Shown: positions 1-64,000, counted from the first letter of the stretch. The stretch: 64,000 bases of DNA from an uncultured Thermoplasmata archaeon (GCA_963773945.1 CAVZDD010000004.1:40795-104794); one strand, 5' to 3'. Notes: generated from the sequence alone by a model not told the origin. Program-made: numbers and translations.

Positions 1-176
1 GGGACGGTGGGAAGGGTGGCCCTCGGCCAGGAGGTTCTCGGTGGAATGACGATCGGAGTGCTCCGTACGGCCCCGAGAACCGCCTAGTCGGTCGTCGTCC
101 CGCCGGGCCCTCGTTCTCGCGTGCCGGCCGGCCCTCCGGCCCCATCGATCCTCCCGGTCTCGGACCGAGTGATCAA

Positions 177-917
177 ATGCCCAACACTCCCTATCTGGAC
201 AACAGCGTGCGTTGGCGGATCGATACCGGGAACGTGAGCTTTCACGAGCCCGGATACCGCGAGGTAGCGGAAGCGATCCTCGATGCGGGCCTCGCGACCG
301 AGGTCCTCCAGCGGATCGGGTCCGGGAAAGAGGCCGACGTGTACCTTTGCCTCGACGGGGGCCGTCGCCTCGCCGTGAAGTCGTACCGGTTGTACCGGAC
401 CAATCATCGCGGCGGCCGTCCGGTCAAGCTCGAAACGATGGGGCAGCAGGCGGAGCGAGAGTACGAGTTCCTCGTCCACGCGTGTCGGGGAGGAGTACGC
501 GTACCCGAACCCGTTCGCCGCGAGGAAAACATGTTGTCGATGGAGTATCTGGGTACCCTCGAGTCTCCGGCCCCGCGCCTGCAAGAGGTCACTCCGTCGA
601 ACCCGGCCCAGCTGGCGACGGAGACGTTGCAGGAAGTGGAGCGGTTGGCGGAGGCGGGCATCATTCACTCGGACCTGAGCCCCTTCAACGTCCTAATCGA
701 CCGGGACCACCCCTGGATCATCGACCTGGCGGTGGGAGTGTGGGTCGACCGACTGGGCACGTCTCCGTGGATGCGCCTCGAGGAAGCGAAGAACTTCCTA
801 AACCGGGGAGTGGGAGCCATGGTCCGGTACTTCCGGAAACACGGGGAGCAGATTGAAACGGAGGAATTCGTCGAGAGAATCCTGGACAAGCTCGACCGCT
901 TCGGGGTCCGTACGTGA
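177..917 (+). CDS. RIO-type serine/threonine protein kinase
   Basis: 246-aa ORF. It has the nucleotide-binding stretch 'IGSGKEADVY' and the catalytic loop 'IIHSDLSPFNVLI' followed by 'IIDL', as in archaeal/eukaryotic RIO kinases. The N-terminus is short with no wHTH, so it is Rio1/RioB-like rather than Rio2. Confidence 0.8.
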   Translation: MPNTPYLDNSVRWRIDTGNVSFHEPGYREVAEAILDAGLATEVLQRIGSGKEADVYLCLDGGRRLAVKSYRLYRTNHRGGRPVKLETMGQQAEREYEFLVHACRGGVRVPEPVRREENMLSMEYLGTLESPAPRLQEVTPSNPAQLATETLQEVERLAEAGIIHSDLSPFNVLIDRDHPWIIDLAVGVWVDRLGTSPWMRLEEAKNFLNRGVGAMVRYFRKHGEQIETEEFVERILDKLDRFGVRT

Positions 918-954
918 CTTCATCTGGCCCTCCCCCGTTCGCGCCCGGTGACCC

Positions 955-1803
955 ATGGGCGGGGAACACGAGGAAGGGACGCTTCCGGCCGGCGATGGAA
1001 CCCGGCTCTACTGGCAGTCCTGGAGACCCGACGGCACCCCGACGGCACTCCTGTTCGTCATCCACGGCCTCAAGGACCATAGCGAGCGGTACGCCGCGAT
1101 GGCCGCCGAATTGAACGCCCGGGGCATCGCGGTCGCGGCGTTCGACCTTCGAGGCCACGGACGCTCCGAGGGCCGCCGGGCCTGGGTGCGCCGGTTCGAG
1201 GAGTACCTCGACGACGCGGAGCTCGTGCTGCGGACGGTGCGGCACGAGTACCCTTCCACGCCGCTCTTTCTCTTCGGGCACAGTATGGGCGGCGCAATCG
1301 TCACCCGGATGGTCATCGAGCGACCTCCGTCGGTCGCCGGATTCGTACTGAGCGCTCCCGCGCTCGCGCCCGGCGCGGGCGTGTCCAATGTGGCCATCGG
1401 ATTCACCAAGTTCCTCTCCGCCATCGCTCCCGGCGCCGCGGTCTTCCGGACCGCGAACTCGGACTTCTCGCGGGACCCCACCGTCGTGGCGGCGATGGAC
1501 CAGGACCCGCTCATTTTCCAGAAACCGGCTCCGGCGCGAACCGCCGCCGAGTTGTTGCGGGCGATGGACCGTGTACGGGCCGGGACCCCGCGGCTTACCG
1601 TCCCGTTCCTTGCGATGCACGGGACGGCCGACCGGCTTACGAATCCCGCCGGAACCCAGGCCCTCCGCGACGGCGCGGCGTCCCCCGATAAAACCCTCCA
1701 GCTGTACCCGGGCCTCTACCACGACCTCGTCCACGAACCGGAGCGCGCCACGGTCCTCCGGGACCTGACGGGCTGGCTCGAAGCGCGCATCCCCGCGACC
1801 TGA
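955..1803 (+). CDS. alpha/beta hydrolase (lysophospholipase / monoacylglycerol lipase-like)
   Basis: 282-aa ORF with the nucleophile elbow 'GHSMGG', an 'IHG' oxyanion region and late 'MHGTADR' and 'HDL' elements, typical of the Hydrolase_4 family. Confidence 0.75.
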   Translation: MGGEHEEGTLPAGDGTRLYWQSWRPDGTPTALLFVIHGLKDHSERYAAMAAELNARGIAVAAFDLRGHGRSEGRRAWVRRFEEYLDDAELVLRTVRHEYPSTPLFLFGHSMGGAIVTRMVIERPPSVAGFVLSAPALAPGAGVSNVAIGFTKFLSAIAPGAAVFRTANSDFSRDPTVVAAMDQDPLIFQKPAPARTAAELLRAMDRVRAGTPRLTVPFLAMHGTADRLTNPAGTQALRDGAASPDKTLQLYPGLYHDLVHEPERATVLRDLTGWLEARIPAT

Positions 1804-1811
1804 CCGCCCCG

Positions 1812-3089
1812 GTGGTCCGGTCACGACTGGCTTGTACCGGTACGGGGTCGGTCGCGAGGACCCCTATGGCCGACATGGATCACCCTCCCCCGCCCGCCTC
1901 GGGCGTCCGACTACCGGCCATCGTCGCGCTCTTCGCCGGTGTGTTCGCGCTCGAGATCATGTGGACGACGGCGGAGATCCTCCTCCCGCTCATCGGGGTC
2001 TCGTTCCACGTCGGGGTGGCCCAGCTCGGTCTCGTGGTGGCCGGCTTTCCCATCGGGTACGCGGTGACTTCGCTCCCGTCGGGCCTGGCTGTGCTCCGGT
2101 GGGGGCATCGGACCACCCTGGTGCTCGGCTTGCTCCTGATGGGCATCGCGGGTTTGGCCTCCATCACCGCCACTTCCTCCACGGAGTTGGCGGCGCTACG
2201 CATCGCCGCGGGTGCCGGCGGAGGGCTGTTCTTCGCTCCGGCGCTTGCGTTCCAGGCCGAACTCCTCCCGGTGCGGTTCCGGTCGCTCGTCATCGGACTG
2301 TTCGTGAGCACCGGGCTCGGGTTCGGCGGAGCCCTCGGGTTTGTGCTCGGGTCCCTCTGGGGACCCACGTACGGCTGGGCCCTCGTGTTCGGCGTCGCCG
2401 CTTCCCTTTCCGTCGCCGTGGCGGTCGTCTGCGCGCTCTCGCTTCCGGCCCTTCACCACCCCGACGCGCCCCGTCGACCGCTGGATCGGCTTGCCACCGC
2501 GCGTCGGGTGCTCCGATCCCAGTCGGTCTGGGGAATTGCGGTGGGTTTCGCCGGCATCTCGATGGCCATCGCCGTTGGTCTGGACTTCATTTCCAAGTTC
2601 CTGCATGACGTGCACCCCGGATGGGGGCTCTCACTCGCGGGGATCCTCGGCGCGGTAGGACTTGTCTCGACGATTCCGGGGAGTCTGCTTGGGACCTGGG
2701 CCAGCGAGCGAGGGGCCGACCGAAGACTGGTGGCAGGGCTCGTCGTTCTCGTCTTTGGGACCCTCGCCATCACGATCCCGTTCTTGGATGCCGCGGAGCT
2801 CGTCGCAGACTTCGTTGTGCTAGGCCTCATGGCCGGCGCCACCCTTCCGATTTTCTTCGAAATGCTCTCACATATCCCCGAAGTACAGGGGGGCGGGTCG
2901 GCCGTCGCCGTCGGATTCTTGGAAACCAGCCAAACGGTGTGCCAGGGCGTCGCCGCGTTGGCCTTCGCCCTCGCCGTGTTGCTGAGCGGCTACACGTGGA
3001 GCTGGATCGCCTTCGGAGCGCTGGCCATCGCCACCTTGCCTGCCCTTGCGTTCGTGGTACCGAACCGGGCGACTCCGTACCCGACCTGA
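1812..3089 (+). CDS. MFS-type transporter
   Basis: 425-aa highly hydrophobic ORF with about 12 helix-length hydrophobic segments in two halves. The start is GTG 1812. ATG 1866 (MADMDH...) is an alternative start. Confidence 0.65.
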   Translation: MVRSRLACTGTGSVARTPMADMDHPPPPASGVRLPAIVALFAGVFALEIMWTTAEILLPLIGVSFHVGVAQLGLVVAGFPIGYAVTSLPSGLAVLRWGHRTTLVLGLLLMGIAGLASITATSSTELAALRIAAGAGGGLFFAPALAFQAELLPVRFRSLVIGLFVSTGLGFGGALGFVLGSLWGPTYGWALVFGVAASLSVAVAVVCALSLPALHHPDAPRRPLDRLATARRVLRSQSVWGIAVGFAGISMAIAVGLDFISKFLHDVHPGWGLSLAGILGAVGLVSTIPGSLLGTWASERGADRRLVAGLVVLVFGTLAITIPFLDAAELVADFVVLGLMAGATLPIFFEMLSHIPEVQGGGSAVAVGFLETSQTVCQGVAALAFALAVLLSGYTWSWIAFGALAIATLPALAFVVPNRATPYPT

Positions 3090-3180
3090 ACCCAGCCGAA
3101 TCCTACCGGGGGGCGGGGTAGGAAAAGCCCCAAACCGAATGATTAAGTAGGCCGTTCCGGACTCCGGGCCGGGTGATTTT

Positions 3181-4326
3181 TTGAAGGCAAATGTCTACCG
3201 CGGACCGTACCAACTGGCGATTGAAGACAAACCGAAACCCAAGATCAAAGACTCGACCGATGTCGTGCTCAAGATCACGGCGAGCTGCATTTGCGGCTCC
3301 GACCTCCACCTCTTTCACGGGCTGATCAGCCCGGACCTGCCGGGGCAGATCCTCGGTCACGAGAACGTTGGGATCGTCGACGAGGTCGGAAGCGCGGTCC
3401 ACTGGGTGAAGAAAGGCGACCGTGTGGTCGTTCCGTTCAATATCAGCTGCGGTGCCTGCGAGTTCTGCAATAGCGGGCTCTGGTCGATGTGCGACAATGC
3501 CAACCCGTTCTATCCAAAGGGACCTGGCGCGGCGTTTGGTTACGCGAAACTGCTCGGGGGCTTCGATGGCGGACAAGCCGAGTACCTCCGCGTTCCGTAC
3601 GCCGACACGATGTGCCTCCAGATCCCGGATGGTGTTCGCGACGACCAGGCCGTCCTGCTGGCCGACATCTTCCCGACCGGCTACTTCGGCTGCGACATCG
3701 CCGGCGTGAAGCCGGGCCACATCGTGGCCGTCGGCGGTTGCGGGCCGGTCGGCCTCATGGCCCAGATGGCGGCCCTGCTCCGCGGCGCGGCGAAGGTCTA
3801 CGCCTTCGACCGGGTGCCGGAGCGGCTCGCGATGGCGAAGAAGATCGGTGCCACACCGGTGAACGTGGACAAGGAAGACCCGGTCCAACGCGTCCTCGAC
3901 GACACCGACCAGGCCGGCGCGGATGCCTGCGTCGAGGCGGTCGGGTATGAGGCGACGGGGAAGGGCGTGATGGCGCCGGGCCCGAAGGTCGAGGCAAAGC
4001 CGCTCGTGGTGCTCGAGACATTGATGAAGGTCGCCAAAAAGGGCGCCATCATCGGGATGCCGGGACTGTTCGCCCCCACGCCGCAGGACAAGGAGGGACG
4101 CGTAAGCTTCCCGCTGGGCGCGGCGTTCACCCGGGAGCTCGGCTTCCGGATGGGGCAGTGCAACGTGAAGAACTACAACCGGTACCTCATGCGGGCGATC
4201 GAGAACGGTCGCGTTGACCCCTCGATCGTGATCACCCACCGGGAACCGCTCGAGAACGCACCCAGGCTGTACGAACAGTTCGACAAGCGGCTCGGGGGCA
4301 TCATCAAGGTCGTTCTGAAGCCGTAG
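3181..4326 (+). CDS. zinc-dependent dehydrogenase, glutathione-independent formaldehyde dehydrogenase-like (MDR family)
   Basis: 381-aa ORF with a TTG start. It has the catalytic-zinc motif 'CGSDLH', the structural-zinc cysteine cluster 'CGACEFCNSGLWSMC' and the Rossmann motif 'VGGCGPVG'. Confidence 0.8.
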   Translation: MKANVYRGPYQLAIEDKPKPKIKDSTDVVLKITASCICGSDLHLFHGLISPDLPGQILGHENVGIVDEVGSAVHWVKKGDRVVVPFNISCGACEFCNSGLWSMCDNANPFYPKGPGAAFGYAKLLGGFDGGQAEYLRVPYADTMCLQIPDGVRDDQAVLLADIFPTGYFGCDIAGVKPGHIVAVGGCGPVGLMAQMAALLRGAAKVYAFDRVPERLAMAKKIGATPVNVDKEDPVQRVLDDTDQAGADACVEAVGYEATGKGVMAPGPKVEAKPLVVLETLMKVAKKGAIIGMPGLFAPTPQDKEGRVSFPLGAAFTRELGFRMGQCNVKNYNRYLMRAIENGRVDPSIVITHREPLENAPRLYEQFDKRLGGIIKVVLKP

Positions 4327-4408
4327 AGCCCACTCCCCCAACCCCTTCGCACCCTCCTCCAAGGACGGCGGCGCGCGGAGCGCCGACCCGAACGTTTTTG
4401 ACGGGGAT

Positions 4409-4672
4409 TTGGATGTGGCGGCCATGCCGCTCTATATGGACACCCACCGGAACGTGAAGGGCGTGACTGCGCAAGCCGTGGCCGAGGCACACGCGAAGGA
4501 CCTCAAGGTGCAAGGGAAGCACGGCGTGAACTACCGAAACTACTGGGTCGACGAGAAGAGCGAAACGATCTATTGCCTCGTCGAGGCCCCCAACCCGGAG
4601 GCGGCGGCGCGCGTTCACAAAGAAGCCCACGGCCTCGTTGCCAACGAGATCCACGAGGTCCACCAAGGCTGA
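4409..4672 (+). CDS. DUF4242-like small protein
   Basis: 87-aa ORF. 'MPLYMDTHR', 'YWVDEKSETIYCLVEAPN' and 'HKEAHGL' follow the DUF4242/SCO4226-like pattern. The likely true start is ATG 4424. Confidence 0.6.
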   Translation: MDVAAMPLYMDTHRNVKGVTAQAVAEAHAKDLKVQGKHGVNYRNYWVDEKSETIYCLVEAPNPEAAARVHKEAHGLVANEIHEVHQG

Positions 4673-4801
4673 AGGGGCGAACCCCCGCCTCCTGACCAGA
4701 CCCGTCCGACTCCCCTCCGGGCGTCCTCCTCACGCCCCGGCCCGGCAGTTCCCGGAAGTGGTAAGTAGCCCGTCCGGCTCCCCGGCGCCGAGGGACCAAT
4801 C

Positions 4802-5206
4802 ATGGCAGACATCACCCACACGCAGGCCTGGGCCGCACTCGAAGCCGCGATGAAAAAGGCTCAGGAACTGAAGACCAAGATGGACATCGCGATCGTCGAC
4901 GCAGGTGCGAACCTGAAGGGATTTATCCGTATGGACGAGGCCTGGATCGGCAGCATCGACATTGCCCACAAGAAGGCGAAAACCGCGCGGTACTTCAACA
5001 TGAACACGGGCGAGATCGGAAAGCTCTCCCAGCCCGGCGGCCCGCTCTACAATATCGAACACTCCAATGGGGGCCTCATCAGCTTCCCGGGCGGCATCCC
5101 GATCAAGAACGCCCAGGGCGAGGTCATCGGGGCGATCGGCGTCAGTGGCAGCACGGTCGAGCACGACCACGCCGTCGCCGAGGCCGGCGCGAAGGCCGTG
5201 CACTGA
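4802..5206 (+). CDS. GlcG/HbpS-like (DUF336) heme-binding family protein
   Basis: 134-aa ORF. '[17 protein letters not shown]', '[12 protein letters not shown]' and '[20 protein letters not shown]' match the GlcG/DUF336 signature. Confidence 0.75.
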
Positions 5207-5218
5207 ACCACTTGTCCT

Positions 5219-5242
5219 CGCGGGGCGGAGTTCCGCCCCGCG
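5219..5242 (+). terminator. perfect 10-bp GC hairpin after the GlcG-like gene
   Basis: CGCGGGGCGG (5219-5228), loop AGTT, CCGCCCCGCG (5233-5242), starting 13 nt after the stop codon. No oligo-T follows, so terminator function is inferred only. Confidence 0.35.
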
Positions 5243-5250
5243 GCCCCACT

Positions 5251-5259
5251 AGTTTGAAA
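5251..5259 (+). promoter_or_regulatory. TATA/BRE-like element AGTTTGAAA
   Basis: The same 9-mer occurs upstream of both Kelch-PKD paralogs (56749, 59132). It lies 27-35 nt upstream of ATG 5286. Confidence 0.4.
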
Positions 5260-5282
5260 GGTTCCCGGGCTCTCCGGGAACC
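5260..5282 (+). promoter_or_regulatory. perfect 9-bp inverted repeat between TATA-like box and start codon (operator-like)
   Basis: GGTTCCCGG (5260-5268), loop GCTCT, CCGGGAACC (5274-5282). It ends 3 nt before ATG 5286. Confidence 0.35.
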
Positions 5283-5285
5283 ACC

Positions 5286-5663
5286 ATGAGATTCCTTTAC
5301 ACCGGCGTGGAGGTCACCGACCTCGACCGGTCGATCCGTTTCTACCAAGAGGGACTCGGCATGGAGGTCGCGGGTCGGGGACTCGTGGCGGCGACCGGCG
5401 GGGAGACCGCGACGCTCCACACACCCGGGTCGCACCAGATGCTGGAATTGAACTGGTATCCCTCCTCGAAATACACCCCCGGCAGCGAGCTCGACCACCT
5501 GGCCTTCGAGGTCGAGGACGTGGAGGCGACGGCGTCCCGGCTCGTCGAACTCGGCGGACGCGTGGTCCGGGAGGTTGAGCACCAGGCGGAGTACGACCTG
5601 GCCTACGTGGCCGACCCCGACGGGATCTGGATCGAGCTGGTCCAGCCCAAGCCCCATCACTGA
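5286..5663 (+). CDS. VOC family protein (glyoxalase I / lactoylglutathione lyase-like)
   Basis: 125-aa ORF. 'MRFLYTGVEVTDLDRSIRFY', 'LELNWY', 'HLAFEVEDV' and 'DPDGIWIELVQ' are typical of single-module glyoxalase/VOC proteins. Confidence 0.8.
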   Translation: MRFLYTGVEVTDLDRSIRFYQEGLGMEVAGRGLVAATGGETATLHTPGSHQMLELNWYPSSKYTPGSELDHLAFEVEDVEATASRLVELGGRVVREVEHQAEYDLAYVADPDGIWIELVQPKPHH

Positions 5664-6328
5664 GGCCCCGGGAGAACCCCGCCCGGCTTGCGGTCCGCTA
5701 CGAACAGATAGTGCGTCTCGGCACGCCGGTCCAGCCGAACCCGGTCGAAGCCGGCACCCGAAAGCGCGCTGCACCGGCGTTCCGAGAAGAACGTGTGGGG
5801 GACCGTGTGGCCGGACGGTCCCCCCTGGTTGGGCGGCACCAGCGGGACCTTCTCTCGAAGGGGATGGGTATCGTCCCGGACGCACCAGAGGTGGAGGCCA
5901 CCGGGGCGTAGTACTCGACGCACGGCGGCGAAGAGCCGGCCGAGCTCGTCGTCCGATAACGTCTCGTAGAGCACGAGCCCGACCACCGCCGATACGCTCT
6001 CGGGAGGAAGGCCCGTCAGGTACGGTTCGGCATCGGCTGCGTCAAGGGTGGCCCGCGCCGAGACTTCAGCGGGCAAGGTCGCCAAGAGCTGGCGGGCGAT
6101 GCGGATCGCTTCGGGAGAGAAGTCGACGCCCCGCACCTGGAAACCGTTCTCCAGAAGGAATCGAAGGTCCCGGCCGGCGCCCGACCCGATCTCGACCAGG
6201 TCGGTGCCGGGTGTCGAGCTCAGGAAGGGAAGGGCCCATCGGATGAAACCGCTCGGACCGGCGCCGAGCTGGCCCTCGACGGTGCTCCAGTAGAGATCCC
6301 ACGCGGCGGCACGCGGGTCCTCGGGCAC
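5657..6328 (-). CDS. class I SAM-dependent methyltransferase
   Basis: 223-aa ORF with motif I 'LVEIGSGAGRD', an acidic post-I 'VRGVDFS' and motif 'LRPGGLHL'. It is convergent with the VOC gene, with a 7-nt overlap. Confidence 0.75.
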   Translation of the reverse strand: MPEDPRAAAWDLYWSTVEGQLGAGPSGFIRWALPFLSSTPGTDLVEIGSGAGRDLRFLLENGFQVRGVDFSPEAIRIARQLLATLPAEVSARATLDAADAEPYLTGLPPESVSAVVGLVLYETLSDDELGRLFAAVRRVLRPGGLHLWCVRDDTHPLREKVPLVPPNQGGPSGHTVPHTFFSERRCSALSGAGFDRVRLDRRAETHYLFVADRKPGGVLPGPQ

Positions 6329-6368
6329 ACGGGAACGATCGGACCGCCGGCTCTTCTACGTTCGGACG

Positions 6369-7262
6369 CTAATGTCCGGGGGTCGTCCGCCCCACGTCCT
6401 CGAGAAACGCCGCGAGTACCGCCATGAACGTCTCTCGCTCCTCCCAGAAGGGGGTGTGAGAACTCTTCTCGAAGGTAACCCGGCGGGCCCCGGGGATTCC
6501 CTGGTGGATCTGCTCGGCGCACGCCGGAGTCACCTCGTCGTATCGGCCACCGGTCACGAGCGTCGGAACTCGGATCTTGGGCAGGTCCGGCGTGATATTG
6601 ATGTTCCGGATCGTGCCCGTGATCGTGAACTCGTTCGGGCCGTTCATGTATCGATAGACCGGCCGCTCGTCCCCTAACTTGAGCGTCCGCACGAGGTCGG
6701 GGGGCCACTCGGGCAATCGGCACAGGTACGTGTGATAGAACAGATTCGTGGCCCGGACGTAGTCCGGGTGCGTGAACTCCCCCCGGGCGGAATGAACTCG
6801 GATCGCCTGCGCCTCCGCGGCCGGGAGTTCATCGATCAAACGGTCCATCTCGGCCGTCGCGAACGGCACGTCGGGCAAGCCCCCGATGGTGACGAGGCTT
6901 CGCAGATGCGCCTGGTACTTGATCGCGTACGCGAGGGCCAGCAATCCGCCGTAGCTCGATCCGACCAGATGTACGCGGCCCAGGCCCAACGCGGTCCGGA
7001 TGCCCTCCGTCTCCTCCACGTGGTGTTCGAGGGTGAACAAGTCGGTCCCCGGTGGAATCTCCGACCGGCCGCATGCCAATTGGTCGAAGAAAACGACCCG
7101 GTAGCCCCACCGGGTCAGGTCGCGAAGCGGCAGGAGGTAATCGTGGCTGCTTCCCGGCCCCCCGTGCAGCGCGAGAATCGTTCCCTTTCCTTCGGCCGGG
7201 CCCGCGGACCGGAAATAGAGGTTGTAGCCGAGGACCCGGACGAATCCTTCCTGGTCTTCCAT
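6369..7262 (-). CDS. proline iminopeptidase family hydrolase (tricorn-interacting factor F1-like)
   Basis: 'LHGGPGSSHDY' oxyanion motif and 'GSSYGG' nucleophile elbow. The ORF is open to 7382, but the conserved N-terminus starts at ATG 7262 (MEDQEGF...). Confidence 0.8.
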   Translation of the reverse strand: MEDQEGFVRVLGYNLYFRSAGPAEGKGTILALHGGPGSSHDYLLPLRDLTRWGYRVVFFDQLACGRSEIPPGTDLFTLEHHVEETEGIRTALGLGRVHLVGSSYGGLLALAYAIKYQAHLRSLVTIGGLPDVPFATAEMDRLIDELPAAEAQAIRVHSARGEFTHPDYVRATNLFYHTYLCRLPEWPPDLVRTLKLGDERPVYRYMNGPNEFTITGTIRNINITPDLPKIRVPTLVTGGRYDEVTPACAEQIHQGIPGARRVTFEKSSHTPFWEERETFMAVLAAFLEDVGRTTPGH

Positions 7263-7426
7263 CGACGCCTTCGGTCGCGGGGGGCGACGGTGTTCCGCTA
7301 GATGAACCCCCCTTCGGCTTTCTGACCGCGGCGGGTCCGAAAGCCGTGCCCGGGTATGAATTCGCGTTGGGCGAAGGTCCATAAAGGGTCAGGGGGGATA
7401 GTACGCCAGACAAAGAGGATGGCTCG

Positions 7427-7744
7427 ATGAACTGTACCGGATGCGGCGCGATCGTGCCGGAAGGAGCCACGGCCTGCCCGGCCTGCGGCCGGCCCGCGGT
7501 GATGCCTCCGCCCCCCTCGAGCTCGTCCCGCGTTACCACCCCGATCCGGAAGGTTGCGAGCGCGACGGCGGCCGCCTCCAAGGAGATGTACTCCGACGCG
7601 AAGAAGACTGGCAAAACGGCGCTCGGCGAGGCGAAGATCGCGGTCCGCGACGTAAGCACGTTGACCCGCCAAGCCGTCGACGAGGTCGGCAAGGGGCTCG
7701 AAAGCCTCGGCAAGGACCTCCAGAAGGGCAAGAAAGACAAGTGA
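7427..7744 (+). CDS. small zinc-ribbon protein with Lys/Ala-rich tail
   Basis: 105-aa ORF. The N-terminal 'CTGCGAIVPEGATACPACG' is a CxxC...CxxC ribbon. The rest is low complexity and helical. Confidence 0.5.
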   Translation: MNCTGCGAIVPEGATACPACGRPAVMPPPPSSSSRVTTPIRKVASATAAASKEMYSDAKKTGKTALGEAKIAVRDVSTLTRQAVDEVGKGLESLGKDLQKGKKDK

Positions 7745-7790
7745 GGCCCGACGTGGTGCGCCCCGTCGGCCGCCCGAGGCGGGGACGCAC

Positions 7791-8279
7791 GTGATGCTTC
7801 AACGGGGCGAGAAGATCCTGACGCAAGGCCCCGCGACGTCCCTCACCCACGGGAAAGCCTCCGGCCTGCTCTTCCTCACGAATTACCGGCTCGTCTTCGA
7901 GACCAGCCACCCCGGACTGATCCGCGCCGGTACGACCTCGACACTCCTCGACCTGCCCCTGGAAGCGGTGAGCGATGCCCACGTCAATCGGCCGCGACTT
8001 CGGATTCGATTCCTCGATTCGTCGCGCCTGAGATTCCAGACGCACCGTGGAGAGGTGGACTTCGTCGTCGACCACCCGGAGGTCTGGCGCCAATTCTTCG
8101 CCGGCGCGAAGCGCGAGAGCTACCTGCCCTCCGACGTCCCGGCGCCGCCGCCCGTCTCCGTCCACATCACGGTGCCTCCGTCGTCGCCGGCGACCGCGAT
8201 CCACATCCGATGCCCCTACTGCCGGTCCACCTACGAAGAGAGCCGAGGACGATGTCCCACCTGCGGGGCCACGGCCTGA
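7791..8279 (+). CDS. PH/GRAM-like domain protein with C-terminal zinc ribbon
   Basis: 162-aa ORF. 'GEKILTQG...GLLFLTNYRLVFE' resembles bacterial PH/GRAM modules. The C-terminal 'CPYCRSTYEESRGRCPTCG' is a ribbon. Confidence 0.5.
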   Translation: MMLQRGEKILTQGPATSLTHGKASGLLFLTNYRLVFETSHPGLIRAGTTSTLLDLPLEAVSDAHVNRPRLRIRFLDSSRLRFQTHRGEVDFVVDHPEVWRQFFAGAKRESYLPSDVPAPPPVSVHITVPPSSPATAIHIRCPYCRSTYEESRGRCPTCGATA

Positions 8280-8295
8280 GCGGAGGGACGGCCCC

Positions 8296-9880
8296 CTAGG
8301 GCGTCCGGAGCAGTTCGTCCAAGAACCCCACCGGTGGTGCGCCGAAGCTCAAGACTCGGTCGTGGAAGGCCCGGAGCGACCCGCCGAACTGCGGACCGAG
8401 GTGCTTGGCGCGCGCGTCGAGGATCGCGAGCTTGCCGAGCGTGTAGCCGAGGTAGGACGGGTCGTACGTGCCCCGGCCGGCTTCACGTTGCGCGACGATC
8501 GGCGCGTTGTATCCTTCGCGTTCGAACACCGCCGTCGCTTCGGCGATCGACATCCCTTGCGTGTGGAGTCCGACCGAGGCGATCAGCCGACAGTCGCGCA
8601 GAAGCGCATCGTACAGCTGGGCCGCCTCCGCTTCCGCCGCGCCGGCGCCGAGCCCCTGTTCCACCACAAGCTGCTCGGCATAGTGCGCCCACCCTTCCGT
8701 GAATGCGTTGGATTGGAACGTCTTCCGGGCGAGGCTCCCGACCGAGCGCCGGAGGTGCAGGAACTGGAGGTAATGGCCCGGATAGACCTCGTGGACCGTG
8801 ACGTTCCGCAGCACCGCGTCGTTAAACGAACGCAGCCACGCGTCCTGGGTCTCGGGTGTCCAGGCCGGGTCGACGGGGGTAACGAAGTACATCCCTTCCG
8901 CGGCGGCATCGAACGGTCCGGGGGGGTTCATGCTGGCGGTCGACATCTCGCGATGATACGCGGGCGTCTCCTCGACCCGGCAGTCCGCGGGTTCCGGGAT
9001 CGTCGCGAGCTCCTTTTCCCGGACGAACAGCTTCGTCTCTTCGACGAACTCGCGAGCGCGCGCGATCAGTTGCCCTGACGTCGGATGCGTCTGCGCGGCC
9101 CGGTCCAGAAGCCCCGGCCCATCGGTCGGCGGCTGCGCGGCGGCCGCGATGGTCCGGAGGCGCGTCTGGTTCCGCTCGAGGTCGGCGCGGCCCGCGGCCA
9201 GGATATCGGCAAACGGGGCCCGGACCCTCTCCCGGACCCAGAGGAGCTTCTGGTACCGCTCGGGTCCGAGCGCAAACGCGTTGGTGGCTCGCGGGAGCCA
9301 GTCCTTTTCGAGGCGCGCGGCAAACGCCTGGACAGCGGCGACCGCCGGGTCCCGGACCTCGCGGACCCGTTCCCAGGAGGCGTCGCTGGACGACCGGACC
9401 ACCGGCTCGACATCGCGATAGTTCGACTGGATTCCCCGGGCAATCCCGATCGCGAGCCGGACAAAGGGAGCCGGAACCTCTGGATCGAGGCGGTGGAGGC
9501 CGATGCTCAGGAACGCGGGTACCGCGGACAGGTGGCGGTGGATCGCTTCGATTCGCGTGGGGAGGGGCGCATACGCGCGCACCGTGTACGCGGTCAGGGA
9601 AAGGCCCGTAAGGTAGACCATGGGATTCTGGTCGTAGTCCCGGGAGTCCTGGAGGTCGAACAGCGGGCTTTCGAGGGACATCTCGAGAAGCGTCCGGTCG
9701 GTACCGACGACTGGGGGAGACTCCGTCGGACGGTACCTCCCTCAAGCGACGGAGGAGCGTGTTCGCCCGGTCGGTCCAGCGCTCGGTGGCGTCCGGGCTG
9801 AGGTCCGGCAGCCGGCCGTCGTAGTCATGGAGGCCGAGGGTGACCGCCGAGCCTGGAGCCAAGGTGAACAGGTGGTCCAC
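8296..9880 (-). CDS. DUF885 family protein, apparent frameshift
   Basis: The main ORF 8296..9681 carries the DUF885 'HEVYPGHYLQ' motif. The conserved N-terminus ('GLHDYDGRLPDLSPDA') is in ORF 8822..9880 in another frame. The frames meet at the G5 run 9713-9717. Confidence 0.75.
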
Positions 9881-10063
9881 GACCTCATGCTCGAGGGCGT
9901 TGAGTTCTAACTCGCGATCCGAATTTCCCAGTGTCCCACCGGCTCTGTCACGGGGGTGACGCAGCCGCCCCCAGAACCCATCGGACCGCTTCGTGCGGGA
10001 AAAGAGTGGCGGGTCGATTGGGCCGGGTCGAAGTCCCCTCCGCTCCCCGACGGGGCGGAGAGT

Positions 10064-10381
10064 TCACTCGACCCAGGTCATCTGACATTTCGGGCAGTAA
10101 TGGTCCTCGAGGGGCGTCCCGCACAGGAAGCACGTCGCCGACGGGGCGGCCGGGGCGAGTGGACCGGGGATCGGAGTCGTCGTGGGCAAGGGGGGCGGCG
10201 GGCTCGAGGGTTCGGGCTTCGGGTCCGGAGGCTCGGGGCCGGGGCCCGGAGCCGGCGGAACAACGGACGGCTCGCCCGAGGCGGGGTCGATCGGTTTCTC
10301 GACCGGCGGCGCGGGCTCGGCCGCTGGGGTGGCCGTTTCGTCCTTCTTCTCCTTGCGGAATCGCCGGAACAGGAAGACCAT
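10064..10381 (-). CDS. proline-rich small protein with C-terminal zinc ribbon
   Basis: 105-aa ORF. It has a basic N-terminus, a long Pro-rich linker and a C-terminal 'CFLCGTPLEDHYCPKCQ'. Confidence 0.45.
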   Translation of the reverse strand: MVFLFRRFRKEKKDETATPAAEPAPPVEKPIDPASGEPSVVPPAPGPGPEPPDPKPEPSSPPPPLPTTTPIPGPLAPAAPSATCFLCGTPLEDHYCPKCQMTWVE

Positions 10382-10501
10382 TCACCCCCGCGACGCCCGG
10401 CGGAACTTTACACTTCCGTTGCCGGTCGGGCGGACCGCGTTTCGCTCGAACGTTTGAATTGCCGGCATAGCCTTTTGCACGCTACCGGATTGCCGCCCGC
10501 C

Positions 10502-10972
10502 GTGAGCGGAACGCCGACCGAGCGACTGAAGGAACTGGGCCTCGTCCTGCCTCCTCCTCCCAAGCCCGCCGGGACGTACTCGTCTGTAGTGGTCGATGGC
10601 CAGCATGCATGGGTGTCCGGCCAGATCGTGCTCGAGGGGGGCGCGATCCTGCATCCGGGACTGGTGGATCGGGACGTGTCGCCCGACCTCGCGAAGGAAG
10701 TAGCCCGAGGCGCTGCGCTCCAGGCCCTCAGCGCCCTCGCTGCCACGCTCGGGTCCCTCGACCGGGTTCGCCGTATCGTCCGGGTGGCCGTCTATGTCGC
10801 CTCGGTCCCGACCTTCCTACGCCACCACGAGGTGGGAAACGGCGCGACGGAAGTGTTGACCGCCATCTTTGGCGAGTCCGGCCGTCCGGCGCGCGTAGCG
10901 ATGGGAGTCGCGGCCCTGCCGCTCAACGCCCCCGTGGAAGTGGAAATGGTCGTGGCGCTCACCGAGGCTTGA
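10502..10972 (+). CDS. RidA/YjgF/L-PSP family protein
   Basis: The conserved region starts at in-frame GTG 10502 ('VSGTPTERLKELGLVLP...'). 'GQIVLEGG', 'RVAVYVAS' and 'PARVAMGVAALPLNAPVEVE' are typical RidA elements. The upstream part of ORF 9956.. looks like non-coding translation. Confidence 0.75.
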   Translation: MSGTPTERLKELGLVLPPPPKPAGTYSSVVVDGQHAWVSGQIVLEGGAILHPGLVDRDVSPDLAKEVARGAALQALSALAATLGSLDRVRRIVRVAVYVASVPTFLRHHEVGNGATEVLTAIFGESGRPARVAMGVAALPLNAPVEVEMVVALTEA

Positions 10973-11640
10973 CGAGACCGTTGCCGCAATCGGAGTGGCC
11001 CGGGGTCTTTCGTCGCGGCCGGGAGTTGTACACCCGGAACCTCCGGCCCGGGGAACGGGTCTACGGGGAGGAACTCATCGTCGAAGACGGGGTCGAGTAC
11101 CGGCACTGGGACCCATGGCGCTCGAAACTGGCGGCGTACCTGTTGAACGGTGCCTCGCGACTGCCGTTCGAACATCCCCGACGGGTGCTCTATCTGGGAG
11201 CGGCCCACGGCACGACGATCAGCCATCTCTCAGACCTGCTGCCCGACGCCCAGTTGTTCGGGATCGAGAAGAGCGGCGGGTCCTTCGGCGCTTTCCTCGC
11301 GCTCTCCCACCGCCGGCCCAACCTCTACCCGATCCTGGCGGACGCCCAACTCCCCGAGCGATACCAGGCGGATGTGGGCCCCATCGATTTCCTCTATCAG
11401 GACATCGCCCAGCGGAACCAGGCCGACGTGTTCGCCGAGAATGCGACGGCGTGCCTCGCTGCTGCGGGGAGCGCCCTCCTCATGCTCAAGGTCCGGTCGG
11501 TCACACAGCGGCGATCGGTAGCCGCCGTGGTCACCGAGACTCGGTCTTCCCTCACTCGCCAGGGCCTGCGGGTCGTGGACCAGCGGACCCTCGCCCCGTT
11601 CTCCCGTGACCACGTCGCGCTGGCCGTCTCCCGAGCTTAA
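10969..11640 (+). CDS. flpA: fibrillarin-like rRNA/tRNA 2'-O-methyltransferase
   Basis: 'LYTRNLRPGERVYGEELI', 'YRHWDPWRSKLAAYLL', 'VLYLGAAHGTTISHLSD' and 'FLYQDIAQRNQADV' match archaeal fibrillarin. The start is uncertain: TTG 10969 overlaps the RidA stop, and TTG 10981 is the alternative. Confidence 0.8.
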   Translation: MTRPLPQSEWPGVFRRGRELYTRNLRPGERVYGEELIVEDGVEYRHWDPWRSKLAAYLLNGASRLPFEHPRRVLYLGAAHGTTISHLSDLLPDAQLFGIEKSGGSFGAFLALSHRRPNLYPILADAQLPERYQADVGPIDFLYQDIAQRNQADVFAENATACLAAAGSALLMLKVRSVTQRRSVAAVVTETRSSLTRQGLRVVDQRTLAPFSRDHVALAVSRA

Positions 11641-13301
11641 TCATCCCCCACCGTTCATCGGCGGCTTCCGGGGAAAATACCCCCGGCCCGGTCCGACCTC
11701 GGGTGGTCATCTGCCGCGAAAGCGTCGAGCCGCGGGGCGCCGGTGGTCGTGGTCGGTCGGGGGAGAAGTCGCGTGCATTCTCGGTGCGAGCTTGGCGGCC
11801 ATCCTCGCCTTGCTCCCCGCTGGACTTATCGTAACGGACGTCGCAGGCGTGTCGACGTTCCCCGTTAGCATTTCGAGTTCCGCCGACCCGGCCGACGTCG
11901 ACCTCCCGTTCGAACTCACCGCCAACGTTCCAGGAGCGGTGGACGGATACCGCTATCAGTGGACGGACAGCCAGGGCGGTTCCGAGGACACGCCTACTTG
12001 GGAGCTAGACGTCGACAACCCCGGCAACCTGAAAGTGACGCTGGTTGTCACAAACCCCGGCGGCGCCCAGGGTACCGCGACGGTGACGGTCTCCATCGTC
12101 CCGCCCCCGACGGTGTACGTAAGTTCGCCCCTCTCCCAGTTCGACGCCGGTGTCCCGGCCCCCTTCTTCCTCGACGTGGTCGGAGGTGTGCCACCCTTCG
12201 CGGCGACCTGGAATGCATCCAGCGGAGGACCGAACGGGAGCGTGGGCCTCCCGCACGATGGGGTTTATTCCGAGGTGGTCACGTTCCCGACTCCAGGGCG
12301 TGCGTGGGTCCGGGCCCAGGTGGTCGACACCCTGGGCGACTTCTCCGGCACGGCAGAATTCACCACCGAAGTAGTGCCGGACGGGTCGATCGCGCTGGCG
12401 ACGAATGGATCGATCGGAGAGGTCGGATGGCCGCTCGGAGCCCTCGTGGTCATCGAGAACGGGGCCCCTCCGTTTCGATGGTCACTCTCCAGTTCCGTCA
12501 CGGTCGCCGCGAGCCCGGGTCCCGTTGGGATCTTCCCATCAGACGGAGTCTATCGATGGAATCTCCTCTTCTCCGCACCGGGGACCGCGTATCTGAACCT
12601 GACCGTGGTCGACACGTTGGGCACCGTGGACTCCGCGATGACGGTCGTCACGATCGCACCGCCCTTGTCGGTCAACGTGACCTCCGCCGGTCGTGATCCG
12701 GCCACGCCGTTCGCCGTCGGAGCCGACGTCGCCGGCGGACTACCACCGTACACGTACCAAATTCAACTATCCGATGGCGAGACGTCCAGCGGCTCCCTCG
12801 TAGCGCCGGGACCCATCGCGGCGACCTTCGATCCCTCCCCCGCGGGGAATTATACCGTCGAGGTCCGGGTCACGGATGCACTAGGCCGGACGTCAATCTG
12901 TACCCAAGATCTCCGGGTTGTAGGAGAATCATCGATTGACCCTCCCCTCGCGGCCAACCTTTCCGTCGAGGGGGGATTGGTCGTGTTGGTTGCCGGCCTC
13001 GTGCTCCTCGGCCTGTATGTCCTCCGCCGGCGACGTACCGGGTACTGCTTCCCCCGGCTCCGTTCCGCCATCGGTCCTTCCGGCGGTACGACAGCTGATG
13101 GAACGATCGCAGATTCTCGATCGCGAGACGCTGCTGCTACTGGGCGAGGAGGCGGGGGAGGCCACCGATGCCGTGGAGGCGGCGCTGCGCACGTTGATTC
13201 GAACCGGGGAGGTAACGACCGAGCCGGGACCCGGGAACGATGAGGTCCTGCGTTGGAGAGGAAACGCGCCCTCCAAAGAACCCCTCGAGGGTCCGCAATG
13301 A
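11606..13301 (+). CDS. secreted PKD/Ig-like repeat surface protein with C-terminal TM anchor and cytoplasmic tail, apparent frameshift
   Basis: Four roughly 90-aa repeats with 'GG(V/L)PP(F/Y)' and '(V/T)VDTLG / VTDALG' motifs. The TM is 'GGLVVLVAGLVLLGLYVL' followed by RRRR. After about 13040-13055 the plausible reading moves to the frame of ORF 12936..13301. That frame ends in TGA 13299-13301, overlapping the next gene's ATG. Confidence 0.65.
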
Positions 13302-13678
13302 GACACCCGCGCAACCTGGGCCGTCCCTTGCTTACCCTACTGGTACTGGCCCTCGTCGTTTCTCTGGTCGTCCCACAGGCCTCAGCACAACCTCCAAGAA
13401 CCTCCGGGATCGCGTCCGACGCATCGAGTACGAACCCGGCGGTTGACAATTTCAGCGCCGCCATCGGTCGACTCGTCACCCTAGCGGCTGCCGCCGGGGG
13501 CGGGCTCCTCTCCTTGGTCTGGGCCCGCGTCGCGCTCAGCTGGTTCTCCCACGATTCCATGAAAAAGGTCCTCGCGAAGGAGCGCGCCCGGGACGCCCTG
13601 ATCGGTACCCTCCTCTTCGTAGGCGCGGTGAGCGGTCTCGTCTGGGCCCTGGCGAACTGGGTCGTGACCGGAACCTGA
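13298..13678 (+). CDS. VirB2/TrbC-like pilin candidate (signal peptide plus two hydrophobic helices)
   Basis: ATG 13298 forms an ATGA overlap with the upstream stop. The signal peptide is 'MRHPRNLGRPLLTLLVLALVVSLVVPQASA'. The mature part has two hydrophobic helices separated by the basic loop 'SWFSHDSMKKVLAKERARD'. The assignment rests on topology only. Confidence 0.5.
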   Translation: MRHPRNLGRPLLTLLVLALVVSLVVPQASAQPPRTSGIASDASSTNPAVDNFSAAIGRLVTLAAAAGGGLLSLVWARVALSWFSHDSMKKVLAKERARDALIGTLLFVGAVSGLVWALANWVVTGT

Positions 13679-13692
13679 CCGGGGGGAGAGCC

Positions 13693-14871
13693 ATGGTCGA
13701 CTGGAATGCCATCGACTGGAACGTCGTGGTCCAGGCGATTCTTTTTGCGCTCTTCACCGCCGGAACGGCGATACTCAACCTCGTGATCCAACCGACCTAT
13801 GACAACCTCATCGTCCCAGAACTTTCAGCTCCGGCGCTCTTTCCCTCGATCGCCCACTCCGGCCCGAATGCAGGGTTCCTATCGGTCGCGATACAGTTCA
13901 GTGACTTCCTGCTCCAGAACCTCGTCGACCCGGCGATTGCCTTGGTCCTGGTGGGTCTCGCGGGTCTCTACCTCTTCCGGTCGTTCTCGAACCGAATCGG
14001 GAGCCGACTCGAACCGTTGCTTCCCCGGTTAGTCATCGCGCTGCTGGGCGCGAATTTCACGCTTCCCCTCGCCGCTTCGGTGTTGGATCTGGGGGGAACG
14101 ACCTTCCGACTAGTCTCGAGCTTCGACGGAGGGGCCTGGCGGCATTGGGCAAACATCCTGCCGGACGGTGGAGCCAGCTTTTCCTGGGATAACGGGGTCC
14201 TCGCCTTCGTGGTCACCTTCGCACTCTTCGCGATGGTGCTGGCGCTGGCCACCGTCGTCGCCCTCCGGGACGCGATGATCGCCGTCTTGCTCGTGCTTCT
14301 CCCCATCTTCACGCTCCTGTGGGCCTTCCCGCCACTTGCGTCGCTCGCTCGGCGGGGGTGGACCCTGCTCGTTGAGCTCGCCTTTCTTCCCGCGGTGATT
14401 CTGATTCCGCTCGAGCTCGCGGTCGGAGCCCCGTCTGTGCTGCTCGTCCTCGCGTATCTGTCGATTGCCGTGGGATCTCCGTATCTCATCTCCATCTCTC
14501 GGACTCAGCTGGGGGGGCTGGGATTTCCCTCGGCCGGAGGAGCTCTCACGGGGGGGCTCCAGCGTGGTCTCACCGTCGCTTCACTGACTACCCAAGGTGG
14601 AGTGAACTCCCTCGCCCCGAGCGTCACCGCTCCCGGGCGGGCGGGTCAGGTGGGCTCCGCGGCTCGGAGTCTGTCGAGTCATCTCGGCAAGGGGCCACTC
14701 CCGGCCGGCCTGGCACTCGGAGCCGGCCAACTCGTGACGCAGGGTTCCCGTCACCTGCTCCAACATCTACGTCAATTCCGGGCCGCCACGACGTCGGTGC
14801 CGGCCCACTCTTCCTGGTCCGTGCGCCCGGAGGGACCTCCGGCCGGCGGAGGTCCCGGGGGTCCGGGGTAG
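13693..14871 (+). CDS. polytopic membrane protein, VirB6/TrbL/CedA-like candidate
   Basis: 392-aa ORF with at least 6 hydrophobic helices and a Gly/Ser/Ala-rich C-terminal tail. It sits between the pilin-like and VirB3/VirB4-like genes. The assignment rests on topology and synteny. Confidence 0.45.
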   Translation: MVDWNAIDWNVVVQAILFALFTAGTAILNLVIQPTYDNLIVPELSAPALFPSIAHSGPNAGFLSVAIQFSDFLLQNLVDPAIALVLVGLAGLYLFRSFSNRIGSRLEPLLPRLVIALLGANFTLPLAASVLDLGGTTFRLVSSFDGGAWRHWANILPDGGASFSWDNGVLAFVVTFALFAMVLALATVVALRDAMIAVLLVLLPIFTLLWAFPPLASLARRGWTLLVELAFLPAVILIPLELAVGAPSVLLVLAYLSIAVGSPYLISISRTQLGGLGFPSAGGALTGGLQRGLTVASLTTQGGVNSLAPSVTAPGRAGQVGSAARSLSSHLGKGPLPAGLALGAGQLVTQGSRHLLQHLRQFRAATTSVPAHSSWSVRPEGPPAGGGPGGPG

Positions 14872-14874
14872 GCC

Positions 14875-15630
14875 ATGGGAATCGGTACCGCGGACCTGGG
14901 GGCTATCCCAATCCTTCAACTGGCCCCACGTCGGCTCCATCTGGGCCCCTTCGGGTCCGGCATGGATCTCGCGAAATTTCTGTGCGTCGCCACCATCGGC
15001 GCCGTCGTGGCCGCGGTCAGCTCCGCCGTGGTCTGGTTGCCCTTTCTCGGCGCCGGGGCGATAGTCGCCTTCGTACGCGTCGAGGGACGCAGCCTCGACC
15101 AGTACGCGGTGGGTTACTGCCGGTTTCGGTGGCGCACCTCCGTCGGGTGGAACCGGGCCCCATCGATCCCTCGCGGTGGTCCCCCTCGCGTCCGAGGAGA
15201 AGGTCACGGGAATCTCTCGGTCCGCGCGGGGGGCATTCCCATTGCCTACCTGCCCCCCGCGGACCTGCAACGACTATTCGAGGAATGGCGCTCGACCCTC
15301 GCGGCGTTCGATCGACCCATCGGCCTCCGGATGAGGGGAGAACGGTTCTCCCCACTCCCCTTTCTGCCCCGCTTCGGTAGTTCCACGGTCGGGGAGAACG
15401 TCGCACTCGCATCGTACTGCGAACTCGTCCGGGCCTTGCTCCGCCAACGATACCGGAGAGTCGTCGACCTCATGATATGGGAGGATCCACTCGAGCGACA
15501 CCCGACGAAGTTGGGTATTGAGTCGGACGTGTCGGAGCTGGTCACCGCCCTGGAACGACTGGGGATTCCGGTCACCCGGGCGACCCGCAATCTCCGGGAC
15601 GGCGGACTCGTCCGAGGGGAAGTTTCTTGA
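14875..15630 (+). CDS. VirB3/PrgI-like membrane protein with soluble C-terminal domain
   Basis: 251-aa ORF starting 3 nt after the upstream stop. An N-terminal hydrophobic hairpin 'FLCVATIGAVVAAVSSAVVWLPFLGAGAIVAF' is followed by 'VRVEGRSLDQY'. This resembles PrgI/VirB3 family proteins, which precede VirB4. Confidence 0.45.
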   Translation: MGIGTADLGAIPILQLAPRRLHLGPFGSGMDLAKFLCVATIGAVVAAVSSAVVWLPFLGAGAIVAFVRVEGRSLDQYAVGYCRFRWRTSVGWNRAPSIPRGGPPRVRGEGHGNLSVRAGGIPIAYLPPADLQRLFEEWRSTLAAFDRPIGLRMRGERFSPLPFLPRFGSSTVGENVALASYCELVRALLRQRYRRVVDLMIWEDPLERHPTKLGIESDVSELVTALERLGIPVTRATRNLRDGGLVRGEVS

Positions 15631-15986
15631 CCGCGGGCTCCCGAGAGCCCCCTGCAGGGGAACTCGACCCCCTTCCCGCCGCCACCATCGGGACGCTACT
15701 CGCTAGCGTGACCTCGTTGGTCTGGCCCGAATTGAATTCGGCGGCCGTAAGCCTGGCCGTCCTGGCAACTTTCGTGGTCTGGGTACGGGCGCTGCACGCG
15801 TTCCGTCGACGGCGCACCTCGGGGTATGCCCCGGGCCGGCTCCTTCCGCTGGCGGCCGTAGGGACGGTGGGCTGGAGCGGAGCCTTCCTGCTCGGTACAA
15901 CGTCTCCGGTCGGCCGGGCATTGCTGCTAGGGGTGGTATCGGTAGGTTTGTGGTTCCTGAGCCGACCGGTCAGCGCCGGAATCTGA
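15627..15986 (+). CDS. small integral membrane protein (about 4 TM)
   Basis: 119-aa ORF. Its TTG start overlaps the upstream TGA (TTGA). It ends 1 nt before the ATPase ATG. Confidence 0.45.
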   Translation: MTAGSREPPAGELDPLPAATIGTLLASVTSLVWPELNSAAVSLAVLATFVVWVRALHAFRRRRTSGYAPGRLLPLAAVGTVGWSGAFLLGTTSPVGRALLLGVVSVGLWFLSRPVSAGI

Positions 15987-15987
15987 C

Positions 15988-17766
15988 ATGGCCGAGCACC
16001 GCAGCCCCCTCAACGCTACGGAGGGCCGGTCGTGGCTGGTCCGCGGCGTCCAGGTCGATGCGCCGGTCGTCGTGACACTCCTCCCTCCTGCCGTGCCGTT
16101 CGGTTTCCTGGGCCGGGTGCTACCGACGACCGAACCGGTGGAGCTCCGGCTCACCTTCCGCAAGCTTTCGAGGACGGACGCGCTCGAAGTGGCCGAAAAG
16201 GCCGCCGCGGTGGCGGAAGCGGACCTCCAGACCCGCGTCAACAGCCCCGGTGCGCGCCCATCCGAACTCCACCACGACGCGGAGAGCGCCCGAGAACTGG
16301 CGGCACGGGTGGCGAGCCGGGACCAGGACCTCTGGCGCGTGGGGCTGAGCTTCCATGCCCGGGCCCGCGGTCGCGGGAAGGCCGAGCGCGCGCGTTCGCA
16401 CCTGACCCATCGGTTGGGAGAGTTGGGTTTTCGGGTGCGGTTGCCGACCTTCGAGACGGGACTCATTCCGGAGGAACCCAATCCGAGTGAACTTTCGCCG
16501 TGCCCGACCGGGTACTGGCACACCCTGGCGACCGACGCGATCGCGGCGCTGTTCCCGTTCGTGGACGAGAGCGTGCACGAACCCGGAGGGATTCTCGTGG
16601 GGTTGCTTCTCGACGACGCGAACCCCGTCTTCCTCAACCGGTGGGCGCATGGAAGCTATTCCTGGGGACTATTCGGAAGCACCGGGGCGGGCAAGTCGTT
16701 CGCCGCGGCCCTTTGGGCCCTTCGCACCCGCTGGAGCCTTCCGGAGACCCAGTTGCTCTTCGTCGACCCGCTGGGAGAATTCGCGCGCTTCACACGGGCC
16801 CTCGGGGGCTCAGTCATCCGCGTCGGTCCGGGGGGTTCCGAGCGGCTAAATCCGTTGGATCCCATTTCCACCGGAGGGGACCGGGCCGCGAAAGCGGGCC
16901 GAGTCGGCACGATGCTCCGGGCCCTGTTTCCCAGTCTCACGGATGCCGAGGGCGCCCTCTTGGACGGACGCTTGAGTCAACTGTACCATCAGGGTCCTAA
17001 GGCCCCGGTTTGGTCCGACCTCCTCGAGACGCTCAACGGCCGACCGGGAGCCGAACGGTTGACCGAACTCCTCGAGGTGTTCCGGCACGGATCCCTCCAG
17101 TACCTCGACGGGCCGACCACCGTATCGCTCGACGGATCCCCGATCACCCTGGATCTCCATGATGTGCCCCCCGAGCAGATGCCGTTCCATCTGACGTACG
17201 CCCTCGATGCGCTCACGGCCCGTCTGCGGGCGGACGATCGTCCGAAGCTCATGGTGGTGGACGAGGCGCACTACCTCCTGCGTCATCCGGCCACGGCCGA
17301 GTTCCTGGATCAACTGGTCCGCCACGTTCGACACTACCATACCGGACTCCTGGTGCTGAGCCAGAATCCGGACGATTTCCTGACCACCGCGGCCGGCCGC
17401 TCCCTGCTTCGGAATCTCCGGGCGACGATTCTCTTGCGCCTCGCGGAGGTTTCGACCGGCACCCAGGATTTCTTTCAACTCACTCCGGCGGAGTCGGAGT
17501 GGCTGCCCCGCGCCCGCTTGCCGGGGGAAGCCGGCTACGCGGAGGCCCTGCTCCGGTTCGGACCAGGCCATCTCCCCATCGCGATTGTCGCTTCCACCCC
17601 CGAATTCGAATGGTTGGCAGGGCTGTTAGGGCAGGGGGGAACCTCGAACGTTCCCGAGGCGGATTCCCTTCGAACGGCACGTTTAAGTCCGCCCGGCCGG
17701 GAAGCCTCGCCCGATGGTGGAGATCGCGGCCGCGACGGAAGAGGGGCCCGCCCGTCGTCGCCGTGA
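15988..17766 (+). CDS. VirB4/TrbE/CedB-type conjugation-family ATPase
   Basis: 592-aa ORF. It has Walker A 'GSTGAGKS', Walker B 'LMVVDEAHYLL' and 'GLLVLSQNPDDF...LLRNLRATILLRL', plus 'ERLNPLDP', as in VirB4/TrbE/TraC ATPases. Confidence 0.75.
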   Translation: MAEHRSPLNATEGRSWLVRGVQVDAPVVVTLLPPAVPFGFLGRVLPTTEPVELRLTFRKLSRTDALEVAEKAAAVAEADLQTRVNSPGARPSELHHDAESARELAARVASRDQDLWRVGLSFHARARGRGKAERARSHLTHRLGELGFRVRLPTFETGLIPEEPNPSELSPCPTGYWHTLATDAIAALFPFVDESVHEPGGILVGLLLDDANPVFLNRWAHGSYSWGLFGSTGAGKSFAAALWALRTRWSLPETQLLFVDPLGEFARFTRALGGSVIRVGPGGSERLNPLDPISTGGDRAAKAGRVGTMLRALFPSLTDAEGALLDGRLSQLYHQGPKAPVWSDLLETLNGRPGAERLTELLEVFRHGSLQYLDGPTTVSLDGSPITLDLHDVPPEQMPFHLTYALDALTARLRADDRPKLMVVDEAHYLLRHPATAEFLDQLVRHVRHYHTGLLVLSQNPDDFLTTAAGRSLLRNLRATILLRLAEVSTGTQDFFQLTPAESEWLPRARLPGEAGYAEALLRFGPGHLPIAIVASTPEFEWLAGLLGQGGTSNVPEADSLRTARLSPPGREASPDGGDRGRDGRGARPSSP

Positions 17767-18229
17767 CTCGTGGAACCTCCGCAACATCGTCGAAGACGTC
17801 ACGGGACGCTCCATCGAAGACCTGCAAGACCCCGGCCGCCCGGCGCACCCGTTCCTGAAGTCGGTTCCTCCATCGAACGCGACGCCTCCGAGCCGACTCA
17901 CCGTAACCCCGTCGGCGCCGGAATCCCCCGCGGACGGGGGCGAATGGGACGACGATCCCGTGGCCCGAGTTCACCCGCCGCTGGTGGGCGAGATGGGCCG
18001 CACTTTTCATGGTGCCGAGCACGAACATCATCAACCCACCCTCGATGAGATGACAACGGCGGCCGAACCGCCGTCCCCCGGCACCCGGCCCCACGCGCCC
18101 GGACCGTCTCGCCGACCCGAGCGCATCTATCTCCACTACCTCTTGCTGCACATGGATCGATTGTCCGATTCCGCGCTGAAGTACCTCCAGCGCCAGGTCG
18201 AAGAGGAAGCGCAGCACCGGCACATCTAG
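17714..18229 (+). CDS. hypothetical acidic protein (last gene of the operon)
   Basis: 171-aa ORF overlapping the ATPase end by 53 nt. It is mostly disordered-looking with a helical C-terminus 'ERIYLHYLLLHMDRLSDSALKYLQRQVEEEAQ'. Confidence 0.4.
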   Translation: MVEIAAATEEGPARRRRDSWNLRNIVEDVTGRSIEDLQDPGRPAHPFLKSVPPSNATPPSRLTVTPSAPESPADGGEWDDDPVARVHPPLVGEMGRTFHGAEHEHHQPTLDEMTTAAEPPSPGTRPHAPGPSRRPERIYLHYLLLHMDRLSDSALKYLQRQVEEEAQHRHI

Positions 18230-18249
18230 CTCGGGGAAGTCGTTCGGAG

Positions 18250-19059
18250 TCACCGGAGCCGACGGCGAGCACGCCCGAGTTCCCGAGCCCGGGTCCGATC
18301 GACCTCGATGCCGATGGCGTCGCGGCCCAACTTCGCGGCTTCCCACAGCGTCGTCCCCGTGCCGGCGAACGGATCGAGGACCGTGTCCCCCCGGATGGAG
18401 AACATCCGGATCAATCGGCGGGGGATCTCCGCCGGGAAGGCCCCGGAACGTCCGCCCCCCTGAGACTGCGGTCGGCCTCGAATTCCCTCCCAGATCTGGG
18501 AGAACCAGAGATCCCGTTCCGCCCGAGTGTACCGACTGGCCCGCCGAACCGGCGATCTGGCCGGTAGCTTGCGGAGTGACCCCTTCCGGAAGAGTAGAAT
18601 GAACTCGCAATCGAGTGTTACATAGGCATTGGGCGGGAGAAACCCGGACCCGAGAAAGGCGTTCGGTTTGTTGGTCGGTTTTTTCCACAAGATGTACGGG
18701 AGCGACCGAAAACCGAGCCCTTCCGCCGCTACGACGGTACGCGCATGGTTCGGCCAGAGCCGAAACTCGCCCCCGACGCTTCGAACGGCGTCCCCTATGT
18801 TGACGGCAAGGATTCCTCCGGGAATCAACGCCCGGTAGCAGCCCGCCCAGACCCGGTCCAGCTCCCGGTGCATCGCCTCAAAATCGGCGGCGCCCCAGGC
18901 CGCGAACAGTTCGTCCCACTGCGGGATCATCGGATACGGCGGTGAGGTGACCACTAGGGCCACCGACCCCGAGCGAACGTCGGCCATGCGACGGGCGTCC
19001 CCGGCGATGATTCGGACCGACCCCGGGGAAGTCAAGGTGGTTCGGGGACGCCGGCTCAC
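18250..19059 (-). CDS. beta-class DNA methyltransferase (N4-cytosine or N6-adenine), no adjacent endonuclease
   Basis: 269-aa ORF with a GTG start. Motif IV 'VVTSPPYP' precedes motif I 'DTVLDPFAGTGTT', which is the beta-class order. Confidence 0.8.
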   Translation of the reverse strand: MSRRPRTTLTSPGSVRIIAGDARRMADVRSGSVALVVTSPPYPMIPQWDELFAAWGAADFEAMHRELDRVWAGCYRALIPGGILAVNIGDAVRSVGGEFRLWPNHARTVVAAEGLGFRSLPYILWKKPTNKPNAFLGSGFLPPNAYVTLDCEFILLFRKGSLRKLPARSPVRRASRYTRAERDLWFSQIWEGIRGRPQSQGGGRSGAFPAEIPRRLIRMFSIRGDTVLDPFAGTGTTLWEAAKLGRDAIGIEVDRTRARELGRARRRLR

Positions 19060-19089
19060 CGTTTATAGCTCGTAGACCCTCAAAGGCCC

Positions 19090-20394
19090 GTGAAGCTCGA
19101 CCGACCGGTTCTCCAGGTCGCTCTCGATTTCGAGAACCTGTCGCGGGCGCTCCAGGCCGCGAAGGAAGCGGTCGACGGGGGCGCCGACTGGGTCGAGGCC
19201 GGTACTCCACTCATCAAAAGCGAGGGCCTCGACGCGGTCCGGGAGCTGAAGCGAGCGTTCCCGAATCACCGGATCATCGCGGATCTCAAAGTGATGGACA
19301 CCGGCGCCTTCGAGGTCGAGATCGCGGCAAAGGCCGGCGCGGACCTCATCACCGTCCTCGGCGCCGCCGACGACGATACGATCGCCGATGCCGTCCGGGC
19401 GGGGGAGAAGTATGGGGCCGAGATCGTCGTCGACCTGTTGAACGTACCGGACCCGGTGGCTCGGGCCAAGCGCTCGGCGGAACTGGGCGCCGGGGCGGTC
19501 TGCTGGCACATCGGCATCGACATGCAGATGGCCGGCAAAACCCCCTTCGCCGCCCTCGAGGCCCTCGCCCGCGCGTCGCCCATTCCGGTTTCGGTGGCCG
19601 GGGGCCTGAACTCCGAAACAGTCGCGCAAGCGACCCGGGCCGGTGCGTTGATCCTGATCGTCGGCGGGGCCATCACCAAGAGCCCCGACGTAGCCGAGGC
19701 GACCCGCCGGATCCGGCAGGCGATGACCACCCAGACCGAGGTGGCGACCGAGCTGTTCCGGCGCGTCAGCGAGGCGGACCTCCGGCAGGCGTTCCTGAAG
19801 GTCTCCACGCCCAACATCAGCGACGCACTTCAGCGGAAGGGCGCCCTCCATGGGCTGCTCCCGCACCACAAGGATCCCACCTTCCGGATGGCCGGGCCGG
19901 CGGTCACCGTCGTCACCCGCGACGGCGACTGGGCGAAACCGGTCGAGGCGATCGACCGGGCCGGACCCGGCGACGTGATCGTCGTCGATGCCGGGAGTGG
20001 CACGACCGCCGTGTGGGGGGAGCTCGCGTCCTGGAGTGCGCACGTGCGGAAGGTCTCCGGGGTCGTCATCGACGGAGCGGCCCGGGACATCGATGCGATT
20101 CTCGAGCTCGGGTTCCCGGTGTTCAGCCGAACACTCTCCCCCAACGCCGGGGAGCCGAAGGGTCACGGGGAGATCGGGGTCGAGGTGGTCGTGGGGGGCC
20201 AACGGATCCGGCCGGGCGACTGGATCGTCGGCGACCTCTCGGGATTGGTCGTGGTGCCGCGCGAACGGGCCCAAGAGATCGCCAATCGGTCGCTGGACGT
20301 TCTCGAGCACGAGAACCGGGTCCGGGAAGAGATCCAGCGGGGCAGCACCCTGGGCCAGGTCCAAAAGCTCGAGCGATGGGAACGCGTGAGCTGA
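19090..20394 (+). CDS. bifunctional 3-hexulose-6-phosphate synthase / RraA-like domain protein
   Basis: 434-aa ORF with a GTG start. The N-terminal half has 'LQVALD' and 'IIADLKVMD' (HPS/OMP-decarboxylase family). The C-terminal half has 'GELASWSAHVRKVSGVVIDGAARD' and 'FPVFSR' (RraA/aldolase-like fold). Confidence 0.75.
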   Translation: MKLDRPVLQVALDFENLSRALQAAKEAVDGGADWVEAGTPLIKSEGLDAVRELKRAFPNHRIIADLKVMDTGAFEVEIAAKAGADLITVLGAADDDTIADAVRAGEKYGAEIVVDLLNVPDPVARAKRSAELGAGAVCWHIGIDMQMAGKTPFAALEALARASPIPVSVAGGLNSETVAQATRAGALILIVGGAITKSPDVAEATRRIRQAMTTQTEVATELFRRVSEADLRQAFLKVSTPNISDALQRKGALHGLLPHHKDPTFRMAGPAVTVVTRDGDWAKPVEAIDRAGPGDVIVVDAGSGTTAVWGELASWSAHVRKVSGVVIDGAARDIDAILELGFPVFSRTLSPNAGEPKGHGEIGVEVVVGGQRIRPGDWIVGDLSGLVVVPRERAQEIANRSLDVLEHENRVREEIQRGSTLGQVQKLERWERVS

Positions 20395-20446
20395 GGAGCC
20401 TCGAGGGCCCGAAGGTGAATAAGCTCCGGCGCTCCGGGGAAACCGT

Positions 20447-20547
20447 GCTCCCGTAGTCTAGTCCGGTCAAGGATAGAGGGCCTTCGAGGCGGGAACGTTC
20501 CCCGCCGAGGACACCCTCCAACCCGGGTTCAAATCCCGGCGGGAGCA
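20447..20547 (+). tRNA. tRNA-Glu (anticodon UUC) with 26-nt intron at the canonical 37/38 position
   Basis: The acceptor GCTCCCG/CGGGAGC has 7 Watson-Crick pairs. The T arm is CCGGG-TTCAAAT-CCCGG. The anticodon stem GAGGG/CCCTC encloses a perfect hBHBh' motif: CCTT | CGA | GGCGGG-AACGTTC-CCCGCC | GAGG | ACA. Confidence 0.85.
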
Positions 20548-20567
20548 TTCTCTACCGTTCACCGAGG

Positions 20568-21659
20568 TCATTCGACCGCGAGGCCGGCCGGAATCGACTC
20601 CACAGGGTTCGGAGACCGGTACCGCCGGTACAGGACCGTCATCAACCCGACGGCGGCGACGATCGCGAGAAACGCGAACAAGTCTCCGAGGAGATTCTCA
20701 ATGGCCGCGTCGAAAATGAGGAACGTCAGGAGGCCCACGGAGAGGTACGCGAGCTGGGATTCGTTGCCCGCACTTCCGATAGTGAAGCGCAGGACCAGGA
20801 GACACACCGCCGAGAACGTCCACCCGAGGGCGACCGTGAGGAAAGGATCCTGGAGGAGCATCGGAGTTCCCCAGAAAACGATGAAAAACCCCCACACAAA
20901 GACGGCACCCAGGAGCAGCGCCGCCCGTGGAGCGATCCTCGGGAGTGGGCTACGGGGTCGGAGCCATTCGGCGGGAATCTTCCGGGCCGCCAGCACGAGC
21001 AGGGCGATGGCTATCAGGCACCCGGCCACCAGCGGCGGTGAGAGAACGTACGATCGCTCGAAAAGGAAGAACATCAGCGTCACCGTCAGGAGATACGCTC
21101 CGAAGGTCCATCCAAGCCCCCGACTCGAGAGGAACGGCCGGCCCCGTGAGACCGGGTACAGAAGGCCGACGAGCACGATCGGGAGCGCGATGCTGAAGAT
21201 TGCGTGGAAGAGGGTCAGCTCGCCGGCCCAGACCCAGTTCACGCCGGCCCAGTGCGTATAGGGACCGTAGTTCGGGTGACCGATCTCCGCCCAGTCGAAG
21301 AAGGTCTTGGTTCCGAGTCCCTCCTCGGCAATACCGTAAGCCGCACCGAGCAGGAGCACCGGAGCCCACCCCCGGTTCCACCGCAGTGTGATTTCCCGGA
21401 TCACGAGGACCCCGCCTCCGTAAAGTCCGATCAGAAACAGATCGCCCACCGGATTCAGCAGGGCGGCGACGGGGGTCGACCCCGTCAGGAGCTCAGGAAT
21501 CAGAATCGAGAGTCCCACCAGCACCAGGGCGGGACGATGGGAGCGCAGCCACTGACGAAGGGCGGAAGGGCGAGAGGCCGCCGGTGCCGCCGGCAGGAGT
21601 GACGGTGGAATCGTGAGCCCCGCCACATCGGGCGGGACACCGGAATTCATGGCTCCCAC
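20568..21659 (-). CDS. polytopic membrane protein of unknown function
   Basis: 363-aa ORF with about 9-10 hydrophobic helices. I recognise no family motif. Confidence 0.6.
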   Translation of the reverse strand: MGAMNSGVPPDVAGLTIPPSLLPAAPAASRPSALRQWLRSHRPALVLVGLSILIPELLTGSTPVAALLNPVGDLFLIGLYGGGVLVIREITLRWNRGWAPVLLLGAAYGIAEEGLGTKTFFDWAEIGHPNYGPYTHWAGVNWVWAGELTLFHAIFSIALPIVLVGLLYPVSRGRPFLSSRGLGWTFGAYLLTVTLMFFLFERSYVLSPPLVAGCLIAIALLVLAARKIPAEWLRPRSPLPRIAPRAALLLGAVFVWGFFIVFWGTPMLLQDPFLTVALGWTFSAVCLLVLRFTIGSAGNESQLAYLSVGLLTFLIFDAAIENLLGDLFAFLAIVAAVGLMTVLYRRYRSPNPVESIPAGLAVE

Positions 21660-21774
21660 TTCGCCCTTGTTTCTCTGAACGGAGGTATATCAACTCCCGT
21701 CGATTCCCTGACGGACCCGTACCGAGGCCGCTCCCCTCGGTCCCTTCTCGCCCGTCAATGCTTTCCCCCTCAGG

Positions 21775-22701
21775 GTGTCGGTCGACCCGATGCCCTCTTC
21801 GAAGTCCGCCGTGCACATGTTAGCCGACAAGTCCCTCCATATCCTGGTCACCGGCGCCACGGGTCACCAGGGCGGTACCGTCCTGCGCCACCTCAGGGCC
21901 CGGGGTCATCGCCTCCGGGCTCTGGTCCGAGACAAGAACCCGCCCGCCGTCAAGGAGCTCCAGAAGCTCGGCGTCGAGGTATTCCAGGGTAACTTCGAGG
22001 ACGCCCACGCCATCGAGCAGGCCGCGCACTACGTCGACGCGGCCTTTCTCATGAGCACCGCCTACGAGAAAGGCGCGGACGCAGAACAAGTGCAAGGAAT
22101 CGCCGCGATTGACGCCCTGCGGGCGGCGGACGTCCCGTACATCGTCTATTCGTCCGTAGCCTCGGCAACCCAGCACACGGGGATCCCCCACTTCGACAGC
22201 AAGTTCGCCGTGGAGAATCATCTCCGGAGCTCTGGAACACCATTCGCGATCACCGCCCCTGTCGCGTTTATCGAGAACATGATCGCGCCGTTCGCGCTCC
22301 CGGCGCTTGCACAGGGGGCACTCGCCCAAGCCACCCCGCCCGAGAAACCGGTGCAAATGATCGCCCTCGATGACTTGGGGGCCTTCAACACCCTTGTCCT
22401 CGAGAACCCTACTAAGTTTCGGGGACAGCGTGTTGAAATCGCGAGCGACGAGGTCACGGGGCTCCAGGCGGCCGAAATCCTGAGCCGACGGGCGGGCCGT
22501 CCGATCCAGTTCCGGCAAGTACCGTTGGAGGCCCTCCGTCAACGCAGCGAGGACCTGGCCCGCATGATGGACTGGTTGAGTCACCACGGCTACACGGTCG
22601 ACATCGCGCGACTCCGGCGCGACTACCCGGACGTGGGCTGGCACCGCTTCGAGGAGTGGGCCGCCGAACAGGACTGGGCCCGACTGCTCGCTCCGGCCTA
22701 A
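21775..22701 (+). CDS. NmrA-family NAD(P)-binding protein
   Basis: 'ILVTGATGHQGG' Rossmann motif and overall NmrA-like length. ATG 21817 is an alternative start. Confidence 0.75.
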   Translation: MSVDPMPSSKSAVHMLADKSLHILVTGATGHQGGTVLRHLRARGHRLRALVRDKNPPAVKELQKLGVEVFQGNFEDAHAIEQAAHYVDAAFLMSTAYEKGADAEQVQGIAAIDALRAADVPYIVYSSVASATQHTGIPHFDSKFAVENHLRSSGTPFAITAPVAFIENMIAPFALPALAQGALAQATPPEKPVQMIALDDLGAFNTLVLENPTKFRGQRVEIASDEVTGLQAAEILSRRAGRPIQFRQVPLEALRQRSEDLARMMDWLSHHGYTVDIARLRRDYPDVGWHRFEEWAAEQDWARLLAPA

Positions 22702-22707
22702 CCCCCG

Positions 22708-23541
22708 CTACCGCCTCGGACGGCCCGTCCCATCGACCGGTTGTCGAAGCAGTTCGCGACCGATGGACTCCCGAAGGCGCGCGCGACGGACGAGTCCGGT
22801 CAAGTAGCGCGCCTGACCGCGATTGGGCCCCCCCCAGGTTCGGAACCATTGGACCGGGTACCGCACGTTCCACAGCACCAGGCCCTCGGGCGGCGCCAGC
22901 GGCAAGGTGAGGCGGCGTTCCCCCCGCAGGGCTGCCTCGAGGGCCGCCAGACTGAGCGTGCCATCATCGACCTTCCCCAAGGCGGCGATGATCTTGCGGA
23001 CCATTCCCCAGACGAACGAAGGGGCCCGGATATCCACGACCAGCCATCGGGCGCCGGATTGATGCACCCGGACCGAGTCAATCGTTCGAAAGGTTAGACG
23101 CTCCAAGGGCGTATCCCGGCCGAAAGATCGAACGTCAATTTCCCCTCGGAACCGGGCGGCCCCCGCCTGCCAGCGCTCCATACTGTGCCCCTCCGCGGGC
23201 TCGAAATACCGATACCAACGGCCGGTCGCGGCTCGCGCCGAAAACTCCGGAGGTACTTCGCAAATCGCCGTGAAGGCGATCTCGGGAGCGATCCCATTCA
23301 ACGCACGCATCAGGGCCGCGGCGGGAAGGGTAGAGGTGAGAGCCAACGCGTTGGCCCGGGCGCTCACTCCTCGGTCGGTCCGGCTCGCCACGGTAAGCCC
23401 GGCGGCTTCGATCGAGGGCGCCACGCGGGTTCGGGGAATGCCCTCCCGCAGGACGCCCTCGACCGTCCGAAGGCCGGGCTGACGGGCCCAGCCGGCGAAC
23501 TCGACCCCGTCGTATCCGAACCTGACCAGCCAGCGCGACAT
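22708..23541 (-). CDS. truA: tRNA pseudouridine synthase A
   Basis: 277-aa ORF. 'VRFGYDGVEFAGWARQPG' and the catalytic-Asp motif 'SRTDRGVSA' are TruA signatures. Confidence 0.85.
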   Translation of the reverse strand: MSRWLVRFGYDGVEFAGWARQPGLRTVEGVLREGIPRTRVAPSIEAAGLTVASRTDRGVSARANALALTSTLPAAALMRALNGIAPEIAFTAICEVPPEFSARAATGRWYRYFEPAEGHSMERWQAGAARFRGEIDVRSFGRDTPLERLTFRTIDSVRVHQSGARWLVVDIRAPSFVWGMVRKIIAALGKVDDGTLSLAALEAALRGERRLTLPLAPPEGLVLWNVRYPVQWFRTWGGPNRGQARYLTGLVRRARLRESIGRELLRQPVDGTGRPRR

Positions 23542-23571
23542 CGACGACTCGTAGGACGGGACGGGCTCTGC

Positions 23572-24144
23572 TTAGACGGGCTTCCCGGAACCCGCCGGAG
23601 CTTTGGTGGTGTGTTCGAGGAGGTCCCGGAACGTCTCGAAGAACTTGAGATACGGGTCCGCCCGGCGGCGGTCCTCCAGGTCGAGCAGTCCGATCTCGTA
23701 CTGGGCCTTGGCCTTGGGGTCTCCCAGTTTCGCGTGGACGAGGTACGTGCAAAGCAACTGGTAGTTGGCCAGTACGATCGCCTCCGGCCGGGGCGTGCTC
23801 ATCTCGCCCTTGCGGGGTCGATGGATCCGGTCGAGGGGGAGCTTTTCCGCCACGGCCCGCCGGTGGGAGAACCCGAAGAACCGGCCCGGTCCGAGCACCC
23901 GGGTCACCTCCTTCACGCTGCCCGCGAACGAGTTCGTCAGGCGATCGGTCTCGTGCCAACACCACAGTCCGAACCCATAGTCACCGGAGAGATATTCCTT
24001 CCAGGCCTCTCCGAAGAGCTGAGCCTCCCGCTCCTCGGCCGTTAGCTCGACGGGCAGGTTGGCTCGCCAGTCGCCCAGCAGCGCATCGACGCGCATGGAC
24101 GGAGAGAAGGTCTTGAACAGCGGAACCGGTGCGACTGCACTCAT
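23572..24144 (-). CDS. hypothetical protein
   Basis: 190-aa ORF with coding-like composition, lying between the amidohydrolase and truA on the same strand. No recognised motif. Confidence 0.55.
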   Translation of the reverse strand: MSAVAPVPLFKTFSPSMRVDALLGDWRANLPVELTAEEREAQLFGEAWKEYLSGDYGFGLWCWHETDRLTNSFAGSVKEVTRVLGPGRFFGFSHRRAVAEKLPLDRIHRPRKGEMSTPRPEAIVLANYQLLCTYLVHAKLGDPKAKAQYEIGLLDLEDRRRADPYLKFFETFRDLLEHTTKAPAGSGKPV

Positions 24145-24174
24145 CGGACGCCCGCCACCCTCATGCCGGCCCCC

Positions 24175-25776
24175 TTAAGCCGCTGACGCGGGGAAGCGCC
24201 GACGGCCTCCCACCCAGGTCTCCACGACCGGAGGTCGCTCGCTCGCGAGGGCGGCATCGAGCGACGGGGTCGACGTGACCACGAAGTCGGCTGGACTTCC
24301 CACGGCCAAACGTCCCAGCCCGGTCTCTCCCAGAATCGGACCGGCATTGCACGTGTACAACTGGAACGCCTCGATGGGAGCCAGGCGTTCGGATGCGGTG
24401 AAGCGCCCGAACTCGGACCGCGGGGCCCGGAACACCGCCGCGCGGAGGCCGGTCCAAGGGTCGAGGGGTTCGACGGGGGAATCGCTCGCCCCCCCGAGAT
24501 GGAAACCGTGATCCGTGAGCGTTCGGAAGGCGTAGGTCCACCGCGCTCGTTCGGGCCCCAACCGCTGGACGGCCCACCGGTCGGTCTCCACAAAGTGGGG
24601 TTGCACGACGAGATGCGGCCGGCCTTTTTCGAGCTCCGGCCAAACCCCGGGCGGTGTCAAGGAAGCGTGTTCGATCCGAGGGGTCCCCGCAGAGGGGACG
24701 TCTCCGAGAATGCCCAGGGCGCGAAGGAGGGCCCGGTCTCCAATGGCATGAAGGGCTGGCAAGAGGCCGAGATCGCACGCCCCCTGAAGGGCAACTCTCA
24801 GAGCGGCATCCTCCCAGATCGGAAACCCGGCAGTGTCGGGCATGTCGGTGTAGGGGGCGCGGAGCCAGGCCGTCCTCGTGCCAAACGCGCCATCGGTGAT
24901 CGCCTTGACGCCGATCAGCCGCCACTCCGCGTCGAAACTCGGGGTGGGTAAGGAGGCGTGTTGATCGAGGGAGCGCAGGTCGAGGTAGAAACGGACCTTG
25001 ACCGGCAGCCCCTCGGTCGAGAGGTGGGCCACGGCGTCAATCTCCTCGGGGCTGGCGAGCACCGGGCAAAGGGTCGTCAAGCCGACCGAGGCCGCTTCCT
25101 CCAACAAACGTCGATACCCGGGGCCATTCGCCCGCACCCACGCCCGGCTCGCTGGCGACGTACTCAAGCGGGCGAGCGCCGCGTCGTAGAGCAACCCATT
25201 CAGCCGCCCCCCGGCGTCGCGTCCGAACCGGCCTCCGGGCGGGTCGATGATGTCCTCGTCGATCCCGTACTCTACGAGCGCTCTCGAGTTCAACACGGCG
25301 GCGTGCATGCTGATCTGGAACAGAATCAATGGTTGCTCCGGGGAGATCCGGTCGAGTTCGTCTCGCGTGGGGTCCCGCGGATCCGGCCAAACGGTCGAAT
25401 CCCACCCGACCCCTATCACGGGGGTTGGGGAACCCGGACTCAGGCGAGCCCGCACCCGTTGCGCAAGCTCGTCGCGGGTCCGGGCGTCGCGCAGGTCGAC
25501 TCCTTCCCGCTCCAGCAAAGTATCGGTCAGGTGCATGTGCAGGTCGATGAGGCCGGGCAGCACCAGCCGGCCCCGGAGGTCGACCACCTCGGTCCCGGCC
25601 CCCCTGGCATGCCGCACGACATCGTCCGGGCCTACAGCCCGGACCGCTCCGCCCTCGACGAGGAAGCCCTCGGCGAAGCCGGTCCCGGTGAATACCCGGC
25701 CGTTGAGCCAGGCCCGGTCGACGGGGTTCGCCATCGACGAGGGCAGCCCCGAGCGGGTTAAACCGCTCGCGCGCAC
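24175..25776 (-). CDS. amidohydrolase family protein (YtcJ/Amidohydro_3-like)
   Basis: 533-aa ORF. It has the metal-binding 'LPGLIDLHMHL', and later 'HAIGDRA' and 'GGASDSPVEPLDP'. ATG 25734 is an alternative start. Confidence 0.8.
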   Translation of the reverse strand: MRASGLTRSGLPSSMANPVDRAWLNGRVFTGTGFAEGFLVEGGAVRAVGPDDVVRHARGAGTEVVDLRGRLVLPGLIDLHMHLTDTLLEREGVDLRDARTRDELAQRVRARLSPGSPTPVIGVGWDSTVWPDPRDPTRDELDRISPEQPLILFQISMHAAVLNSRALVEYGIDEDIIDPPGGRFGRDAGGRLNGLLYDAALARLSTSPASRAWVRANGPGYRRLLEEAASVGLTTLCPVLASPEEIDAVAHLSTEGLPVKVRFYLDLRSLDQHASLPTPSFDAEWRLIGVKAITDGAFGTRTAWLRAPYTDMPDTAGFPIWEDAALRVALQGACDLGLLPALHAIGDRALLRALGILGDVPSAGTPRIEHASLTPPGVWPELEKGRPHLVVQPHFVETDRWAVQRLGPERARWTYAFRTLTDHGFHLGGASDSPVEPLDPWTGLRAAVFRAPRSEFGRFTASERLAPIEAFQLYTCNAGPILGETGLGRLAVGSPADFVVTSTPSLDAALASERPPVVETWVGGRRRFPASAA

Positions 25777-25779
25777 GGC

Positions 25780-27265
25780 CTAGACGTCGAGGTACCTATA
25801 GAACTCGTAGGGGTGGGGCCGGAGGTTGAGTTGCAACTGCTCGTCCATCTTGAGCTCCCGATACATTTCCAGGAACGATTCCGAGAAGACCGGGACCAGG
25901 AAGTCGTGGTCCGACGCAAGGCAGTCGAGCGCCTCGCCGAGGGACCCGGGGAGCTCCCGGATCCCGAGTTCCTTTCGCTTTTCGGGGGAGAGCTTGTAGA
26001 TGTCGGTGTCGACGGGGTTGCCCGGGTCGAGCTTCCGCTTGATGCCGTCCAATCCCGCCAGCGCGAGCGCGGCCTCGACGAGGTAGATGTTCGCTGAGGA
26101 GTCGGGGGTCCGGTACTCCAACCGCTTGGCGGACGGGTGACCCTTCAGGTAGAACGGGATCCGCACGTTGGCCGAACGGTTCGATTTGCTGTAGGCGATG
26201 AACACCGGCGCTTCGTAGCCGGGCACGAGTCGCCGGTAGGAGTTCGTGATCGGGTTCGTGATCGCGCACAGCCCGCGCGCGTGCTCCAGCAGCCCCCCGA
26301 TGTAGTATCGGCAGGTCTGGCTGATCTCGGCGTAGGGGTCGGAGGCGTCGAAGAAGACGTTCGTGCCCTTGGTCCAGAGGGATTGGTTGGTGTGGAGGCC
26401 GAGACCGTTGTCGCCGTAGACCGGTTTGGGCATGAAGGTCGCGACCTTCCCATGTTGCCGGGCGACGTTCTTGATCACGAACCGGACGTCCTGCACGTGG
26501 TCGGCCGCTGGAATCAGATCATCATACCGGATGTTGATCTCGGCCTGGCCCGCCGTCCCCACTTCGTGATGGTGGGCATCGACCTTGATGTGGAAATTGT
26601 CCATCAGAATGTTGCACATTTCGCTCCGCAGGTCTTGTAGCTGATCCGCGGGAGCCCCCCGGTGGTACCCCTCTTTGAACCGGATCGATCCGAGCCCATC
26701 TTTGTCCTGCCACGGCGCCTCGGAGCTGTCGATCAGGTATCCCGCGCCGCTCCACGCATCCCGAACGGAGTCGGCCGACGGGACCAGCCGAACCCCATCG
26801 AAAACGAAGAACTCGATCTCGGGGCCCCAGAAGGAACGGTCATCAGCCGGCTGCCTCGAGCACGCGAACGGTACGGCGAGCGATGCCCCGGGGATCTCGA
26901 GGGTAGGGAGTTCGGCTGCCTCCCTCGAGGATGTCGGCGATGAAGCGAGCGCTTCCGGAGCCTGCACTGCCCCACGGTATGGTCGCAAAGGTGCTTGGGT
27001 CCGGAAGAAGGACCATGTCGGATTCGTAGATCTCCCGGAACCCGCGGACCGACGAACCGTCCAACTTGGGAATCCCGGTGACGAAGGAGTCGGGCTCGAG
27101 CGCGTCGACTGGCATGTGGAGGTGGTTGTACCCTCCCATAATGTCGGTGTAGAAGATCTCCACCCAGCGCAGTTTCTGTGCGCGCAGGTCCGCCAGAATC
27201 TCGGCGCCGCGTGCCTCCGTCATCGACATCCCCGTTCCTCCGCTCGATCCCAATGCCGCCGACAT
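25780..27265 (-). CDS. glnA: glutamine synthetase type I, apparent frameshift
   Basis: The catalytic domain is in ORF 25780..26988 ('GPEIEFFVFD', 'NGLGLHTNQS', 'SNRSANVRIP'). The N-terminal beta-grasp domain is in ORF 26843..27265 ('VEIFYTDIMGG', 'DGSSVRGF', 'DPRGIARR'). That second ORF ends in TGA at 26843 in a different frame. Confidence 0.85.
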
Positions 27266-27338
27266 GCCGTCCTCGACCCCTCCGACCGTTCCTCGCTACA
27301 TCAACCCTGTGCCGTCAGAAATGGACAATCATCCCAAC

Positions 27339-27349
27339 AAAGAAATATT
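27339..27349. promoter_or_regulatory. AT-rich TATA-like element in the glnA / lrp divergent intergenic region
   Basis: AAAGAAATATT is the only strongly AT-rich element in 27266-27381. It is followed by the Shine-Dalgarno-like AAGGAGG (27369-27375) before ATG 27382. Confidence 0.35.
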
Positions 27350-27381
27350 CGGTGGACATAGTGAACATAAGGAGGAATTCC

Positions 27382-27855
27382 ATGGGTCAATCGTCCGCCG
27401 TGGATGACCTCGACCGCTCCCTGTTAGCGGAATTGAACATCAACGCGCGACGGAGCGACCGGGAGATCGCGAGGCGGCTCCATGTCTCCCCCACGACGAT
27501 CAGTCATCGGCTCGAACGGCTCGAGAAGCTCGGGGTGGTCCGCGGTTACATCCCGCTCCTCGACGACGAGCTGTTGGGATGGGACCTGTGGGCGACCATC
27601 GGCATCCGGATCTTGAAGGGCAAGCTCCGGGAGGTCGAGGAACGGCTGGGGAAGGACCCCCGGGCCTATGCGATCTACGACGTGACCGGCGACTTCGATG
27701 CGCTCATCATCGGCCGCTTCCGAGACCGCCGGGACCTGGACCGGTTCGTCAAGCACACCCTCCAGGACCCGTATGTCGAACGGACCAGCACGCAGGTCGT
27801 GCTGAATCGGGTCAAAGAGGACCGGCGCGTGCCGATCTCCGCCCGACCGGCCTGA
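27382..27855 (+). CDS. Lrp/AsnC family transcriptional regulator
   Basis: The start is ATG 27382, after AAGGAGG. It has the HTH 'RRSDREIARRLHVSPTTISHRLERLEKLGVV' and a C-terminal RAM-like domain 'AIYDVTGDFDALI'. Confidence 0.85.
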   Translation: MGQSSAVDDLDRSLLAELNINARRSDREIARRLHVSPTTISHRLERLEKLGVVRGYIPLLDDELLGWDLWATIGIRILKGKLREVEERLGKDPRAYAIYDVTGDFDALIIGRFRDRRDLDRFVKHTLQDPYVERTSTQVVLNRVKEDRRVPISARPA

Positions 27856-27956
27856 GGGCGAGGACCCTTCCGTTCGGCCCTGGTGGACCCGGGCGATTGC
27901 GCGGCCTCCGGAACGCCTTTAAGGAATCGTCCCGACTAACGGGAACGAGGATCAGG

Positions 27957-28775
27957 ATGGACTGGGGACTGCAGAACCGGATGGCCCGATTCATCAAGCC
28001 AAGTACCGGTCACACGGTGATGCTCGCGGCCGACCATGGCTATTTCATGGGCCCCACCCGCCGGCTCGAGAATCCCCGGTCGACGTTGGAGCCCCTCCTT
28101 CCTTTCGCGGACGCGATTGCCGTCACCCGGGGGGTGCTTCGACGTTCGATCCCCGCCACCTCGGACGTGCCCGTCGTGCTCCGCGTTTCGGGCGGTGTCA
28201 CGGTGCTCAAGGAAGACCTGAGCGACGAGGCGATCACCACCTCGATGGAGGAGGCGCTGCGCCTCAACGTGTGTGCGGTGGCTCTCTCCGTGTTTGTCGG
28301 GGCCCCTCACGAGCACGAATCTCTCGCGTCCCTCGCGGAGCTGGTCGATGAGGGCGAGGCGCTGGGGATGCCCGTGATGGCCATCACCGCCGTCGGGAAG
28401 GAACTCGAAAAGCGGGATGCGCGCTACCTTTCCTTGGCGTGCCGGGTGTCGGCGGAACTTGGGGCCCACCTGGTCAAGACCTACTACTGCGAGAATTTCG
28501 AAAAAGTCGTCGAAGGCTGCCCGGTCCCGTTGGTCGTCGCGGGGGGCCCGAAGCTCGACACCGACCAATCCGTCCTCGAGCTCTGCGCAGGGGCGATCGA
28601 AAAGGGCGCCATCGGGGTCGACATGGGTCGGAACATTTGGCAATCCGACCACCCCGTCGCGATGATCAAGTCGATTCGGGCGATTGTCCACGAGAAGGCG
28701 ACTGTGCGAGAGGCGCTCCAGGTCTTGGAAGCGAGTAAGAAGTTGGCCCGGCCCGTCACCCCCGTCCAGTCCTAA
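27957..28775 (+). CDS. class I aldolase, DhnA/FbaB/LsrF family
   Basis: 272-aa reading from ATG 27957. 'MLAADHGYFMGP', 'LGAHLVKTYY' (Schiff-base lysine context) and 'GAIGVDMGRNIWQ' fit this family. It could be FBP aldolase or an ADH-synthase-type enzyme. Confidence 0.75.
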   Translation: MDWGLQNRMARFIKPSTGHTVMLAADHGYFMGPTRRLENPRSTLEPLLPFADAIAVTRGVLRRSIPATSDVPVVLRVSGGVTVLKEDLSDEAITTSMEEALRLNVCAVALSVFVGAPHEHESLASLAELVDEGEALGMPVMAITAVGKELEKRDARYLSLACRVSAELGAHLVKTYYCENFEKVVEGCPVPLVVAGGPKLDTDQSVLELCAGAIEKGAIGVDMGRNIWQSDHPVAMIKSIRAIVHEKATVREALQVLEASKKLARPVTPVQS

Positions 28776-28877
28776 GCCGACTCGGCCCAGGCCGAGACAA
28801 CTTCCCCGGAAAACGCGAGCTTCGGGGGGTTCTCGACCGCTGAGAAGACAGATGTAGGCCGAGCCGGTACCATCTGC

Positions 28878-29489
28878 ATGGCCGGCGGCCTCAATCCGGT
28901 AGCGCAGAACGTCATGCAAGCCCTTTCCGGGCACCCAAGCCTGGTGATGAAGATGCAGATTCTTTCCATGGGGAAGAACTACGACGTGATGGACCCGAAT
29001 CAGACGGTCCTTTGCAAAATCGGGCTCGATGCGGGCCAGAACGTTTCCGGTCAGATGCTAGGAAATGCCGTAGGGGGTTACATTGGGAGGTATGTGGCCC
29101 GGAGCGTGAACTACACCTACAAGGTGAAGGATCCCGCCGGCAATGTCGGTTTGGAAATTCGTAAGACCGGGGGTGGAAATCACTCCCAATTCCAAGTGGT
29201 CGACCCCTTCCTGGGAACGTCGGTGGGCCTCATCGAAATGAAACGGGGCCTCATGGGCGGGCTAGACGCGACGTGGGTGGCGCCCTCGGGACAGCCATTG
29301 ATGAACACGAAGGGCAGCATCCTCCGTCGCCAGTACGAGATTGTAGGGGCCGATGGCCGCGAGATGGGTCATGTCCGGCACAAGATCCTCGCGATCCGGG
29401 ATGTTTGGGAGCTCGAATTGGGGCAGGGGTCCAACCACCTGTTCTCCTCGATATTCGCAACGATCCTGGATTTCGAAAAGGAAATGTGA
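28878..29489 (+). CDS. LURP-one-related / scramblase-like (DUF567, Tubby C-like fold) protein
   Basis: 203-aa ORF. It has repeated beta-hairpin-like 'Y.V.D..G' segments ('YDVMDPNQ', 'YKVKDPAGN', 'YEIVGADGRE') and a terminal helix 'LFSSIFATILDFE'. The gene is visibly less GC-rich than its surroundings. Confidence 0.45.
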   Translation: MAGGLNPVAQNVMQALSGHPSLVMKMQILSMGKNYDVMDPNQTVLCKIGLDAGQNVSGQMLGNAVGGYIGRYVARSVNYTYKVKDPAGNVGLEIRKTGGGNHSQFQVVDPFLGTSVGLIEMKRGLMGGLDATWVAPSGQPLMNTKGSILRRQYEIVGADGREMGHVRHKILAIRDVWELELGQGSNHLFSSIFATILDFEKEM

Positions 29490-29558
29490 GGCGGCGGGAG
29501 CCCCGGCGAGTCTCTGCCGAGCCCTGATGCTCCACGCGCTCTAGCGCAGCTCTTCACG

Positions 29559-30020
29559 ATGCCGACAAGAAGGATTCAACTGTCGAAAGCCGTCGAGCGA
29601 AAGTTGGCGGCGACGCTATTCAATCGTACCTGGGGCCTTCTGCTGAAGAAGGAACGGACGCCGCCGGAGCAGGAGGAGATGGTCCATACCGTTCACGCGT
29701 CGCGATATCACTGGGGGCGCGTCGGTAAGCCGCTCAACCTGTCGATCGCCGAGTGGCAACTCTCTCGAGTCTATTCGGTGCTCCGGCGGGCCGAGCCCGC
29801 GCTCTATTACGCTCGGCGCTGCCTCGCGATCTCCCGACAGGCTCGCCTGGAGCCGTTCTATCTGGGGTATGCGTACGAGGCCCTCGCCCGGGCTTCCTCC
29901 GTCGCCGGAAATCGACCGGACCGGAACCGGTTTCTCCGGGAGGCGAAACGTTTCGCTGAATTGGTCACGGATCGGGAGAGTCGAGACCTCCTGGTCGCGG
30001 ACCTGCGCACCCTCCCCTAG
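29559..30020 (+). CDS. hypothetical helical protein
   Basis: 153-aa ORF with good coding appearance. No recognised motif. Confidence 0.5.
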   Translation: MPTRRIQLSKAVERKLAATLFNRTWGLLLKKERTPPEQEEMVHTVHASRYHWGRVGKPLNLSIAEWQLSRVYSVLRRAEPALYYARRCLAISRQARLEPFYLGYAYEALARASSVAGNRPDRNRFLREAKRFAELVTDRESRDLLVADLRTLP

Positions 30021-30089
30021 GGGACCCGCGTCGGCCCACGAAAGCGGCCGGGGTCGCTTTCATATCCGTCAGCGGTACCCGGACATCGC

Positions 30090-30174
30090 GCGGGGATCGC
30101 CCAGCTTGGTCAAAGGCGCCAGATTCAGGGTCTGGTCTCGTAGGAGTTCGTGGGTTCAAATCCCTCTCCCCGCA
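30090..30174 (+). tRNA. tRNA-Leu (anticodon CAG), long variable arm
   Basis: The parse is GCGGGGA TC GCC C AGCTTGGTCAAA GGC G CCAGA TTCAGGG TCTGG TCTCGTAGGAGTTC GTGGG TTCAAAT CCCTC TCCCCGC A. The T stem has one U50:U64 mismatch. Confidence 0.85.
30159..30174 (+). repeat. att-like direct repeat copy 1 (3' end of tRNA-Leu)
   Basis: AATCCCTCTCCCCGCA. It recurs at 31813-31825 (13 nt) and at 32597-32617 (21 of 22 nt including GGTTC). Confidence 0.7.
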
Positions 30175-30400
30175 GACTTTTACTCGCCCGAGCCATCGCA
30201 GCTCCTGGCGATTCGGAACTAGAACGGGCGAGAATCCCAGTTCCCCCTCCGGAAAAGGGTGGGGTTCCTAACAACGAGTGCGATGCTCGGCTAGATCCAA
30301 CGGTACGTAGCAATTATTGCCGGTCAGCATCCCTATTCGGCAGCCCGTTATATTCAACGGACTTTCCGGGGGCACCGGGAGTTCCGGGGAGAAAAAATCT

Positions 30401-31222
30401 ATGCCGTATGTCAAGACGAAGGACGGAACGCAGATCTTCTACAAGGACTGGGGCAGCGGCCAACCGGTGGTCTTCAGTCACGGTTGGCCTCTGTCAGCGG
30501 ACGACTGGGACGGGCAGATGCTGTTCTTTTTGACGCATGGCTACCGCGTCGTTGCACACGACCGGCGGGGGCATGGACGCTCCACCCAGATATCGGAAGG
30601 CCATGACCTGGACCACTACGCGGACGACCTAGCGGCGGTGATGGACGAGCTCGACCTCAGGACAGCTATCAACGTGGGGCATTCCACGGGCGGAGGCGAA
30701 GTCGCCCACTACATCGCCCGGCACGGCACCAAGCGCGTGGCCAAGTGCGTACTGATCAGCTCCGTGCCGCCGCTCATGTTGAAGACGGATGCGAACCCGG
30801 ATGGGACCCCCCTCGCGGTCTTCGATCAGTTGCGCGCCGGGCTCGCGGCAAATCGGCCGCAGTTCTACATGGACTTCACGATGCCGTTTTAGGGATTCAA
30901 CCGCCCGGGGGCAAGAATCTCCGAAGCTATCCGCCAGCACTGGTTTTTGCAGGGCATGATGGGAGGGGCCAAGGCTCACTACGACGGAATCAAGGCCTTT
31001 TCGGAGACCGATTTCACCGAGGACCTGAAGAAGATCGAGGTACCGATGCTGGTCATGCACGGAGACGACGACCAGATCGTTCCGATCAAGGCGACGAGTC
31101 TCCGGACGGCGAAGCTCGTCAAGAATGCCACCCTGAAAGTCTACGCGGGGTTCCCGCACGGGATGCCAAGAACCAATCCGGATCAGATCAACGCAGATTT
31201 GCTTGCGTTCTTCAAAGCATAG
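30401..31222 (+). pseudogene. non-heme chloroperoxidase / arylesterase-type alpha/beta hydrolase interrupted by an in-frame TAG
   Basis: ORFs 30317..30892 and 30947..31222 are in the same frame. Read-through gives '[34 protein letters not shown]', so TAG 30890-30892 sits where this family has Tyr in 'PFYGFNRPG'. The nucleophile is 'GHSTGG'. Confidence 0.75.
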
Positions 31223-31420
31223 GAAGTCGGGCCCCGGGGCAAAGGGCAACGCCCCAGCCGGAAGAACGGCTCGAAACGTGCCCGTTTTTCGAAGGAGGTC
31301 GATTTGGCTCCGCGACATGGGTCCAAAGACTTGCGAGACCAACGGTGAGAAGCGCCACTCCCCCAGCTACTCAATTCAAGTTCAGGGTCGCTTCATCTGG
31401 GGGCCGGCAGTGCAACGATT

Positions 31421-31495
31421 ATGGGAGTACTCGGTTGGATCGTCGTTATCGTCGTCGTCGTCGTGGTGCTAGCTTGGATTGGCATCATCCACTGA
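31421..31495 (+). CDS. possible 24-aa hydrophobic peptide
   Basis: It reads ATG...TGA as MGVLGWIVVIVVVVVVLAWIGIIH and is directly followed by nested hairpins. There is no obvious RBS or TATA, so this is speculative. Confidence 0.2.
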   Translation: MGVLGWIVVIVVVVVVLAWIGIIH

Positions 31496-31497
31496 GA

Positions 31498-31532
31498 GGT
31501 GCCGATGGCACCGAAGGCTAGCCTTCGGTGCC
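31498..31532 (+). terminator. nested perfect palindromes (alternative hairpins)
   Basis: GGTGCC-GAT-GGCACC forms a 6-bp stem. GGCACCGAAGGC-TA-GCCTTCGGTGCC forms a 12-bp stem. The two share the GGCACC segment. Confidence 0.4.
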
Positions 31533-31812
31533 CCGCGCCTCCTAGAGGTACCAGTTTGCCAGCTCCCCGCACGGCCGCGCGCGCTAACAGCTCGGATTAG
31601 CGTAATAGCCAGCGCACTCGGCGAGTGCACGCACGTTCCGGGAACGCGCTTCTACCCTGTCCGTGAAGGGCCCGTTCCCTGACGGGTGGACTTGCAGGCG
31701 ACCCTTTGAACCGATTTCAAACGACGGGGTTGTGTAACGGAGGGATCTCCCGCGCGAGAGGGTTTGGGCCCCCCCACGGTCGGCATGTGGGGATTTGAAC
31801 TGTTCAGTTGTG

Positions 31813-31825
31813 CCCTCTCCCCGCA
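31813..31825 (+). repeat. att-like direct repeat copy 2
   Basis: CCCTCTCCCCGCA is identical to tRNA-Leu positions 30162-30174. It is preceded at 31790-31800 by GGGGATTTGAAC, an inverted T-loop-like fragment. Confidence 0.55.
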
Positions 31826-31982
31826 CGGTACCCGTAGAAGTACCTATCGAAGAATCGCTCGATCGTCGACCCCTCCGGCGGCTCAAATCCGGTTCGTTTC
31901 ATCCGGAGGATTTGGAAGCGTCCATGGAAAACATTAATTCAATGGAGTCCATCATTTGGGCGTGGCAGCTTCGAAGAATCCG

Positions 31983-32204
31983 ATGACGAGCCTGTCAATC
32001 CATCGATCGACGTTGAGGAGCTTGCAAGAGCTCAAAACCGGTGCAGAAACTTGGGACGACTTTCTGGAACGCCTGTCCTCGTACTACGAGAACACGCTCA
32101 CGCCCGAGCTTCACTCCGAGCTCCGGCGACGCTCGGCAGGTCCCAGAATCCCTCTTCGGGAAGTTCTTCGGCAGCATGAGGAACTGAAACGTAGGGGCCG
32201 CTGA
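31983..32204 (+). CDS. RelB-like / archaeal-type antitoxin
   Basis: 73-aa reading from ATG 31983. 'SLSIHRSTLRSLQELKTGAETWDDFLERL' follows the archaeal antitoxin pattern (I.V..ET...L..LK...ESFSD.I..L). It ends 5 nt before the toxin start. Confidence 0.6.
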   Translation: MTSLSIHRSTLRSLQELKTGAETWDDFLERLSSYYENTLTPELHSELRRRSAGPRIPLREVLRQHEELKRRGR

Positions 32205-32209
32205 CGGAT

Positions 32210-32539
32210 GTGGTCGGCGGCCACACCCAGAACTACCTCGAACTGATCGATTTCGCGGATGACGCTCGCCACGAGCTTCTCGCACTCCCACAAGAAGTCC
32301 GGGAACATTTCTTTGAAGCGTTCCCGGCCTTAGCCGCCCACCCCACTCGACGGACATCGGACCTGGATGTCCAGAACCTCCACGATCCTCGAGGGAGAAG
32401 GACCCGCTACTGGCGCCTCAAGGTCTCTGGCGGTTACAGGGCGATTTATCGCCTTGTGCACGGAAGGGTACACATTGAGGCTATTCGACCACGGCCGGGA
32501 GTTTATTCGTGGCTCTACAAGGTACTAGGTCGGAGGTGA
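32210..32539 (+). CDS. RelE/ParE family toxin
   Basis: 109-aa ORF with a GTG start. 'YWRLKVSGGYRAIYRLVHGRVHIEAIRPRPGVY' is the typical RelE/ParE C-terminal core. Confidence 0.7.
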   Translation: MVGGHTQNYLELIDFADDARHELLALPQEVREHFFEAFPALAAHPTRRTSDLDVQNLHDPRGRRTRYWRLKVSGGYRAIYRLVHGRVHIEAIRPRPGVYSWLYKVLGRR

Positions 32540-32596
32540 CTCAGATGGTCGTGCGCTACCACGGGCGCACCTTCCTGCATATTTGTATCGCCAGGC

Positions 32597-32617
32597 GGTT
32601 CCAATCCCTCTCCCCGC
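32597..32617 (+). repeat. att-like direct repeat copy 3 (partial tRNA-Leu 3' end)
   Basis: GGTTCCAATCCCTCTCCCCGC versus the tRNA GGTTCAAATCCCTCTCCCCGC. There is one mismatch. Confidence 0.7.
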
Positions 32618-32647
32618 GCTCTTCCCGGCAGTTGGGCCGGGATCGTT

Positions 32648-33043
32648 TTGCCAAGCTTCCGACGTGGCTTTATCTCGCCTCCATGGCATCCGCCGCGAGT
32701 GTGGTCTGATTCACCTCTCGAACTCCGCGTGGAGGCCTACGTCGATGGGGAACTCCCGGCTCCGCTGGCCGAGAAGATCGGTGCGGTCCTGGCCCACCGC
32801 TGGCCCGTCTCCTGGGACGTGGACATTCCCCCGCACGCCAGCTTCGAACACCCCGCCGAATGGCGCGCGGTAGTGCCCTTTGTCGAAGGGACCACGCCCG
32901 AGAGTCTGCACCGGCAGCTCGCGACCGAACTCCTCGCGCTCGATCCGGCGCACTCTCTCCATCTCCGCACTCGATGGGACTTCCCCCAGGCCCCAAACCA
33001 TCAGGAAGTCTACGAGGAACGCTGGAAGCCCCAAGGGCACTGA
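32648..33043 (+). CDS. hypothetical protein
   Basis: 131-aa ORF with a TTG start. GTG 32699 and GTG 32729 are alternatives. Composition returns to high GC. Confidence 0.4.
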   Translation: MPSFRRGFISPPWHPPRVWSDSPLELRVEAYVDGELPAPLAEKIGAVLAHRWPVSWDVDIPPHASFEHPAEWRAVVPFVEGTTPESLHRQLATELLALDPAHSLHLRTRWDFPQAPNHQEVYEERWKPQGH

Positions 33044-33077
33044 CCTAGCTCCGATCGCGGAACGAGCCACGCCGCAC

Positions 33078-34070
33078 TCACTCGGCCGGAACGAGCACAG
33101 CGGCGCCCTCGAGGTGGCCCGCGCGCAGTTGCGCCAACGCCTCATTCGCCTTCCCCAGCGGGAAGCTCGTTGTCACGGTTCGTACCCTGGCCTTCGTGGC
33201 AATATCGAAAAACTCCTCGCCGTCCTTGCGCGTGAGGTTGGCGACGGAGCGCAGCACACGCTCTCCCCACAACGCTTCGTAGGGAAAGCTCGGGATATCG
33301 CTCATGTGAATTCCTGCGCAAACGACCGTTCCGCCCTTGGTTACCGCAGCCAAAGCCGCGGGCACGAGCATCCCGACGGGAGCAAAGATCAGTGCCGCAT
33401 CGAGAGGCTCCGGAGAGCGTTCGTCGGAGCCGCCGGCCCAAACGGCGCCGAGCGTCCGGGCGAACGCCTGTCCGCGGGTGTCCGCCGGCCGGGTGAAGGC
33501 GTAGACTTTCTGTCCCCGGAATCGGGCCACCTGCACCGCGATGTGGGCGGCGGCCCCGAAACCAAAGAAGCCGACCCGCTGGGCTTCGCCGGCCATTCGT
33601 AGGGCCCGGAAGCCAATCGTTCCAGCACAAAGAAGCGGCGCCGCCCCCACATCGGTGTATCCGACCGGTATCGGGAACGTGAAGCGCTCGTCGGCAGCGG
33701 CGAACTCTGCGTAACCGCCATCGAGGTCGTACCCGGTGAACCTTGCCCGGTCACAGAGATTCTCCCGACCGGACCGGCAAAACGCACACTCGCCGCAGGT
33801 CCAACCCACCCATGGGACGCCGACCCGGTCCCCAATGCGCGCCCGGGCGACCTGCTGCCCGACCGCAACGATCGCGCCGACGATCTCGTGGCCCGGTACC
33901 AAGGGAAGTTTCGGATGCGGGAGTTCGCCGTCCACGACGTGAAGGTCGGTTCGGCAGACGCCGCACGCTCCTACCCGAATCAAGACGTCGCGGGGACCGA
34001 GTCGGGGTGTCTCTTGGCTAGTCGAGTTGCGGAGTGGAGACTGCGCCGCGTCGAGCAACATCGCGCGCAC
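33078..34070 (-). CDS. zinc-dependent alcohol dehydrogenase (MDR family)
   Basis: 330-aa ORF. It has 'GVCRTDLHVVDGE', 'GHEIVG', the structural-zinc cluster 'CGECAFCRSGRENLC' and the Rossmann motif 'GFGAAAH'. Confidence 0.85.
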   Translation of the reverse strand: MRAMLLDAAQSPLRNSTSQETPRLGPRDVLIRVGACGVCRTDLHVVDGELPHPKLPLVPGHEIVGAIVAVGQQVARARIGDRVGVPWVGWTCGECAFCRSGRENLCDRARFTGYDLDGGYAEFAAADERFTFPIPVGYTDVGAAPLLCAGTIGFRALRMAGEAQRVGFFGFGAAAHIAVQVARFRGQKVYAFTRPADTRGQAFARTLGAVWAGGSDERSPEPLDAALIFAPVGMLVPAALAAVTKGGTVVCAGIHMSDIPSFPYEALWGERVLRSVANLTRKDGEEFFDIATKARVRTVTTSFPLGKANEALAQLRAGHLEGAAVLVPAE

Positions 34071-34229
34071 CTGTTCTGGTCCCCTGGAGTCGTCGAGGCG
34101 TCAGGTTGTTGAGAGCCATAAGCGGAGGCTGGTCTCCCGGGCGCCGGGAAACCGGAAGGCCTTGCGAGGCGCCCCGACAGCCGAACGGGAGCGGGGAACC
34201 GCTAAGTTCGGCCGGCGAGTCATCACCGC

Positions 34230-34796
34230 GTGAACGCCTCGGCCGGCGGCCGCGGACCCAACGACTCTCCGCCACCGGAGCGGCTTCCGCCCAAAACTCC
34301 TGCACGCCCCGGGGCTGCCTCCCGGCTGCGAGTGAACGGAATCGACCACGCGATCTCGCTCGACCGGGACCGCAGCCTGCTCTATGTCCTCCGCGAAGAG
34401 CTGGGTCTAACGGGCACGAAGTACGGCTGCGGTGAAGGGGAATGCGGCGCGTGTAAGATCCTCGTCGAAGGGGTGGCGGTCCGTTCCTGCATGACGCCCA
34501 TCGGCGAAGTAGTGGGGCGGTCGGTCACGACAATCGAGGGACTCGCCCCCGGGACTCGTCTGCACCCGGTTCAACAGGCGTTCATCGATGCGAACGCCTT
34601 CCAGTGCGGCTTCTGCACTCCGGGCATGATCCTCGCCGGTGTCTCGTTGCTCGCCCGGAATCCTCACCCCAGCGACGCGGAAATCCGGGCGGGGATGGAC
34701 GGCAACATCTGTCGCTGTGGCGGGTATCTTCGAATCGTCGAGGCCCTCCGGAGGGCCTCTCAGTCGGCGGACGCCACCGAAGGCGGGCCGCCATGA
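34230..34796 (+). CDS. (2Fe-2S)-binding small subunit of a xanthine dehydrogenase/aldehyde oxidase-family enzyme
   Basis: 'CGEGECGACK', 'CGFCTPG' and 'CRCGGY' are the two [2Fe-2S] motifs. Its stop overlaps the next gene's ATG (ATGA at 34793). Confidence 0.85.
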   Translation: MNASAGGRGPNDSPPPERLPPKTPARPGAASRLRVNGIDHAISLDRDRSLLYVLREELGLTGTKYGCGEGECGACKILVEGVAVRSCMTPIGEVVGRSVTTIEGLAPGTRLHPVQQAFIDANAFQCGFCTPGMILAGVSLLARNPHPSDAEIRAGMDGNICRCGGYLRIVEALRRASQSADATEGGPP

Positions 34797-36915
34797 ACGC
34801 ACCGGCCGACAACCGCCCTTTTGACCTTCTGGCTCCGGCCGAACGCGCCTATTTCGAACGGTACGGTCCGGGCCTGGTACTGGTGCTTCCCGCGCAACGG
34901 CCGGGCCCCACGGAATGGGGCAAAGGCGGTCCACCCCACGGAGGCGCGTGGATTCACCTGGGGGAGACGGAATCGCCCGGGCGTTCATCGGGAAGGTCGA
35001 GGTCGGCCAGGGGACGCGCACCGCGCTCTCGCTCCTCGTCGCGGAGGAGCTCCATCTACCGGTCACCTCCGTTCAACTCACGATGGGGGACACGGACGTC
35101 TGCCCCTGGGACATGGGAACTTTCGGCAGCCGGTCGATGCCGGACGCCGCCCAACATCTGCGGCTCACGGGAGCCGCCGCCCGCGGCGCGCTGCTCGAAA
35201 TCGCTTCGCAAGAGTTCAAAGTCGACCCGGCCGAGGTTGAGCTCATCGAAGGGAAGGCGCGGGTGAAGACCGCAACTGGGTCCAACGTCGTGGCCTACGG
35301 CGACCTCGTACGAAACCTCCAGCGTGTCGAGACCGTCCCGCCCTCCACACAGCCGATTCCCCCGGCCGAATGGAAGACTGCCGGTCACCCAGCCGACGAC
35401 GTCGGGGCGCGCGAGGTGGTGACGGGCGCGCGGCAGTACACCTCCGACCTCCATCTTCCCGGAATGTTGCACGGTCAGATGCTCTTCCCGCCCACCCACG
35501 GAGCGAAGCTCGTGCGGGTGGACCTGTCCCGCGCCCAAGCCTTGCCGGGCGTCACGGTCGTGCACGAGGGGGACCTCGTCGCGGTCGCCGCGCCGGACCT
35601 CCACACGAGCCACGTCGCCGTCAAGGCGCTCCGGGCCGAGTGGGAAACCACCCCCCAACCCTCCGAAAAGAACATTGTCGAATACCTTCGTCAACACCCT
35701 GCCGAGGGAGAGGATTTCTGGGACGTCGTCCACCACAAGGCCGGCGACGTGGACGCCGCCTTAGCGACGGCCACGATCTCGCTCCACGAGACCTACACGA
35801 CGGCGTACATCGCGCACGTTCCGTTGGAGACCCACGCCGTCGTCGCGGCTTGGGAAGGCGACCGGCTCACGGTCTGGCTGGGAAGCCAGACGCCCTTCCG
35901 CGCCCGGGACACCCTCCGCGACGCGTTAGGACTGCCCGAAGCGCATGTGCGGATCGTTGTCCCCCCCACCGGTGCCGGCTTCGGGGGAAAGCACGCGGGA
36001 GAACTCGCCGTAGGCGCCGCCCGACTCGCCAAGGCGGCGGGCCATCCAGTTCGTATCGTGTATTCCCGCGAGGAGGAATTTCGTCAGGCCTACTTCCGCC
36101 CGATGGCGATCGTCGACGTGCGGTCGGGCGCGGAGAAGGATGGGACCCTCACGGCGTGGGAGTTCCATGACCTGAACGCGGGTTCCGCGGCTACCCGTAT
36201 CCCGTACAAAGTGCCCAACCAGAAGATCGATAACCAGCCCGCGGACTCTCCGCTCTCCCAAGGCTCCTATCGCGCGCTGGCGGCGACGGCGAACAATTTC
36301 GCCCGAGAGTCCCACATGGACGAACTCGCCGCCCGGGTCGGTGCGGACCCCGTGGAGTATCGGATGCGTCACCTCGCCGACGCCCGTCTCGCCGCGGTCT
36401 TGCAAGCGGTGGCCCAGCGGGCGGGGTGGGTCGCACGGCCGCGGCCGACCCCTTCCGCTCCGGGACCGCAACGCGGCCAGGGAATCGCGGTCGGGCTCGA
36501 GAAGGGGGGTCGCGTCGCGACCTTTGCCGAAGTCGAGGTACACGAGGATCGGCGTCTCGAGATCGTGCGCATCGTGACCGGTCTCGAGTGCGGAGCGATC
36601 GTGCATCCCACGAATCTTCGAAGCCAGGTCGAGGGAGGCACTGTCATGGCCCTGGGCGGCGCGTTGTTCGAGGCCATCCACTTTGAGAATGGCCGCATCT
36701 TGAATCCGAAGCTCTCCGAGTATCAGGTGCCTCGGTTCCACGACACTCCCCCCATCGACGTGATCCTGCTGGACCGTCGCGACCTGCCCTCTCAGGGAGC
36801 GGGGGAGACGCCGTTGATCGCCGTCGCCCCGGCCCTCGCGAACGCCATCTACGATGCGACGGGACACCGCCTCCGGTCTCTGCCCCTGGTTCCCGACGGA
36901 ACCGTGCCCTCGTGA
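34793..36915 (+). CDS. molybdopterin-binding large subunit (IorB / aldehyde oxidase-like), apparent frameshift
   Basis: The N-terminus ('MNAPADNRPFDLL...GGAWIHLG') is in the frame of ORF 34604... The remainder ('DGIARAFIGKVEVGQGTRTAL', 'GAGFGGKH') is in ORF 34915..36915. The junction is at the G5 run 34960-34964, and one extra G restores a single frame. Confidence 0.8.
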
Positions 36916-36937
36916 TTCGGCCGGCCCCGGGGCGAGT

Positions 36938-37453
36938 TCAACGAGAACGGTGCGCCCCGGAATCCGCTGTGCGGCAGAACGGGCACTCGGGAGGTCGTGC
37001 CGACTCCGGGGCGGCGTAGAACCGAACCTCTCCGGCTCCGTGCCGGAAGCACGCGAAGAGGAACGAGTATCGCCGTCCGACCTTCCGAGGGTATCGTCGC
37101 CAGTAGAGCAGGTGAATCGGGGCGCCGGCCCCGGGTCCGGCGACCCACCGCTCGGCCGCCTTGCCGAGCTCCGGGCCTTGGCGCGTGGCCGCCCTCAGGT
37201 CTCGAGGTTGCACGCGCTCCGGCCGATCGGTCCGCGACTGGAGATACCGCTGGGTCCGGGCCGGCGAGGGACGGTGAGGCCTTCCGAGGAAGGCCACGGT
37301 GGACACGGTTCCCCCCGGGCACGTGTAGACCCACCCGATCGGACCCGAGGCAGTCTCGATGGAATGGGGCCGGGTTCGGCCGGAGCAATGGTAGAGACAG
37401 GTACCGGATGCGGCGAGAACGTATCGCTCCGGGCCGGGCGTTGAAGGGCTCAT
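36938..37453 (-). CDS. hypothetical Cys-containing protein
   Basis: 171-aa reading from ATG 37453, which overlaps the upstream stop (ATGA). It contains 'CLYHC', 'CPGG' and 'CPFC' pairs. The longer ORF to 37906 is the antisense-frame extension. Confidence 0.45.
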   Translation of the reverse strand: MSPSTPGPERYVLAASGTCLYHCSGRTRPHSIETASGPIGWVYTCPGGTVSTVAFLGRPHRPSPARTQRYLQSRTDRPERVQPRDLRAATRQGPELGKAAERWVAGPGAGAPIHLLYWRRYPRKVGRRYSFLFACFRHGAGEVRFYAAPESARPPECPFCRTADSGAHRSR

Positions 37454-37833
37454 GCTTTCCGGGCCGCCGCGAGATGCTGGATCCAGTCGCTTCGGAACAG
37501 CTCGTCCCACGCGCGATGGGTCCGTGAAACGCCCTCGGGGAATCCGGTCAGAACGTGGTCGACCCGGCCATCCGACCACTGAAGGAACACCTGGGGGATC
37601 AGGTAGTCCGGCGACCAATCCCCATGCGCTTGGACGATTGCATCCGCCTCCCGCTCCTCGGCCGGAACATCGATGTCCAGCCGACGCACCGGGATTCCAA
37701 GGCGACTCCCGAGTTCGCGGACCTTTTCCTCCGAAAGGGGGACGCAGTGCGGGCACCAGTCCGCGAGTACGATGGTGAGACCCACCGGCTGGGCCGTCTG
37801 GGTGGCCTTGGACATCGTATCGGAACAACCCAA
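37450..37833 (-). CDS. thioredoxin-fold protein (CPHC active site)
   Basis: 'IVLADWCPHCVP' is a thioredoxin-like CxxC motif. ATG 37815 (MSKATQ...) is an alternative start. Confidence 0.65.
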   Translation of the reverse strand: MGCSDTMSKATQTAQPVGLTIVLADWCPHCVPLSEEKVRELGSRLGIPVRRLDIDVPAEEREADAIVQAHGDWSPDYLIPQVFLQWSDGRVDHVLTGFPEGVSRTHRAWDELFRSDWIQHLAAARKA

Positions 37834-37941
37834 CCGAGGATTTAGACGATGGGTGGTCCGGAGGAAACCCGTCCTCGCCGCCCCCAGTGATGGGCCGCTC
37901 CGTCAAATAATCCGACTGCGTCGGCGAGACGGCGATCGCTG

Positions 37942-38280
37942 ATGCCGTCCAGGGAATCCCGCGCGGCTCGCACTACGCGCCCCAGCGCCCCCGTTCCGGC
38001 CCCTCGGGCCGTCCACCCTTCCCACCGCCACCGCGCTCCCGCCCCGGTCGTCCCCGGCAGTGTTCCCGCGGGTGTGGCCCTGGCTTCGCCTCCGCCCGAG
38101 ACGCCCCATGGCCATCTCATATGTCACAAGTGCGGCCGCATCGCCGAGTTGGAACTCACGGAGCTGGATCGTCATTTCCTCATGGAGCTCTCCCGACGGC
38201 GACCGCAGGGCTGGGAGATTGACGGGGTCACCTTCTCCCTGACCGGAACCTGCCCCCGATGCCGCAAGGAATCTCACTAG
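37942..38280 (+). CDS. Fur-family C-terminal (metal-binding/dimerisation) domain protein, N-terminal DNA-binding domain not recognisable
   Basis: The C-terminal 60 aa, 'HGHLICHKCGRIAELE...GWEIDGVTFSLTGTCPRCR', follow the Fur/PerR pattern H.H..C..CG...G.C..C. The first 50 or so aa are Pro/Ala/Arg-rich and look non-coding. This may be a remnant. Confidence 0.4.
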   Translation: MPSRESRAARTTRPSAPVPAPRAVHPSHRHRAPAPVVPGSVPAGVALASPPPETPHGHLICHKCGRIAELELTELDRHFLMELSRRRPQGWEIDGVTFSLTGTCPRCRKESH

Positions 38281-38323
38281 TCCCCTCCTCCGCACTCCCC
38301 AGGGTCACGGCGAGATCGTTCCG

Positions 38324-39460
38324 ATGATGGGGTTCTTCACTTCGCCACGGATCTGCGTGGGCCCCGGCAGCATCGAGCAACTGAGTTCATTGGGCATCCG
38401 GCGAGCGTTGATCCTCGTCGATCCCACCGTCGCGGAGCGGGGCGGCGACCGGCGCATTCGGGAGGAGCTCCTGAACGACGGGGCCCAGCTCGAGGTCTCC
38501 CGGGCCGTGCACATCGGCCCCACCCTCGAATCGCTCGCGGACGGCGTCCGGGTCGCCTCCGAATTCCGTCCGGATTGGATCGTGGCGGTCGGTGGGGGTA
38601 GCACGATCGACACGGCGAAGGGGATCTGGCTTCAGTACGCGAGACCAGAGCTCGCCGGGACCCCCCTCACCCCCCTCGTCGACCTCCGCCTCCGGGAACG
38701 GGCGCACTTGGTGGCCGTGCCGACGACCAGTGGGAGCGGAAGCGAGGCAACCTGGATGGCCCACTTTTGGGACGCGAACGGTCGACCCGTGGAGATCGCT
38801 TCCCGCGAACTGGTGCCGGACTGGGCGTTGCTGGACCCCTCGCTACCCGCCACGATGTCCAAGTCGGTCGCGATCGATAGCGGGCTCGATGCGCTGGCCC
38901 ACGCATTGGAGGCGCTCGCGTCGACCTGGGCGACCCTGTTCTCCGACGGACTCGCTCGGGAGGCAGTGGCCACCCTGGCCCGGCGGCTGCCCGACGCGCT
39001 CGAGCACCCGGACGACCTCGAGTTGAGGGGACAGCTCCACGCGGCGGCCACGATGGCCGGGCTCGCGATCTCCAACGCGCAGAGCGGCCTCGTCCATGCT
39101 ATCGCCCACGCGATCGGGCCGCAGACCGGATTGTCCCACGGTCGCCTGGTCGCGATCCTGCTCCCGTGGGTGCTCGAGTTCAACTTCCCCGCCGCCCGCG
39201 AAGCGTACTCCTCTCTGGGCGGGATACTGGGGGCCGCCGCGATTCAGCAAGCGACTCCGTTCTCGGATTGGTTCCGCCGACTGAATGCCCGGGTGGGCGT
39301 CCCTCCCACCCTGTCGGCCGCCGGGGTGGATGTCCGGACGCTCCGCGAGCGGAGGACTGACTGGGTTCCATACGTCCAGAGCGCCACCTCGTTCGGGGCG
39401 AACCCCCGCATCCCCTCTCCCGAGGACCTGGCGGCACTTCTCGACCGGGCGTCGGGATAG
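38324..39460 (+). CDS. iron-containing alcohol dehydrogenase family protein
   Basis: 378-aa ORF. 'AVGGGSTIDTAKG' and the His cluster 'GLVHAIAHAIG' are Fe-ADH motifs. Confidence 0.85.
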   Translation: MMGFFTSPRICVGPGSIEQLSSLGIRRALILVDPTVAERGGDRRIREELLNDGAQLEVSRAVHIGPTLESLADGVRVASEFRPDWIVAVGGGSTIDTAKGIWLQYARPELAGTPLTPLVDLRLRERAHLVAVPTTSGSGSEATWMAHFWDANGRPVEIASRELVPDWALLDPSLPATMSKSVAIDSGLDALAHALEALASTWATLFSDGLAREAVATLARRLPDALEHPDDLELRGQLHAAATMAGLAISNAQSGLVHAIAHAIGPQTGLSHGRLVAILLPWVLEFNFPAAREAYSSLGGILGAAAIQQATPFSDWFRRLNARVGVPPTLSAAGVDVRTLRERRTDWVPYVQSATSFGANPRIPSPEDLAALLDRASG

Positions 39461-39528
39461 GCTGGAACGGCCCAACTATAGAAGGACTATAGACGGGGTC
39501 GCCGCGCGGAGATTGGCGGGTGGGGGCA

Positions 39529-40623
39529 TTACGCCGGCACTTTCGTCTGGAGCTTGGTGGAAGATGCGGCGGACGGCCCGACGGCGACCGCGGCGGATTG
39601 GGCGGACCGCTGCACGGTGTGGTTGATGGCGATCTCGGCCAAGTCGCTGGCGTAGAACGCGCTGCGCTCAAGGCTCTCGAGCACGTAGGCGAGGGCCACG
39701 GCGAGACGACCCCGCTTCTTGGTCAGCTCCTTGAGAATGTTCTCCCGCTCCCGCGTGACGCGAGCCGCCGCGTCGAGCACCTCGTTCGCCTTGGCGATGT
39801 CCTCGTTGGCTAGGCTATCGATGGCCCCGGTGAGCCCTTCGGCCGCGGCGAGCGCGAGCCGGTCGAGTTCCGAGAGCACCCCGGCCGGTATCGGTTCCTT
39901 CCCGAGGAGGGGCACGGTCTCCGCGATTCGAACCGCGTGGTCCGCGATCCGCTCGAGGACCCGGGAGGCGAGGAGGTAGGTCGCGCATTCGGGGAGCGTG
40001 AGGCCGATGGAGCTCAGCACCCGGCCATCCCGCAGCGCGGAGGTGATCTGTTTCCCGATGAACCAGTGCAGCCGGTCGACCTCCCAGTCCCGTTCGATGA
40101 CGTCCCGGGCGATGGAAGTGTCCCGGGCATGGAAGGCCGCCATCGCGTCGCTTTGCATGGCCCGGACCATCTGGTACATTCGGCGGATCACGGAAGCGAT
40201 CGGAAGGGGGTTGGGACCGATGACGTCCTGCAGCACGACGCCGTCGGCGGTCTCCTCGAGGATCTCCGGTCCGATCATGCGCTGGGCGAAACCGCGGACC
40301 ACTTCGCGGGTCCGCGCATTCATCCGTCCCTCGGTTCGAATCTCCAGGAGGGGTGCCCCCGCGATGTATTCAGCGACGAGCAATCGGAATAGATGCTCCG
40401 TGTTCATGTCGTTCGACACGCGCAGTTGGCGTCGAGGAGTCTCCCCATGCGTGCCGCTCTCGGCGCGAAGCATTAGCGACCCGTCGGGCGCGCCGTGGAA
40501 CAGCAACACGTCTCCCGAGCCGAGGCCCCGGCTCACGACCCAGGCCTTGGGCAGCGAGACAATGAACGTCGAACCCCCGGTCTTCTGGATGCGCCGGGCC
40601 TCTCCGCCGTCTGCCGTACGCAT
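39529..40623 (-). CDS. AbrB/SpoVT-domain plus PhoU-domain regulator (archaeal phosphate uptake regulator type)
   Basis: The N-terminal 'GGSTFIVSLPKAWV' is the SpoVT/AbrB fold. It is followed by two PhoU-like helical repeats ('RMYQMVRAM', 'ERIADHAVRIAE'). Confidence 0.75.
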   Translation of the reverse strand: MRTADGGEARRIQKTGGSTFIVSLPKAWVVSRGLGSGDVLLFHGAPDGSLMLRAESGTHGETPRRQLRVSNDMNTEHLFRLLVAEYIAGAPLLEIRTEGRMNARTREVVRGFAQRMIGPEILEETADGVVLQDVIGPNPLPIASVIRRMYQMVRAMQSDAMAAFHARDTSIARDVIERDWEVDRLHWFIGKQITSALRDGRVLSSIGLTLPECATYLLASRVLERIADHAVRIAETVPLLGKEPIPAGVLSELDRLALAAAEGLTGAIDSLANEDIAKANEVLDAAARVTRERENILKELTKKRGRLAVALAYVLESLERSAFYASDLAEIAINHTVQRSAQSAAVAVGPSAASSTKLQTKVPA

Positions 40624-40649
40624 AGGTGGTCGGCTCGACCCGCCCCGGG

Positions 40650-40659
40650 TCTATATAGA
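40650..40659. promoter_or_regulatory. palindromic TATA box TCTATATAGA
   Basis: It is centred about 31 nt upstream of the PhoU-type regulator start (40623, minus strand), which is consistent with a leaderless transcript. Confidence 0.4.
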
Positions 40660-40789
40660 TGCTGGTTCTCGGCCCGACTTCCGCACTTTTTGCTCGAAAT
40701 TCTGTTCCCCAGGGGCCCCGGTTCCTTCGTGGAGTCCGGCGGACGGCCGCCTCAAATAGAACGGCGCTTCGTCGCCGGTTGTCTCGCTC

Positions 40790-42461
40790 ATGGATCCCTC
40801 CCGGCTGACTTCCTTCACGTTTCGGGGCCACTCCGAGTCGGCGGATCCGGAAGAAACGCTCTTGCAGCACCTCGCGCGTCGGGGGCTCCCGACGCTCCAA
40901 CGGTCGATCCGGTATCATCGACCGCGGGCGCCGCTCTGCGGGATCGGACACTGTACGAATTGTCTCGTGCGCGTGAACGGCGAACCGAACGTCCGGGCCT
41001 GCCGTTACGTGCCCCACGCCGGGGACGCGGTGTCGACGATGAACGCGTGGCCGTCCCCGAAGTACGATTGGATGGGAATTCTCGACTTCGTATTCCTCCG
41101 GGGATTGGACACGCTCCACGGGTTCCGCCGCCCGGCGTGGGCGACCCCGGTGCTCCAGGGGGTCGTTCGTCGGCTCGCGGGCTACGGACCGATCTCGACC
41201 GCTCGCGCCGGCCCCCCCTCCGCCGCCCTGCCACCGGTTGAACTCGACGTCCTGGTGATCGGGGCGGGCCCGTCCGGCCGGCAAGCCAGCCAGCGGCTCG
41301 CCGAGGCGGGACGTTCGGTAGGGCTCATCGACCGCGGCTCGATTCCCGCGCCGCCGGACCGTGTACCATTGTTCCCCGGGGTCACCGCGGTGTTCCTTCC
41401 ACCGCCGATCCCCGGCAACACGCGTCCGTTCGAAGTGATTGCACTGGAAGAACCCGATCGCGGCCGCCTGTTCCGGGCCGGAACGGTCGTGGTCGCCTCC
41501 GGCGCCTACGATGCGTCGTTGTTGTTCGCCGGCAACGACCGGCCGGGCGTGATGACCGCGGACGGAGCGGTCGCGATGGCGCCCGGAGACCGCCCACCGC
41601 CCTTCCGGCGAGCATTGATCGTCGGCGGCGGTCCCCGGGCTGCCGAGATGCTCGACCGTTTCGGCGTTCACACCGAGGCGATTGTTGCGCCGGGTCCGAT
41701 CTCGCCCGAAGTCACGCGGCGGGCCTCCGACCTCTCGATCGCCCTCTATCCACGGACCCTCCTGCTGACCGCCTCCGGGCGCGGGCGCCTGCGTCGGGTG
41801 CACCTCATGCCCCGCGGAGGCGGTGCCGAGTTCTCGATTTCCGTCGATGCAATCGTCCTGGCGCATCGCCGGTTGCCTCACACCCAGCTTCTCTCCCAGG
41901 CCGGTGCGCAGATGGAATGGCGGGGAACGGCCGGAAGTTACTTCCCGGTTCTCGCGGCCGGAGGTCGCACCACCGTTCCCGGCCTGTTCGCCATCGGGGA
42001 AGCCGCCGGCTTTGCCGATGGCGTGTCGGCGGAGGCGAGCGGGCTCGCGGCCGCCGATGCGATTCTTGGCCGAGCGGTGCCGCCCCCCGACGATAGGACC
42101 CCGGACGGACCCAACGAGCTCGAGGGGTACTACCGTGAGCTCCTGCGCCATCCGACCGGCCTCGGAAAGCAGGTCGCCTGTGCGTGCGAGGACGTTCTCC
42201 TTTCGGAATTGCGCGAGGCTGTCGACCGCGGATACCGCGGGATGGAAGTGGTGAAGCGGTACACGGGGCTCGGTACCGGGCTCTGCCAGGGCCGGGTACT
42301 GTCTCCCGGACGCGCTGCTCGTGCTCTCGGCGCTGGAAGGCCGACCTCCCCCGGAGGTCGGGTACATCCGGCAACGCCCCCCGGTCGTTCCGACCCCGCT
42401 CTCCGCCCTCGCGGAGCTGCCGGAGCCGGCGCCGGAGATCTCCGCGCCGGGGAGCTCATGA
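40790..42461 (+). CDS. HcnA/HcnB (sarcosine oxidase alpha / proline dehydrogenase alpha)-like iron-sulfur flavoprotein, apparent frameshift
   Basis: It has 'CGIGHCTNCLVRVNG' (2Fe-2S), 'VLVIGAGPSGRQA' (FAD) and a BFD-like 'CACEDV...GTGLCQGR'. After 42292-42301 the sensible reading ('YCLPDALLVLSALEGRPPPEVGYIRQRPP...') is in another frame. That frame ends at TGA 42459-42461, overlapping the next ATG. Confidence 0.7.
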
Positions 42462-43624
42462 TCGGAGCGCCTCGGCCACCGAATCGGATCGTGATCGTGG
42501 GCGCCGGCATCATCGGACTGTTCACCGCCTACCATCTCGCCCGGGCCGGCGCGGGCCCCCTCACGGTGGTGGACCGGGGCTGGCTCTCCAACGGCGCGTC
42601 CGGCCGCAACGGCGGTGGAGTCCGGCAGCAATGGGAGACGCGGGCCACGGTGCGTCTCGCCAAGGAATCCGTGGACGCCTACCGCCGGTTTGGCCGGGAA
42701 TTCGGCTACAACATCTGGTTCCGCCAGGGGGGGTACCTGTTCCTCGCCGAGACGGAGACCGAACGGCAGCATCTCTCTCAAGTGATCTCGACCATTCGAG
42801 CGGAAGGTCTCGAGGGGAAGCTGCTCGCCCCGGAGGAGATCCCGCCGTACGCCCCAGGACTCGAGACTCGGGGCCTCGTCGGCGGGAGTTATCTCCGGTC
42901 CGACGGCACCTTGTACCCTTTTCCTGCGCTCTGGGCCTTGAAGGAGGCGATCACCCGGCTCGGGGTGGACCTCCGACTCGGAACCGATGTGACCGGCGTC
43001 CAGGTCGAGAACGGACGGGTAGCCGGACTCGCCACATCGGCCGGTCCGATCGCCGCGACCACGGTGGTGAATGCGGCCGGGGGCTGGTCGAACGAGTTCT
43101 CCACCTTGGCGGGGCTGCCGACCCCCAACCAGGCCTCCCGCCACGAGATCCTGGCGACGGAGCCGCTCAAACCGTTCCTCGACCCGATGGTCGTCCGTCT
43201 GCGGGATGGACTTTACTTCAGCCAGACCATGCGAGGCGAGATCGTGGGGGGACTCACGATGGCCCATCCGACCGGCACCCGGGCCGGGGTGCCGAGCTCT
43301 CCGGCGTTCCTCCGGACGATGGCCCGCGCGCTGGTAGGAATTTTGCCGGCCCTCCGGCATCTCGGCGTGTTGCGCGCCTGGTCCGGCTTCTACGACGATA
43401 CCCCGGACGGCCTCCCGGTGATCGGAGGAGACCCGCGCCTTCCGGGGTTCGTGCACGCGAACGGGTTCGGTGGTCACGGATTCATGCTCGCGCCGGCCGC
43501 GTCGCGGCGCGTCGCCCAAGCGATTCTCGGAGAGAAGTCCGACCTCGACCCGGGATTGTTCTCGGTCGACCGATTCCTGACGCCGACCGCGAACCGGCCG
43601 GTGGAGGGCCTCCAGCTCGGTTGA
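42458..43624 (+). CDS. FAD-dependent oxidoreductase (DAO family; HcnC / sarcosine oxidase beta / proline dehydrogenase beta-like)
   Basis: It starts at ATG 42458 (MIGAPRPPNR). It has the Rossmann motif 'IVIVGAGIIGL' and the C-terminal 'NGFGGHGFMLAP'. In the raw sequence it is fused in-frame to the upstream ORF, giving 944 aa. Confidence 0.75.
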   Translation: MIGAPRPPNRIVIVGAGIIGLFTAYHLARAGAGPLTVVDRGWLSNGASGRNGGGVRQQWETRATVRLAKESVDAYRRFGREFGYNIWFRQGGYLFLAETETERQHLSQVISTIRAEGLEGKLLAPEEIPPYAPGLETRGLVGGSYLRSDGTLYPFPALWALKEAITRLGVDLRLGTDVTGVQVENGRVAGLATSAGPIAATTVVNAAGGWSNEFSTLAGLPTPNQASRHEILATEPLKPFLDPMVVRLRDGLYFSQTMRGEIVGGLTMAHPTGTRAGVPSSPAFLRTMARALVGILPALRHLGVLRAWSGFYDDTPDGLPVIGGDPRLPGFVHANGFGGHGFMLAPAASRRVAQAILGEKSDLDPGLFSVDRFLTPTANRPVEGLQLG

Positions 43625-43679
43625 CGGGTCACCCCAAGGATATCTCCCCGAGCGACTCCCGAACGCCGGAGTTCCCTTT

Positions 43680-45015
43680 GTGCCGGACGCGCCCCCGTTC
43701 GAACCCCGGTCCCCCTTCGAGACGGCTTTTCGCACCGCCATCGAAGGAGCCGACGCGTATCGGGCCGTCCGGGCCGGACTTCGGCTCCACGACGACATCC
43801 TCCGCATCGGGAACCGGTTCGTCTCCGTCGACCGGTTCCGGGAGATCGCCTTCGTCGCGTTGGGGAACGCCGCGGGGTCGATGGCCCTCGCCGCGCAGGA
43901 GATGCTGGGCGAGCGGCTGACCCAAGGGCTCACGGCCGGCGCGGTCGCGCCACCCGATTCGCTCCAGTTCCACTATCTGGCCGTCCCCGATCCGTGGCCC
44001 GGCTCTTCCCCCTCCTTCTCCGCCCTAGCCAGCACGCTCGAACTGGCCCGCGACCTGCAGGCGGAGGACCTCCTCCTGCTCCTACTCTCCCCGGGCGCCC
44101 TCTCGGTCACGGCCGGGCCTCCGACCGGATGGGAAGGTTCGGCCTGGCGTCAACTCCTGCAGAACGTCACGGCCCGTGCCGGCCCGCTCGACGCGGTGCG
44201 GGTGGCCCGGGTGCTCGGCACCGGCGCGGTCGGGGGTCGTCTGGGTGCACTCGTCCGGGAACCGACGGTGGTGACGCTGGTCCTCGACCGAGGGGAAGGC
44301 GCCGAATGGGTCGGCGGCGGACCGACCGTGTCGCTTCGGCTGCAGGAGGCTTCGGCGGTCCGGACCCTGATGTCCGGGACCAGCGCCGTCGACCTGCCCC
44401 GAGACTCCCCCCCGCTCCTCGGCCGGAACGTCCACCGCCCGGTCGTCGTGACCGGCCCCATCGACGCGGTCGAGGCCGCCGGCGAATCAGCTCGCCGGTC
44501 AGGGGTGGATCAGCCGGATGATCTCGCTCCATCTTCAAGGCCCTCCGGACCAGGTCGCGTCGCAGTTCGTGGAAGGGATGGAGACGATCCGTCGCGAGCA
44601 GGTCGCCGAGCCGCGCCGGCCCCGGACCGAGGGGGAAGAGCGGGAGGGGGGCGCGGCCCTCCCGTCGATCACGGTGCCGTCGACGGCGACGCCCGCCGCG
44701 CGGCCGGAATCGAGAGGCCTCGCCGTTTTCGCGGGCGCCACCTTCGATACCGTCGAGGGAGGCGAACGGGGGGAGGATGTGCGGGCCTTCCTTCGTGCAG
44801 CGGCCCGCCAATCAATCCGCCGGGAGGTCTATGTGGGCGCGCTGCGGACCGCCGGCGGAATCCCCACTCGAGGCGAGGGCGCCGGCGCCTGGCTCGGCCG
44901 CCGCGTAGGGGCTGACCCCGCCGCCGAACCGACGATCGAATCGTTCGCCGTACGGGCCGGTTTCACCGACGTGGGCACGATGCTTGTGGGCTTCGCGCCC
45001 TGGGTCGCCCGCTAG
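43680..45015 (+). CDS. glycerate kinase / hydroxypyruvate reductase-like (DUF4147 + MOFRL), apparent frameshift
   Basis: The N-terminal part is 43680..~44480 ('FVALGNAAGSMA'). The C-terminal MOFRL-like part is in ORF 44518..45015, whose frame is open back to about 44470 ('ANQLAGQGWISRMISLHLQG'). The frame-1 tail is Arg/Gly-rich nonsense. Confidence 0.55.
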
Positions 45016-45094
45016 TGCCGCGTCGAGCGGGAGAGTTCGAGGTCCCGGACCTCTAGCGCAAGTACTTTCCCGGAGGAGGGGATGCCTCCTCCCC

Positions 45095-45196
45095 ATGCTG
45101 CGGGTCCGCGAGCTCTCGGAGGAGGAGGGCCGCGCTCTCTGCCGTCTGGTAGAGCGCTCCAACGACCCCACGGTCGTCAAGTGGATGCGGCACTAG
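45095..45196 (+). mobile_element. possible remnant of an IS630-family transposase N-terminus (33 codons)
   Basis: 'MLRVRELSEEEGRALCRLVERSNDPTVVKWMRH*' resembles the 'LS.EER..L..LVRS..' HTH start of IS630/Tc1 transposases. No catalytic part or inverted repeats were seen. Confidence 0.25.
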
Positions 45197-46302
45197 AGGA
45201 ACTTTCCGGCGCGGATGACGGGAGTCCCATCGATCGCGATCTCGGAGCCGGCGAGCGAAAACCACGTAAAGAAATTCGATCCGTTGCTGCCCTTGAGATG
45301 CCGGTTCCCCCCGATTTGTAGGGAAACGCTCCCCCCCTCGACGGTCTCCAAGTTGGGGACATCCTTGACAGCCGGGTTCAGCCCGAGTTTGAGAGCGCTG
45401 GCACGGTCCTTGCCCGCCGTGCCGTTCCGGTACCGACGGGAAAACTGTTCCTTTCCATACTCGAAGGAGTACGAGGTCAGCTTACCGCCAGCGAATTCGA
45501 GCGTTCCTCCAACGTGCCAGTTCCACCAGATATTTGTCCGCCGGTTCGCGTGGATGCTCCCCTCCGCGGTTTTGGAGTCGAGGGCCACTTCGAGAGTTCC
45601 GGCGGGAATCTGCTGCAGCATGCCAGATGGGGAATCTCCCTTGTTGTATGGGTGGGGCCTCCCGTCAAGCAACCGTGGAGCGACCCCGGCCAGGGCGACT
45701 TCCAGATCGGTTCCGTTGGAGTGGGTGATCCGCACTTTCTTCCCGCGGGAGAGCGCCTTGCCGAGCCGAGCCCCGCTTTTGGCCAACTCCCCCGGTTCGA
45801 CGAGACATCCCTGCAGCACGCTTTCCTCCCACTGCGCGGGGTCCAGGCCCCACTTCTTGGCCCGTCCCTCCGTCACGAACCCCTCGGTCATTCGCACCCC
45901 GCGGAGCCCCGCCTTCCGGGCGACCGCGTACCAGGGCCAGTTCCAGGCGAACGCATCGTCGAGGGCATCCTCGGAATCCTTCTCGATGCGGTCGGCGTCG
46001 CCCGGACCCCAGAAATTCACGTACACATCCGCGGCTTTCAACGCCGCCCACTCCGGGGCGCTCGACTTGCCGAGGAGCTTTGTCTGCCCCCGGTCGATTG
46101 CGCGCCACCACGCGTCCTCGTCGTTTTGGACGAGGAGGACCTTGCCGCCCACACGGCGGACCTCATCGACCATCGCCGAGGCCATCGGCATCGTGTGGTC
46201 CCATGACTCGATGATCGCGTTCTCTCCCGCTCGGACCTTGAGGTACTTGGTCACGATCTTGCGGGCCGCGTCGCGCTGCAGCTTCGAGGGGGTTTCCGGC
46301 AT
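45193..46302 (-). CDS. aminopeptidase, M29 (AmpS/aminopeptidase T)-like
   Basis: 369-aa ORF. The N-terminal 'AARKIVTKYLKVRAGENAII' and the C-terminal 'LQIGGNRHL...IAIDGTPVIRAGKF' resemble the M29 family layout. Confidence 0.6.
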   Translation of the reverse strand: MPETPSKLQRDAARKIVTKYLKVRAGENAIIESWDHTMPMASAMVDEVRRVGGKVLLVQNDEDAWWRAIDRGQTKLLGKSSAPEWAALKAADVYVNFWGPGDADRIEKDSEDALDDAFAWNWPWYAVARKAGLRGVRMTEGFVTEGRAKKWGLDPAQWEESVLQGCLVEPGELAKSGARLGKALSRGKKVRITHSNGTDLEVALAGVAPRLLDGRPHPYNKGDSPSGMLQQIPAGTLEVALDSKTAEGSIHANRRTNIWWNWHVGGTLEFAGGKLTSYSFEYGKEQFSRRYRNGTAGKDRASALKLGLNPAVKDVPNLETVEGGSVSLQIGGNRHLKGSNGSNFFTWFSLAGSEIAIDGTPVIRAGKFL

Positions 46303-46420
46303 GGCCCGGGGCCGAACTCGACGGGCCTACTTGTAACCCGCCACGCCTGGCTATCCGTCGACTCAATCGGACGCACTGTGTGACCAATTCACGTCCCGAC
46401 CACCGCTGGTGGACGCGGCA

Positions 46421-47005
46421 CTAGGCCACGGGCGCCGCGTCGGACGCCGCGGGTTCCGACGGCGCATAGTATCGCTTGAGCGACATGTATTCCTCGAACG
46501 AGATTTGTCGACGGGCCCGAACGGCCCCTGCCTGGCGCAAGGAGGTGATCTGGTAGGTGCGCAGCAACTCCTCCACCGACCGGGCTCCGGGGCGGGACGG
46601 CGCGGGAGGAGTCGACACGGCCTTCGGCGCGTCGGCCTCCGCGGTCCGCTCTGTTCCGCGGGCGCGAAGGAGGTCGTACTCGGCGTCGGTCAACTCGCCG
46701 TCGGCGTGGAGAAGCTCCACGAGCTCGATCTGCCGGGGTCGATAGGTCTCGAGGAGTTCTTCCAGGGTCCGATCCGGGCGGTCGACGACGAGCCCTCCCC
46801 GCCCGACGCCGGCGGTCTCGGAGGCGTGGGCGAGCCGGTCCGCGAGCTCCTTCAACGACCGGGCGAGCTCCGCGTCATCGAGCTCTCCGTCCCCGGCCTC
46901 CACAGGGAACCGGGCCGTCAGCCGGGCCCGTCGGGGCGCTCCATCGGGGGACGCCGGAAGCTCCTGCTCTACCGAGAGCTCGTACTCCTTTCGTCGCGGT
47001 ACCAT
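46421..47005 (-). CDS. hypothetical protein with two internal repeats
   Basis: The repeats are 'RTLEELLETYRPRQIELVELLHADGELTDAEYDLL' and 'RSVEELLRTYQITSLRQAGAVRARRQISFEEYMSL'. The start is taken at ATG 47005. The ORF is open to 47098. Confidence 0.5.
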   Translation of the reverse strand: MVPRRKEYELSVEQELPASPDGAPRRARLTARFPVEAGDGELDDAELARSLKELADRLAHASETAGVGRGGLVVDRPDRTLEELLETYRPRQIELVELLHADGELTDAEYDLLRARGTERTAEADAPKAVSTPPAPSRPGARSVEELLRTYQITSLRQAGAVRARRQISFEEYMSLKRYYAPSEPAASDAAPVA

Positions 47006-47140
47006 CGTTCCGCCGGAGGGGCTCCGGAAGAAAAGTACTCCCACCGCGGCGAGAGGTGAGGGGAAGGGAGCCGTGGGTCGCGGACTCCTCGTTCCCACCC
47101 CGCGGCCGGCTGATAAAATGTTGTTACTCGATTTCTGCGG

Positions 47141-47650
47141 GTGAGTATATATTCAGCAGGCCCCTGGTTCCCCGGAACGCACATGGTGTCGGTAAGCGCT
47201 CGCACGCACGCCGGGGACGGCCACACGGGCAAGGAAGCCTACACAGCCGAAGGGCGGGCGCTGTGCCCGGTGATGGCCGCAATCTCGATCATCGGAACCG
47301 AGTGGCGACTCGCAATCGCCCATCGACTGCTGGACGGCCCTCAGCGATTCAGCGAGCTCTTGCGTTCGAATTCCCGCCTCAACGCGAAGACCCTGAGTGC
47401 GACGCTGAAGTACCTCGAGAACGCCGGCGTCGTGCAACGCACGGTCGTCAGCACCCGGCCGTTCAGTGTCGTGTACTCGTTGACCGAAATGGGACTCGGC
47501 CTCGCTCCGGCCACGCGCGAGCTGCGCGCCTGGGGCGAGCGGTGGGTCCTGCCCCGCCTGAAGATCAAGGCGGCGAACGCGGCCGCGGCGTCGACCGTAC
47601 CGGCGGTGGCCCCTGCGTTGGCGGCCCCCCCGGGCGGCCGTCGTCGCTAG
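47141..47650 (+). CDS. HxlR-family winged-helix transcriptional regulator
   Basis: 'CPVMAAISIIGTEWRLAIAHRLLDGPQRFSELL...NAKTLSATLKYLENAGVVQRT' is the HxlR signature. ATG 47184 is an alternative start. Confidence 0.8.
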   Translation: MSIYSAGPWFPGTHMVSVSARTHAGDGHTGKEAYTAEGRALCPVMAAISIIGTEWRLAIAHRLLDGPQRFSELLRSNSRLNAKTLSATLKYLENAGVVQRTVVSTRPFSVVYSLTEMGLGLAPATRELRAWGERWVLPRLKIKAANAAAASTVPAVAPALAAPPGGRRR

Positions 47651-48383
47651 CACGTAACACCCCTTCGGAGGCGGTGTTTCACCGCCCCTCCCTCGGCGCC
47701 TCAAATAGGCCGGACCCCGATGAGGCTCCTGCACACCACCCCGAGGGTCCCGCCCTACATCGCATAGGAGAGACGGCACCGCGTCTTTCGCGTGCGGGGG
47801 GACCTTCACCCAGTGTTTTTTCTGGCTCTCCCGTAGCGAGAGCACTTTTCGCCGTTCACCGGCGCCCAAACCGATGGCATCCCCTCGAGGGATTCCGGTC
47901 TGTTCGTCATGTACGGTCCCCGGCCACGCCCCCGCATTCACCCCGCCGCGTTTCTTCCGCACGAAACGTTGCTCCGTCGAATGCGCGTTGGCCCCGGCAC
48001 CCGAGATTTGAGCGCACTCTGGCGACCCCTTCGACCTGGAGGACCCTCTTCCCGGCTCGCCGTCGCCCGTCCCGCTCCAACCCTGCGTCGCTAGCCTCTG
48101 GTTCGAGGTCCTGGGCGGACTCGACCGCCGGAGCTTGGGGAGCCGACCGGCTGCCGGGACCGGGCGCCGATCGGCTCCCCGTTCTGAGGAGATAGCGACT
48201 CAGCTCTTCCCGGTCTGCCTCGACCTGATTCGGCCGTCGAGGGGTGTGACAACGGTCCCGTTGTCACCGTGGACCCCCCGGAACGCCGTTCCCACCGTCT
48301 GACGGGGGCCCTCCGAGCCCGCGTCGCCGGACCCATCGTCTGCCTCCCTCTCCGGCGGGTCCGCCCGGCGGGGGGAGGTCCAG

Positions 48384-48746
48384 GTGTGCATCATGGAACC
48401 CTCTGCGGTCCTCTCAACGGCATCGAGACAACCCGTTCCCGTCGAACCCCTTCGCTGGCTGGACGACGCCGCCGACCCGATCTCCCAAGATTTCGAGACC
48501 CATCCGCAGGTCGACTACATCGGCCGGGTCCGCGTGCCCATTGCGGGGCCGTACCGCCCTTGGGCCCGACTCTACCGGCTCCCGGACTTGCGCCTCGTTT
48601 GGACCGTGCGACTGTGGGACCGAACCCGGGCGGTCCGTCGGGTCACCTCCACTCCCGTCCTCTTGGAGTTCGCTCGGGTCAACCGCCTGCCGACGCTGGC
48701 GTCGCGGGTCCGCTCGCTCGACCTCCGGGGTCGGAGCGACGCGTGA
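48384..48746 (+). CDS. hypothetical small protein, start/stop-coupled to the downstream ATPase
   Basis: 120-aa ORF with coding-like composition. Its TGA (48744-48746) overlaps GTG 48743 of the ATPase reading frame. Confidence 0.5.
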   Translation: MCIMEPSAVLSTASRQPVPVEPLRWLDDAADPISQDFETHPQVDYIGRVRVPIAGPYRPWARLYRLPDLRLVWTVRLWDRTRAVRRVTSTPVLLEFARVNRLPTLASRVRSLDLRGRSDA

Positions 48747-51409
48747 AGGCGACCCGGTCGCCCCCTCTCCCGGCGTATCGACTCGCGCCCGGCACCGGAC
48801 CCCGCTGGCTCGAACCCTTCCTGGCCCGGATGGTCGAGCGCCTGCGAGCCGGCCGAGTGGGCGACGCCTTGCTCATCGAGCAATGGTGGGACGGCCACTC
48901 CGGCGAAGTCCGTCTGCTTCCGTTCTCCATCGACCTTGCGCTGGCGATGGAAACGCTCGGGGAAAGTATCCCGATCCGATGGTCTCCGCGCTTGAGGGAC
49001 CACTCGAGTGAGCCGCCCCCCGGACTCGAGGAAGAATGGTTCCGAGTCGTCGGGTCCTCTCTTCGAGATTCCCGACCCGAGACTCCTAGGGTCGTCCCCC
49101 CCACGCGAGTCCCCGTCGACCGGAAGGAAAGTTCTCCGGGCGCAACGGCGTCGCCGGAAGCGGCGATGCTCCCCGCGAACCTTCTCCCGGTCGGTACGCC
49201 CTTCTGGGTAGCCCTGCAGACCCACTGGACGACGGGACCGGATGGCGAGGTGTGGGCCACGGTTCGGGGAAGGCTGGCCGCGGGCAATACCCCACAGCTC
49301 CGGGCCCTCGGGTCGGCGGTGGCTGTCCAGTTCCGCCGCTTCCGCTCGGGAACGTCCGACGCGCCGCTGGAGCTTCGCCGGATTCGATTCCCTCGACGAT
49401 GGCGGCACGTATGGGTCTCGGGGGCGCGTCCGTGGTGGGATGCGACGCGCTCGATTGCGCTCGGTCCGGATCTCGTGGCGGCGTCCGTCCCGTTTCCGAT
49501 GGGACCCGATCCGGACGACGACCCGCGCCTCCGGCATGCGGTGGTGTTGGGAGCCTCGGGGTCTGGCAAGACGGCGGCGCTCGCCCAGCTCGCGCGGCAG
49601 GCGCTCGGGGAAGGGCGCTCGGTCGTTCTCTTCGATGTCCACGGCGACCTCGCCCCTCGGGTCAGCTCCGGGCTTCCCCCCGCCCTCCGGGAACGCCTGG
49701 TCGGCATCGATGTGACCGGAACCCCCCGCGCCCTGCCGGGCCTTTCGGTCTTCGGTCCGGTACCCCGCGAGGACCAGGAGGCGCTCGTGGCGCATCTCGT
49801 AGCGGCCCTCAAGCGACTTTCCACCGAAAACGGAGAGACGTTCTGGGGATTCCGTCTCGAGCGGTTATTCGAGACCTTCCTGCACATCGTCCAGGCCCAA
49901 GGCGGGGACCTGGTCGACCTGTGGAGTTTGTTGACCGATCCCCGACGCCGCGACGCCGCTCGGCTCACGACCGATCGACCCGAGATCGCACGATTTCTCG
50001 AGGACCTCGATGGGATCGTGCGTCGTCAACCGGAGTTCCTCTGGCCGGCCGCCTCTCGCGTGGCCAAGGTCGTCGCCTCGCCGCTGCTCGCCGCCCTCCT
50101 CGCCCCGCAGGAGCGTTCCCTCGAAGTCGGGGAGCGGTTGCTCCACGGCGATTCCACGATCTGGCGCCTCCCGATCGGCGAGCTGGGTCCGGAGGGGGTA
50201 ACCTTCGCGGTGACCCTGTTACTGACCCGGGTCTACCTCGAGGAAGTTCGTCGCGCCTCGCACGCGGGGCCGGCGCCCGAGCTCCGGGTTTTGTTCGTGC
50301 TCGACGAGGCCCACCTGTTCCCCGCTCGTCTTTTGAGTGAGATCGTCGCCGAGGGGCGAAAGTTCGGCCTAGGGCTGGTCCTCGCGACGCAGTACCCCAC
50401 CCGACTCGCCCTCGAATTACGGGAGGCGCTCACCGGAGCGGCCGGCACCGTCTACCTGTTCCGGGTACCCTGGGCTTCGGCCGTGGCGACCGGCAGCTGG
50501 GCGGGTCTCGGTCCGGACACCGCGCAGAGGACCCTCCCCTTCCTTCCCCCCGGTTGGGCGGTGGTCAGCTCGACCGGCCCGAATGCCGACCGGCGCCTCG
50601 TCGCCATGCCTCCGAGCCCGCCGGCGGATCTCCACGCCTGGCAATCCATCGTGCAGCGATCCGCCGACCTTTACGGGTCGCCGGTCCAGTACGGGGCCGG
50701 GGGAGAAACCGGCTCGGCCGATCAGTTGGAGGAAACCCTCCTCCTCGGATTGGTCGGTCTCGACGCCGAAGGGGGGGCCGCCACGCGCTCCCGATTGTTG
50801 CGCTGGGCCGACTTCGACGACCGCTTGGATCCGGTGCTCGCCGTGCAGGCCCTCGAGGGCCTTCACCGGCGCGGCTGGGTCTCCCGGAGCGGGGAGGCGC
50901 TCTTCCTCTCGCCGGCCGGTGCTGACCGCATCGGACTCAGCGCCCGGACCGGCGCCCGGCCGGAGAGTGTGGAACATCGCGCGTTGCTGGTGGCGGCCCT
51001 TCGCATCTTCGCGCATCACCACGAACGGCTCGAGATCCTCCGTCAGGGTCGATTCGACACGCGGCTGCCCGACGGACGCGTCCCCCTGCTGCCTCCGCCC
51101 CACCGGCGCGGGAGTCCGGCGGAACTCGCGGACTCCCTGGACCGACGCCGAGCGGATTGGCTCTGGCGCTGCTTTGGGGGTCGGGATGTCCACGTAGAGG
51201 CGGAAGTTTCCGGCGCTACGCGTCGGGAACGGATCGAACGCGATTGGACGAAGGCCCGGGACGCTGGAGCCTTTCTCCTCGTGCTCGTCGGCGACGCCGG
51301 CCGCGCTCGGTCGGTGCGTCGGTACCTGCAGCGCCTCGACGTCCCGCGAACCCGGGCCGCGGTCTGGACGCTTCCATCCGCCCGCAACGTCTTACCGACT
51401 CGGGACTGA
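48743..51409 (+). CDS. HerA/FtsK-superfamily (DUF87 / TraG-like) P-loop ATPase with C-terminal wHTH and PD-(D/E)xK-like domain
   Basis: It has Walker A 'VVLGASGSGKT', Walker B 'VLFVLDEAHLF' and 'GRKFGLGLVLATQYPTRL...TVYLFRV' (HerA/DUF87-like). The C-terminus has a wHTH-like 'RSRLLRWA...ALEGLHRRGWVSRSGEALFLSPAG'. This is followed by 'SVEHRALL...LPDGRV...DVHVEAEVSG', an E/D/E.E nuclease-like pattern. The ORF is open from 48269, but that part looks non-coding. Confidence 0.65.
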   Translation: MKATRSPPLPAYRLAPGTGPRWLEPFLARMVERLRAGRVGDALLIEQWWDGHSGEVRLLPFSIDLALAMETLGESIPIRWSPRLRDHSSEPPPGLEEEWFRVVGSSLRDSRPETPRVVPPTRVPVDRKESSPGATASPEAAMLPANLLPVGTPFWVALQTHWTTGPDGEVWATVRGRLAAGNTPQLRALGSAVAVQFRRFRSGTSDAPLELRRIRFPRRWRHVWVSGARPWWDATRSIALGPDLVAASVPFPMGPDPDDDPRLRHAVVLGASGSGKTAALAQLARQALGEGRSVVLFDVHGDLAPRVSSGLPPALRERLVGIDVTGTPRALPGLSVFGPVPREDQEALVAHLVAALKRLSTENGETFWGFRLERLFETFLHIVQAQGGDLVDLWSLLTDPRRRDAARLTTDRPEIARFLEDLDGIVRRQPEFLWPAASRVAKVVASPLLAALLAPQERSLEVGERLLHGDSTIWRLPIGELGPEGVTFAVTLLLTRVYLEEVRRASHAGPAPELRVLFVLDEAHLFPARLLSEIVAEGRKFGLGLVLATQYPTRLALELREALTGAAGTVYLFRVPWASAVATGSWAGLGPDTAQRTLPFLPPGWAVVSSTGPNADRRLVAMPPSPPADLHAWQSIVQRSADLYGSPVQYGAGGETGSADQLEETLLLGLVGLDAEGGAATRSRLLRWADFDDRLDPVLAVQALEGLHRRGWVSRSGEALFLSPAGADRIGLSARTGARPESVEHRALLVAALRIFAHHHERLEILRQGRFDTRLPDGRVPLLPPPHRRGSPAELADSLDRRRADWLWRCFGGRDVHVEAEVSGATRRERIERDWTKARDAGAFLLVLVGDAGRARSVRRYLQRLDVPRTRAAVWTLPSARNVLPTRD

Positions 51410-51426
51410 GAGGAATCCGACGAGGC

Positions 51427-51971
51427 ATGCGCGCATTCGTGGCCGTCGACCTTCCGCCCTTGCGGGAGCCCCTCCCCCCGGTCTCCGGCCGGAGGACCAC
51501 CTCACACTCCATTTCTTTGAGGACCTCTCGGTCGACCGGATTCCCACCGTGGTGGACGCCCTGCGCGAGACCGCCGCCTCTACGGGCCCCTTTGGGCTGG
51601 AGATCCGCGGGGTGGGGGCCTTCCCGAATCCCCAGCGACCTCGCGTGGTCTGGGCCGGCGTGGGGGACGGTTCGGAGACGCTCCAAGGGGTGGCGACGCG
51701 GCTGCGTCAGGGGCTCTCCTCCCGCGGGTTTCCCACGGAACTTCGACCGTTCGTGCCACACCTCACTCTCACCCGCATCCGGTCCCCCCGCGAGGCGAGC
51801 TGGGCGCACCGATTCCTCGCCGATCCGGACAACACGACGCGCGTCTGGACCCGGGCCACGGTCTCGGAGCTCCTGCTCCAAGAGAGCGATCTCCTCCCCA
51901 CGGGGGCCCGCCATACGGTCCGGGAACGGGTGGCCCTGGGAGCAGGAGCGCGGCCCTCGGAGGGGTCCTAG
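51427..51971 (+). CDS. RNA 2',3'-cyclic phosphodiesterase (LigT/ThpR, 2H family), apparent frameshift
   Basis: The start 'MRAFVAVDLPP' is at ATG 51427. The two H.T(L) motifs 'HLTLHF' and 'HLTLTRI' are in the frame of ORF 51549..51971. The frames join at the C6 run 51474-51479. Confidence 0.75.
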
Positions 51972-52123
51972 ACTACCCCCGGGCGGTTCCCGGCCCCGGA
52001 CAATTCCCCGAAAACGGTCCTCGCTCACCTCCGGTCGGGCTCCGGACGGATTAAGAGCCTCTCCCCCGCTCTAGGGAGGTCGCTCCTCCCGACTCCGGGT
52101 CTCCCGGAACGGCGAGCCGGACC

Positions 52124-54271
52124 ATGCGACACGTGACGAACCTCCGAACGACCGGCCCCACCGCTCCGGCGTTTCGGCTCGCGCTCGTCGTCGGTCTGGT
52201 CCTGCTCCTCGGGACCACCGCCCTTCGAACTCCCGTCGCCCTGCCCGTCCCGGGCTCGCCGTTGGTCCCGGCGATCAGCGGGCCGTGTCTCGGCCTTGGC
52301 GTCCCCACGAAGGCCACAGGCACGCTCGCCCTCGTGGGCACGTCGACGCCGTTGCCGTCGATCACCGGCGTATCGGTTCGGGTCGATTACTTCTACACGG
52401 AGGAGACCACGACGGGCGCCGACACGAACGAGAGCTGCGTGCCGACCAGCGCGTCCAGCCTCACGGGTTCCGGGGGGTCCATCGCCGTGCCCCTCCCCCT
52501 CCCCGTCAGCCGGTGCGTGTCGGGCGTTTGCGTCGATTATCTCGGCCCTTACGGACCACTCGGGTACGCGACGTCTGGCGCGCCGGCCGGATTCTTCGAG
52601 CAGGACCCGACGAACGGCACGAACTCTGGCGCCATCCTGTGGGACGCGGACCTCTACACCGCGCAGATGAACCGGACCGGCTCACACGTCGTGAGCGTCA
52701 ACGCCCTGGTGTCCGTATCGGCCTCGGCATGGAACGTCGTCGGGACCCCGGCGCCGGGCCCGCTCTCCTACACGTGGAACCTGACGGGACTCGACTGGTT
52801 TCCGTCCGGCCTCACGGCCCCGAACATCACGGTGCAGGGAAAGGACAGCACGTGGGTTGGATCGCTCAGCGTCACGGTCCAAGGCAGCTACGGGGGCACG
52901 ACGGAATCCGCGCGATCCCCCGTGCTCTCGCTCGACCCCCTAGCGACCACGGCCTCCTCGGCCACGACGTCGCCCAATCCACTGGACCCGGGGGTCCCGG
53001 TCACTTTCGTCGCGACCGGCAACGGCGCGGCGGGTTACCCCTACACGCTCACCGTGGACCCGGGCGCGGGGACCCTGCCGATGAGTGCTCCGTGTGAACC
53101 CACCCCGCTCGTGAACGGCACGGTGAATGTGACCTGCCAGGTGGAGGCGGCGTATCCCACCGCAGGGAACGTGACCCCGACGGGCTCGATCTCGAACGGC
53201 GACTCCTCCGCGTCCCTCTCCTTCCTCCCCATCGCCGTACATCCGGTCGAGCAGGTCTCGCTGACCGCGACGAAGTACGTCACCTATCCCAACCGGACCG
53301 TCGTGCTCACCGTGACCGTCACGAACGGGACCGGGAGCAGCCCCTACGGACCGGCCTGCCTCTCGGTGAACGCGGGATCGCCGCTGACCTGTCAACCCCC
53401 GAACGGCACTTCATGGGTCTTCAACGAAAGTTTTCCCACGCCGGACAATTACACCGTCCGGGCCTTCGTCGCCGACCGGTTCGGAGAGAACGTCTCGGCC
53501 GCTGCCGAGGTCGTGATCGTCCCCACTCTCACGGTTCGCGTAAACGGAAGCGCCTCGATCTCGGTCCCGGCGAACGAGACCCACGCCCTGGTGGCCGTCG
53601 TCGCCGGGGGCGCCCTGCCGATCCAGGCGGTGTGGAACAGTTCGGGAACGACCCGAATCGCGTGTCCGAACCTGATCGTCTCCGACGGGGCCGTTCCCTG
53701 CAACTTCTCGGTCTCCTCCCCGGTCCGCCTCAACGTGACCCTGACGCTCACGGATGCGCTCGGCAGCGTGGCCTCGGTGGTCTTCCGGGTCACCGTGACG
53801 GCGGCGTCGGTCCCCCCTAGCTCACGTGCCGCCGGCGCCCTCCCGACGGCGACCTGGGTCGCGCTCGGAGCCTTAGGGGCTGTCGTCGCCGCGGCGCTCC
53901 TGATCGCGCTGGTCGTGCGACGGCGCACCCGCCGCCGTCCCGGAGCCACGGTGGAGGAGACCGAACTCGAGCGAATGGCCCGGGGCCGGGACCATCTCCT
54001 CGCCCACGCCGACCCCGTCACGCCCCGGCGACCCGACGAGCTCGTGGCGGACTGGACAGGGCCGCCGGTCGCGCCGGAGGAATGGGCCGAGTGGATCGCC
54101 GCGCTCGTCGCCGACGGCAGCCTGATCCCGATCCGGGGCTTCGACCACCGGCTGGCCTACCGCCGGTCCACCCCTCGGGCGGTGACCCCCACGATCCAGT
54201 TCGACCCCTCCGCGTTGGACGCGAAGGGACTCCCGACCGAGGAGGACGACGACGGTCAAGGCGGTGGGTGA
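52124..54271 (+). CDS. large Ig-like repeat surface (glyco)protein with C-terminal TM anchor and cytoplasmic tail
   Basis: 715-aa ORF. It has an N-terminal hydrophobic signal/anchor, many N-x-S/T sequons and repeated beta-rich modules. The TM 'WVALGALGAVVAAALLIALVV' is followed by RRRTRRR and an acidic helical tail of about 120 aa. Confidence 0.7.
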   Translation: MRHVTNLRTTGPTAPAFRLALVVGLVLLLGTTALRTPVALPVPGSPLVPAISGPCLGLGVPTKATGTLALVGTSTPLPSITGVSVRVDYFYTEETTTGADTNESCVPTSASSLTGSGGSIAVPLPLPVSRCVSGVCVDYLGPYGPLGYATSGAPAGFFEQDPTNGTNSGAILWDADLYTAQMNRTGSHVVSVNALVSVSASAWNVVGTPAPGPLSYTWNLTGLDWFPSGLTAPNITVQGKDSTWVGSLSVTVQGSYGGTTESARSPVLSLDPLATTASSATTSPNPLDPGVPVTFVATGNGAAGYPYTLTVDPGAGTLPMSAPCEPTPLVNGTVNVTCQVEAAYPTAGNVTPTGSISNGDSSASLSFLPIAVHPVEQVSLTATKYVTYPNRTVVLTVTVTNGTGSSPYGPACLSVNAGSPLTCQPPNGTSWVFNESFPTPDNYTVRAFVADRFGENVSAAAEVVIVPTLTVRVNGSASISVPANETHALVAVVAGGALPIQAVWNSSGTTRIACPNLIVSDGAVPCNFSVSSPVRLNVTLTLTDALGSVASVVFRVTVTAASVPPSSRAAGALPTATWVALGALGAVVAAALLIALVVRRRTRRRPGATVEETELERMARGRDHLLAHADPVTPRRPDELVADWTGPPVAPEEWAEWIAALVADGSLIPIRGFDHRLAYRRSTPRAVTPTIQFDPSALDAKGLPTEEDDDGQGGG

Positions 54272-55590
54272 CCGACGAGGTCGTAGTACCGATACGCCGC
54301 CTCACCGGCCCCGAAACAGAAGCGGAGTCCGGTGAAGCCGGACTTGAAGGCGGCGGCGTCGGCCGCCACCGACTCGGGCGCCTTGCCCCGGTGCAACAGG
54401 TCGTCCATCAGCTCCGCGATCCGGACCATCTCCTTCTCGGTCATTCCGACCCGGGTCACTTCGGGCGTCCCCAGCCGGATCCCGCCGGGGTGCTTGGGGC
54501 TCGTATCGCCCGGGAGGAGGTTCTTGTTGGTGATGAATCCCGCGTCCGCGAGTCGACGGGCGACCTCTTCGCCGCCGCCTTCGCGGCTCACCCGGACGGC
54601 GAGCGTGTGGGAGGCGGTGAAGCCGAGCTTCTCACCGAGCACGTCGAAGCCCCGGGCGTGGAGCGCGGCGCCCAGCGCCTTCGCGTTCGCGATCACTTGT
54701 CGGGCGTAAGCGCGGCCGAACGCCAGATGTTCGGCAAGGCTGACCGCGAGCGCCGCCATCGTGTGGAGGTGGTGGTTGCTTGTCACGCCGGGGAAGGCCG
54801 CCGACGTGAGGCGCTTCGTGACTTCCGCGTCGTCGGTGTTCCCGAGCAGGATCCCATGCTGCGGGCCGGGGAGCGTCTTGTGGGTCGACGCGGAGAGCAC
54901 GACGCATCCCTCGTGGAGCGGGTCCTGGAACTCCCCCCCTGCGATCAGCCCCAGCACGTGGGCGGCATCGTACCAGCCTCGGGCGCCGATGTCCTCGAGG
55001 GTGGACGAGAGCTCCTGCACGGGCAGCGGGAAGAGGAACAGCGAGAGGCCGAAGAGGGCGAGCTTGGGTCGCACGGCGCGCAAGATCTCCTTCGTGCGCG
55101 GCACGTCGATCGTCATCCGCTCCGGGTCCCACGCGTAATAGACCGGTTTCACTCCCCGCAGGCCGAAAGCGCCGAACGAGGCGCTCGAGATGTGCGCTCC
55201 GTCGGCGAGCCGGCAGGTGCCGACGAGGTCCCCGGGCTCGGCCATCGCCTTGAGCACCGCCAGGTTCGCCACCGTGCCCGAGATTGGCCGCACGTCGGCG
55301 AAGGAGCATCGGAACAGCCGCTTCGCGAGGTCGAGGCAGAGCGTTTCCACCTCGTCAACCTGTTCGTTCCCCTCGTAGTAGCGTTCCCCGGGAAGCCCCT
55401 CGGCGTACCGGGAATGAAAATCACTGATGAGCAGTTCCTTTGCGTACGGCGAGAGCAGGTTCTCGCTCGCGATGAGCGGAATGGCCCGCTCGAAGCGGGT
55501 CGAGTGCCGGCGCACGGCGTCCCGGACGCGCTCCACCGTCTGCGCCATCTCGCCCTCGACCGAGGGATCGTGGGTCGGCGGCTCCGGCAC
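54256..55590 (-). CDS. glyA: serine hydroxymethyltransferase
   Basis: 'LIASENLLSP', 'RYYEGNEQVDEVE' and the PLP-lysine motif 'STHKTLPGPQHG'. ATG 55548 is an alternative start. Confidence 0.9.
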   Translation of the reverse strand: MPEPPTHDPSVEGEMAQTVERVRDAVRRHSTRFERAIPLIASENLLSPYAKELLISDFHSRYAEGLPGERYYEGNEQVDEVETLCLDLAKRLFRCSFADVRPISGTVANLAVLKAMAEPGDLVGTCRLADGAHISSASFGAFGLRGVKPVYYAWDPERMTIDVPRTKEILRAVRPKLALFGLSLFLFPLPVQELSSTLEDIGARGWYDAAHVLGLIAGGEFQDPLHEGCVVLSASTHKTLPGPQHGILLGNTDDAEVTKRLTSAAFPGVTSNHHLHTMAALAVSLAEHLAFGRAYARQVIANAKALGAALHARGFDVLGEKLGFTASHTLAVRVSREGGGEEVARRLADAGFITNKNLLPGDTSPKHPGGIRLGTPEVTRVGMTEKEMVRIAELMDDLLHRGKAPESVAADAAAFKSGFTGLRFCFGAGEAAYRYYDLVGHPPP

Positions 55591-55731
55591 TACCCCCCCA
55601 CCCCCTTGCTTCCACTGGAGTCCCGGGAAGGCCTCGGCACGTCAAACCACCCGACGCGACGCGCGACCAGAACCCACCCCTGTGTCTCCAGACAAAGGAT
55701 CCCTGCCCGAGGCCGTCCCACCATCCATTAC

Positions 55732-55739
55732 CATATAAT
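55732..55739 (+). promoter_or_regulatory. TATA box CATATAAT
   Basis: It is centred about 29 nt upstream of ATG 55765, which supports a leaderless thioesterase start. Confidence 0.4.
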
Positions 55740-55764
55740 CCGGACGACCGCTGCCTCCCTCCCG

Positions 55765-56286
55765 ATGCCTCGAATATCCACTCCATCCCCCCCTTCCTCC
55801 CCTTCCTCTACTCCCTCCCCTCCTCCTCTCTCCCATCCCTCTCCTTCCCCTCCCGCCTCACCCTGGCCTCACTCCCGCCGCTTCAAGATCCAATACGGAG
55901 AACTCGACCTGCTCAACCATCTCAATCATGCCGTTTACTTCCGGTTCATGGAAACCCTCCGATCCGAGTACTACCTAGGTCTCCGCCAGACCACCGACCC
56001 CCACCAACTCGACATCATCATCGCCGAAGCCCGCTGCCGCTACCTCGTCCCGGTGCTCTACGCCACCGAACTCGTGGGCGAGGTCGCCCCGGCCCGACCC
56101 CTCGGGCGCACCAGCTTCGCCCTCCTGTACCGGTTCACGGACGAACCCCAACGGGTTGTGACCGCGCGTGGACACACCGTGATCGTCTCGTACAACTACG
56201 CAACGGGAATGAAGAAACCGATTCCGAACGATGTGCGGTCCGCCCTGGAACTCGACGCGGTGGACCCGAAGGCCGAAGGCTGGTAG
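55765..56286 (+). CDS. acyl-CoA thioesterase (hot-dog fold, 4HBT/YbgC-like) with Pro/Ser-rich N-terminal extension
   Basis: 'ELDLLNHLNHAVYFRFMETLRSEY' matches the D..GHV.N..Y..Y.E.AR signature. ATG 55765 is the only in-frame ATG/GTG/TTG between the TATA box and the domain. Confidence 0.7.
   Translation: MPRISTPSPPSSPSSTPSPPPLSHPSPSPPASPWPHSRRFKIQYGELDLLNHLNHAVYFRFMETLRSEYYLGLRQTTDPHQLDIIIAEARCRYLVPVLYATELVGEVAPARPLGRTSFALLYRFTDEPQRVVTARGHTVIVSYNYATGMKKPIPNDVRSALELDAVDPKAEGW
55777..55880 (+). repeat. roughly 100-nt polypyrimidine (C/T) tract
   Basis: The + strand is almost exclusively C and T from 55777 to about 55880, with only isolated A/G. In frame it encodes the Pro/Ser-rich N-terminus of the thioesterase ORF. 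Confidence 0.8.
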
Positions 56287-56352
56287 GAAAACTCCACTCG
56301 CAGCAAGGGGGTGGGGGGGTCCTCTCGGACTCCGTCGCGCCGGATTTCGGCG

Positions 56353-56658
56353 CTACGTTTCGGGTGTGTAGCCCGGGTTCTCTCGGGCCACGCCCGGCAG
56401 AGGGGGCGGCCAGGGGGTGGGTTCGATGAACGTCGGGTCGTCGACCACCGACTCCAGGTGGTAGGTCACGCCCGTGCCTTGGAGGGCATTGTGGAGCTTT
56501 TGGAGGCGCTCGCGGAACTGCTTCACGCTGTCCCACTCGAAGACGAGGTCGTGCGTGCCGACGATGAACGAGAGGCCGGCGTGTTCCCGAAGTCGCTCCG
56601 CGACCGAGAGCGGCGAGATGCCGTCCGGTGAAAAGTAGAGGTCGACGTACGTATGCAT
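56353..56658 (-). CDS. hypothetical small protein
   Basis: 101-aa reading from ATG 56658 (MHTYVDLYFSPDGISPL...). The longer ORF to 57024 lies opposite the Kelch-PKD gene start, and its N-terminal part looks non-coding. Confidence 0.45.
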   Translation of the reverse strand: MHTYVDLYFSPDGISPLSVAERLREHAGLSFIVGTHDLVFEWDSVKQFRERLQKLHNALQGTGVTYHLESVVDDPTFIEPTPWPPPLPGVARENPGYTPET

Positions 56659-56747
56659 GCTCGTTCCTCCGCGAGATTGCGTGGATTCCCTATTTAAGCC
56701 GGTCGCGGGACCGGAGCAGGGCCGGCGGTCCCACTCCGGGGAATAGA

Positions 56748-56761
56748 GAGTTTGAAATACC
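56748..56761 (+). promoter_or_regulatory. conserved promoter 14-mer GAGTTTGAAATACC (TATA-like)
   Basis: It is identical to 59131-59144. The TTTGAAATA box begins 32 nt before GTG 56783. Confidence 0.55.
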
Positions 56762-56782
56762 GAAACCGTCCCCATTTCTCCC

Positions 56783-58968
56783 GTGTCGCGCCCGTGGGTC
56801 CTCATCGCCGCCTTTGCCGCTGTGACTGTGATGCTTCTCGCGGGGTTCGCCATGATCCCGGCGGGGACGGCGGCGGCGGGCGCCGCGAAGCTCCCCGCGC
56901 TGACGCTCGCCGGGGCAGTCTCCGCGGCCCAACCGGTCGCCACGACGGTCGCGGCCGCGGGCTCTCCGCTCCTTAACGCGGCGGTCTCCTCACTAGACCG
57001 TGGCGCGGGTCCGGCCTTCGGCATTCCGGCGCAGTGCGCGGTTTCTGCGGCGGGCCAAGCCGCTTGCGGCGCGCCGCCGATCCGCTCTCCCGGAACACAC
57101 GCCCCGGTAAGCCACTCTTCGGCGGCTCATTCCGCTGCACCGGGGGGCACTCCTCAGTTCTACAACGTTACCCCGGCAATCTCTACGGCCTCATTGGGCG
57201 CGATTCCGACGGTCGAATTCAGCGGGCGCATGGCGTACGACCCGCTCCTCAACGAAGTCGTCCTGTTCAATGGCTGCTCTACGAGCCTGTGCAATAGCAA
57301 CTCGACCTGGACCTACAACGGGTTCGCCTGGGACAACATCACCGCTTCCCTCGCGCTCTCGCCGTCGGCTCGGCAAGGCGCGGGGATGGACTATGACCCC
57401 GGCTTCGACGGCGTCATTCTCTACGCCGGCACGAACACCCTGGGCTTCAACATGGACGACACTTGGCTGTTCAACGCGACCGGATGGTACAACATCACCG
57501 CGACCGTCGGCGCTCCTCTCGCGGGCGGCACAGAGGCCGTGACCTGGGCCTATGGCGCGATGACCTACGACCCCGCGATCGGTTCGATGATCGTCGTGGA
57601 CGGTTGCGTCGACGCCGCTTGTGACGACGTCTGGGGCCAGACGTTTTACCTGAATGCTACCGGATGGGGCTGGTCGTGGGGCCCGGGCACACTGGACAAC
57701 CGCACCTACCTCGCCTACAACTCCCTCGCGTACGACGCGGCGGACGGTTACCTGGTCGAGTTCGGCGGTTACGATTACTTCTCGGCGATGGTCCAGAACT
57801 ACACCTACTGGCTCAACTCCACGTCCGGGAACTGGATGAATATCACCAACATGGACGCCGGCTGCGTCGCCGGGACCTGCTACACTCCGCCGGCCCGTGA
57901 CTCGGCCGCGATGACCTGGGACAGCCAGCTCAACGCAGTCCTCCTCATGGACGGGTTCAACTACACGACGGGCACGTGGTACAACGACTCCTGGCTCTTC
58001 TCGGGCGGGGTCTGGCTCCCGGCCAACCTCACGGGGACGAACGCGCCGAGCAACTACTGCGGGGCCGCTCAGCCGGCCCTGGCGGAAGTAAGTGACAACG
58101 TAGCGCCGTTCATCATCGGAGGCGCCGGACCGTGCGGTTCCGCGGGCGAAACGAACGAGTTCGTCTACGAAGTCGCTCCGTTGCCCACGCTGGCCGCCAC
58201 TCCCAACCCCCTCGACCTCGGCATGACTACGACCGCCGCCGCGGGATGGGCCGTCGGCACCGGCAGTGGGATCGTGGCTGCGTGGAACGTCTCGTACGGC
58301 GACGGCCACTTCGTCTCGGCGGCCCGAGGGGCGACTACGAACACCTCCCAAGCGTTCTCGCACGCGTTCCCGGCGCACACCTACGGCTCGGCGGCGGTGT
58401 TCGTGGCGAATGTGACCTGGACCGACTTCTTCTACATCACCGGCACGGCGTCGGTGACCGTCACGGTCCACCCGGCCGTGGCCGCGACCATCACCGCCTC
58501 CGCCCTGACGATCACGGCCGGTAACGCCGTGACCTTCACGACGAGCCCGACCGGCGGCAGTGGGACGTACACCTACGCGTGGAGCTTCGGGGACGCGACC
58601 ACGAGCACGGTCCAGGACCCGGCCGCCCACACATTCGCGAAGGCCGGTACCTACGTCGTGAACCTCACGGTGACCGACAGCATCGGTCAGGCGGTCCATG
58701 CGACGTCGGTGACGATCACGGTCAACGCGGCGCCCTCGTCGTTCAGTCTCGGCAGCACGGGCACCTACCTTGTGATTGGCCTTGTGTTGCTCGTCGTCGT
58801 GGTCCTCGCGGTCGTGCTGCTGATGCGGCGCCGGAAGAAGCCGGCCCCCTCGGCCCAGCCGTGGCAATCAGGCACTCCGCCGGCGGAGCCGGCGCGCCGC
58901 CTCCCGGCGCCAGTGGGGTTCCGCCTGGAGCCGCAGAGTCCCCGCCACCTCCGCCGCCCGCTCCGTAG
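56783..58968 (+). CDS. Kelch-repeat beta-propeller plus PKD domain surface protein with TM anchor, apparent frameshift in tail
   Basis: The signal peptide is 'MSRPWVLIAAFAAVTVMLLAGFAMIPAG'. The Kelch-like blades are 'NSTWTYNGFAWDNIT', 'DDTWLFNATGWYNIT' and 'NDSWLFSGGVWLP'. The PKD motif is 'GGSGTYTYAWSFGDATTS' and the TM is 'YLVIGLVLLVVVVLAVVLL'. The tail matches its paralog only after a frame change near 58885, giving a stop at TAG 58966-58968. Confidence 0.75.
58541..58850 (+). repeat. PKD-TM module, nucleotide-level repeat copy 1
   Basis: It aligns with 61021-61335. Long identical runs include GCGTGGAGCTTCGGGGACGCGACCACGAGCAC (32 nt). Confidence 0.75.
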
Positions 58969-59130
58969 ACGCACGCGTCGGAAACTGCGCGAACCCTTTC
59001 CCCTCCCGCTTTTCCTAGAGGTCGCCGGCGCCTGACATCCACTCGAGCCGGCGCGACGACGCGGTTCTCCACCTCAATCCGGTCCCGGGAGCGGAGCCGC
59101 CCGCGGGCTTCCCCGCGGCGCGAGCATAGC

Positions 59131-59144
59131 GAGTTTGAAATACC
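59131..59144 (+). promoter_or_regulatory. conserved promoter 14-mer GAGTTTGAAATACC (TATA-like)
   Basis: It is identical to 56748-56761. The box begins 31 nt before ATG 59165, which argues that 59165 (MPRALLL...) is the real start rather than TTG 59135. Confidence 0.55.
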
Positions 59145-59164
59145 CAGCCATCCACGGCTCGCCA

Positions 59165-61425
59165 ATGCCGCGAGCCCTGCTCCTGACGGCCGTAGTCGCC
59201 CTTGCGATCGTAGCTGTTCTGGGAGGCGGGTTCGTCTCCGCCGCCTCGGGTGTGGGGGCTCCGCTCTCCGGGGCCGGGACGCATTCCACGCATCCGACCT
59301 CAGATGCCACGGCGGCCGGGACCGCCTTGCTGAAGGCGGCAGTGGCCAGCGTCAACGCGGCGTCGGCCCGGCTGGGATCCGCTTCGACGTGCGCGGTCAT
59401 CTCCGGAACGGCCGCCGCCTGCGGTGGATCAACTCCCCGCCCCCTCTCCAAGCTCGACGCCGGCCCCCGCGCGAACTTCGCCGGGGCCCCCGATTCCTTC
59501 GTGCGACCGGCCCCGACTTCTCCGCCCGCGCCTGCCGCTCCCTCTCCTTCCCCCACGCCAGCGCCCATCGACCCGACTTGGTACAACGTGACGACCCAAC
59601 TGACCACGGCGTCCGGCGGCGTGATTCCCGCGGTCGGACCGGGGAGCGGAATGGCGTTCGACCCCCTGCTCGGCGAGGTCGTGCTGTTCGCCGGAACTAC
59701 CGTCACCGCCGACGGCCCCTTCGTGAACGAAACTTGGACCTACAACGGGATCACCTGGACCGACCTGACGGGCACCCTCCCCTTGGCGCCCTCCGTACGG
59801 TGGTATCCCGGATTCGATTACGACCCCGCGATGGGCGGGGTCATCCTCGTCGGCGGATTCAGCGCCGCCAACTTGGGCCTCAACGACACCTGGCTGTTCA
59901 CCGGTACCTGGAAGAACATTTCCGCGACCACCGGAATGCTGCTGGACGCCTCGAACGGGGGCGGCCAGAACGGTGCTCCCCTCTATGAAGGAGGCATCGG
60001 CGGGTCCGGAGCGGCGTGGGACCCGCTCCTCGGGGGCTTCCTACTAACGGACGGCTGTACGGACCCGTACTGCGACAGTGCCTATGCGCTGAGCTGGCTC
60101 CTCAACTCGACCGGCTGGTGGACGATTAGCTTCGGTCCGGGCTGGGGATTGGCCAATCCGGTACCCGATTACAACGCGACCTGGCTCGGCTACACCGTCA
60201 TGGCGTGGGATCCGACGGACCAGTACATGGTCCTCTTCGGCGGGCTCGACTACTATGCGGGCCTGCCGGAGAATTACACCTACACCTATTCCACAGGAGT
60301 GTACACCGGAAGCGCGGCGTTGAACGCGAACTGGGACAACTTGACCGGAATGGACATGGGACCCGACGGCGCCCCGGCGGGCCGCGATGCCGCCTCAATG
60401 ACATGGGACGCCCAGCTCGGTGGGATCTTCATGACCGGCGGGTACAACTACACGGTGGACTACGGGTACAACGACACCTGGGAGTTCGTCGGCGGGCTCT
60501 GGTACACGCTCGCCCCCGCGCCGGCCGCCTTCTCCCCCGGATATGGATACACCCTCGCCGTGAATTCCACCCACATCGGCGTGTTCGTGGTCGGAGGCTT
60601 CCGGTACGGGGCTCCAGCCCCCGATTACGGTTCGCAGGACGAGTGGGTGTTCGAGACGCCCCCGCAAGCGACGCTCACCGAGACACCGACCCCGGTCGAC
60701 CTGGGAACCGAGGTCAACTTCACGGCCGGCTGGACCCTCAACACCGGCACTGGCTACGCCGCGGGTTGGAATGTCTCCTATGGCAATGGGCACTACGGTA
60801 CCTCGCGCGCCGCGACCGGCGTCAGCTCGGCGACGGCATACACGAAGGTCTTTCCGTACACCTACCCGGCGGCCGGTATGTTCACGGCCACCGTCACCTG
60901 GTCGGACTTCTTCTACATCGATGCGACCAGCGCGTCGGTCAGCCCGACCGTTAACCCGGCGCTCGGGCGACGATCACCGCCTCCGCGATGACGATCACCG
61001 CGGGGGGAACGGTCACGTTCACCACCAGCCCCACCGGCGGCAGTGGGACGTACACCTATGCGTGGAGCTTCGGGGACGCGACCACGAGCACCGTGCAGGA
61101 CCCGGCGGCGCACACCTTCACGAAGGCCGGCACCTATGTGGTCAACCTGACGGTGATGGACAGCCTGGACCATTCCGTCAAGGCGGCCTCGGTGACGATC
61201 ACGGTGAACGCGGCGCCCTCTCCCTCGTCGTTCAGCCTCGGGAGCACGGGCACCTACCTCGTGATCGGCCTCGTGCTGCTGGTCGTTGTGGTCGTCGCGA
61301 TCGTGTTGCTCATGCGCCGGAAGAAGCCCGCGCCGGCGGCCCAAGCATGGCAATCGGCGCCTCCGGCCACCGGCGGGGCCCCCCCGCCAGGAGCTGGAGG
61401 CTCGCCACCTCCTCCGCCGTCGTAG
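59165..61425 (+). CDS. Kelch-repeat plus PKD domain surface protein paralog with TM anchor, apparent frameshift
   Basis: It has the same architecture as 56783..58968. ORF 59135..60991 ends '...SVSPTVNPALGRRSPPPR*'. The paralog-like continuation 'ATITASAMTITAGGTVTFTTSPTGGSGTYTYAWSFGD' is in the frame of ORF 60988..61425. The junction is at GGG 60965-60967. Confidence 0.75.
61021..61335 (+). repeat. PKD-TM module, nucleotide-level repeat copy 2
   Basis: It aligns with 58541-58850. See copy 1. Confidence 0.75.
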
Positions 61426-61860
61426 ATGAGTGCGCCGGGACCGGCGCGAACCCTTTCCCGCCTCTCTTTTTCTAAAACGTGGAACGTCGGCGGAGTGCTA
61501 GGCCAGCAGGGTGGCCACGCATCGAGAGAATCCGGAGACCCCGTTCGCTCCTCAGCCCCGTCGCCCCACCAGCGTCGTCGGGTCACGGTAAGGCTGCTCC
61601 CGTCAGGACCTGACCCGGTTCCCGTGATGGGTAACCGCTAGGGCGCTCCTCCGAGCGCTCGTCGCGGTGCCCGCGGCCCAGTGGAACAGAGCGTCGACGA
61701 AGACAAACGAGACGGATTCCCTCGGTGCGCGTCGCTCCTGCCTGTCACCCCCGCTAAGGACGGTTTCGGTGTAAAAGGGGACGCCCAACCCCCCGGTCTA
61801 GCCTAGCGTTCAATTCCACGGACTGTCGGGATATATAGTTGTCACCGAGATGACCGGTCC

Positions 61861-63060
61861 ATGACGGGCGCCGGTTCGCCTCCGGCGGCCGTGTTGAGTG
61901 CCGGATCCGGCGGGGCCCCTGCGACGGAACTGCGCGAGGACCCCTCCGCCTCTCCGAGACCGCCCCAGGGTGGACGCCTCCGCAGCCCGCTCGTCCGATT
62001 CCTGGCGCAGCGCCTCGCGCTCCTCCCGGCGCAGCTTGTCTTCGTCCTCGTGATCCTTTTCGTCTTTGGCACGGTCCTGCCGGCCGTCTGGGCGCACCAA
62101 TCGGTCTGCACCCTGGCCGGCGAGTCCTGCACCTGCCCCTGGTCGAACGTGGGATGCTCGGTCGCGCCGTTCTTCACGGCGCTCGCCACGTTTGTCGATC
62201 ACATCGTGACCGGAAAGTGGGGCGAGACGAACTACTTCGGGATCGTCGCGCCCACGGTCCAATATTTCCGGTGGTGGCTCCCGAACTCCATCGAACTCGC
62301 CGTGACTTCCCTCGGCATCGCCGGCGTGGCCGCCTATTTCATCGGAATTCGGGCCGGATGGCGTCCCGGCGGAGGCTTCGACGTCGGTGCCCGGTTCTTG
62401 GCCGGCGTCGGCCTGCTGCTGCCCGCGTTCTTCCTGATCTTCTTCCTGCTCATTGCGAGCTGGACCCCCTACCTGCAATACTTCGGGGACACGCCGTACG
62501 GCACGTTGCCCGGAGCGCTCTGGCTCGATTTCCACGGGGGCCGACCGACCTGGATTGGAATCGCAGGCACCTCCTCGCCCACCGGCTTCCCGATCATCGA
62601 TGCCCTCTGGCACGGGAACATTCCGTATGCGATGAACGTGCTCGCGCGAACGCTCCTCCAAGGAGCCATCATCGCGATCGCGTACCTCGCGATATTCTTC
62701 CGGTACGCCCGGCACACGGTGGTTGAGGCGCTGCGCGAGCCCTACATTCTCGCCGCACGGGCCCGGGGCGTCCCTGATCGGACCCTGCTGTGGCACCATG
62801 CCAGTCGGCGGATCATCCCAATCTACGCCCTCGTCTTCGCCGCGACGCTGCCGGCGTACATCGTCACGCAGGCGATCGCCGAGGCGGTCTACAACTACAA
62901 CGGCATCGGCACGCTCGTCATGTACAATTTCTCGGTCGGCGGGGCGAACGTCGCCGGCTTCGACCAGGTGGCGATCTTCCTCCTCGCGGCCGTCGTGCTC
63001 GCGAGCACGCTCACGGCGGACCTGATCTCCCGCGCGCTCGACCCACGGTTCCGGCGATGA
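61861..63060 (+). CDS. ABC transporter permease (peptide/nickel Dpp/Opp B-type)
   Basis: 399-aa ORF with multiple TM helices. 'ILAARARGVPDRTLLWHHASRRIIPI' fits the EAA-loop region of DppB/OppB-type permeases. Its stop overlaps the next ATG (ATGA). Confidence 0.8.
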   Translation: MTGAGSPPAAVLSAGSGGAPATELREDPSASPRPPQGGRLRSPLVRFLAQRLALLPAQLVFVLVILFVFGTVLPAVWAHQSVCTLAGESCTCPWSNVGCSVAPFFTALATFVDHIVTGKWGETNYFGIVAPTVQYFRWWLPNSIELAVTSLGIAGVAAYFIGIRAGWRPGGGFDVGARFLAGVGLLLPAFFLIFFLLIASWTPYLQYFGDTPYGTLPGALWLDFHGGRPTWIGIAGTSSPTGFPIIDALWHGNIPYAMNVLARTLLQGAIIAIAYLAIFFRYARHTVVEALREPYILAARARGVPDRTLLWHHASRRIIPIYALVFAATLPAYIVTQAIAEAVYNYNGIGTLVMYNFSVGGANVAGFDQVAIFLLAAVVLASTLTADLISRALDPRFRR

Positions 63061-64000
63061 GTCCGATGGTGAACTTCAACGTCGGCGAGGAACCGGTCGG
63101 CCCGCCCACCGCTTGGGTCCGGGTCGTGCGCACCGGCCTCCAGTTGCTCGACACGCCCACGCTCCTGCTCGGACTGACGCTCGTCGTCTTTTTCGTGGGG
63201 GTCTCGGTCGACGCCGTGACGACCTTCGGACCCCACCTCGACACGATGTACACGCGCCTGAGCTGGGCCACCGGGGCCTATCCGCCCGGCCCGTCGGCCA
63301 CCCATCCGTTCGGGGTCATGGACACCCTGGGCGTGGACGAAGCGACAGCGCTCTTCCAGGCGACGCCCTTCGACGTGGCCCTCGTCACGGGCATTACCCT
63401 CCCGGCCGCCCTCATCGGGCTCGTCCTGGGGTCGGCGGCCGGCGCCGGGAACCGGCTCGCCGCGGGCCTCGTCATCACCGGCGGGGACCTCCTGCTCAGC
63501 ATCCCGGCGCCATTCCTCGTGATCCTGATCTTCCTCAGCCTTTCCCGGTTCCTCTACCCGTCCGAGTACCTCTGGGTTTTCGGCGTCGCCTTCGTGGCGA
63601 TCCTCTGGCCGTACCACGCCCGCGTCGTGCGGCAGCGGGCCGTGATCGTGAGCCAGGAGAACTACGTCGAGGCGGCCCGGGCCGCCGGCGCCTCCCGGGC
63701 GTGGGTCGTGCGCCGGCACATCCTGCCTAACAGCTTTACCCCGATCCTGGCCCAGATCCCAGTCGACGTGGCGAGCGTCTTCTTCGTCCTGACGGCGTTC
63801 CCGTACGCCGCCTGCCTCGGCGGCGGGGGCGTGGGCAGCGCCTTCTCGATCGCCTCCCCGCTCCCCTCCCGGAACTTCCCCGAGTGGGGCTGGCTCGCCG
63901 CGAACGGGGCCTGCTACGGCTACAGCCCGGTCTTCGCCGCCGACTTCTGGTGGATGTTCCTGTTCCCGATCATGATGATCGCATTGTTCAGCGGCACGGT
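63057..64000 (+). CDS. ABC transporter permease (Dpp/Opp C-type), 3' partial at the window end
   Basis: I translated it by hand from ATG 63057: 'MSPMVNFNVGEEP...'. It contains 'YVEAARAAGASRAWVVRRHILPNSFTPILAQ', an EAA-loop region. It is open to the window end, so it is absent from the ORF track. Confidence 0.75.
   Translation, partial: MSPMVNFNVGEEPVGPPTAWVRVVRTGLQLLDTPTLLLGLTLVVFFVGVSVDAVTTFGPHLDTMYTRLSWATGAYPPGPSATHPFGVMDTLGVDEATALFQATPFDVALVTGITLPAALIGLVLGSAAGAGNRLAAGLVITGGDLLLSIPAPFLVILIFLSLSRFLYPSEYLWVFGVAFVAILWPYHARVVRQRAVIVSQENYVEAARAAGASRAWVVRRHILPNSFTPILAQIPVDVASVFFVLTAFPYAACLGGGGVGSAFSIASPLPSRNFPEWGWLAANGACYGYSPVFAADFWWMFLFPIMMIALFSGT

What the first reader, a model, noticed from the sequence alone, without database searches (positions are those of the whole stretch)
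11606..18229. Chromosomal VirB2/VirB6/VirB3/VirB4-type operon: candidate archaeal Ced/Ted-like DNA-transfer pilus system
Seven co-directional genes are packed with 4-nt overlaps or gaps of 14 nt or less (ATGA at 13298, TTGA at 15627, 3-nt and 1-nt gaps at 14875 and 15988). The anchor is a 592-aa ATPase with Walker A GSTGAGKS, Walker B LMVVDEAH and a VLSQNPDDF block, as in VirB4/TrbE. The preceding genes have the topologies expected for the rest of a minimal type-IV-secretion core. These are a signal-peptide protein with two hydrophobic helices and a basic loop (VirB2-like pilin), a 392-aa polytopic protein (VirB6/TrbL/CedA-like), a protein with a TM hairpin plus soluble domain (VirB3/PrgI-like), and a 4-TM protein. 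There is no relaxase, VirD4, VirB11, integrase or replication gene in the block. The flanks are housekeeping genes (fibrillarin, HPS). By established knowledge, that gene set is what bacterial conjugation machines share with the crenarchaeal Ced and Ted DNA-import systems. A version headed by a PKD-repeat surface protein is, as far as I can tell, not a described arrangement.
Basis: partly seen in the sequence, partly recalled or inferred. Interest (0 to 1): 0.85.

Follow-up and report, generated by a model that had tools for sequence, protein, structure and literature searches.

The report
Chromosomal archaeal T4SS-like pilus operon
A soil archaeon (order Lutacidiplasmatales, class Thermoplasmata) carries in its core chromosome a conserved seven-gene operon built from the minimal parts of a bacterial conjugation machine (pilin, membrane channel, VirB3-like anchor, VirB4 motor) but with no mobile-element genes, so it is probably a 'domesticated' pilus and DNA-transfer apparatus of a kind so far described only in hyperthermophilic Crenarchaeota.

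Summary
The block is real. Seven tightly packed co-directional genes lie between fibrillarin and a DNA methylase/HPS. Two corrections are needed. Gene 1 starts near 11711-11792, not 11606. In this window it is split by a one-base insertion at 13040, probably an assembly error.

Gene 6 is a VirB4-family ATPase (NCBIfam CD1110 VirB4-like 5e-38; PDB 4AG5 1e-16). Gene 2 is a signal-peptide two-helix protein, and 12 of 35 orthologues hit Pfam T4SS_pilin. Gene 3 is polytopic, with weak but convergent VirB6/TrbL evidence. Gene 4 has a PrgI/VirB3-like hairpin plus a ferredoxin-like domain, again on weak similarity.

The operon sits at the same chromosomal position in about 60 species-level genomes (ATPase 48-78% identity) and is under purifying selection. 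It has its own conserved promoter-like region. There is no relaxase, coupling protein, integrase, att repeat or tRNA. Simpler versions occur elsewhere in Thermoplasmata. A four-gene core was mentioned in passing in a 2016 genome paper but never analysed.

My reading is a domesticated minimal T4SS that builds a VirB2-type pilus. A DNA import/exchange role (Ted/Ced/ComB-like) is inference only. I rate it a new variant of a known kind, interest about 0.6.

The parts
11649..11707 (+). Promoter-like region of the operon: box1 CACCGTTC (11649-11656), TATA-like AAATAC (11675-11680), GGTGG (11702-11707; candidate transcription start / Shine-Dalgarno)
   Evidence: The three elements recur with fixed spacing downstream of the fibrillarin stop in orthologous loci. 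TATA-like: 34 of 46 loci against at most 6 in 200 shuffles. box1: 25 of 46 against at most 9. GGTGG lies 26-29 nt after the TATA-like box. Transcription itself was not shown.
11711..13301 (+). g1: type I membrane protein. Signal peptide, PKD/Ig-like repeat ectodomain with many N-X-S/T sites, TM helix, RRRR, then a conserved cytoplasmic winged-helix-like tail. Frameshifted in this window by an extra G at about 13040. Alternative start TTG 11792.
   Evidence: Pfam PKD 5e-8 and PKD_4 3e-7. TM segments. Intact 502-aa version in L084/L086. Indel located. Tail conserved across orthologues, and its profile hits the wHTH domains of NsrR/Rrf2, PdhR, Lrp and MarR at E 0.02-0.1. The ectodomain is the most divergent part of the block, at 21-51% identity.
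13298..13678 (+). g2: VirB2-type pilin candidate (126 aa). Cleavable-looking signal peptide (...VVPQASA/QPP), helix 1, basic loop (SWFSxDxxKKVxAKxRARDA), helix 2.
   Evidence: The mature part is strongly conserved and the signal peptide is variable. 12 of 35 orthologues match Pfam PF18895 T4SS_pilin (best 4.2e-5) and 1 matches TrbC/VirB2. The L068 orthologue matches T4SS_pilin at 0.0074. No sequence match to any solved pilin. dN/dS 0.13.
13693..14871 (+). g3: polytopic membrane protein (392 aa), VirB6/TrbL-like channel candidate with a Gly/Ser/Ala-rich C-terminal tail
   Evidence: AF2 model with pLDDT 71. The best four Foldseek PDB hits are all TrwI/VirB6 of the R388 T4SS (7o3v F/J/G, 8rtd L; E 0.46-1.4, prob up to 0.90, TM-target 0.44). 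A profile search of 1.84 billion representatives gives 82 hits. Of 55 distant ones, 5 carry Pfam TrbL (best 5e-8) and 2 carry TrbL_4, with no other membrane-protein family among them. Faint precomputed TrbL_3 hits. No Pfam or PDB sequence hit for the protein itself.
14875..15630 (+). g4: VirB3/PrgI-like candidate (251 aa). N-terminal RxxRLGPF motif, TM hairpin, RP(D/E)GxxxDE motif, then a cytoplasmic ferredoxin-like alpha/beta domain.
   Evidence: NCBIfam SCO6880_fam 7.4e-6 over residues 35-94 (25 bits, cut-off 60). PrgI matches 7 of 34 orthologues (best 0.025) and TraC_F_IV matches 3 of 34. Motif-level resemblance to PrgI-like genes upstream of bacterial virB4. hhalign E 0.028. AF2 pLDDT 67. 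Foldseek finds only generic ferredoxin-like folds and no T4SS protein.
15627..15986 (+). g5: small membrane protein (119 aa) with about 4 hydrophobic segments. Fast-evolving, no family.
   Evidence: Present at the same position in 56 loci. Topology is conserved but sequence is not, with mean column identity 30%. No Pfam or NCBIfam hit.
15988..17766 (+). g6: VirB4-family ATPase (592 aa) with intact Walker A/B. It lacks about the first 200 residues of bacterial VirB4 N-terminal domains and has no TM segment.
   Evidence: NCBIfam VirB4-like CD1110 4.9e-38, Mbov_0397 VirB4 2.4e-23, VirB4_CagE 2.4e-16, TraC-F 5e-15. HerA_antiphage only 0.017. The CedB model is not hit. PDB 4AG5 VirB4 C-terminal domain 9.7e-17. 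Nearest plasmid relatives are haloarchaeal plasmids at 29-31% identity, E 1e-33. Bacterial VirB4 of 777-850 aa aligns from its residue of about 225 to g6 residue 21.
17714..18229 (+). g7: conserved soluble protein (171 aa) of unknown fold. It travels with the ATPase, not with the methylase.
   Evidence: 30 invariant columns in 32 orthologues, including RRRxSW, YPPLVG and PERIYLHYLLLHLDRL. No Pfam, NCBIfam or PDB match. Still next to the block in loci that lack the methylase (L028, L041, L050). dN/dS 0.11.
18250..19059 (-). Neighbour, membership uncertain: N6/N4 DNA methyltransferase, convergent with g7
   Evidence: Pfam N6_N4_Mtase 3.4e-34. Adjacent in most but not all orthologous loci, and absent from the L068 version. 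Listed as context, not as a shown component.

Best explanation
This is a chromosomally fixed ('domesticated') minimal type IV secretion apparatus of the monoderm/archaeal VirB4 lineage.

Shown by computation:
- A VirB4-family ATPase (g6) is encoded in one conserved operon with a Sec-signal two-helix pilin-type protein (g2), a polytopic VirB6/TrbL-like protein (g3), a PrgI/VirB3-like hairpin protein (g4), a small 4-TM protein (g5), a soluble conserved protein (g7) and a surface Ig/PKD-repeat protein with a cytoplasmic winged-helix tail (g1).
- The operon has its own promoter-like region.
- It is inherited vertically at one chromosomal site across the order Lutacidiplasmatales.
- It carries no mobile-element genes.

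Inferred mechanism:
- g2 is exported by Sec, cleaved, and held in the membrane.
- The g6 hexamer docks on the g3 channel through g4, and perhaps g5 and g7. It extracts pilin and polymerises it into a VirB2-type, lipid-containing hollow pilus.
- Because there is no relaxase or coupling protein, the machine does not export a dedicated element. It more likely takes DNA in, from a contacted sister cell as Ced/Ted do, or from the medium as ComB does. The imported DNA would serve recombination or nutrition.
- g1 is the candidate contact or recognition module. Its variable ectodomain faces outward. Its conserved wHTH tail faces the cytoplasm, where it could bind DNA or regulate the operon.

The confidence given (0.55) is for the whole statement including DNA transfer. 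For the T4SS-derived VirB4 + pilin + channel core alone I put it at about 0.85.
For: - VirB4 identity of g6.
- Pilin features and T4SS_pilin/TrbC hits of g2 orthologues.
- VirB6-like signals for g3 from two independent routes, fold search and profile-to-Pfam transitivity.
- PrgI/SCO6880-like N-terminus of g4.
- Same ordered block, with DUF885/fibrillarin on one side and methylase/HPS on the other, in about 60 species-level genomes. These include contigs of 0.3-2.2 Mb and a 2.18-Mb chromosome.
- Purifying selection, dN/dS 0.11-0.25.
- Conserved promoter-like architecture.
- No tRNA, att-like repeats or mobility genes, and only relatives at 28% identity or less on viral-type contigs.
- Reduced versions with pilin, B6-like, g4-like and VirB4 genes in other Thermoplasmata.
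- Precedents for relaxase-less, T4CP-less chromosomal T4SS derivatives that import DNA (Ced/Ted: PMC9905601, PMC11868833), and for chromosomal T4SS with PF18895-type pilins (Patescibacteria: PMC12102498).
Against: - No experiment and no expression data.
- The VirB6 and VirB3 assignments rest on sub-threshold similarity. Foldseek E is 0.46 or weaker, the TrbL bridge goes through hits at E 1e-4 to 1e-3, and PrgI/SCO6880 scores are below their cut-offs.
- The AF2 models are only moderate (pLDDT 71 and 67).
- The window's own g2 gives no Pfam hit, and the g2 profile matches no solved pilin, including CedA1, TedC and VirB2 if present in PDB.
- No DNA-processing gene (nuclease, helicase, ParA, HerA) is in the block, unlike many Ted loci.
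- The soluble domain of g4 resembles no T4SS component.
- A pilus could serve adhesion or exchange of something other than DNA.
Confidence: 0.55

Rival explanations
1. The same T4SS-derived machine builds a pilus or channel, but for something other than DNA. Options are adhesion, cell-cell contact or biofilm formation, or exchange of proteins, nutrients or signals. This has been proposed for the essential chromosomal T4SS of Patescibacteria.
For: The pilin matches PF18895, the family used to find Patescibacteria T4SS pilins (PMC12102498). An Ig/PKD adhesin-like protein heads the operon. There are no DNA-processing genes in the block. The review PMC12857230 describes the Patescibacteria system as of unknown substrate.
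Against: All characterised archaeal relatives (Ced, Ted, conjugative plasmids) move DNA (PMC9905601, PMC12857230). These archaea are free-living with genomes of about 2 Mb, not reduced epibionts (contig 2.0 Mb; PMC9287336).
Confidence: 0.27
2. A decaying or cryptic integrated conjugative element (ICE or plasmid remnant) rather than a host function.
For: GC3 of the block (0.73-0.78) is lower than that of flanking housekeeping genes (0.81-0.88). A DNA methylase is adjacent. The nearest plasmid-borne VirB4s are on haloarchaeal plasmids.
Against: The block sits at an identical insertion context in about 60 species, with ATPase divergence down to 48%. All seven genes are intact and under purifying selection. 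There is no integrase, relaxase, T4CP, replication gene, tRNA or flanking repeat. There are no close relatives on viral or mobile contigs.
Confidence: 0.03
3. Not a T4SS derivative at all. On this view it is a generic FtsK/HerA-type ATPase with unrelated membrane proteins, and the T4SS-like similarities of g2-g4 are composition or topology artefacts of hydrophobic proteins.
For: Each of the g2, g3 and g4 similarities is individually below curated thresholds. The profiles find nothing in PDB sequences.
Against: g6 matches four different VirB4 models far better than HerA (131 bits against 14 bits). Three independent weak signals all point to the cognate T4SS partner family, and in the canonical gene order of pilin, B6, B3, B4. 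VirB6 chains are the top four of 350,542 PDB chains.
Confidence: 0.05

Closest known systems
Ted system of Thermoproteales (TedA/TedB/TedC; Beltran et al. 2023, PMC9905601)
   Same: Both are chromosomal, with no relaxase or T4CP. Both have a genuine VirB4-type ATPase, a VirB6-like polytopic protein and a VirB2-like pilin with a cleavable signal peptide. Both occur in archaea.
   Different: The phylum differs (Thermoplasmatota, mesophilic acidic soils). There is no detectable sequence similarity of the pilin to any solved pilin. There are no HerA, ParA or Rad50 neighbours. The genes form one tight operon. There are extra conserved genes: the PrgI/VirB3-like g4, g5, g7 and the Ig-repeat/wHTH g1. 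Homology to TedA, TedB and TedC themselves was not tested because no sequences were at hand.
Ced system of Sulfolobales/Desulfurococcales (CedA, A1, A2, B, D, E; PMC9905601, PMC11868833)
   Same: It is a domesticated T4SS derivative on the chromosome. It has pilin, channel and ATPase, and its small 2-TM accessory protein CedA2 is loosely comparable to g5.
   Different: The CedB/CedD ATPases are HerA-clade proteins with TM anchors. g6 is VirB4 proper, soluble, and does not match the NCBIfam CedB model. The CedA1 pilin is unprocessed, whereas g2 has a signal peptide. PMC11868833 states that VirB3 homologues are absent from archaeal systems, whereas g4 is a VirB3/PrgI-like candidate.
Chromosomal T4SS of Patescibacteria/CPR (PMC12102498, PMC12857230)
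   Same: The host is a monoderm and the system is chromosomal with no relaxase. VirB4 is of the MPF-FATA-related lineage. It has PrgI/VirB3, VirB6 and VirB2-like pilins of Pfam PF18895.
   Different: The CPR loci are bacterial. They usually add TrsD, VirB8-like and VirB1-like genes, often a T4CP, and pilin arrays. Here there is a single pilin gene and there are lineage-specific g1, g5 and g7.
Helicobacter pylori ComB competence T4SS
   Same: It is a chromosomal T4SS used for DNA uptake without a relaxase or T4CP, and it contains B2, B3, B4 and B6 homologues. This comparison rests on established knowledge and was not tested here.
   Different: It is a diderm system with B7-B10 outer-membrane core components. 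No homology beyond the generic T4SS families is implied.
Four-gene 'type IV secretion components' cluster of Thermoplasmatales (Cuniculiplasma CSP5_1185-1189; arCOG05340, arCOG04034, arCOG05369; PMC5155288)
   Same: It is most likely the same module in reduced form. Loci L083 and L072 have the order pilin-like (38% identity to g2), B6-like (27%), a 249-262-aa protein, then VirB4 (25-28%).
   Different: It lacks g1, g5, g7 and the methylase neighbour. It was only listed in a genome description, with no pilin, VirB6 or VirB3 assignment and no functional proposal. That L083/L072 correspond to the arCOGs named in the paper is my inference.
VirB4 modules of haloarchaeal plasmids and Gram-positive conjugative elements (MPF-FATA)
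   Same: These are the closest plasmid-borne ATPases, at 29-31% identity over the C-terminal 60% and E about 1e-33. The order small protein, polytopic protein, VirB4 is seen on a Haladaptatus plasmid.
   Different: They sit on plasmids, next to primase and large transfer proteins. VirB4 is full length (745 aa). The neighbouring proteins show no profile similarity to g2 or g3.

Membership tests
Type IV secretion / mating-pair-formation module (VirB4-based) | VirB4-family ATPase with Walker A/B | tested here: met
   NCBIfam VirB4-like CD1110 4.9e-38, plus three other VirB4 models. PDB 4AG5 9.7e-17. Motifs intact. Scores are below the equivalog cut-offs, so this is a divergent member.
Type IV secretion / mating-pair-formation module (VirB4-based) | VirB6/TrbL-type polytopic channel protein encoded with VirB4 | tested here: inconclusive
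   The top four Foldseek PDB hits are TrwI/VirB6, but at E 0.46-1.4. 5 of 55 distant profile hits carry Pfam TrbL and 2 carry TrbL_4. There is no direct Pfam or PDB sequence hit.
Type IV secretion / mating-pair-formation module (VirB4-based) | VirB3/PrgI-type TM-hairpin protein next to VirB4 | tested here: inconclusive
   The hairpin and flanking motifs are present. SCO6880_fam 7.4e-6 (25 bits against a cut-off of 60). PrgI E 0.025 or weaker in 7 of 34 orthologues. hhalign E 0.028. It is separated from virB4 by g5.
VirB2/TrbC-type conjugative pilin (incl. Pfam PF18895 T4SS_pilin) | Signal peptide, two hydrophobic helices joined by a short charged loop, about 70-100-aa mature protein | tested here: met
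   Read directly from the sequence and the alignment of 35 orthologues.
VirB2/TrbC-type conjugative pilin (incl. Pfam PF18895 T4SS_pilin) | Sequence match to a pilin family model | tested here: inconclusive
   12 of 35 orthologues hit PF18895 (best 4.2e-5) and 1 hits TrbC. The window protein itself has no hit at E of 1 or better. The one score seen, 16.8 bits for L068, is below the 26.6-bit cut-off. There is no hit to solved pilins.
VirB2/TrbC-type conjugative pilin (incl. Pfam PF18895 T4SS_pilin) | Polymerises with stoichiometric lipid into a hollow helical filament | not testable with these tools
   Needs filament purification and cryo-EM.
Self-transmissible conjugative element (plasmid/ICE) | Relaxase, type IV coupling protein, integrase or replication module, att sites, mobile distribution | tested here: not met
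   None are found in the block or its 10-kb flanks. There are no repeats or tRNA. The chromosomal site is fixed in about 60 genomes. A soluble FtsK/HerA-like ATPase 30 kb away has only P-loop-level T4CP similarity and no TM anchor.
Ced system | CedB/CedD-type (HerA-clade, often TM-anchored) ATPases | tested here: not met
   g6 does not hit NCBIfam DNA_import_CedB at E of 0.1 or better. CedD matches only at 4.5e-7 over 47 residues (29 bits against 600). VirB4 models score far higher, and there is no TM segment.
Ced system | DNA import between cells demonstrated genetically | not testable with these tools
   No cultured, genetically tractable Lutacidiplasmatales were found in the literature searched.
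Ted system | VirB4-type ATPase, signal-peptide pilin and VirB6-like protein encoded on the chromosome | tested here: met
   with the caveat on VirB6 given above.
Ted system | Orthology to TedA/TedB/TedC; Thermoproteales; HerA/ParA/Rad50 neighbours | tested here: not met
   The host is Thermoplasmata. The neighbours are fibrillarin, methylase and HPS. The pilin profile finds no solved pilin. Direct comparison with Ted protein sequences was not possible.

The most novel reading that the evidence does not exclude
This is a third, independently domesticated archaeal DNA-exchange system, and the first outside the Crenarchaeota/Thermoproteota and the first in mesophilic soil archaea. It retains a VirB3-like subunit, which has been said to be absent from archaeal systems. 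It is headed by a one-component contact sensor: a hypervariable Ig/PKD ectodomain wired through a single TM helix to a cytoplasmic winged-helix domain. That sensor either switches the operon on through the conserved box1 upstream of its promoter, or hands DNA to the channel. On this reading, kin recognition and DNA transfer are encoded in one operon.
Probability: 0.3. Interest if true: 0.8.

Novelty: new variant of a known kind. Interest (0 to 1): 0.6.

Why it matters
Chromosome-encoded conjugation-like machines that move cellular DNA are known experimentally only from hyperthermophilic Crenarchaeota (Ced, Ted).

A conserved, promoter-equipped VirB2/B6/B3-like/B4 operon is fixed in the core genome of a widespread soil order, with reduced forms in acidophilic Thermoplasmatales that can be cultured. 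That would extend this biology to Thermoplasmatota and to moderate environments.

It gives a concrete gene set for testing how uncultured soil archaea exchange or take up DNA. It also supplies an archaeal candidate for the missing VirB3 link between channel and motor.

The Ig-repeat/winged-helix protein at the head of the operon is an unexplored architecture. It could explain how such systems recognise partners.

Tried and rejected
- Profile searches of g2, g3, g4 and g7 against PDB sequences gave nothing useful.
- Pfam on the window's own g2, g3, g5 and g7 gave no hits. The signals appear only across orthologues or distant relatives.
- I tested whether the g4 soluble domain is the missing N-terminal part of VirB4. 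Three weak TraC_F_IV hits prompted this. The AF2 model is a ferredoxin-like fold and Foldseek finds no VirB4 or any other T4SS protein. The idea is not supported.
- g2 and g3 profiles were compared with the two genes upstream of a haloarchaeal plasmid virB4. There was no similarity.
- The NCBIfam 'CPR_pilus_PamR' hit of g1 (1e-6) was followed up. The Pam pilus is an unrelated donor-strand-exchange system, so the hit reflects only the Ig-like fold.
- The ICE hypothesis was tested by looking for tRNA, direct or inverted repeats, a composition step, and close relatives on IMG/VR contigs. All were negative, apart from a modestly lower GC3.
- I asked whether g7 belongs to a restriction-modification pair with the convergent methylase. 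It stays with the ATPase block where the methylase is missing or displaced, so I rejected this.
- Two Pfam calls spent trying to find which distant g3 relatives carry TrbL identified only 2 of the 5.
- One look-up and one script failed.
- A phylogeny with CedB, TedB and HerA could not be built, because no tool returns those sequences.

Full report
**What is in the sequence**

The window is high-GC (67%) archaeal DNA.

- g2 13298-13678
- g3 13693-14871
- g4 14875-15630
- g5 15627-15986
- g6 15988-17766
- g7 17714-18229
- g1 lies upstream of these.

The junctions are as stated: ATGA at 13298, then 14-, 3- and 1-nt gaps and a TTGA overlap. The exception is that g6 and g7 overlap by 53 nt.

The motifs GSTGAGKS, LMVVDEAH and VLSQNPDDF are present in g6. 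A hydropathy scan reproduces the predicted topologies. Fibrillarin (6e-58) ends at 11640. A bifunctional HPS/RraA gene (2e-179) starts at 19090.

**Two corrections to gene 1**

First, the window differs from three 99.97%-identical assemblies of the same population by a few single-base indels. One of these is an extra G at about 13040 that frameshifts g1. In the other assemblies g1 is one 483-502-aa ORF ending at the ATGA overlap with g2. Four of the six indels lie within 6 nt of a GTAC site. I therefore read the frameshift as a long-read assembly error, not a pseudogene. This was not proven.

Second, the GTG at 11606 is inside fibrillarin and upstream of a conserved promoter-like region. In 46 orthologous loci the fibrillarin stop is followed by three elements.

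- A CACCGTTC-like box, in 25 of 46 loci against at most 9 in shuffles.
- A TATA-like AAATAC/AAGTAC, in 34 of 46 loci against at most 6 in shuffles.
- GGTGG, 26-29 nt after the TATA-like box.

Orthologues then start g1 with GTG or ATG a few bases later, giving a normal signal peptide. The window and its closest relative have CTG (11711) at that position. The next in-frame start is TTG at 11792.

**The organism and the conservation of the block**

The ATPase has hundreds of relatives, all labelled Thermoplasmata. A scan of one genome per GTDB species returned about 65 archaeal loci, some named Candidatus Lutacidiplasmatales / Lutacidiplasma silvani. This is the soil order described in PMC9287336, a paper that mentions no secretion or conjugation genes.

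A tblastn synteny table and ORF extraction show the same order in essentially all loci long enough to tell: DUF885(-), fibrillarin, g1-g7, methylase(-), HPS. ATPase identity ranges from 48 to 78%. The contigs run up to 1-2.2 Mb and include a complete chromosome.

The window's own contig is about 2.0 Mb. dN/dS against the closest relative is 0.11-0.25 for g2-g7, compared with 0.06-0.08 for fibrillarin and HPS. dS is near saturation.

There is no tRNA within 10 kb and no flanking repeat beyond chance. There is no integrase, relaxase or coupling protein. Only relatives at 28% identity or less occur on IMG/VR contigs. GC3 of the block is somewhat lower than that of its flanks. The ICE/plasmid alternative is therefore rejected. 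This is a core chromosomal operon.

**What the genes are**

*g6.* It is a VirB4-family ATPase.
- NCBIfam gives VirB4-like CD1110 4.9e-38, Mbov_0397 VirB4 2.4e-23, VirB4_CagE 2.4e-16 and TraC 5e-15. HerA scores only 0.017 and the CedB model gives no hit.
- The only PDB sequence match is the VirB4 C-terminal domain 4AG5 (1e-16).
- It is shorter than bacterial VirB4. Firmicutes proteins of 777-850 aa align from about residue 225.
- The nearest plasmid-borne relatives are on haloarchaeal plasmids (29-31% identity, E about 1e-33), followed by Actinobacteria and Firmicutes.

*g2.* It has a variable signal peptide and a strongly conserved mature part: helix, basic loop, helix.
- 12 of 35 orthologues hit Pfam T4SS_pilin (PF18895, best 4e-5) and one hits TrbC/VirB2.
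- PF18895 is the family used to find VirB2-like pilins in Patescibacteria (PMC12102498).
- No solved pilin is matched by sequence.

*g3.* It has no direct family hit, but two indirect routes agree.
- An AF2 model (pLDDT 71) has TrwI/VirB6 chains of the R388 T4SS as its best four matches among 350,542 PDB chains. The E-values are non-significant (0.46-1.4; prob up to 0.90).
- A g3 profile search of 1.84 billion representatives gave 82 hits. Among 55 distant ones the only recurrent Pfam families are TrbL/VirB6 (5 members, best 5e-8) and TrbL_4 (2 members).
- Many family members also carry faint precomputed TrbL_3 hits.

*g4.* It has a conserved N-terminal RxxRLGPF motif, a TM hairpin and an RP(D/E)GxxxDE motif.
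- These mirror the layout of PrgI-like genes upstream of bacterial virB4.
- The scores are weak: SCO6880_fam 7e-6, PrgI 0.025 or weaker in 7 of 34 orthologues, hhalign 0.028.
- Its soluble domain models as a ferredoxin-like fold with no T4SS counterpart.

*g5.* It is a fast-evolving small protein of about four TM segments.

*g7.* It is a well conserved soluble protein with no detectable relatives. It stays with the ATPase where the methylase is absent.

*g1.* It is a type I membrane protein.
- It has a signal peptide and PKD/Ig-like repeats (Pfam PKD 3e-8). The ectodomain is the most variable part of the block.
- A TM helix and an RRRR stretch follow.
- The conserved cytoplasmic tail gives a profile that hits the winged-helix DNA-binding domains of Rrf2/NsrR, GntR, Lrp and MarR regulators at E 0.02-0.1.

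**Wider distribution**

A more distant Thermoplasmata genome (L068, ATPase 31% identity) has g1-, g2-, g3-, g4- and g5-like genes and the ATPase in the same order. It lacks g7 and the methylase, and sits in another context.

A Thermoplasmataceae genome (L083) and L072 have a four-gene core next to a thioesterase gene: pilin-like, B6-like, a 249-262-aa protein, then VirB4. This is probably the cluster listed as 'type IV secretion components' (arCOG05340, arCOG04034, arCOG05369) in the Cuniculiplasma genome paper (PMC5155288). It is the only prior mention I found.

**How it most likely works**

Shown: a VirB4 motor is encoded with a pilin-type protein and membrane partners. They form a vertically inherited, selected, self-promoted chromosomal operon without mobility genes.

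Inferred from established T4SS knowledge and from Ced/Ted (PMC9905601, PMC11868833):
- The pilin is exported by Sec and cleaved.
- The VirB4 hexamer docks to the g3 channel through g4, possibly with g5 and g7, and drives assembly of a VirB2-type pilus.
- Without a relaxase or coupling protein, the likely direction is import of DNA, either from a contacted cell (Ced/Ted-like) or from the medium (ComB-like).
- g1 is the candidate partner-recognition or regulatory module.

The main rival uses the same machine for adhesion or exchange of something other than DNA, as discussed for Patescibacteria.

**Comparison and novelty**

The system works like Ted more than Ced. It has a true VirB4 and a signal-peptide pilin. 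It resembles the Patescibacteria chromosomal T4SS in parts list (PF18895 pilin, PrgI-like, VirB6-like, FATA-type VirB4).

It is not a member of the Ced family, because the CedB feature was tested and not met. It cannot be called Ted, given the different phylum, the different neighbours and untested orthology.

Reviews up to 2025 list only Ced/Ted and conjugative plasmids for archaea, and one states that VirB3 homologues are absent from archaeal systems (PMC11868833). I therefore class this as a new variant of a known kind.

The T4SS composition is likely, at about 0.85 for the VirB4 + pilin + channel core. The DNA-transfer function is plausible but unproven, at about 0.5.

Noticed in passing
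window 9700, 13040, 23775, 26668 (also 15927, 26844): Single-base indels separate this window from three 99.97%-identical assemblies. Four of the six lie within 6 nt of GTAC, a motif that occurs 210 times in 64 kb (about 5% expected by chance). This pattern fits long-read basecalling errors at a methylated motif. An N6/N4 DNA methylase (18250-19059) is adjacent to the operon.
   Followed up: partly
window 48743-51409 (+), with small ORFs 48393-48746: A soluble 888-aa FtsK/HerA-superfamily ATPase. Pfam TrwB_AAD_bind scores 33 bits over the P-loop only. NCBIfam gives CedD 3e-8, with HerA, TraD and CedB weak. It has no TM segment and a long C-terminal extension. It could be a DNA translocase or helicase. 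A link to the T4SS-like operon 30 kb away is unknown.
   Followed up: partly
window 52124-54271 (+): A paralogue-like protein with the same architecture as g1: signal peptide, Ig-like repeats rich in N-X-S/T sites, a TM helix, RRR, then a cytoplasmic tail that aligns with the g1 winged-helix-like tail. This suggests a family of surface proteins wired to a cytoplasmic wHTH.
   Followed up: partly
window 56783-59035 and 59135-60991 (+): Two further large PKD-domain surface proteins in tandem (Pfam PKD, PKD_4).
   Followed up: no
window 28000-33000; tRNA-Leu(CAG) 30090-30174: A stretch of lower G+C (0.60-0.63 against 0.67-0.70) around the only tRNA gene. About 2.7 kb had no called gene in a sister assembly. 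It might be a small island or non-coding RNA region. No Rfam family other than the tRNA was found there.
   Followed up: partly
window 61496-61808 (-): Archaeal SRP RNA (Rfam RF01857, 144.5 bits), confirming the archaeal origin of the window.
   Followed up: yes
window 11606-18229 versus flanks: GC3 of the seven operon genes and the methylase (0.73-0.78) is consistently lower than that of neighbouring housekeeping genes (0.81-0.88), despite long vertical inheritance. Possible causes are lower expression or an ancient foreign origin.
   Followed up: no
L009, L013, L018 (about 1.2 kb between ATPase and g7); L020, L025 (about 1 kb between g7 and methylase): Some orthologous loci carry an extra insertion inside the otherwise rigid block. 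The content was not examined.
   Followed up: no

What the first reader, a model, noticed from the sequence alone, without database searches (positions are those of the whole stretch)
48384..51409. HerA/FtsK-type ATPase fused to wHTH and a nuclease-like domain, start/stop-overlapped with a small upstream protein
The 888-aa reading frame from GTG 48743 overlaps the stop of a 120-aa ORF (GTGA). The centre carries Walker A GASGSGKT, Walker B VLFVLDEAH and the HerA/DUF87-like GRKFGLGLVLATQYP block. The N-terminal 330 or so aa have no motif I recognise. The C-terminus has a winged-helix-like segment followed by an E...PD...E.E pattern (SVEHRALL / LPDGRV / VHVEAEVSG). That pattern is reminiscent of PD-(D/E)xK nucleases with the Lys replaced. 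ATPase-plus-nuclease combinations of this superfamily occur in DNA end processing, in conjugative TraG-like proteins of archaeal plasmids and in defence systems. This particular fusion with a small partner is not something I can assign to a named system.
Basis: partly seen in the sequence, partly recalled or inferred. Interest (0 to 1): 0.65.

Follow-up and report, generated by a model that had tools for sequence, protein, structure and literature searches.

The report
DNA-pump ATPase fused to a nuclease
A soil archaeon (Thermoplasmata, order Lutacidiplasmatales) carries a conserved core operon for a small basic protein, an 888-residue soluble DNA-pump ATPase that ends in a DNA-binding domain and a probable nuclease, and a LigT phosphoesterase; sister lineages add a DNA methyltransferase, which points to an undescribed methylation-linked DNA-cutting motor.

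Summary
A 117-aa ORF (ATG 48393..48746) overlaps by GTGA an 888-aa ORF (48743..51409). That ORF has four parts:
- a new alpha/beta N-domain (aa 1-255);
- a soluble FtsK-HerA-superfamily ATPase core, closest to type IV coupling proteins (aa 259-625);
- a winged helix (aa 654-733);
- a domain with PD-(D/E)xK layout (aa 735-880), carrying invariant E741, H745, D777, E819-x-E821 and K837.

The N-domain, the nuclease-like domain and the small protein have no homologs by sequence outside this family. The family occurs only in Thermoplasmata: 147 species genomes, one locus per assembly among the 79 listed. It tracks the neighbouring SHMT gene, so it is vertically inherited and not a mobile island. 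LigT follows directly in all but a few loci.

In two deep sister branches, two different PF01555 DNA methyltransferases sit immediately after the ATPase. One is 49% identical to this window's own conserved methyltransferase (18250-19059), which lies next to a T4SS-like pilus operon.

The best reading is a ring DNA translocase with a nuclease fused to it and a link to methylation. Its biological role is unresolved: restriction-like, DNA-transfer processing, or repair. The nuclease fold has only moderate support. I class it as a new variant of the ATPase-nuclease module.

The parts
48393..48746 (+). Small basic partner protein. It is 117 aa with pI 11.1 and no TM helix. A variable N-terminus of about 45 aa is followed by a conserved core of about 70 aa (G.vRlPlagpyrPwA.LYr.PDGrllW.vRLWe.dRaV...). 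It has no homologs by sequence outside this family.
   Evidence: The stop TGA overlaps GTG 48743. ATG 48393 is conserved in relatives and GTG 48384 is not. A family HMM finds the protein in 63 of 87 loci. In 31 of 58 loci the overlap is 4 nt, and most others overlap by -13/-16 nt. There is no Pfam or PDB sequence match. pI and hydropathy are.
48743..51409 (+). 888-aa ATPase-wHTH-nuclease fusion protein (whole gene). It is soluble.
   Evidence: The maximum Kyte-Doolittle 19-residue window is 1.52, so there is no TM helix.
48743..49507 (+). N-terminal domain, aa 1-255. It is two ferredoxin-like beta-alpha-beta units separated by a disordered loop (about aa 105-153). It is specific to this family.
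   Evidence: AF2 model pLDDT 87.3, pTM 0.83. Foldseek against PDB gives only weak hits: an ESX-3 translocon chain 6umm_A (E 7e-4, TM 0.34) and VirB4/TrwK 7o43 (E 0.08). No Pfam or PHROG hit. hhalign to an outgroup coupling-type ATPase stops at aa 259.
49517..50617 (+). FtsK-HerA-superfamily P-loop ATPase core with an all-alpha insert, aa 259-625. Walker A GASGSGKT is at aa 270-277 (49550-49573). Walker B DE is at aa 521-522 (50303-50308). GRKFG...ATQ is at aa 538-550.
   Evidence: Pfam PF10412 33.3 bits (cut-off 20.5), PF01935 26.1 bits, PF05872 25.3 bits. PDB profile hits: HerA 8wiv 4e-10, TrwB 1e9r 4e-8. More distant relatives carry TrwB_AAD_bind plus TraG-D_C. hhalign to P0098 gives probability 99.6 over aa 259-605.
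50702..50941 (+). Winged helix-turn-helix domain, aa 654-733.
   Evidence: AF2 shows three helices plus a beta-hairpin with block pLDDT of 91-98. BFVD wHTH hits have probability 0.95-1.00 and rmsd 1.8-3.8 A over about 70 columns, for example the SPV1 DNA-binding protein. There is a weak HemN_C (wHTH-like) Pfam hit.
50945..51382 (+). PD-(D/E)xK-like nuclease domain, aa 735-880. E741/E744/H745 lie at the start of helix 1. P776-D777 lie just before strand 2. E819-A-E821 lie in strand 3. K837 lies on the following helix.
   Evidence: The AF2 secondary-structure order is alpha-beta-beta-(2 helices)-beta-alpha-beta-alpha-beta; mean pLDDT of the whole aa 650-888 model is 90.4. The catalytic-type residues are invariant in 82 sequences. 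Nine BFVD hits are nucleases (endonuclease-like, T7 endo I-like, VRR-NUC, restriction endonuclease, FokI) at E 0.04-0.35 and TM 0.2-0.55 normalised to the hit's length. There is no sequence homolog outside the family.
51427..51971 (+). LigT/ThpR-type 2H phosphoesterase (181 aa), 17 nt downstream of the ATPase stop. The window sequence lacks one C of a C7 run after 51473. This is an assembly error.
   Evidence: Pfam LigT_PEase and 2_5_RNA_ligase2 hit the intact copies. It lies directly downstream in 82 of 87 loci; two of the other five have too little downstream flank. It also lies downstream in the deep branches L007, L097 and L176. The indel is shown.
18250..19059 (-). Conserved beta-class (SPPY) PF01555 DNA methyltransferase, a candidate distant partner. 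A homolog at 49-50% identity lies immediately downstream of the ATPase gene in loci L095/L096.
   Evidence: Pfam PF01555 3.4e-34. tblastn places the homolog at L095 10627-11418, right after the ATPase at 8001-10565. More than 120 Thermoplasmata clusters are 65-92% identical, and some lie on contigs of the same length as ATPase-bearing contigs. The same neighbourhood is seen in another genome.
47183..47650 (+). HxlR-type regulator, a conserved upstream neighbour separated from the operon by about 740 nt. No functional link is shown.
   Evidence: 63-92% identity in nearly all main-clade loci.
48246..48267 (+). Conserved inverted repeat or hairpin (GTGACAAC-GGTCCC-GTTGTCAC) about 125 nt upstream of the small ORF. 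It may be an operator or a 5'-UTR hairpin.
   Evidence: RNAalifold on five relatives shows 9 pairs, 6 of them with compensatory double changes. The flanking 300 nt have 81% mean column identity.

Best explanation
The locus is a vertically inherited core operon of Lutacidiplasmatales-type Thermoplasmata. It encodes a soluble ring-forming DNA translocase that carries its own nuclease.

What is shown:
- The 888-aa protein joins a family-specific alpha/beta N-domain, an intact FtsK-HerA/TrwB-type ATPase core, a winged helix, and a C-terminal domain with the layout and invariant acidic, His and Lys residues of a PD-(D/E)xK metal-dependent nuclease.
- Its start overlaps the stop of a small basic partner gene (GTGA), an arrangement that suggests translational coupling. 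It is followed by LigT.
- In two deep sister branches a PF01555 DNA methyltransferase sits directly after the ATPase. The two branches use two different subfamilies of that methyltransferase.

What is inferred:
- By analogy with TrwB, HerA and FtsK, six subunits form a ring that pumps DNA using ATP.
- The winged helix loads or orients the ring on DNA, as FtsK-gamma and Streptomyces TraB do.
- The tethered nuclease domains cut the DNA that is reeled in.
- The small protein is a stoichiometric regulator or adaptor.
- The methyltransferase link suggests that cutting depends on methylation state, making this a restriction-like or methyl-directed DNA-cutting motor. It descends from coupling-type ATPases of mobile elements and has become fixed in the chromosome.
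- In this genome the matching methyltransferase would be the conserved SPPY enzyme at 18250-19059.
- The role of LigT is unexplained.
For: Architecture and conserved catalytic residues.

Soluble protein: no TM segment.

Nearest outgroups are TrwB_AAD plus TraG-D_C proteins. One sits in an integrated element next to Replic_Relax, an integrase and an excisionase.

PADLOC's best match is mad8 (1.4e-11). mad8 belongs to the MAD7/MAD8 module of the methylation-associated defence system MADS, which PMC13662399 calls an ATPase-nuclease module.

Methyltransferase immediately downstream in L088-L091 (one PF01555 subfamily, overlapping or abutting the ATPase and LigT) and in L095/L096 (a different subfamily, 49-50% identical to the window's 18250-19059 enzyme).

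The window-type methyltransferase is conserved across the order, and some copies lie on contigs of the same length as ATPase-bearing contigs.

Vertical inheritance: 147 species genomes, all Thermoplasmata among the 79 listed (two carry other labels), one locus per assembly among those 79. Synteny is conserved. Pairwise distances correlate with SHMT (r=0.62, Mantel p<=0.002).

Conserved overlap with the small ORF.

The ATPase evolves fast for a core gene: mean pairwise distance 0.51 against 0.19 for SHMT.
Against: - No nuclease activity or DNA binding has been shown. Foldseek against PDB gave no nuclease match; the hits were wHTH plus Rossmann O-methyltransferases at TM 0.2. BFVD nuclease hits are weak (E 0.04-0.35).
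- The canonical Lys of (D/E)xK is replaced by Glu. K837 as a substitute is inference.
- In this genome and the whole main clade no methyltransferase lies within 6-8 kb.
- The window's methyltransferase is 65-92% conserved across the order. That looks more like a housekeeping enzyme than a restriction-modification partner.
- Single-copy vertical inheritance across an order is atypical for defence systems.
- One lineage (L054) has the ATPase with no LigT, small ORF or methyltransferase nearby.
- The hexamer and the translocation of DNA rather than RNA are inferred only from homology.
Confidence: 0.5

Rival explanations
1. The protein is the missing coupling and DNA-processing motor of the chromosomal T4SS-like (Ced/Ted-like) pilus operon at 11.6-18.2 kb. 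The winged helix would recognise a transfer site. The nuclease would nick or cut like a relaxase or an uptake nuclease. The ATPase would feed DNA to or from the VirB4 machine.
For: - The ATPase core is closest to type IV coupling proteins.
- The nearest outgroup is paired with a relaxase-like gene in a mobile element.
- The methyltransferase that abuts that operon here and in another genome has a 49% homolog directly after the ATPase in L095/L096.
- In the deep branch L176, the HPS-RraA gene lies 2.5 kb from the ATPase operon; in this window it flanks the methyltransferase and pilus operon.
- The N-domain has a weak VirB4/TrwK structural hit.
- In Sulfolobales, DNA import needs a second VirB4/HerA-type ATPase, CedD (PMC11868833).
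- An earlier agent reached the same idea on another genome (e1-3587707). That is not independent evidence.
Against: - The ATPase has no membrane anchor.
- It lies 30 kb from the pilus operon, on its own transcription unit.
- No VirB4 homolog lies within 6-10 kb of any of 174 family loci.
- If both are core genes of the same order, their co-occurrence would carry little information. Co-occurrence outside the order could not be tested because the genome search was shut.
- Matches to CedD and CedB cover only the P-loop (32.7 bits against a cut-off of 600).
Confidence: 0.2
2. It is a housekeeping DNA repair, recombination or segregation enzyme. It could be an analogue of HerA-NurA end resection, or an FtsK-like motor with a built-in junction- or bridge-resolving nuclease, possibly methyl-directed like Dam/MutH.
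For: - It is single copy among the listed assemblies, strictly syntenic and vertically inherited in 147 species.
- It is embedded among metabolic and translation genes.
- The HerA profile hits.
- The motor-plus-wHTH design resembles FtsK.
- The nuclease-like domain is small, and the BFVD nuclease hits include T7 endo I-like and VRR-NUC proteins.
- In L054 an XerA-like recombinase lies 3.8 kb away.
- The methyltransferase is very conserved, which suggests a housekeeping methylation mark.
Against: - The protein diverges much faster than neighbouring core genes (distance 0.51 against 0.19).
- The family is restricted to one Thermoplasmata lineage.
- There is no HAS-barrel, and no NurA, Mre11 or Rad50 neighbour.
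- The closest relatives are coupling ATPases of mobile elements, not HerA or FtsK.
Confidence: 0.2
3. The substrate is RNA, not DNA. The motor-nuclease would process or degrade RNA, and LigT would heal or trim the resulting 2',3'-cyclic phosphate or 2'-5' ends.
For: LigT is the most constant neighbour. It is found in 82 of 87 loci and in deep branches with rearranged flanks. It is tightly packed with, or overlaps, the preceding gene.
Against: - PD-(D/E)xK enzymes are metal-dependent and leave 3'-OH ends, not cyclic phosphates (established knowledge).
- TrwB, FtsK and HerA relatives move DNA.
- DNA methyltransferases in the same operon point to DNA.
- L095/L096 and L054 lack LigT.
Confidence: 0.05

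Closest known systems
Type IV coupling proteins (TrwB/VirD4/TraD; Pfam TrwB_AAD_bind, TraG-D_C) and archaeal or MGE 'TraG-family' ATPases
   Same: The P-loop core with its all-alpha insert is homologous over aa 259-605. The nearest outgroups belong to this type and sit in integrated mobile elements.
   Different: This protein has no N-terminal membrane anchor. No T4SS or relaxase gene is adjacent. It adds a family-specific N-domain, a wHTH and a nuclease-like domain. It is chromosomal and vertically inherited.
HerA-NurA DNA end-resection machine of archaea
   Same: It pairs an FtsK-HerA-superfamily ATPase with a nuclease. Weak HerA profile matches are found.
   Different: The nuclease is fused in cis and is PD-(D/E)xK-like, not NurA (RNase H-like). 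The N-terminal model shows two ferredoxin-like units and gives no HerA structural hit. There is no Mre11/Rad50 operon.
ATPase-nuclease defence modules: MAD7/MAD8 of MADS, and DUF4297-HerA / Sir2-HerA
   Same: PADLOC's best hit is mad8 (1.4e-11). MAD7/MAD8 is called an ATPase-nuclease module of a methylation-dependent system (PMC13662399). Here a methyltransferase joins the operon in sister clades.
   Different: Only the ATPase core matches. There is no eight-gene mad operon. The nuclease is fused rather than separate. The distribution is vertical rather than patchy. No relatives occur in the viral contigs, and only weak ATPase-core matches (24-37% identity over 10-35% of the query) on plasmids.
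FtsK (alpha-beta motor plus gamma winged helix) and Streptomyces conjugative TraB
   Same: A ring translocase of the same superfamily is followed by a C-terminal winged helix. In FtsK and TraB that helix reads DNA sequence (established knowledge). The wHTH is predicted here.
   Different: There are no membrane segments. A nuclease domain is added. The Pfam FtsK_SpoIIIE score is below its cut-off (12.1 against 24).
CedB/CedD ATPases of the crenarchaeal DNA-import (Ced) system
   Same: These are archaeal VirB4/HerA-type ATPases used for chromosomal DNA exchange (PMC11868833). The top NCBIfam hit is CedD. A T4SS-like pilus operon lies in the same window.
   Different: The match covers only the Walker A region (32.7 bits against a cut-off of 600). 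Ced proteins lack the wHTH and nuclease domains.

Membership tests
FtsK-HerA superfamily of P-loop pumping ATPases | Walker A, Walker B (hhhhDE), a conserved Arg and a sensor Gln after Walker B, and profile similarity to family models | tested here: met
   GASGSGKT, VLDEAH, GRKFG...ATQ are invariant in 54 sequences. PF10412, PF01935 and PF05872 score above their gathering cut-offs. PDB profile hits to HerA and TrwB are at 4e-10 to 5e-8.
Type IV coupling protein (TrwB/VirD4/TraD) | Nucleotide-binding domain with an all-alpha domain insert, homologous to TrwB | tested here: met
   PF10412 scores 33.3 bits against a cut-off of 20.5. hhalign to a TraG-D_C/TrwB_AAD protein gives probability 99.6 over aa 259-605.
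Type IV coupling protein (TrwB/VirD4/TraD) | N-terminal transmembrane anchor | tested here: not met
   The maximum 19-residue hydropathy is 1.52, and it falls inside the ATPase core. The N-terminal 255 aa model as a soluble alpha/beta domain.
Type IV coupling protein (TrwB/VirD4/TraD) | Encoded with T4SS and/or relaxase genes | tested here: not met
No VirB4 homolog lies within the flanks of 174 loci. The neighbours are HxlR, LigT and metabolic genes.
HerA helicase | N-terminal HAS-barrel and a NurA/Mre11/Rad50 gene neighbourhood | tested here: not met
   The N-domain model shows two ferredoxin-like units and gives no HerA structural hit. The neighbourhood lacks NurA, Mre11 and Rad50. NCBIfam HerA scores are 28-30 bits against cut-offs of 800-970.
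PD-(D/E)xK nuclease superfamily | Core alpha-beta-beta-beta-alpha-beta fold | tested here: inconclusive
   The AF2 model (mean pLDDT 90.4 for aa 650-888) has the right order of elements. BFVD hits include nine nucleases, but only at E 0.04-0.35 and TM 0.2-0.55 normalised to the hit's length. The PDB search of the two-domain model returned no nuclease.
PD-(D/E)xK nuclease superfamily | Catalytic signature: an acidic residue on helix 1, (P)D before strand 2, and (D/E)xK in strand 3 | tested here: inconclusive
   E741, P776-D777 and E819 are invariant and correctly placed. The Lys position is Glu (E821). An invariant K837 on the next helix could replace it, as relocated lysines do in some families. 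That step is inference.
Winged helix-turn-helix | Three-helix bundle plus a beta-hairpin wing | tested here: met
   H5-27, H33-40, H48-61, E64-67 and E70-73 of the model. Foldseek probability is 0.95-1.00 and rmsd 1.8-3.8 A to viral wHTH proteins.
Restriction-modification-like or MADS-type defence system | Cognate DNA methyltransferase encoded next to the nuclease/ATPase | tested here: not met
   No methyltransferase lies within 6-8 kb in this genome or the main clade. One is present directly downstream only in the sister branches L088-L091 and L095/L096.
Restriction-modification-like or MADS-type defence system | Patchy, horizontally mobile distribution; match to curated defence models over the full length | tested here: not met
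   The family is vertically inherited and syntenic. PADLOC hits cover only the ATPase core. There are no relatives in the viral contigs and only weak ATPase-core matches on plasmids.

The most novel reading that the evidence does not exclude
The small protein, the ATPase-wHTH-nuclease, the conserved SPPY methyltransferase and the chromosomal VirB2/B3/B4/B6-like pilus operon form one domesticated DNA-exchange apparatus of Lutacidiplasmatales. In it a soluble coupling-type motor with its own nuclease replaces the relaxase plus T4CP pair, and methylation marks self or transferable DNA.
Probability: 0.2. Interest if true: 0.8.

Novelty: new variant of a known kind. Interest (0 to 1): 0.6.

Why it matters
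ATPase-nuclease pairs built on FtsK-HerA motors recur in DNA repair (HerA-NurA), in conjugation and in newly found defence systems. This is an undescribed fused version. Its N-domain, nuclease-like domain and small partner have no relatives by sequence. It has also been fixed as a core gene in a whole order of abundant, uncultured soil archaea.

If it cuts DNA according to methylation state, it would be a domesticated restriction-like machine. If it serves the neighbouring T4SS-like pilus, it would be the first candidate DNA-processing motor of an archaeal chromosomal DNA-exchange system outside the Crenarchaeota. Either outcome can be tested with ordinary expression and assays of ATPase, nuclease and methylation.

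Tried and rejected
1. Foldseek of the wHTH-plus-nuclease model against PDB. The top 50 hits were small-molecule O-methyltransferases (wHTH plus Rossmann) at TM about 0.2 and rmsd about 16 A. I rejected these as an architecture artefact.

2. Sequence and profile searches of the nuclease domain alone, the N-domain and the small protein against Pfam, PHROGs, PDB sequences and the 5.8-billion-protein collection. They returned nothing outside the family. Short 'stand-alone' hits are contig-end fragments, many annotated as partial or on contigs of a few kb or less.

3. hhalign of the nuclease profile against one PDDEXK_1 protein. No signal.

4. Membership in a known defence system (PADLOC) or in the NCBIfam equivalogs CedD, CedB, HerA or TraD. 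Only P-loop-level scores, far below the cut-offs.

5. A virus or plasmid origin. There were no relatives in IMG/VR, and only ATPase-core matches of 24-37% identity over 10-35% of the query on plasmids.

6. An RNA element in or around the locus. Rfam found none.

7. Orthology between the two methyltransferases seen next to the ATPase. They share only motif-level similarity, so they are different subfamilies.

8. Genome-wide co-occurrence with the pilus operon. This could not be run because the genome search and the fetch from genomes were shut.

9. The identity of the ESX-3 chain hit by the N-domain was not resolved, and the match is weak (TM 0.34), so I built nothing on it.

Full report
**Observation.** In this 68% G+C window the + strand carries an open frame whose biologically supported start is GTG 48743 and whose stop is at 51407-51409. 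A small ORF ends with TGA 48744-48746, so the two genes overlap in GTGA. GC by codon position fits coding sequence in both frames. The identical 888-aa product is called on a 2.0-Mb ENA contig, an NCBI MAG contig and a Logan contig. About 100 full-length homolog clusters (830-907 aa) align from residue 4-10 onward. An alignment of the upstream region from five relatives conserves ATG 48393 but not GTG 48384, so the partner is 117 aa.

**Anatomy of the large protein.**
- *aa 1-255.* AlphaFold2 with a 60-sequence alignment gives a confident model (pLDDT 87.3). It shows two ferredoxin-like beta-alpha-beta units split by a disordered loop. Foldseek finds only weak neighbours: an ESX-3 translocon chain (E 7e-4, TM 0.34) and VirB4/TrwK (E 0.08).
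- *aa 259-625.* This is a P-loop core of the FtsK-HerA superfamily. TrwB_AAD_bind, DUF87 and HerA_C pass their Pfam cut-offs. A PDB profile search hits HerA and TrwB. More distant relatives in a 1.84-billion-protein library carry TrwB_AAD_bind plus TraG-D_C. Profile-profile alignment to one of them covers aa 259-605 only. The protein has no hydrophobic segment.
- *aa 650-888.* This region models at pLDDT 90.4 and pTM 0.87 as a winged helix followed by an alpha-beta-beta-(two helices)-beta-alpha-beta-alpha-beta domain. The invariant residues fall where a PD-(D/E)xK enzyme keeps its metal ligands. E741, E744 and H745 lie at the start of the first helix. P776-D777 lie just before strand 2. E819-A-E821 lie in strand 3. 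K837 lies on the next helix.

**How well the nuclease fold is supported.** Foldseek against BFVD returns wHTH proteins at probability 0.95-1.00 and rmsd 1.8-3.8 A. It also returns nine nucleases (endonuclease-like, T7 endo I-like, VRR-NUC, restriction endonucleases, FokI), but only at E 0.04-0.35. Foldseek against PDB with the two-domain model gave only wHTH-plus-Rossmann methyltransferases at TM 0.2, which I regard as an artefact of the architecture. The winged helix is therefore well supported and the nuclease fold moderately supported. By sequence the nuclease domain, the N-domain and the small protein have no relatives outside this family.

**Distribution and inheritance.** A scan of one genome per species found relatives in 147 genomes. 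The 79 listed loci all come from different assemblies. All are Thermoplasmata MAGs apart from one record titled only 'Methanobacteriota' and one titled 'bacterium'. Some carry isolate names such as AcS5-107 and SubAcS15-31, and one is titled Candidatus Lutacidiplasmatales. The neighbourhood DUF4147 - p194 - HxlR - small ORF - ATPase - LigT - a 715-aa membrane protein - SHMT is kept almost everywhere. Pairwise distances of the ATPase correlate with those of SHMT (r=0.62), HxlR (r=0.52) and LigT (r=0.61), all at Mantel p<=0.002. The ATPase diverges much faster than SHMT, however (0.51 against 0.19). No relative occurs in IMG/VR, and only weak ATPase-core matches occur on plasmids. This is a vertically inherited core locus, not a mobile island.

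**Partners.**
- *Small ORF.* An HMM detects it in 63 of 87 loci. In 31 of 58 loci it overlaps the ATPase start by 4 nt, and in most others by 13-16 nt. A subclade lacks a detectable copy.
- *LigT.* It lies directly downstream in 82 of 87 loci; two of the other five have too little downstream flank. It stays there in deep branches whose flanks are rearranged: L007, L097 and L176.
- *The exception.* L054 is the one locus where the ATPase stands alone. It sits between Pus10/L21e/RpoF/KsgA and PrsW, TtuA and an XerA-like recombinase.

**The methyltransferase clue.** In branch L088-L091 (33-36% identity to the window protein) the order is small ORFs - ATPase - PF01555 N6/N4 DNA methyltransferase - LigT, with overlapping or abutting genes. 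In a different branch, L095/L096, the ATPase is followed at once by another PF01555 enzyme. That enzyme is 49-50% identical to the window's own methyltransferase at 18250-19059. The two methyltransferases share only motif-level similarity, so the adjacency arose with two different enzymes. The window-type enzyme has an SPPY motif. It is 65-92% identical in more than 120 Thermoplasmata clusters, and some copies lie on contigs of the same length as ATPase-bearing contigs. The nearest outgroup of the ATPase core sits in an integrated element beside Replic_Relax, an integrase and an excisionase.

**Interpretation.** The molecular reading I commit to is a ring DNA translocase of coupling-protein ancestry with a sequence- or structure-reading winged helix and a cis nuclease, working with a co-translated small basic protein. 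The ring and the DNA substrate are inferred from homology. Nuclease activity is inferred from fold order and invariant residues.

For the biological role I favour a methylation-linked, restriction-like or methyl-directed cutting function (about 0.5 including the molecular model). The reasons are the two independent methyltransferase adjacencies, the mad8-type best match in PADLOC (MAD7/MAD8 is called an ATPase-nuclease module of a methylation-dependent system, PMC13662399) and the fast divergence.

Rival roles:
- *DNA-processing motor for the T4SS-like pilus (0.2).* This is supported by the coupling-protein ancestry, the methyltransferase that bridges the two loci and the L176 synteny. It is weakened by the lack of a membrane anchor and of any adjacency to VirB4.
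- *Housekeeping repair or segregation (0.2).* This is supported by strict vertical inheritance. It is weakened by lineage restriction and fast evolution.
- *An RNA-directed role with LigT (0.05).*

An earlier agent working on another genome proposed the transfer-motor idea. I treat that as a lead only.

**Comparison with known systems and novelty.** The protein is a member of the FtsK-HerA superfamily and, at the level of its core, of the TrwB/TraD branch. It fails the other defining features of a coupling protein, namely a membrane anchor and a T4SS/relaxase context. It also fails those of HerA (HAS-barrel, NurA context). It does not match any curated defence system beyond the P-loop. The domain combination, the two domains and the partner that have no relatives by sequence, and the fixation in a whole order make it a new variant of the ATPase-nuclease theme.

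**Limits.** The nuclease domain was not modelled on its own. No transcript data were found.

Noticed in passing
window 51427-51971 (indel after 51473): The LigT gene is split in the window assembly by a missing C in a C7 homopolymer. Two other assemblies and four read-based contig sets carry the extra C and give an intact 181-aa LigT. This is an assembly error, not a pseudogene.
   Followed up: yes
window 48246-48267: An inverted repeat or hairpin, GTGACAAC-GGTCCC-GTTGTCAC, lies about 125 nt upstream of the small ORF. Six of its nine pairs show compensatory double changes among five relatives. The surrounding 300 nt of 'non-coding' DNA have 81% mean column identity. It could be an operator (an HxlR regulator is the upstream gene) or a 5'-UTR structure.
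   Followed up: partly
window 18250-19059 (-): This SPPY-motif PF01555 methyltransferase is unusually conserved: 65-92% identity in more than 120 Thermoplasmata clusters. It keeps its position between the HPS-RraA gene and the pilus-like operon in another genome (L175). It behaves like a core orphan methyltransferase.
   Followed up: partly
window 40790-43624: The 944-aa Fer2/Pyr_redox/SO_alpha_A3/DAO 'fusion' is two genes (551-576 aa plus 387-389 aa, overlapping by 4 nt) in relatives L001, L002 and L008. The fusion in this assembly is probably another frameshift artefact, as an earlier first-reader note suggested.
   Followed up: no
window 45193-46302 (-): The 369-aa gene, with only a weak M29-peptidase hit (E 0.0026, below the Pfam cut-off), between DUF4147 and p194 has no counterpart at this position in any of about 80 related loci. 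It is seen only in this strain's own assemblies, so it is a lineage-specific insertion into an otherwise fixed gene order.
   Followed up: no
L054 (JAKAPG010000001.1) 5116-7881 and flanks: One Thermoplasmata lineage carries the ATPase-nuclease gene alone, without the small ORF, LigT or the usual neighbours. It lies between a Pus10/L21e/RpoF/KsgA cluster and PrsW, TtuA and an XerA-like tyrosine recombinase.
   Followed up: partly
L092 (Ga0307372_10000074) 8001-12444: The nearest outgroup of the ATPase core is a 1227-aa DUF8128 plus TrwB_AAD plus TraG-D_C protein. It is followed by a Replic_Relax gene inside an integrated element with an integrase, an HTH_17 excisionase and transposases. A second TrwB-like gene lies 7.5 kb downstream.
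   Followed up: partly
L095 (Ga0326728_10000712) 3125-4072 (-) and 11687-16372 (-): The 57% G+C sister-branch locus has a second PF01555 methyltransferase 4 kb upstream of the ATPase. It also has a 1561-aa ORF with no Pfam hit directly after the ATPase-methyltransferase pair.
   Followed up: no
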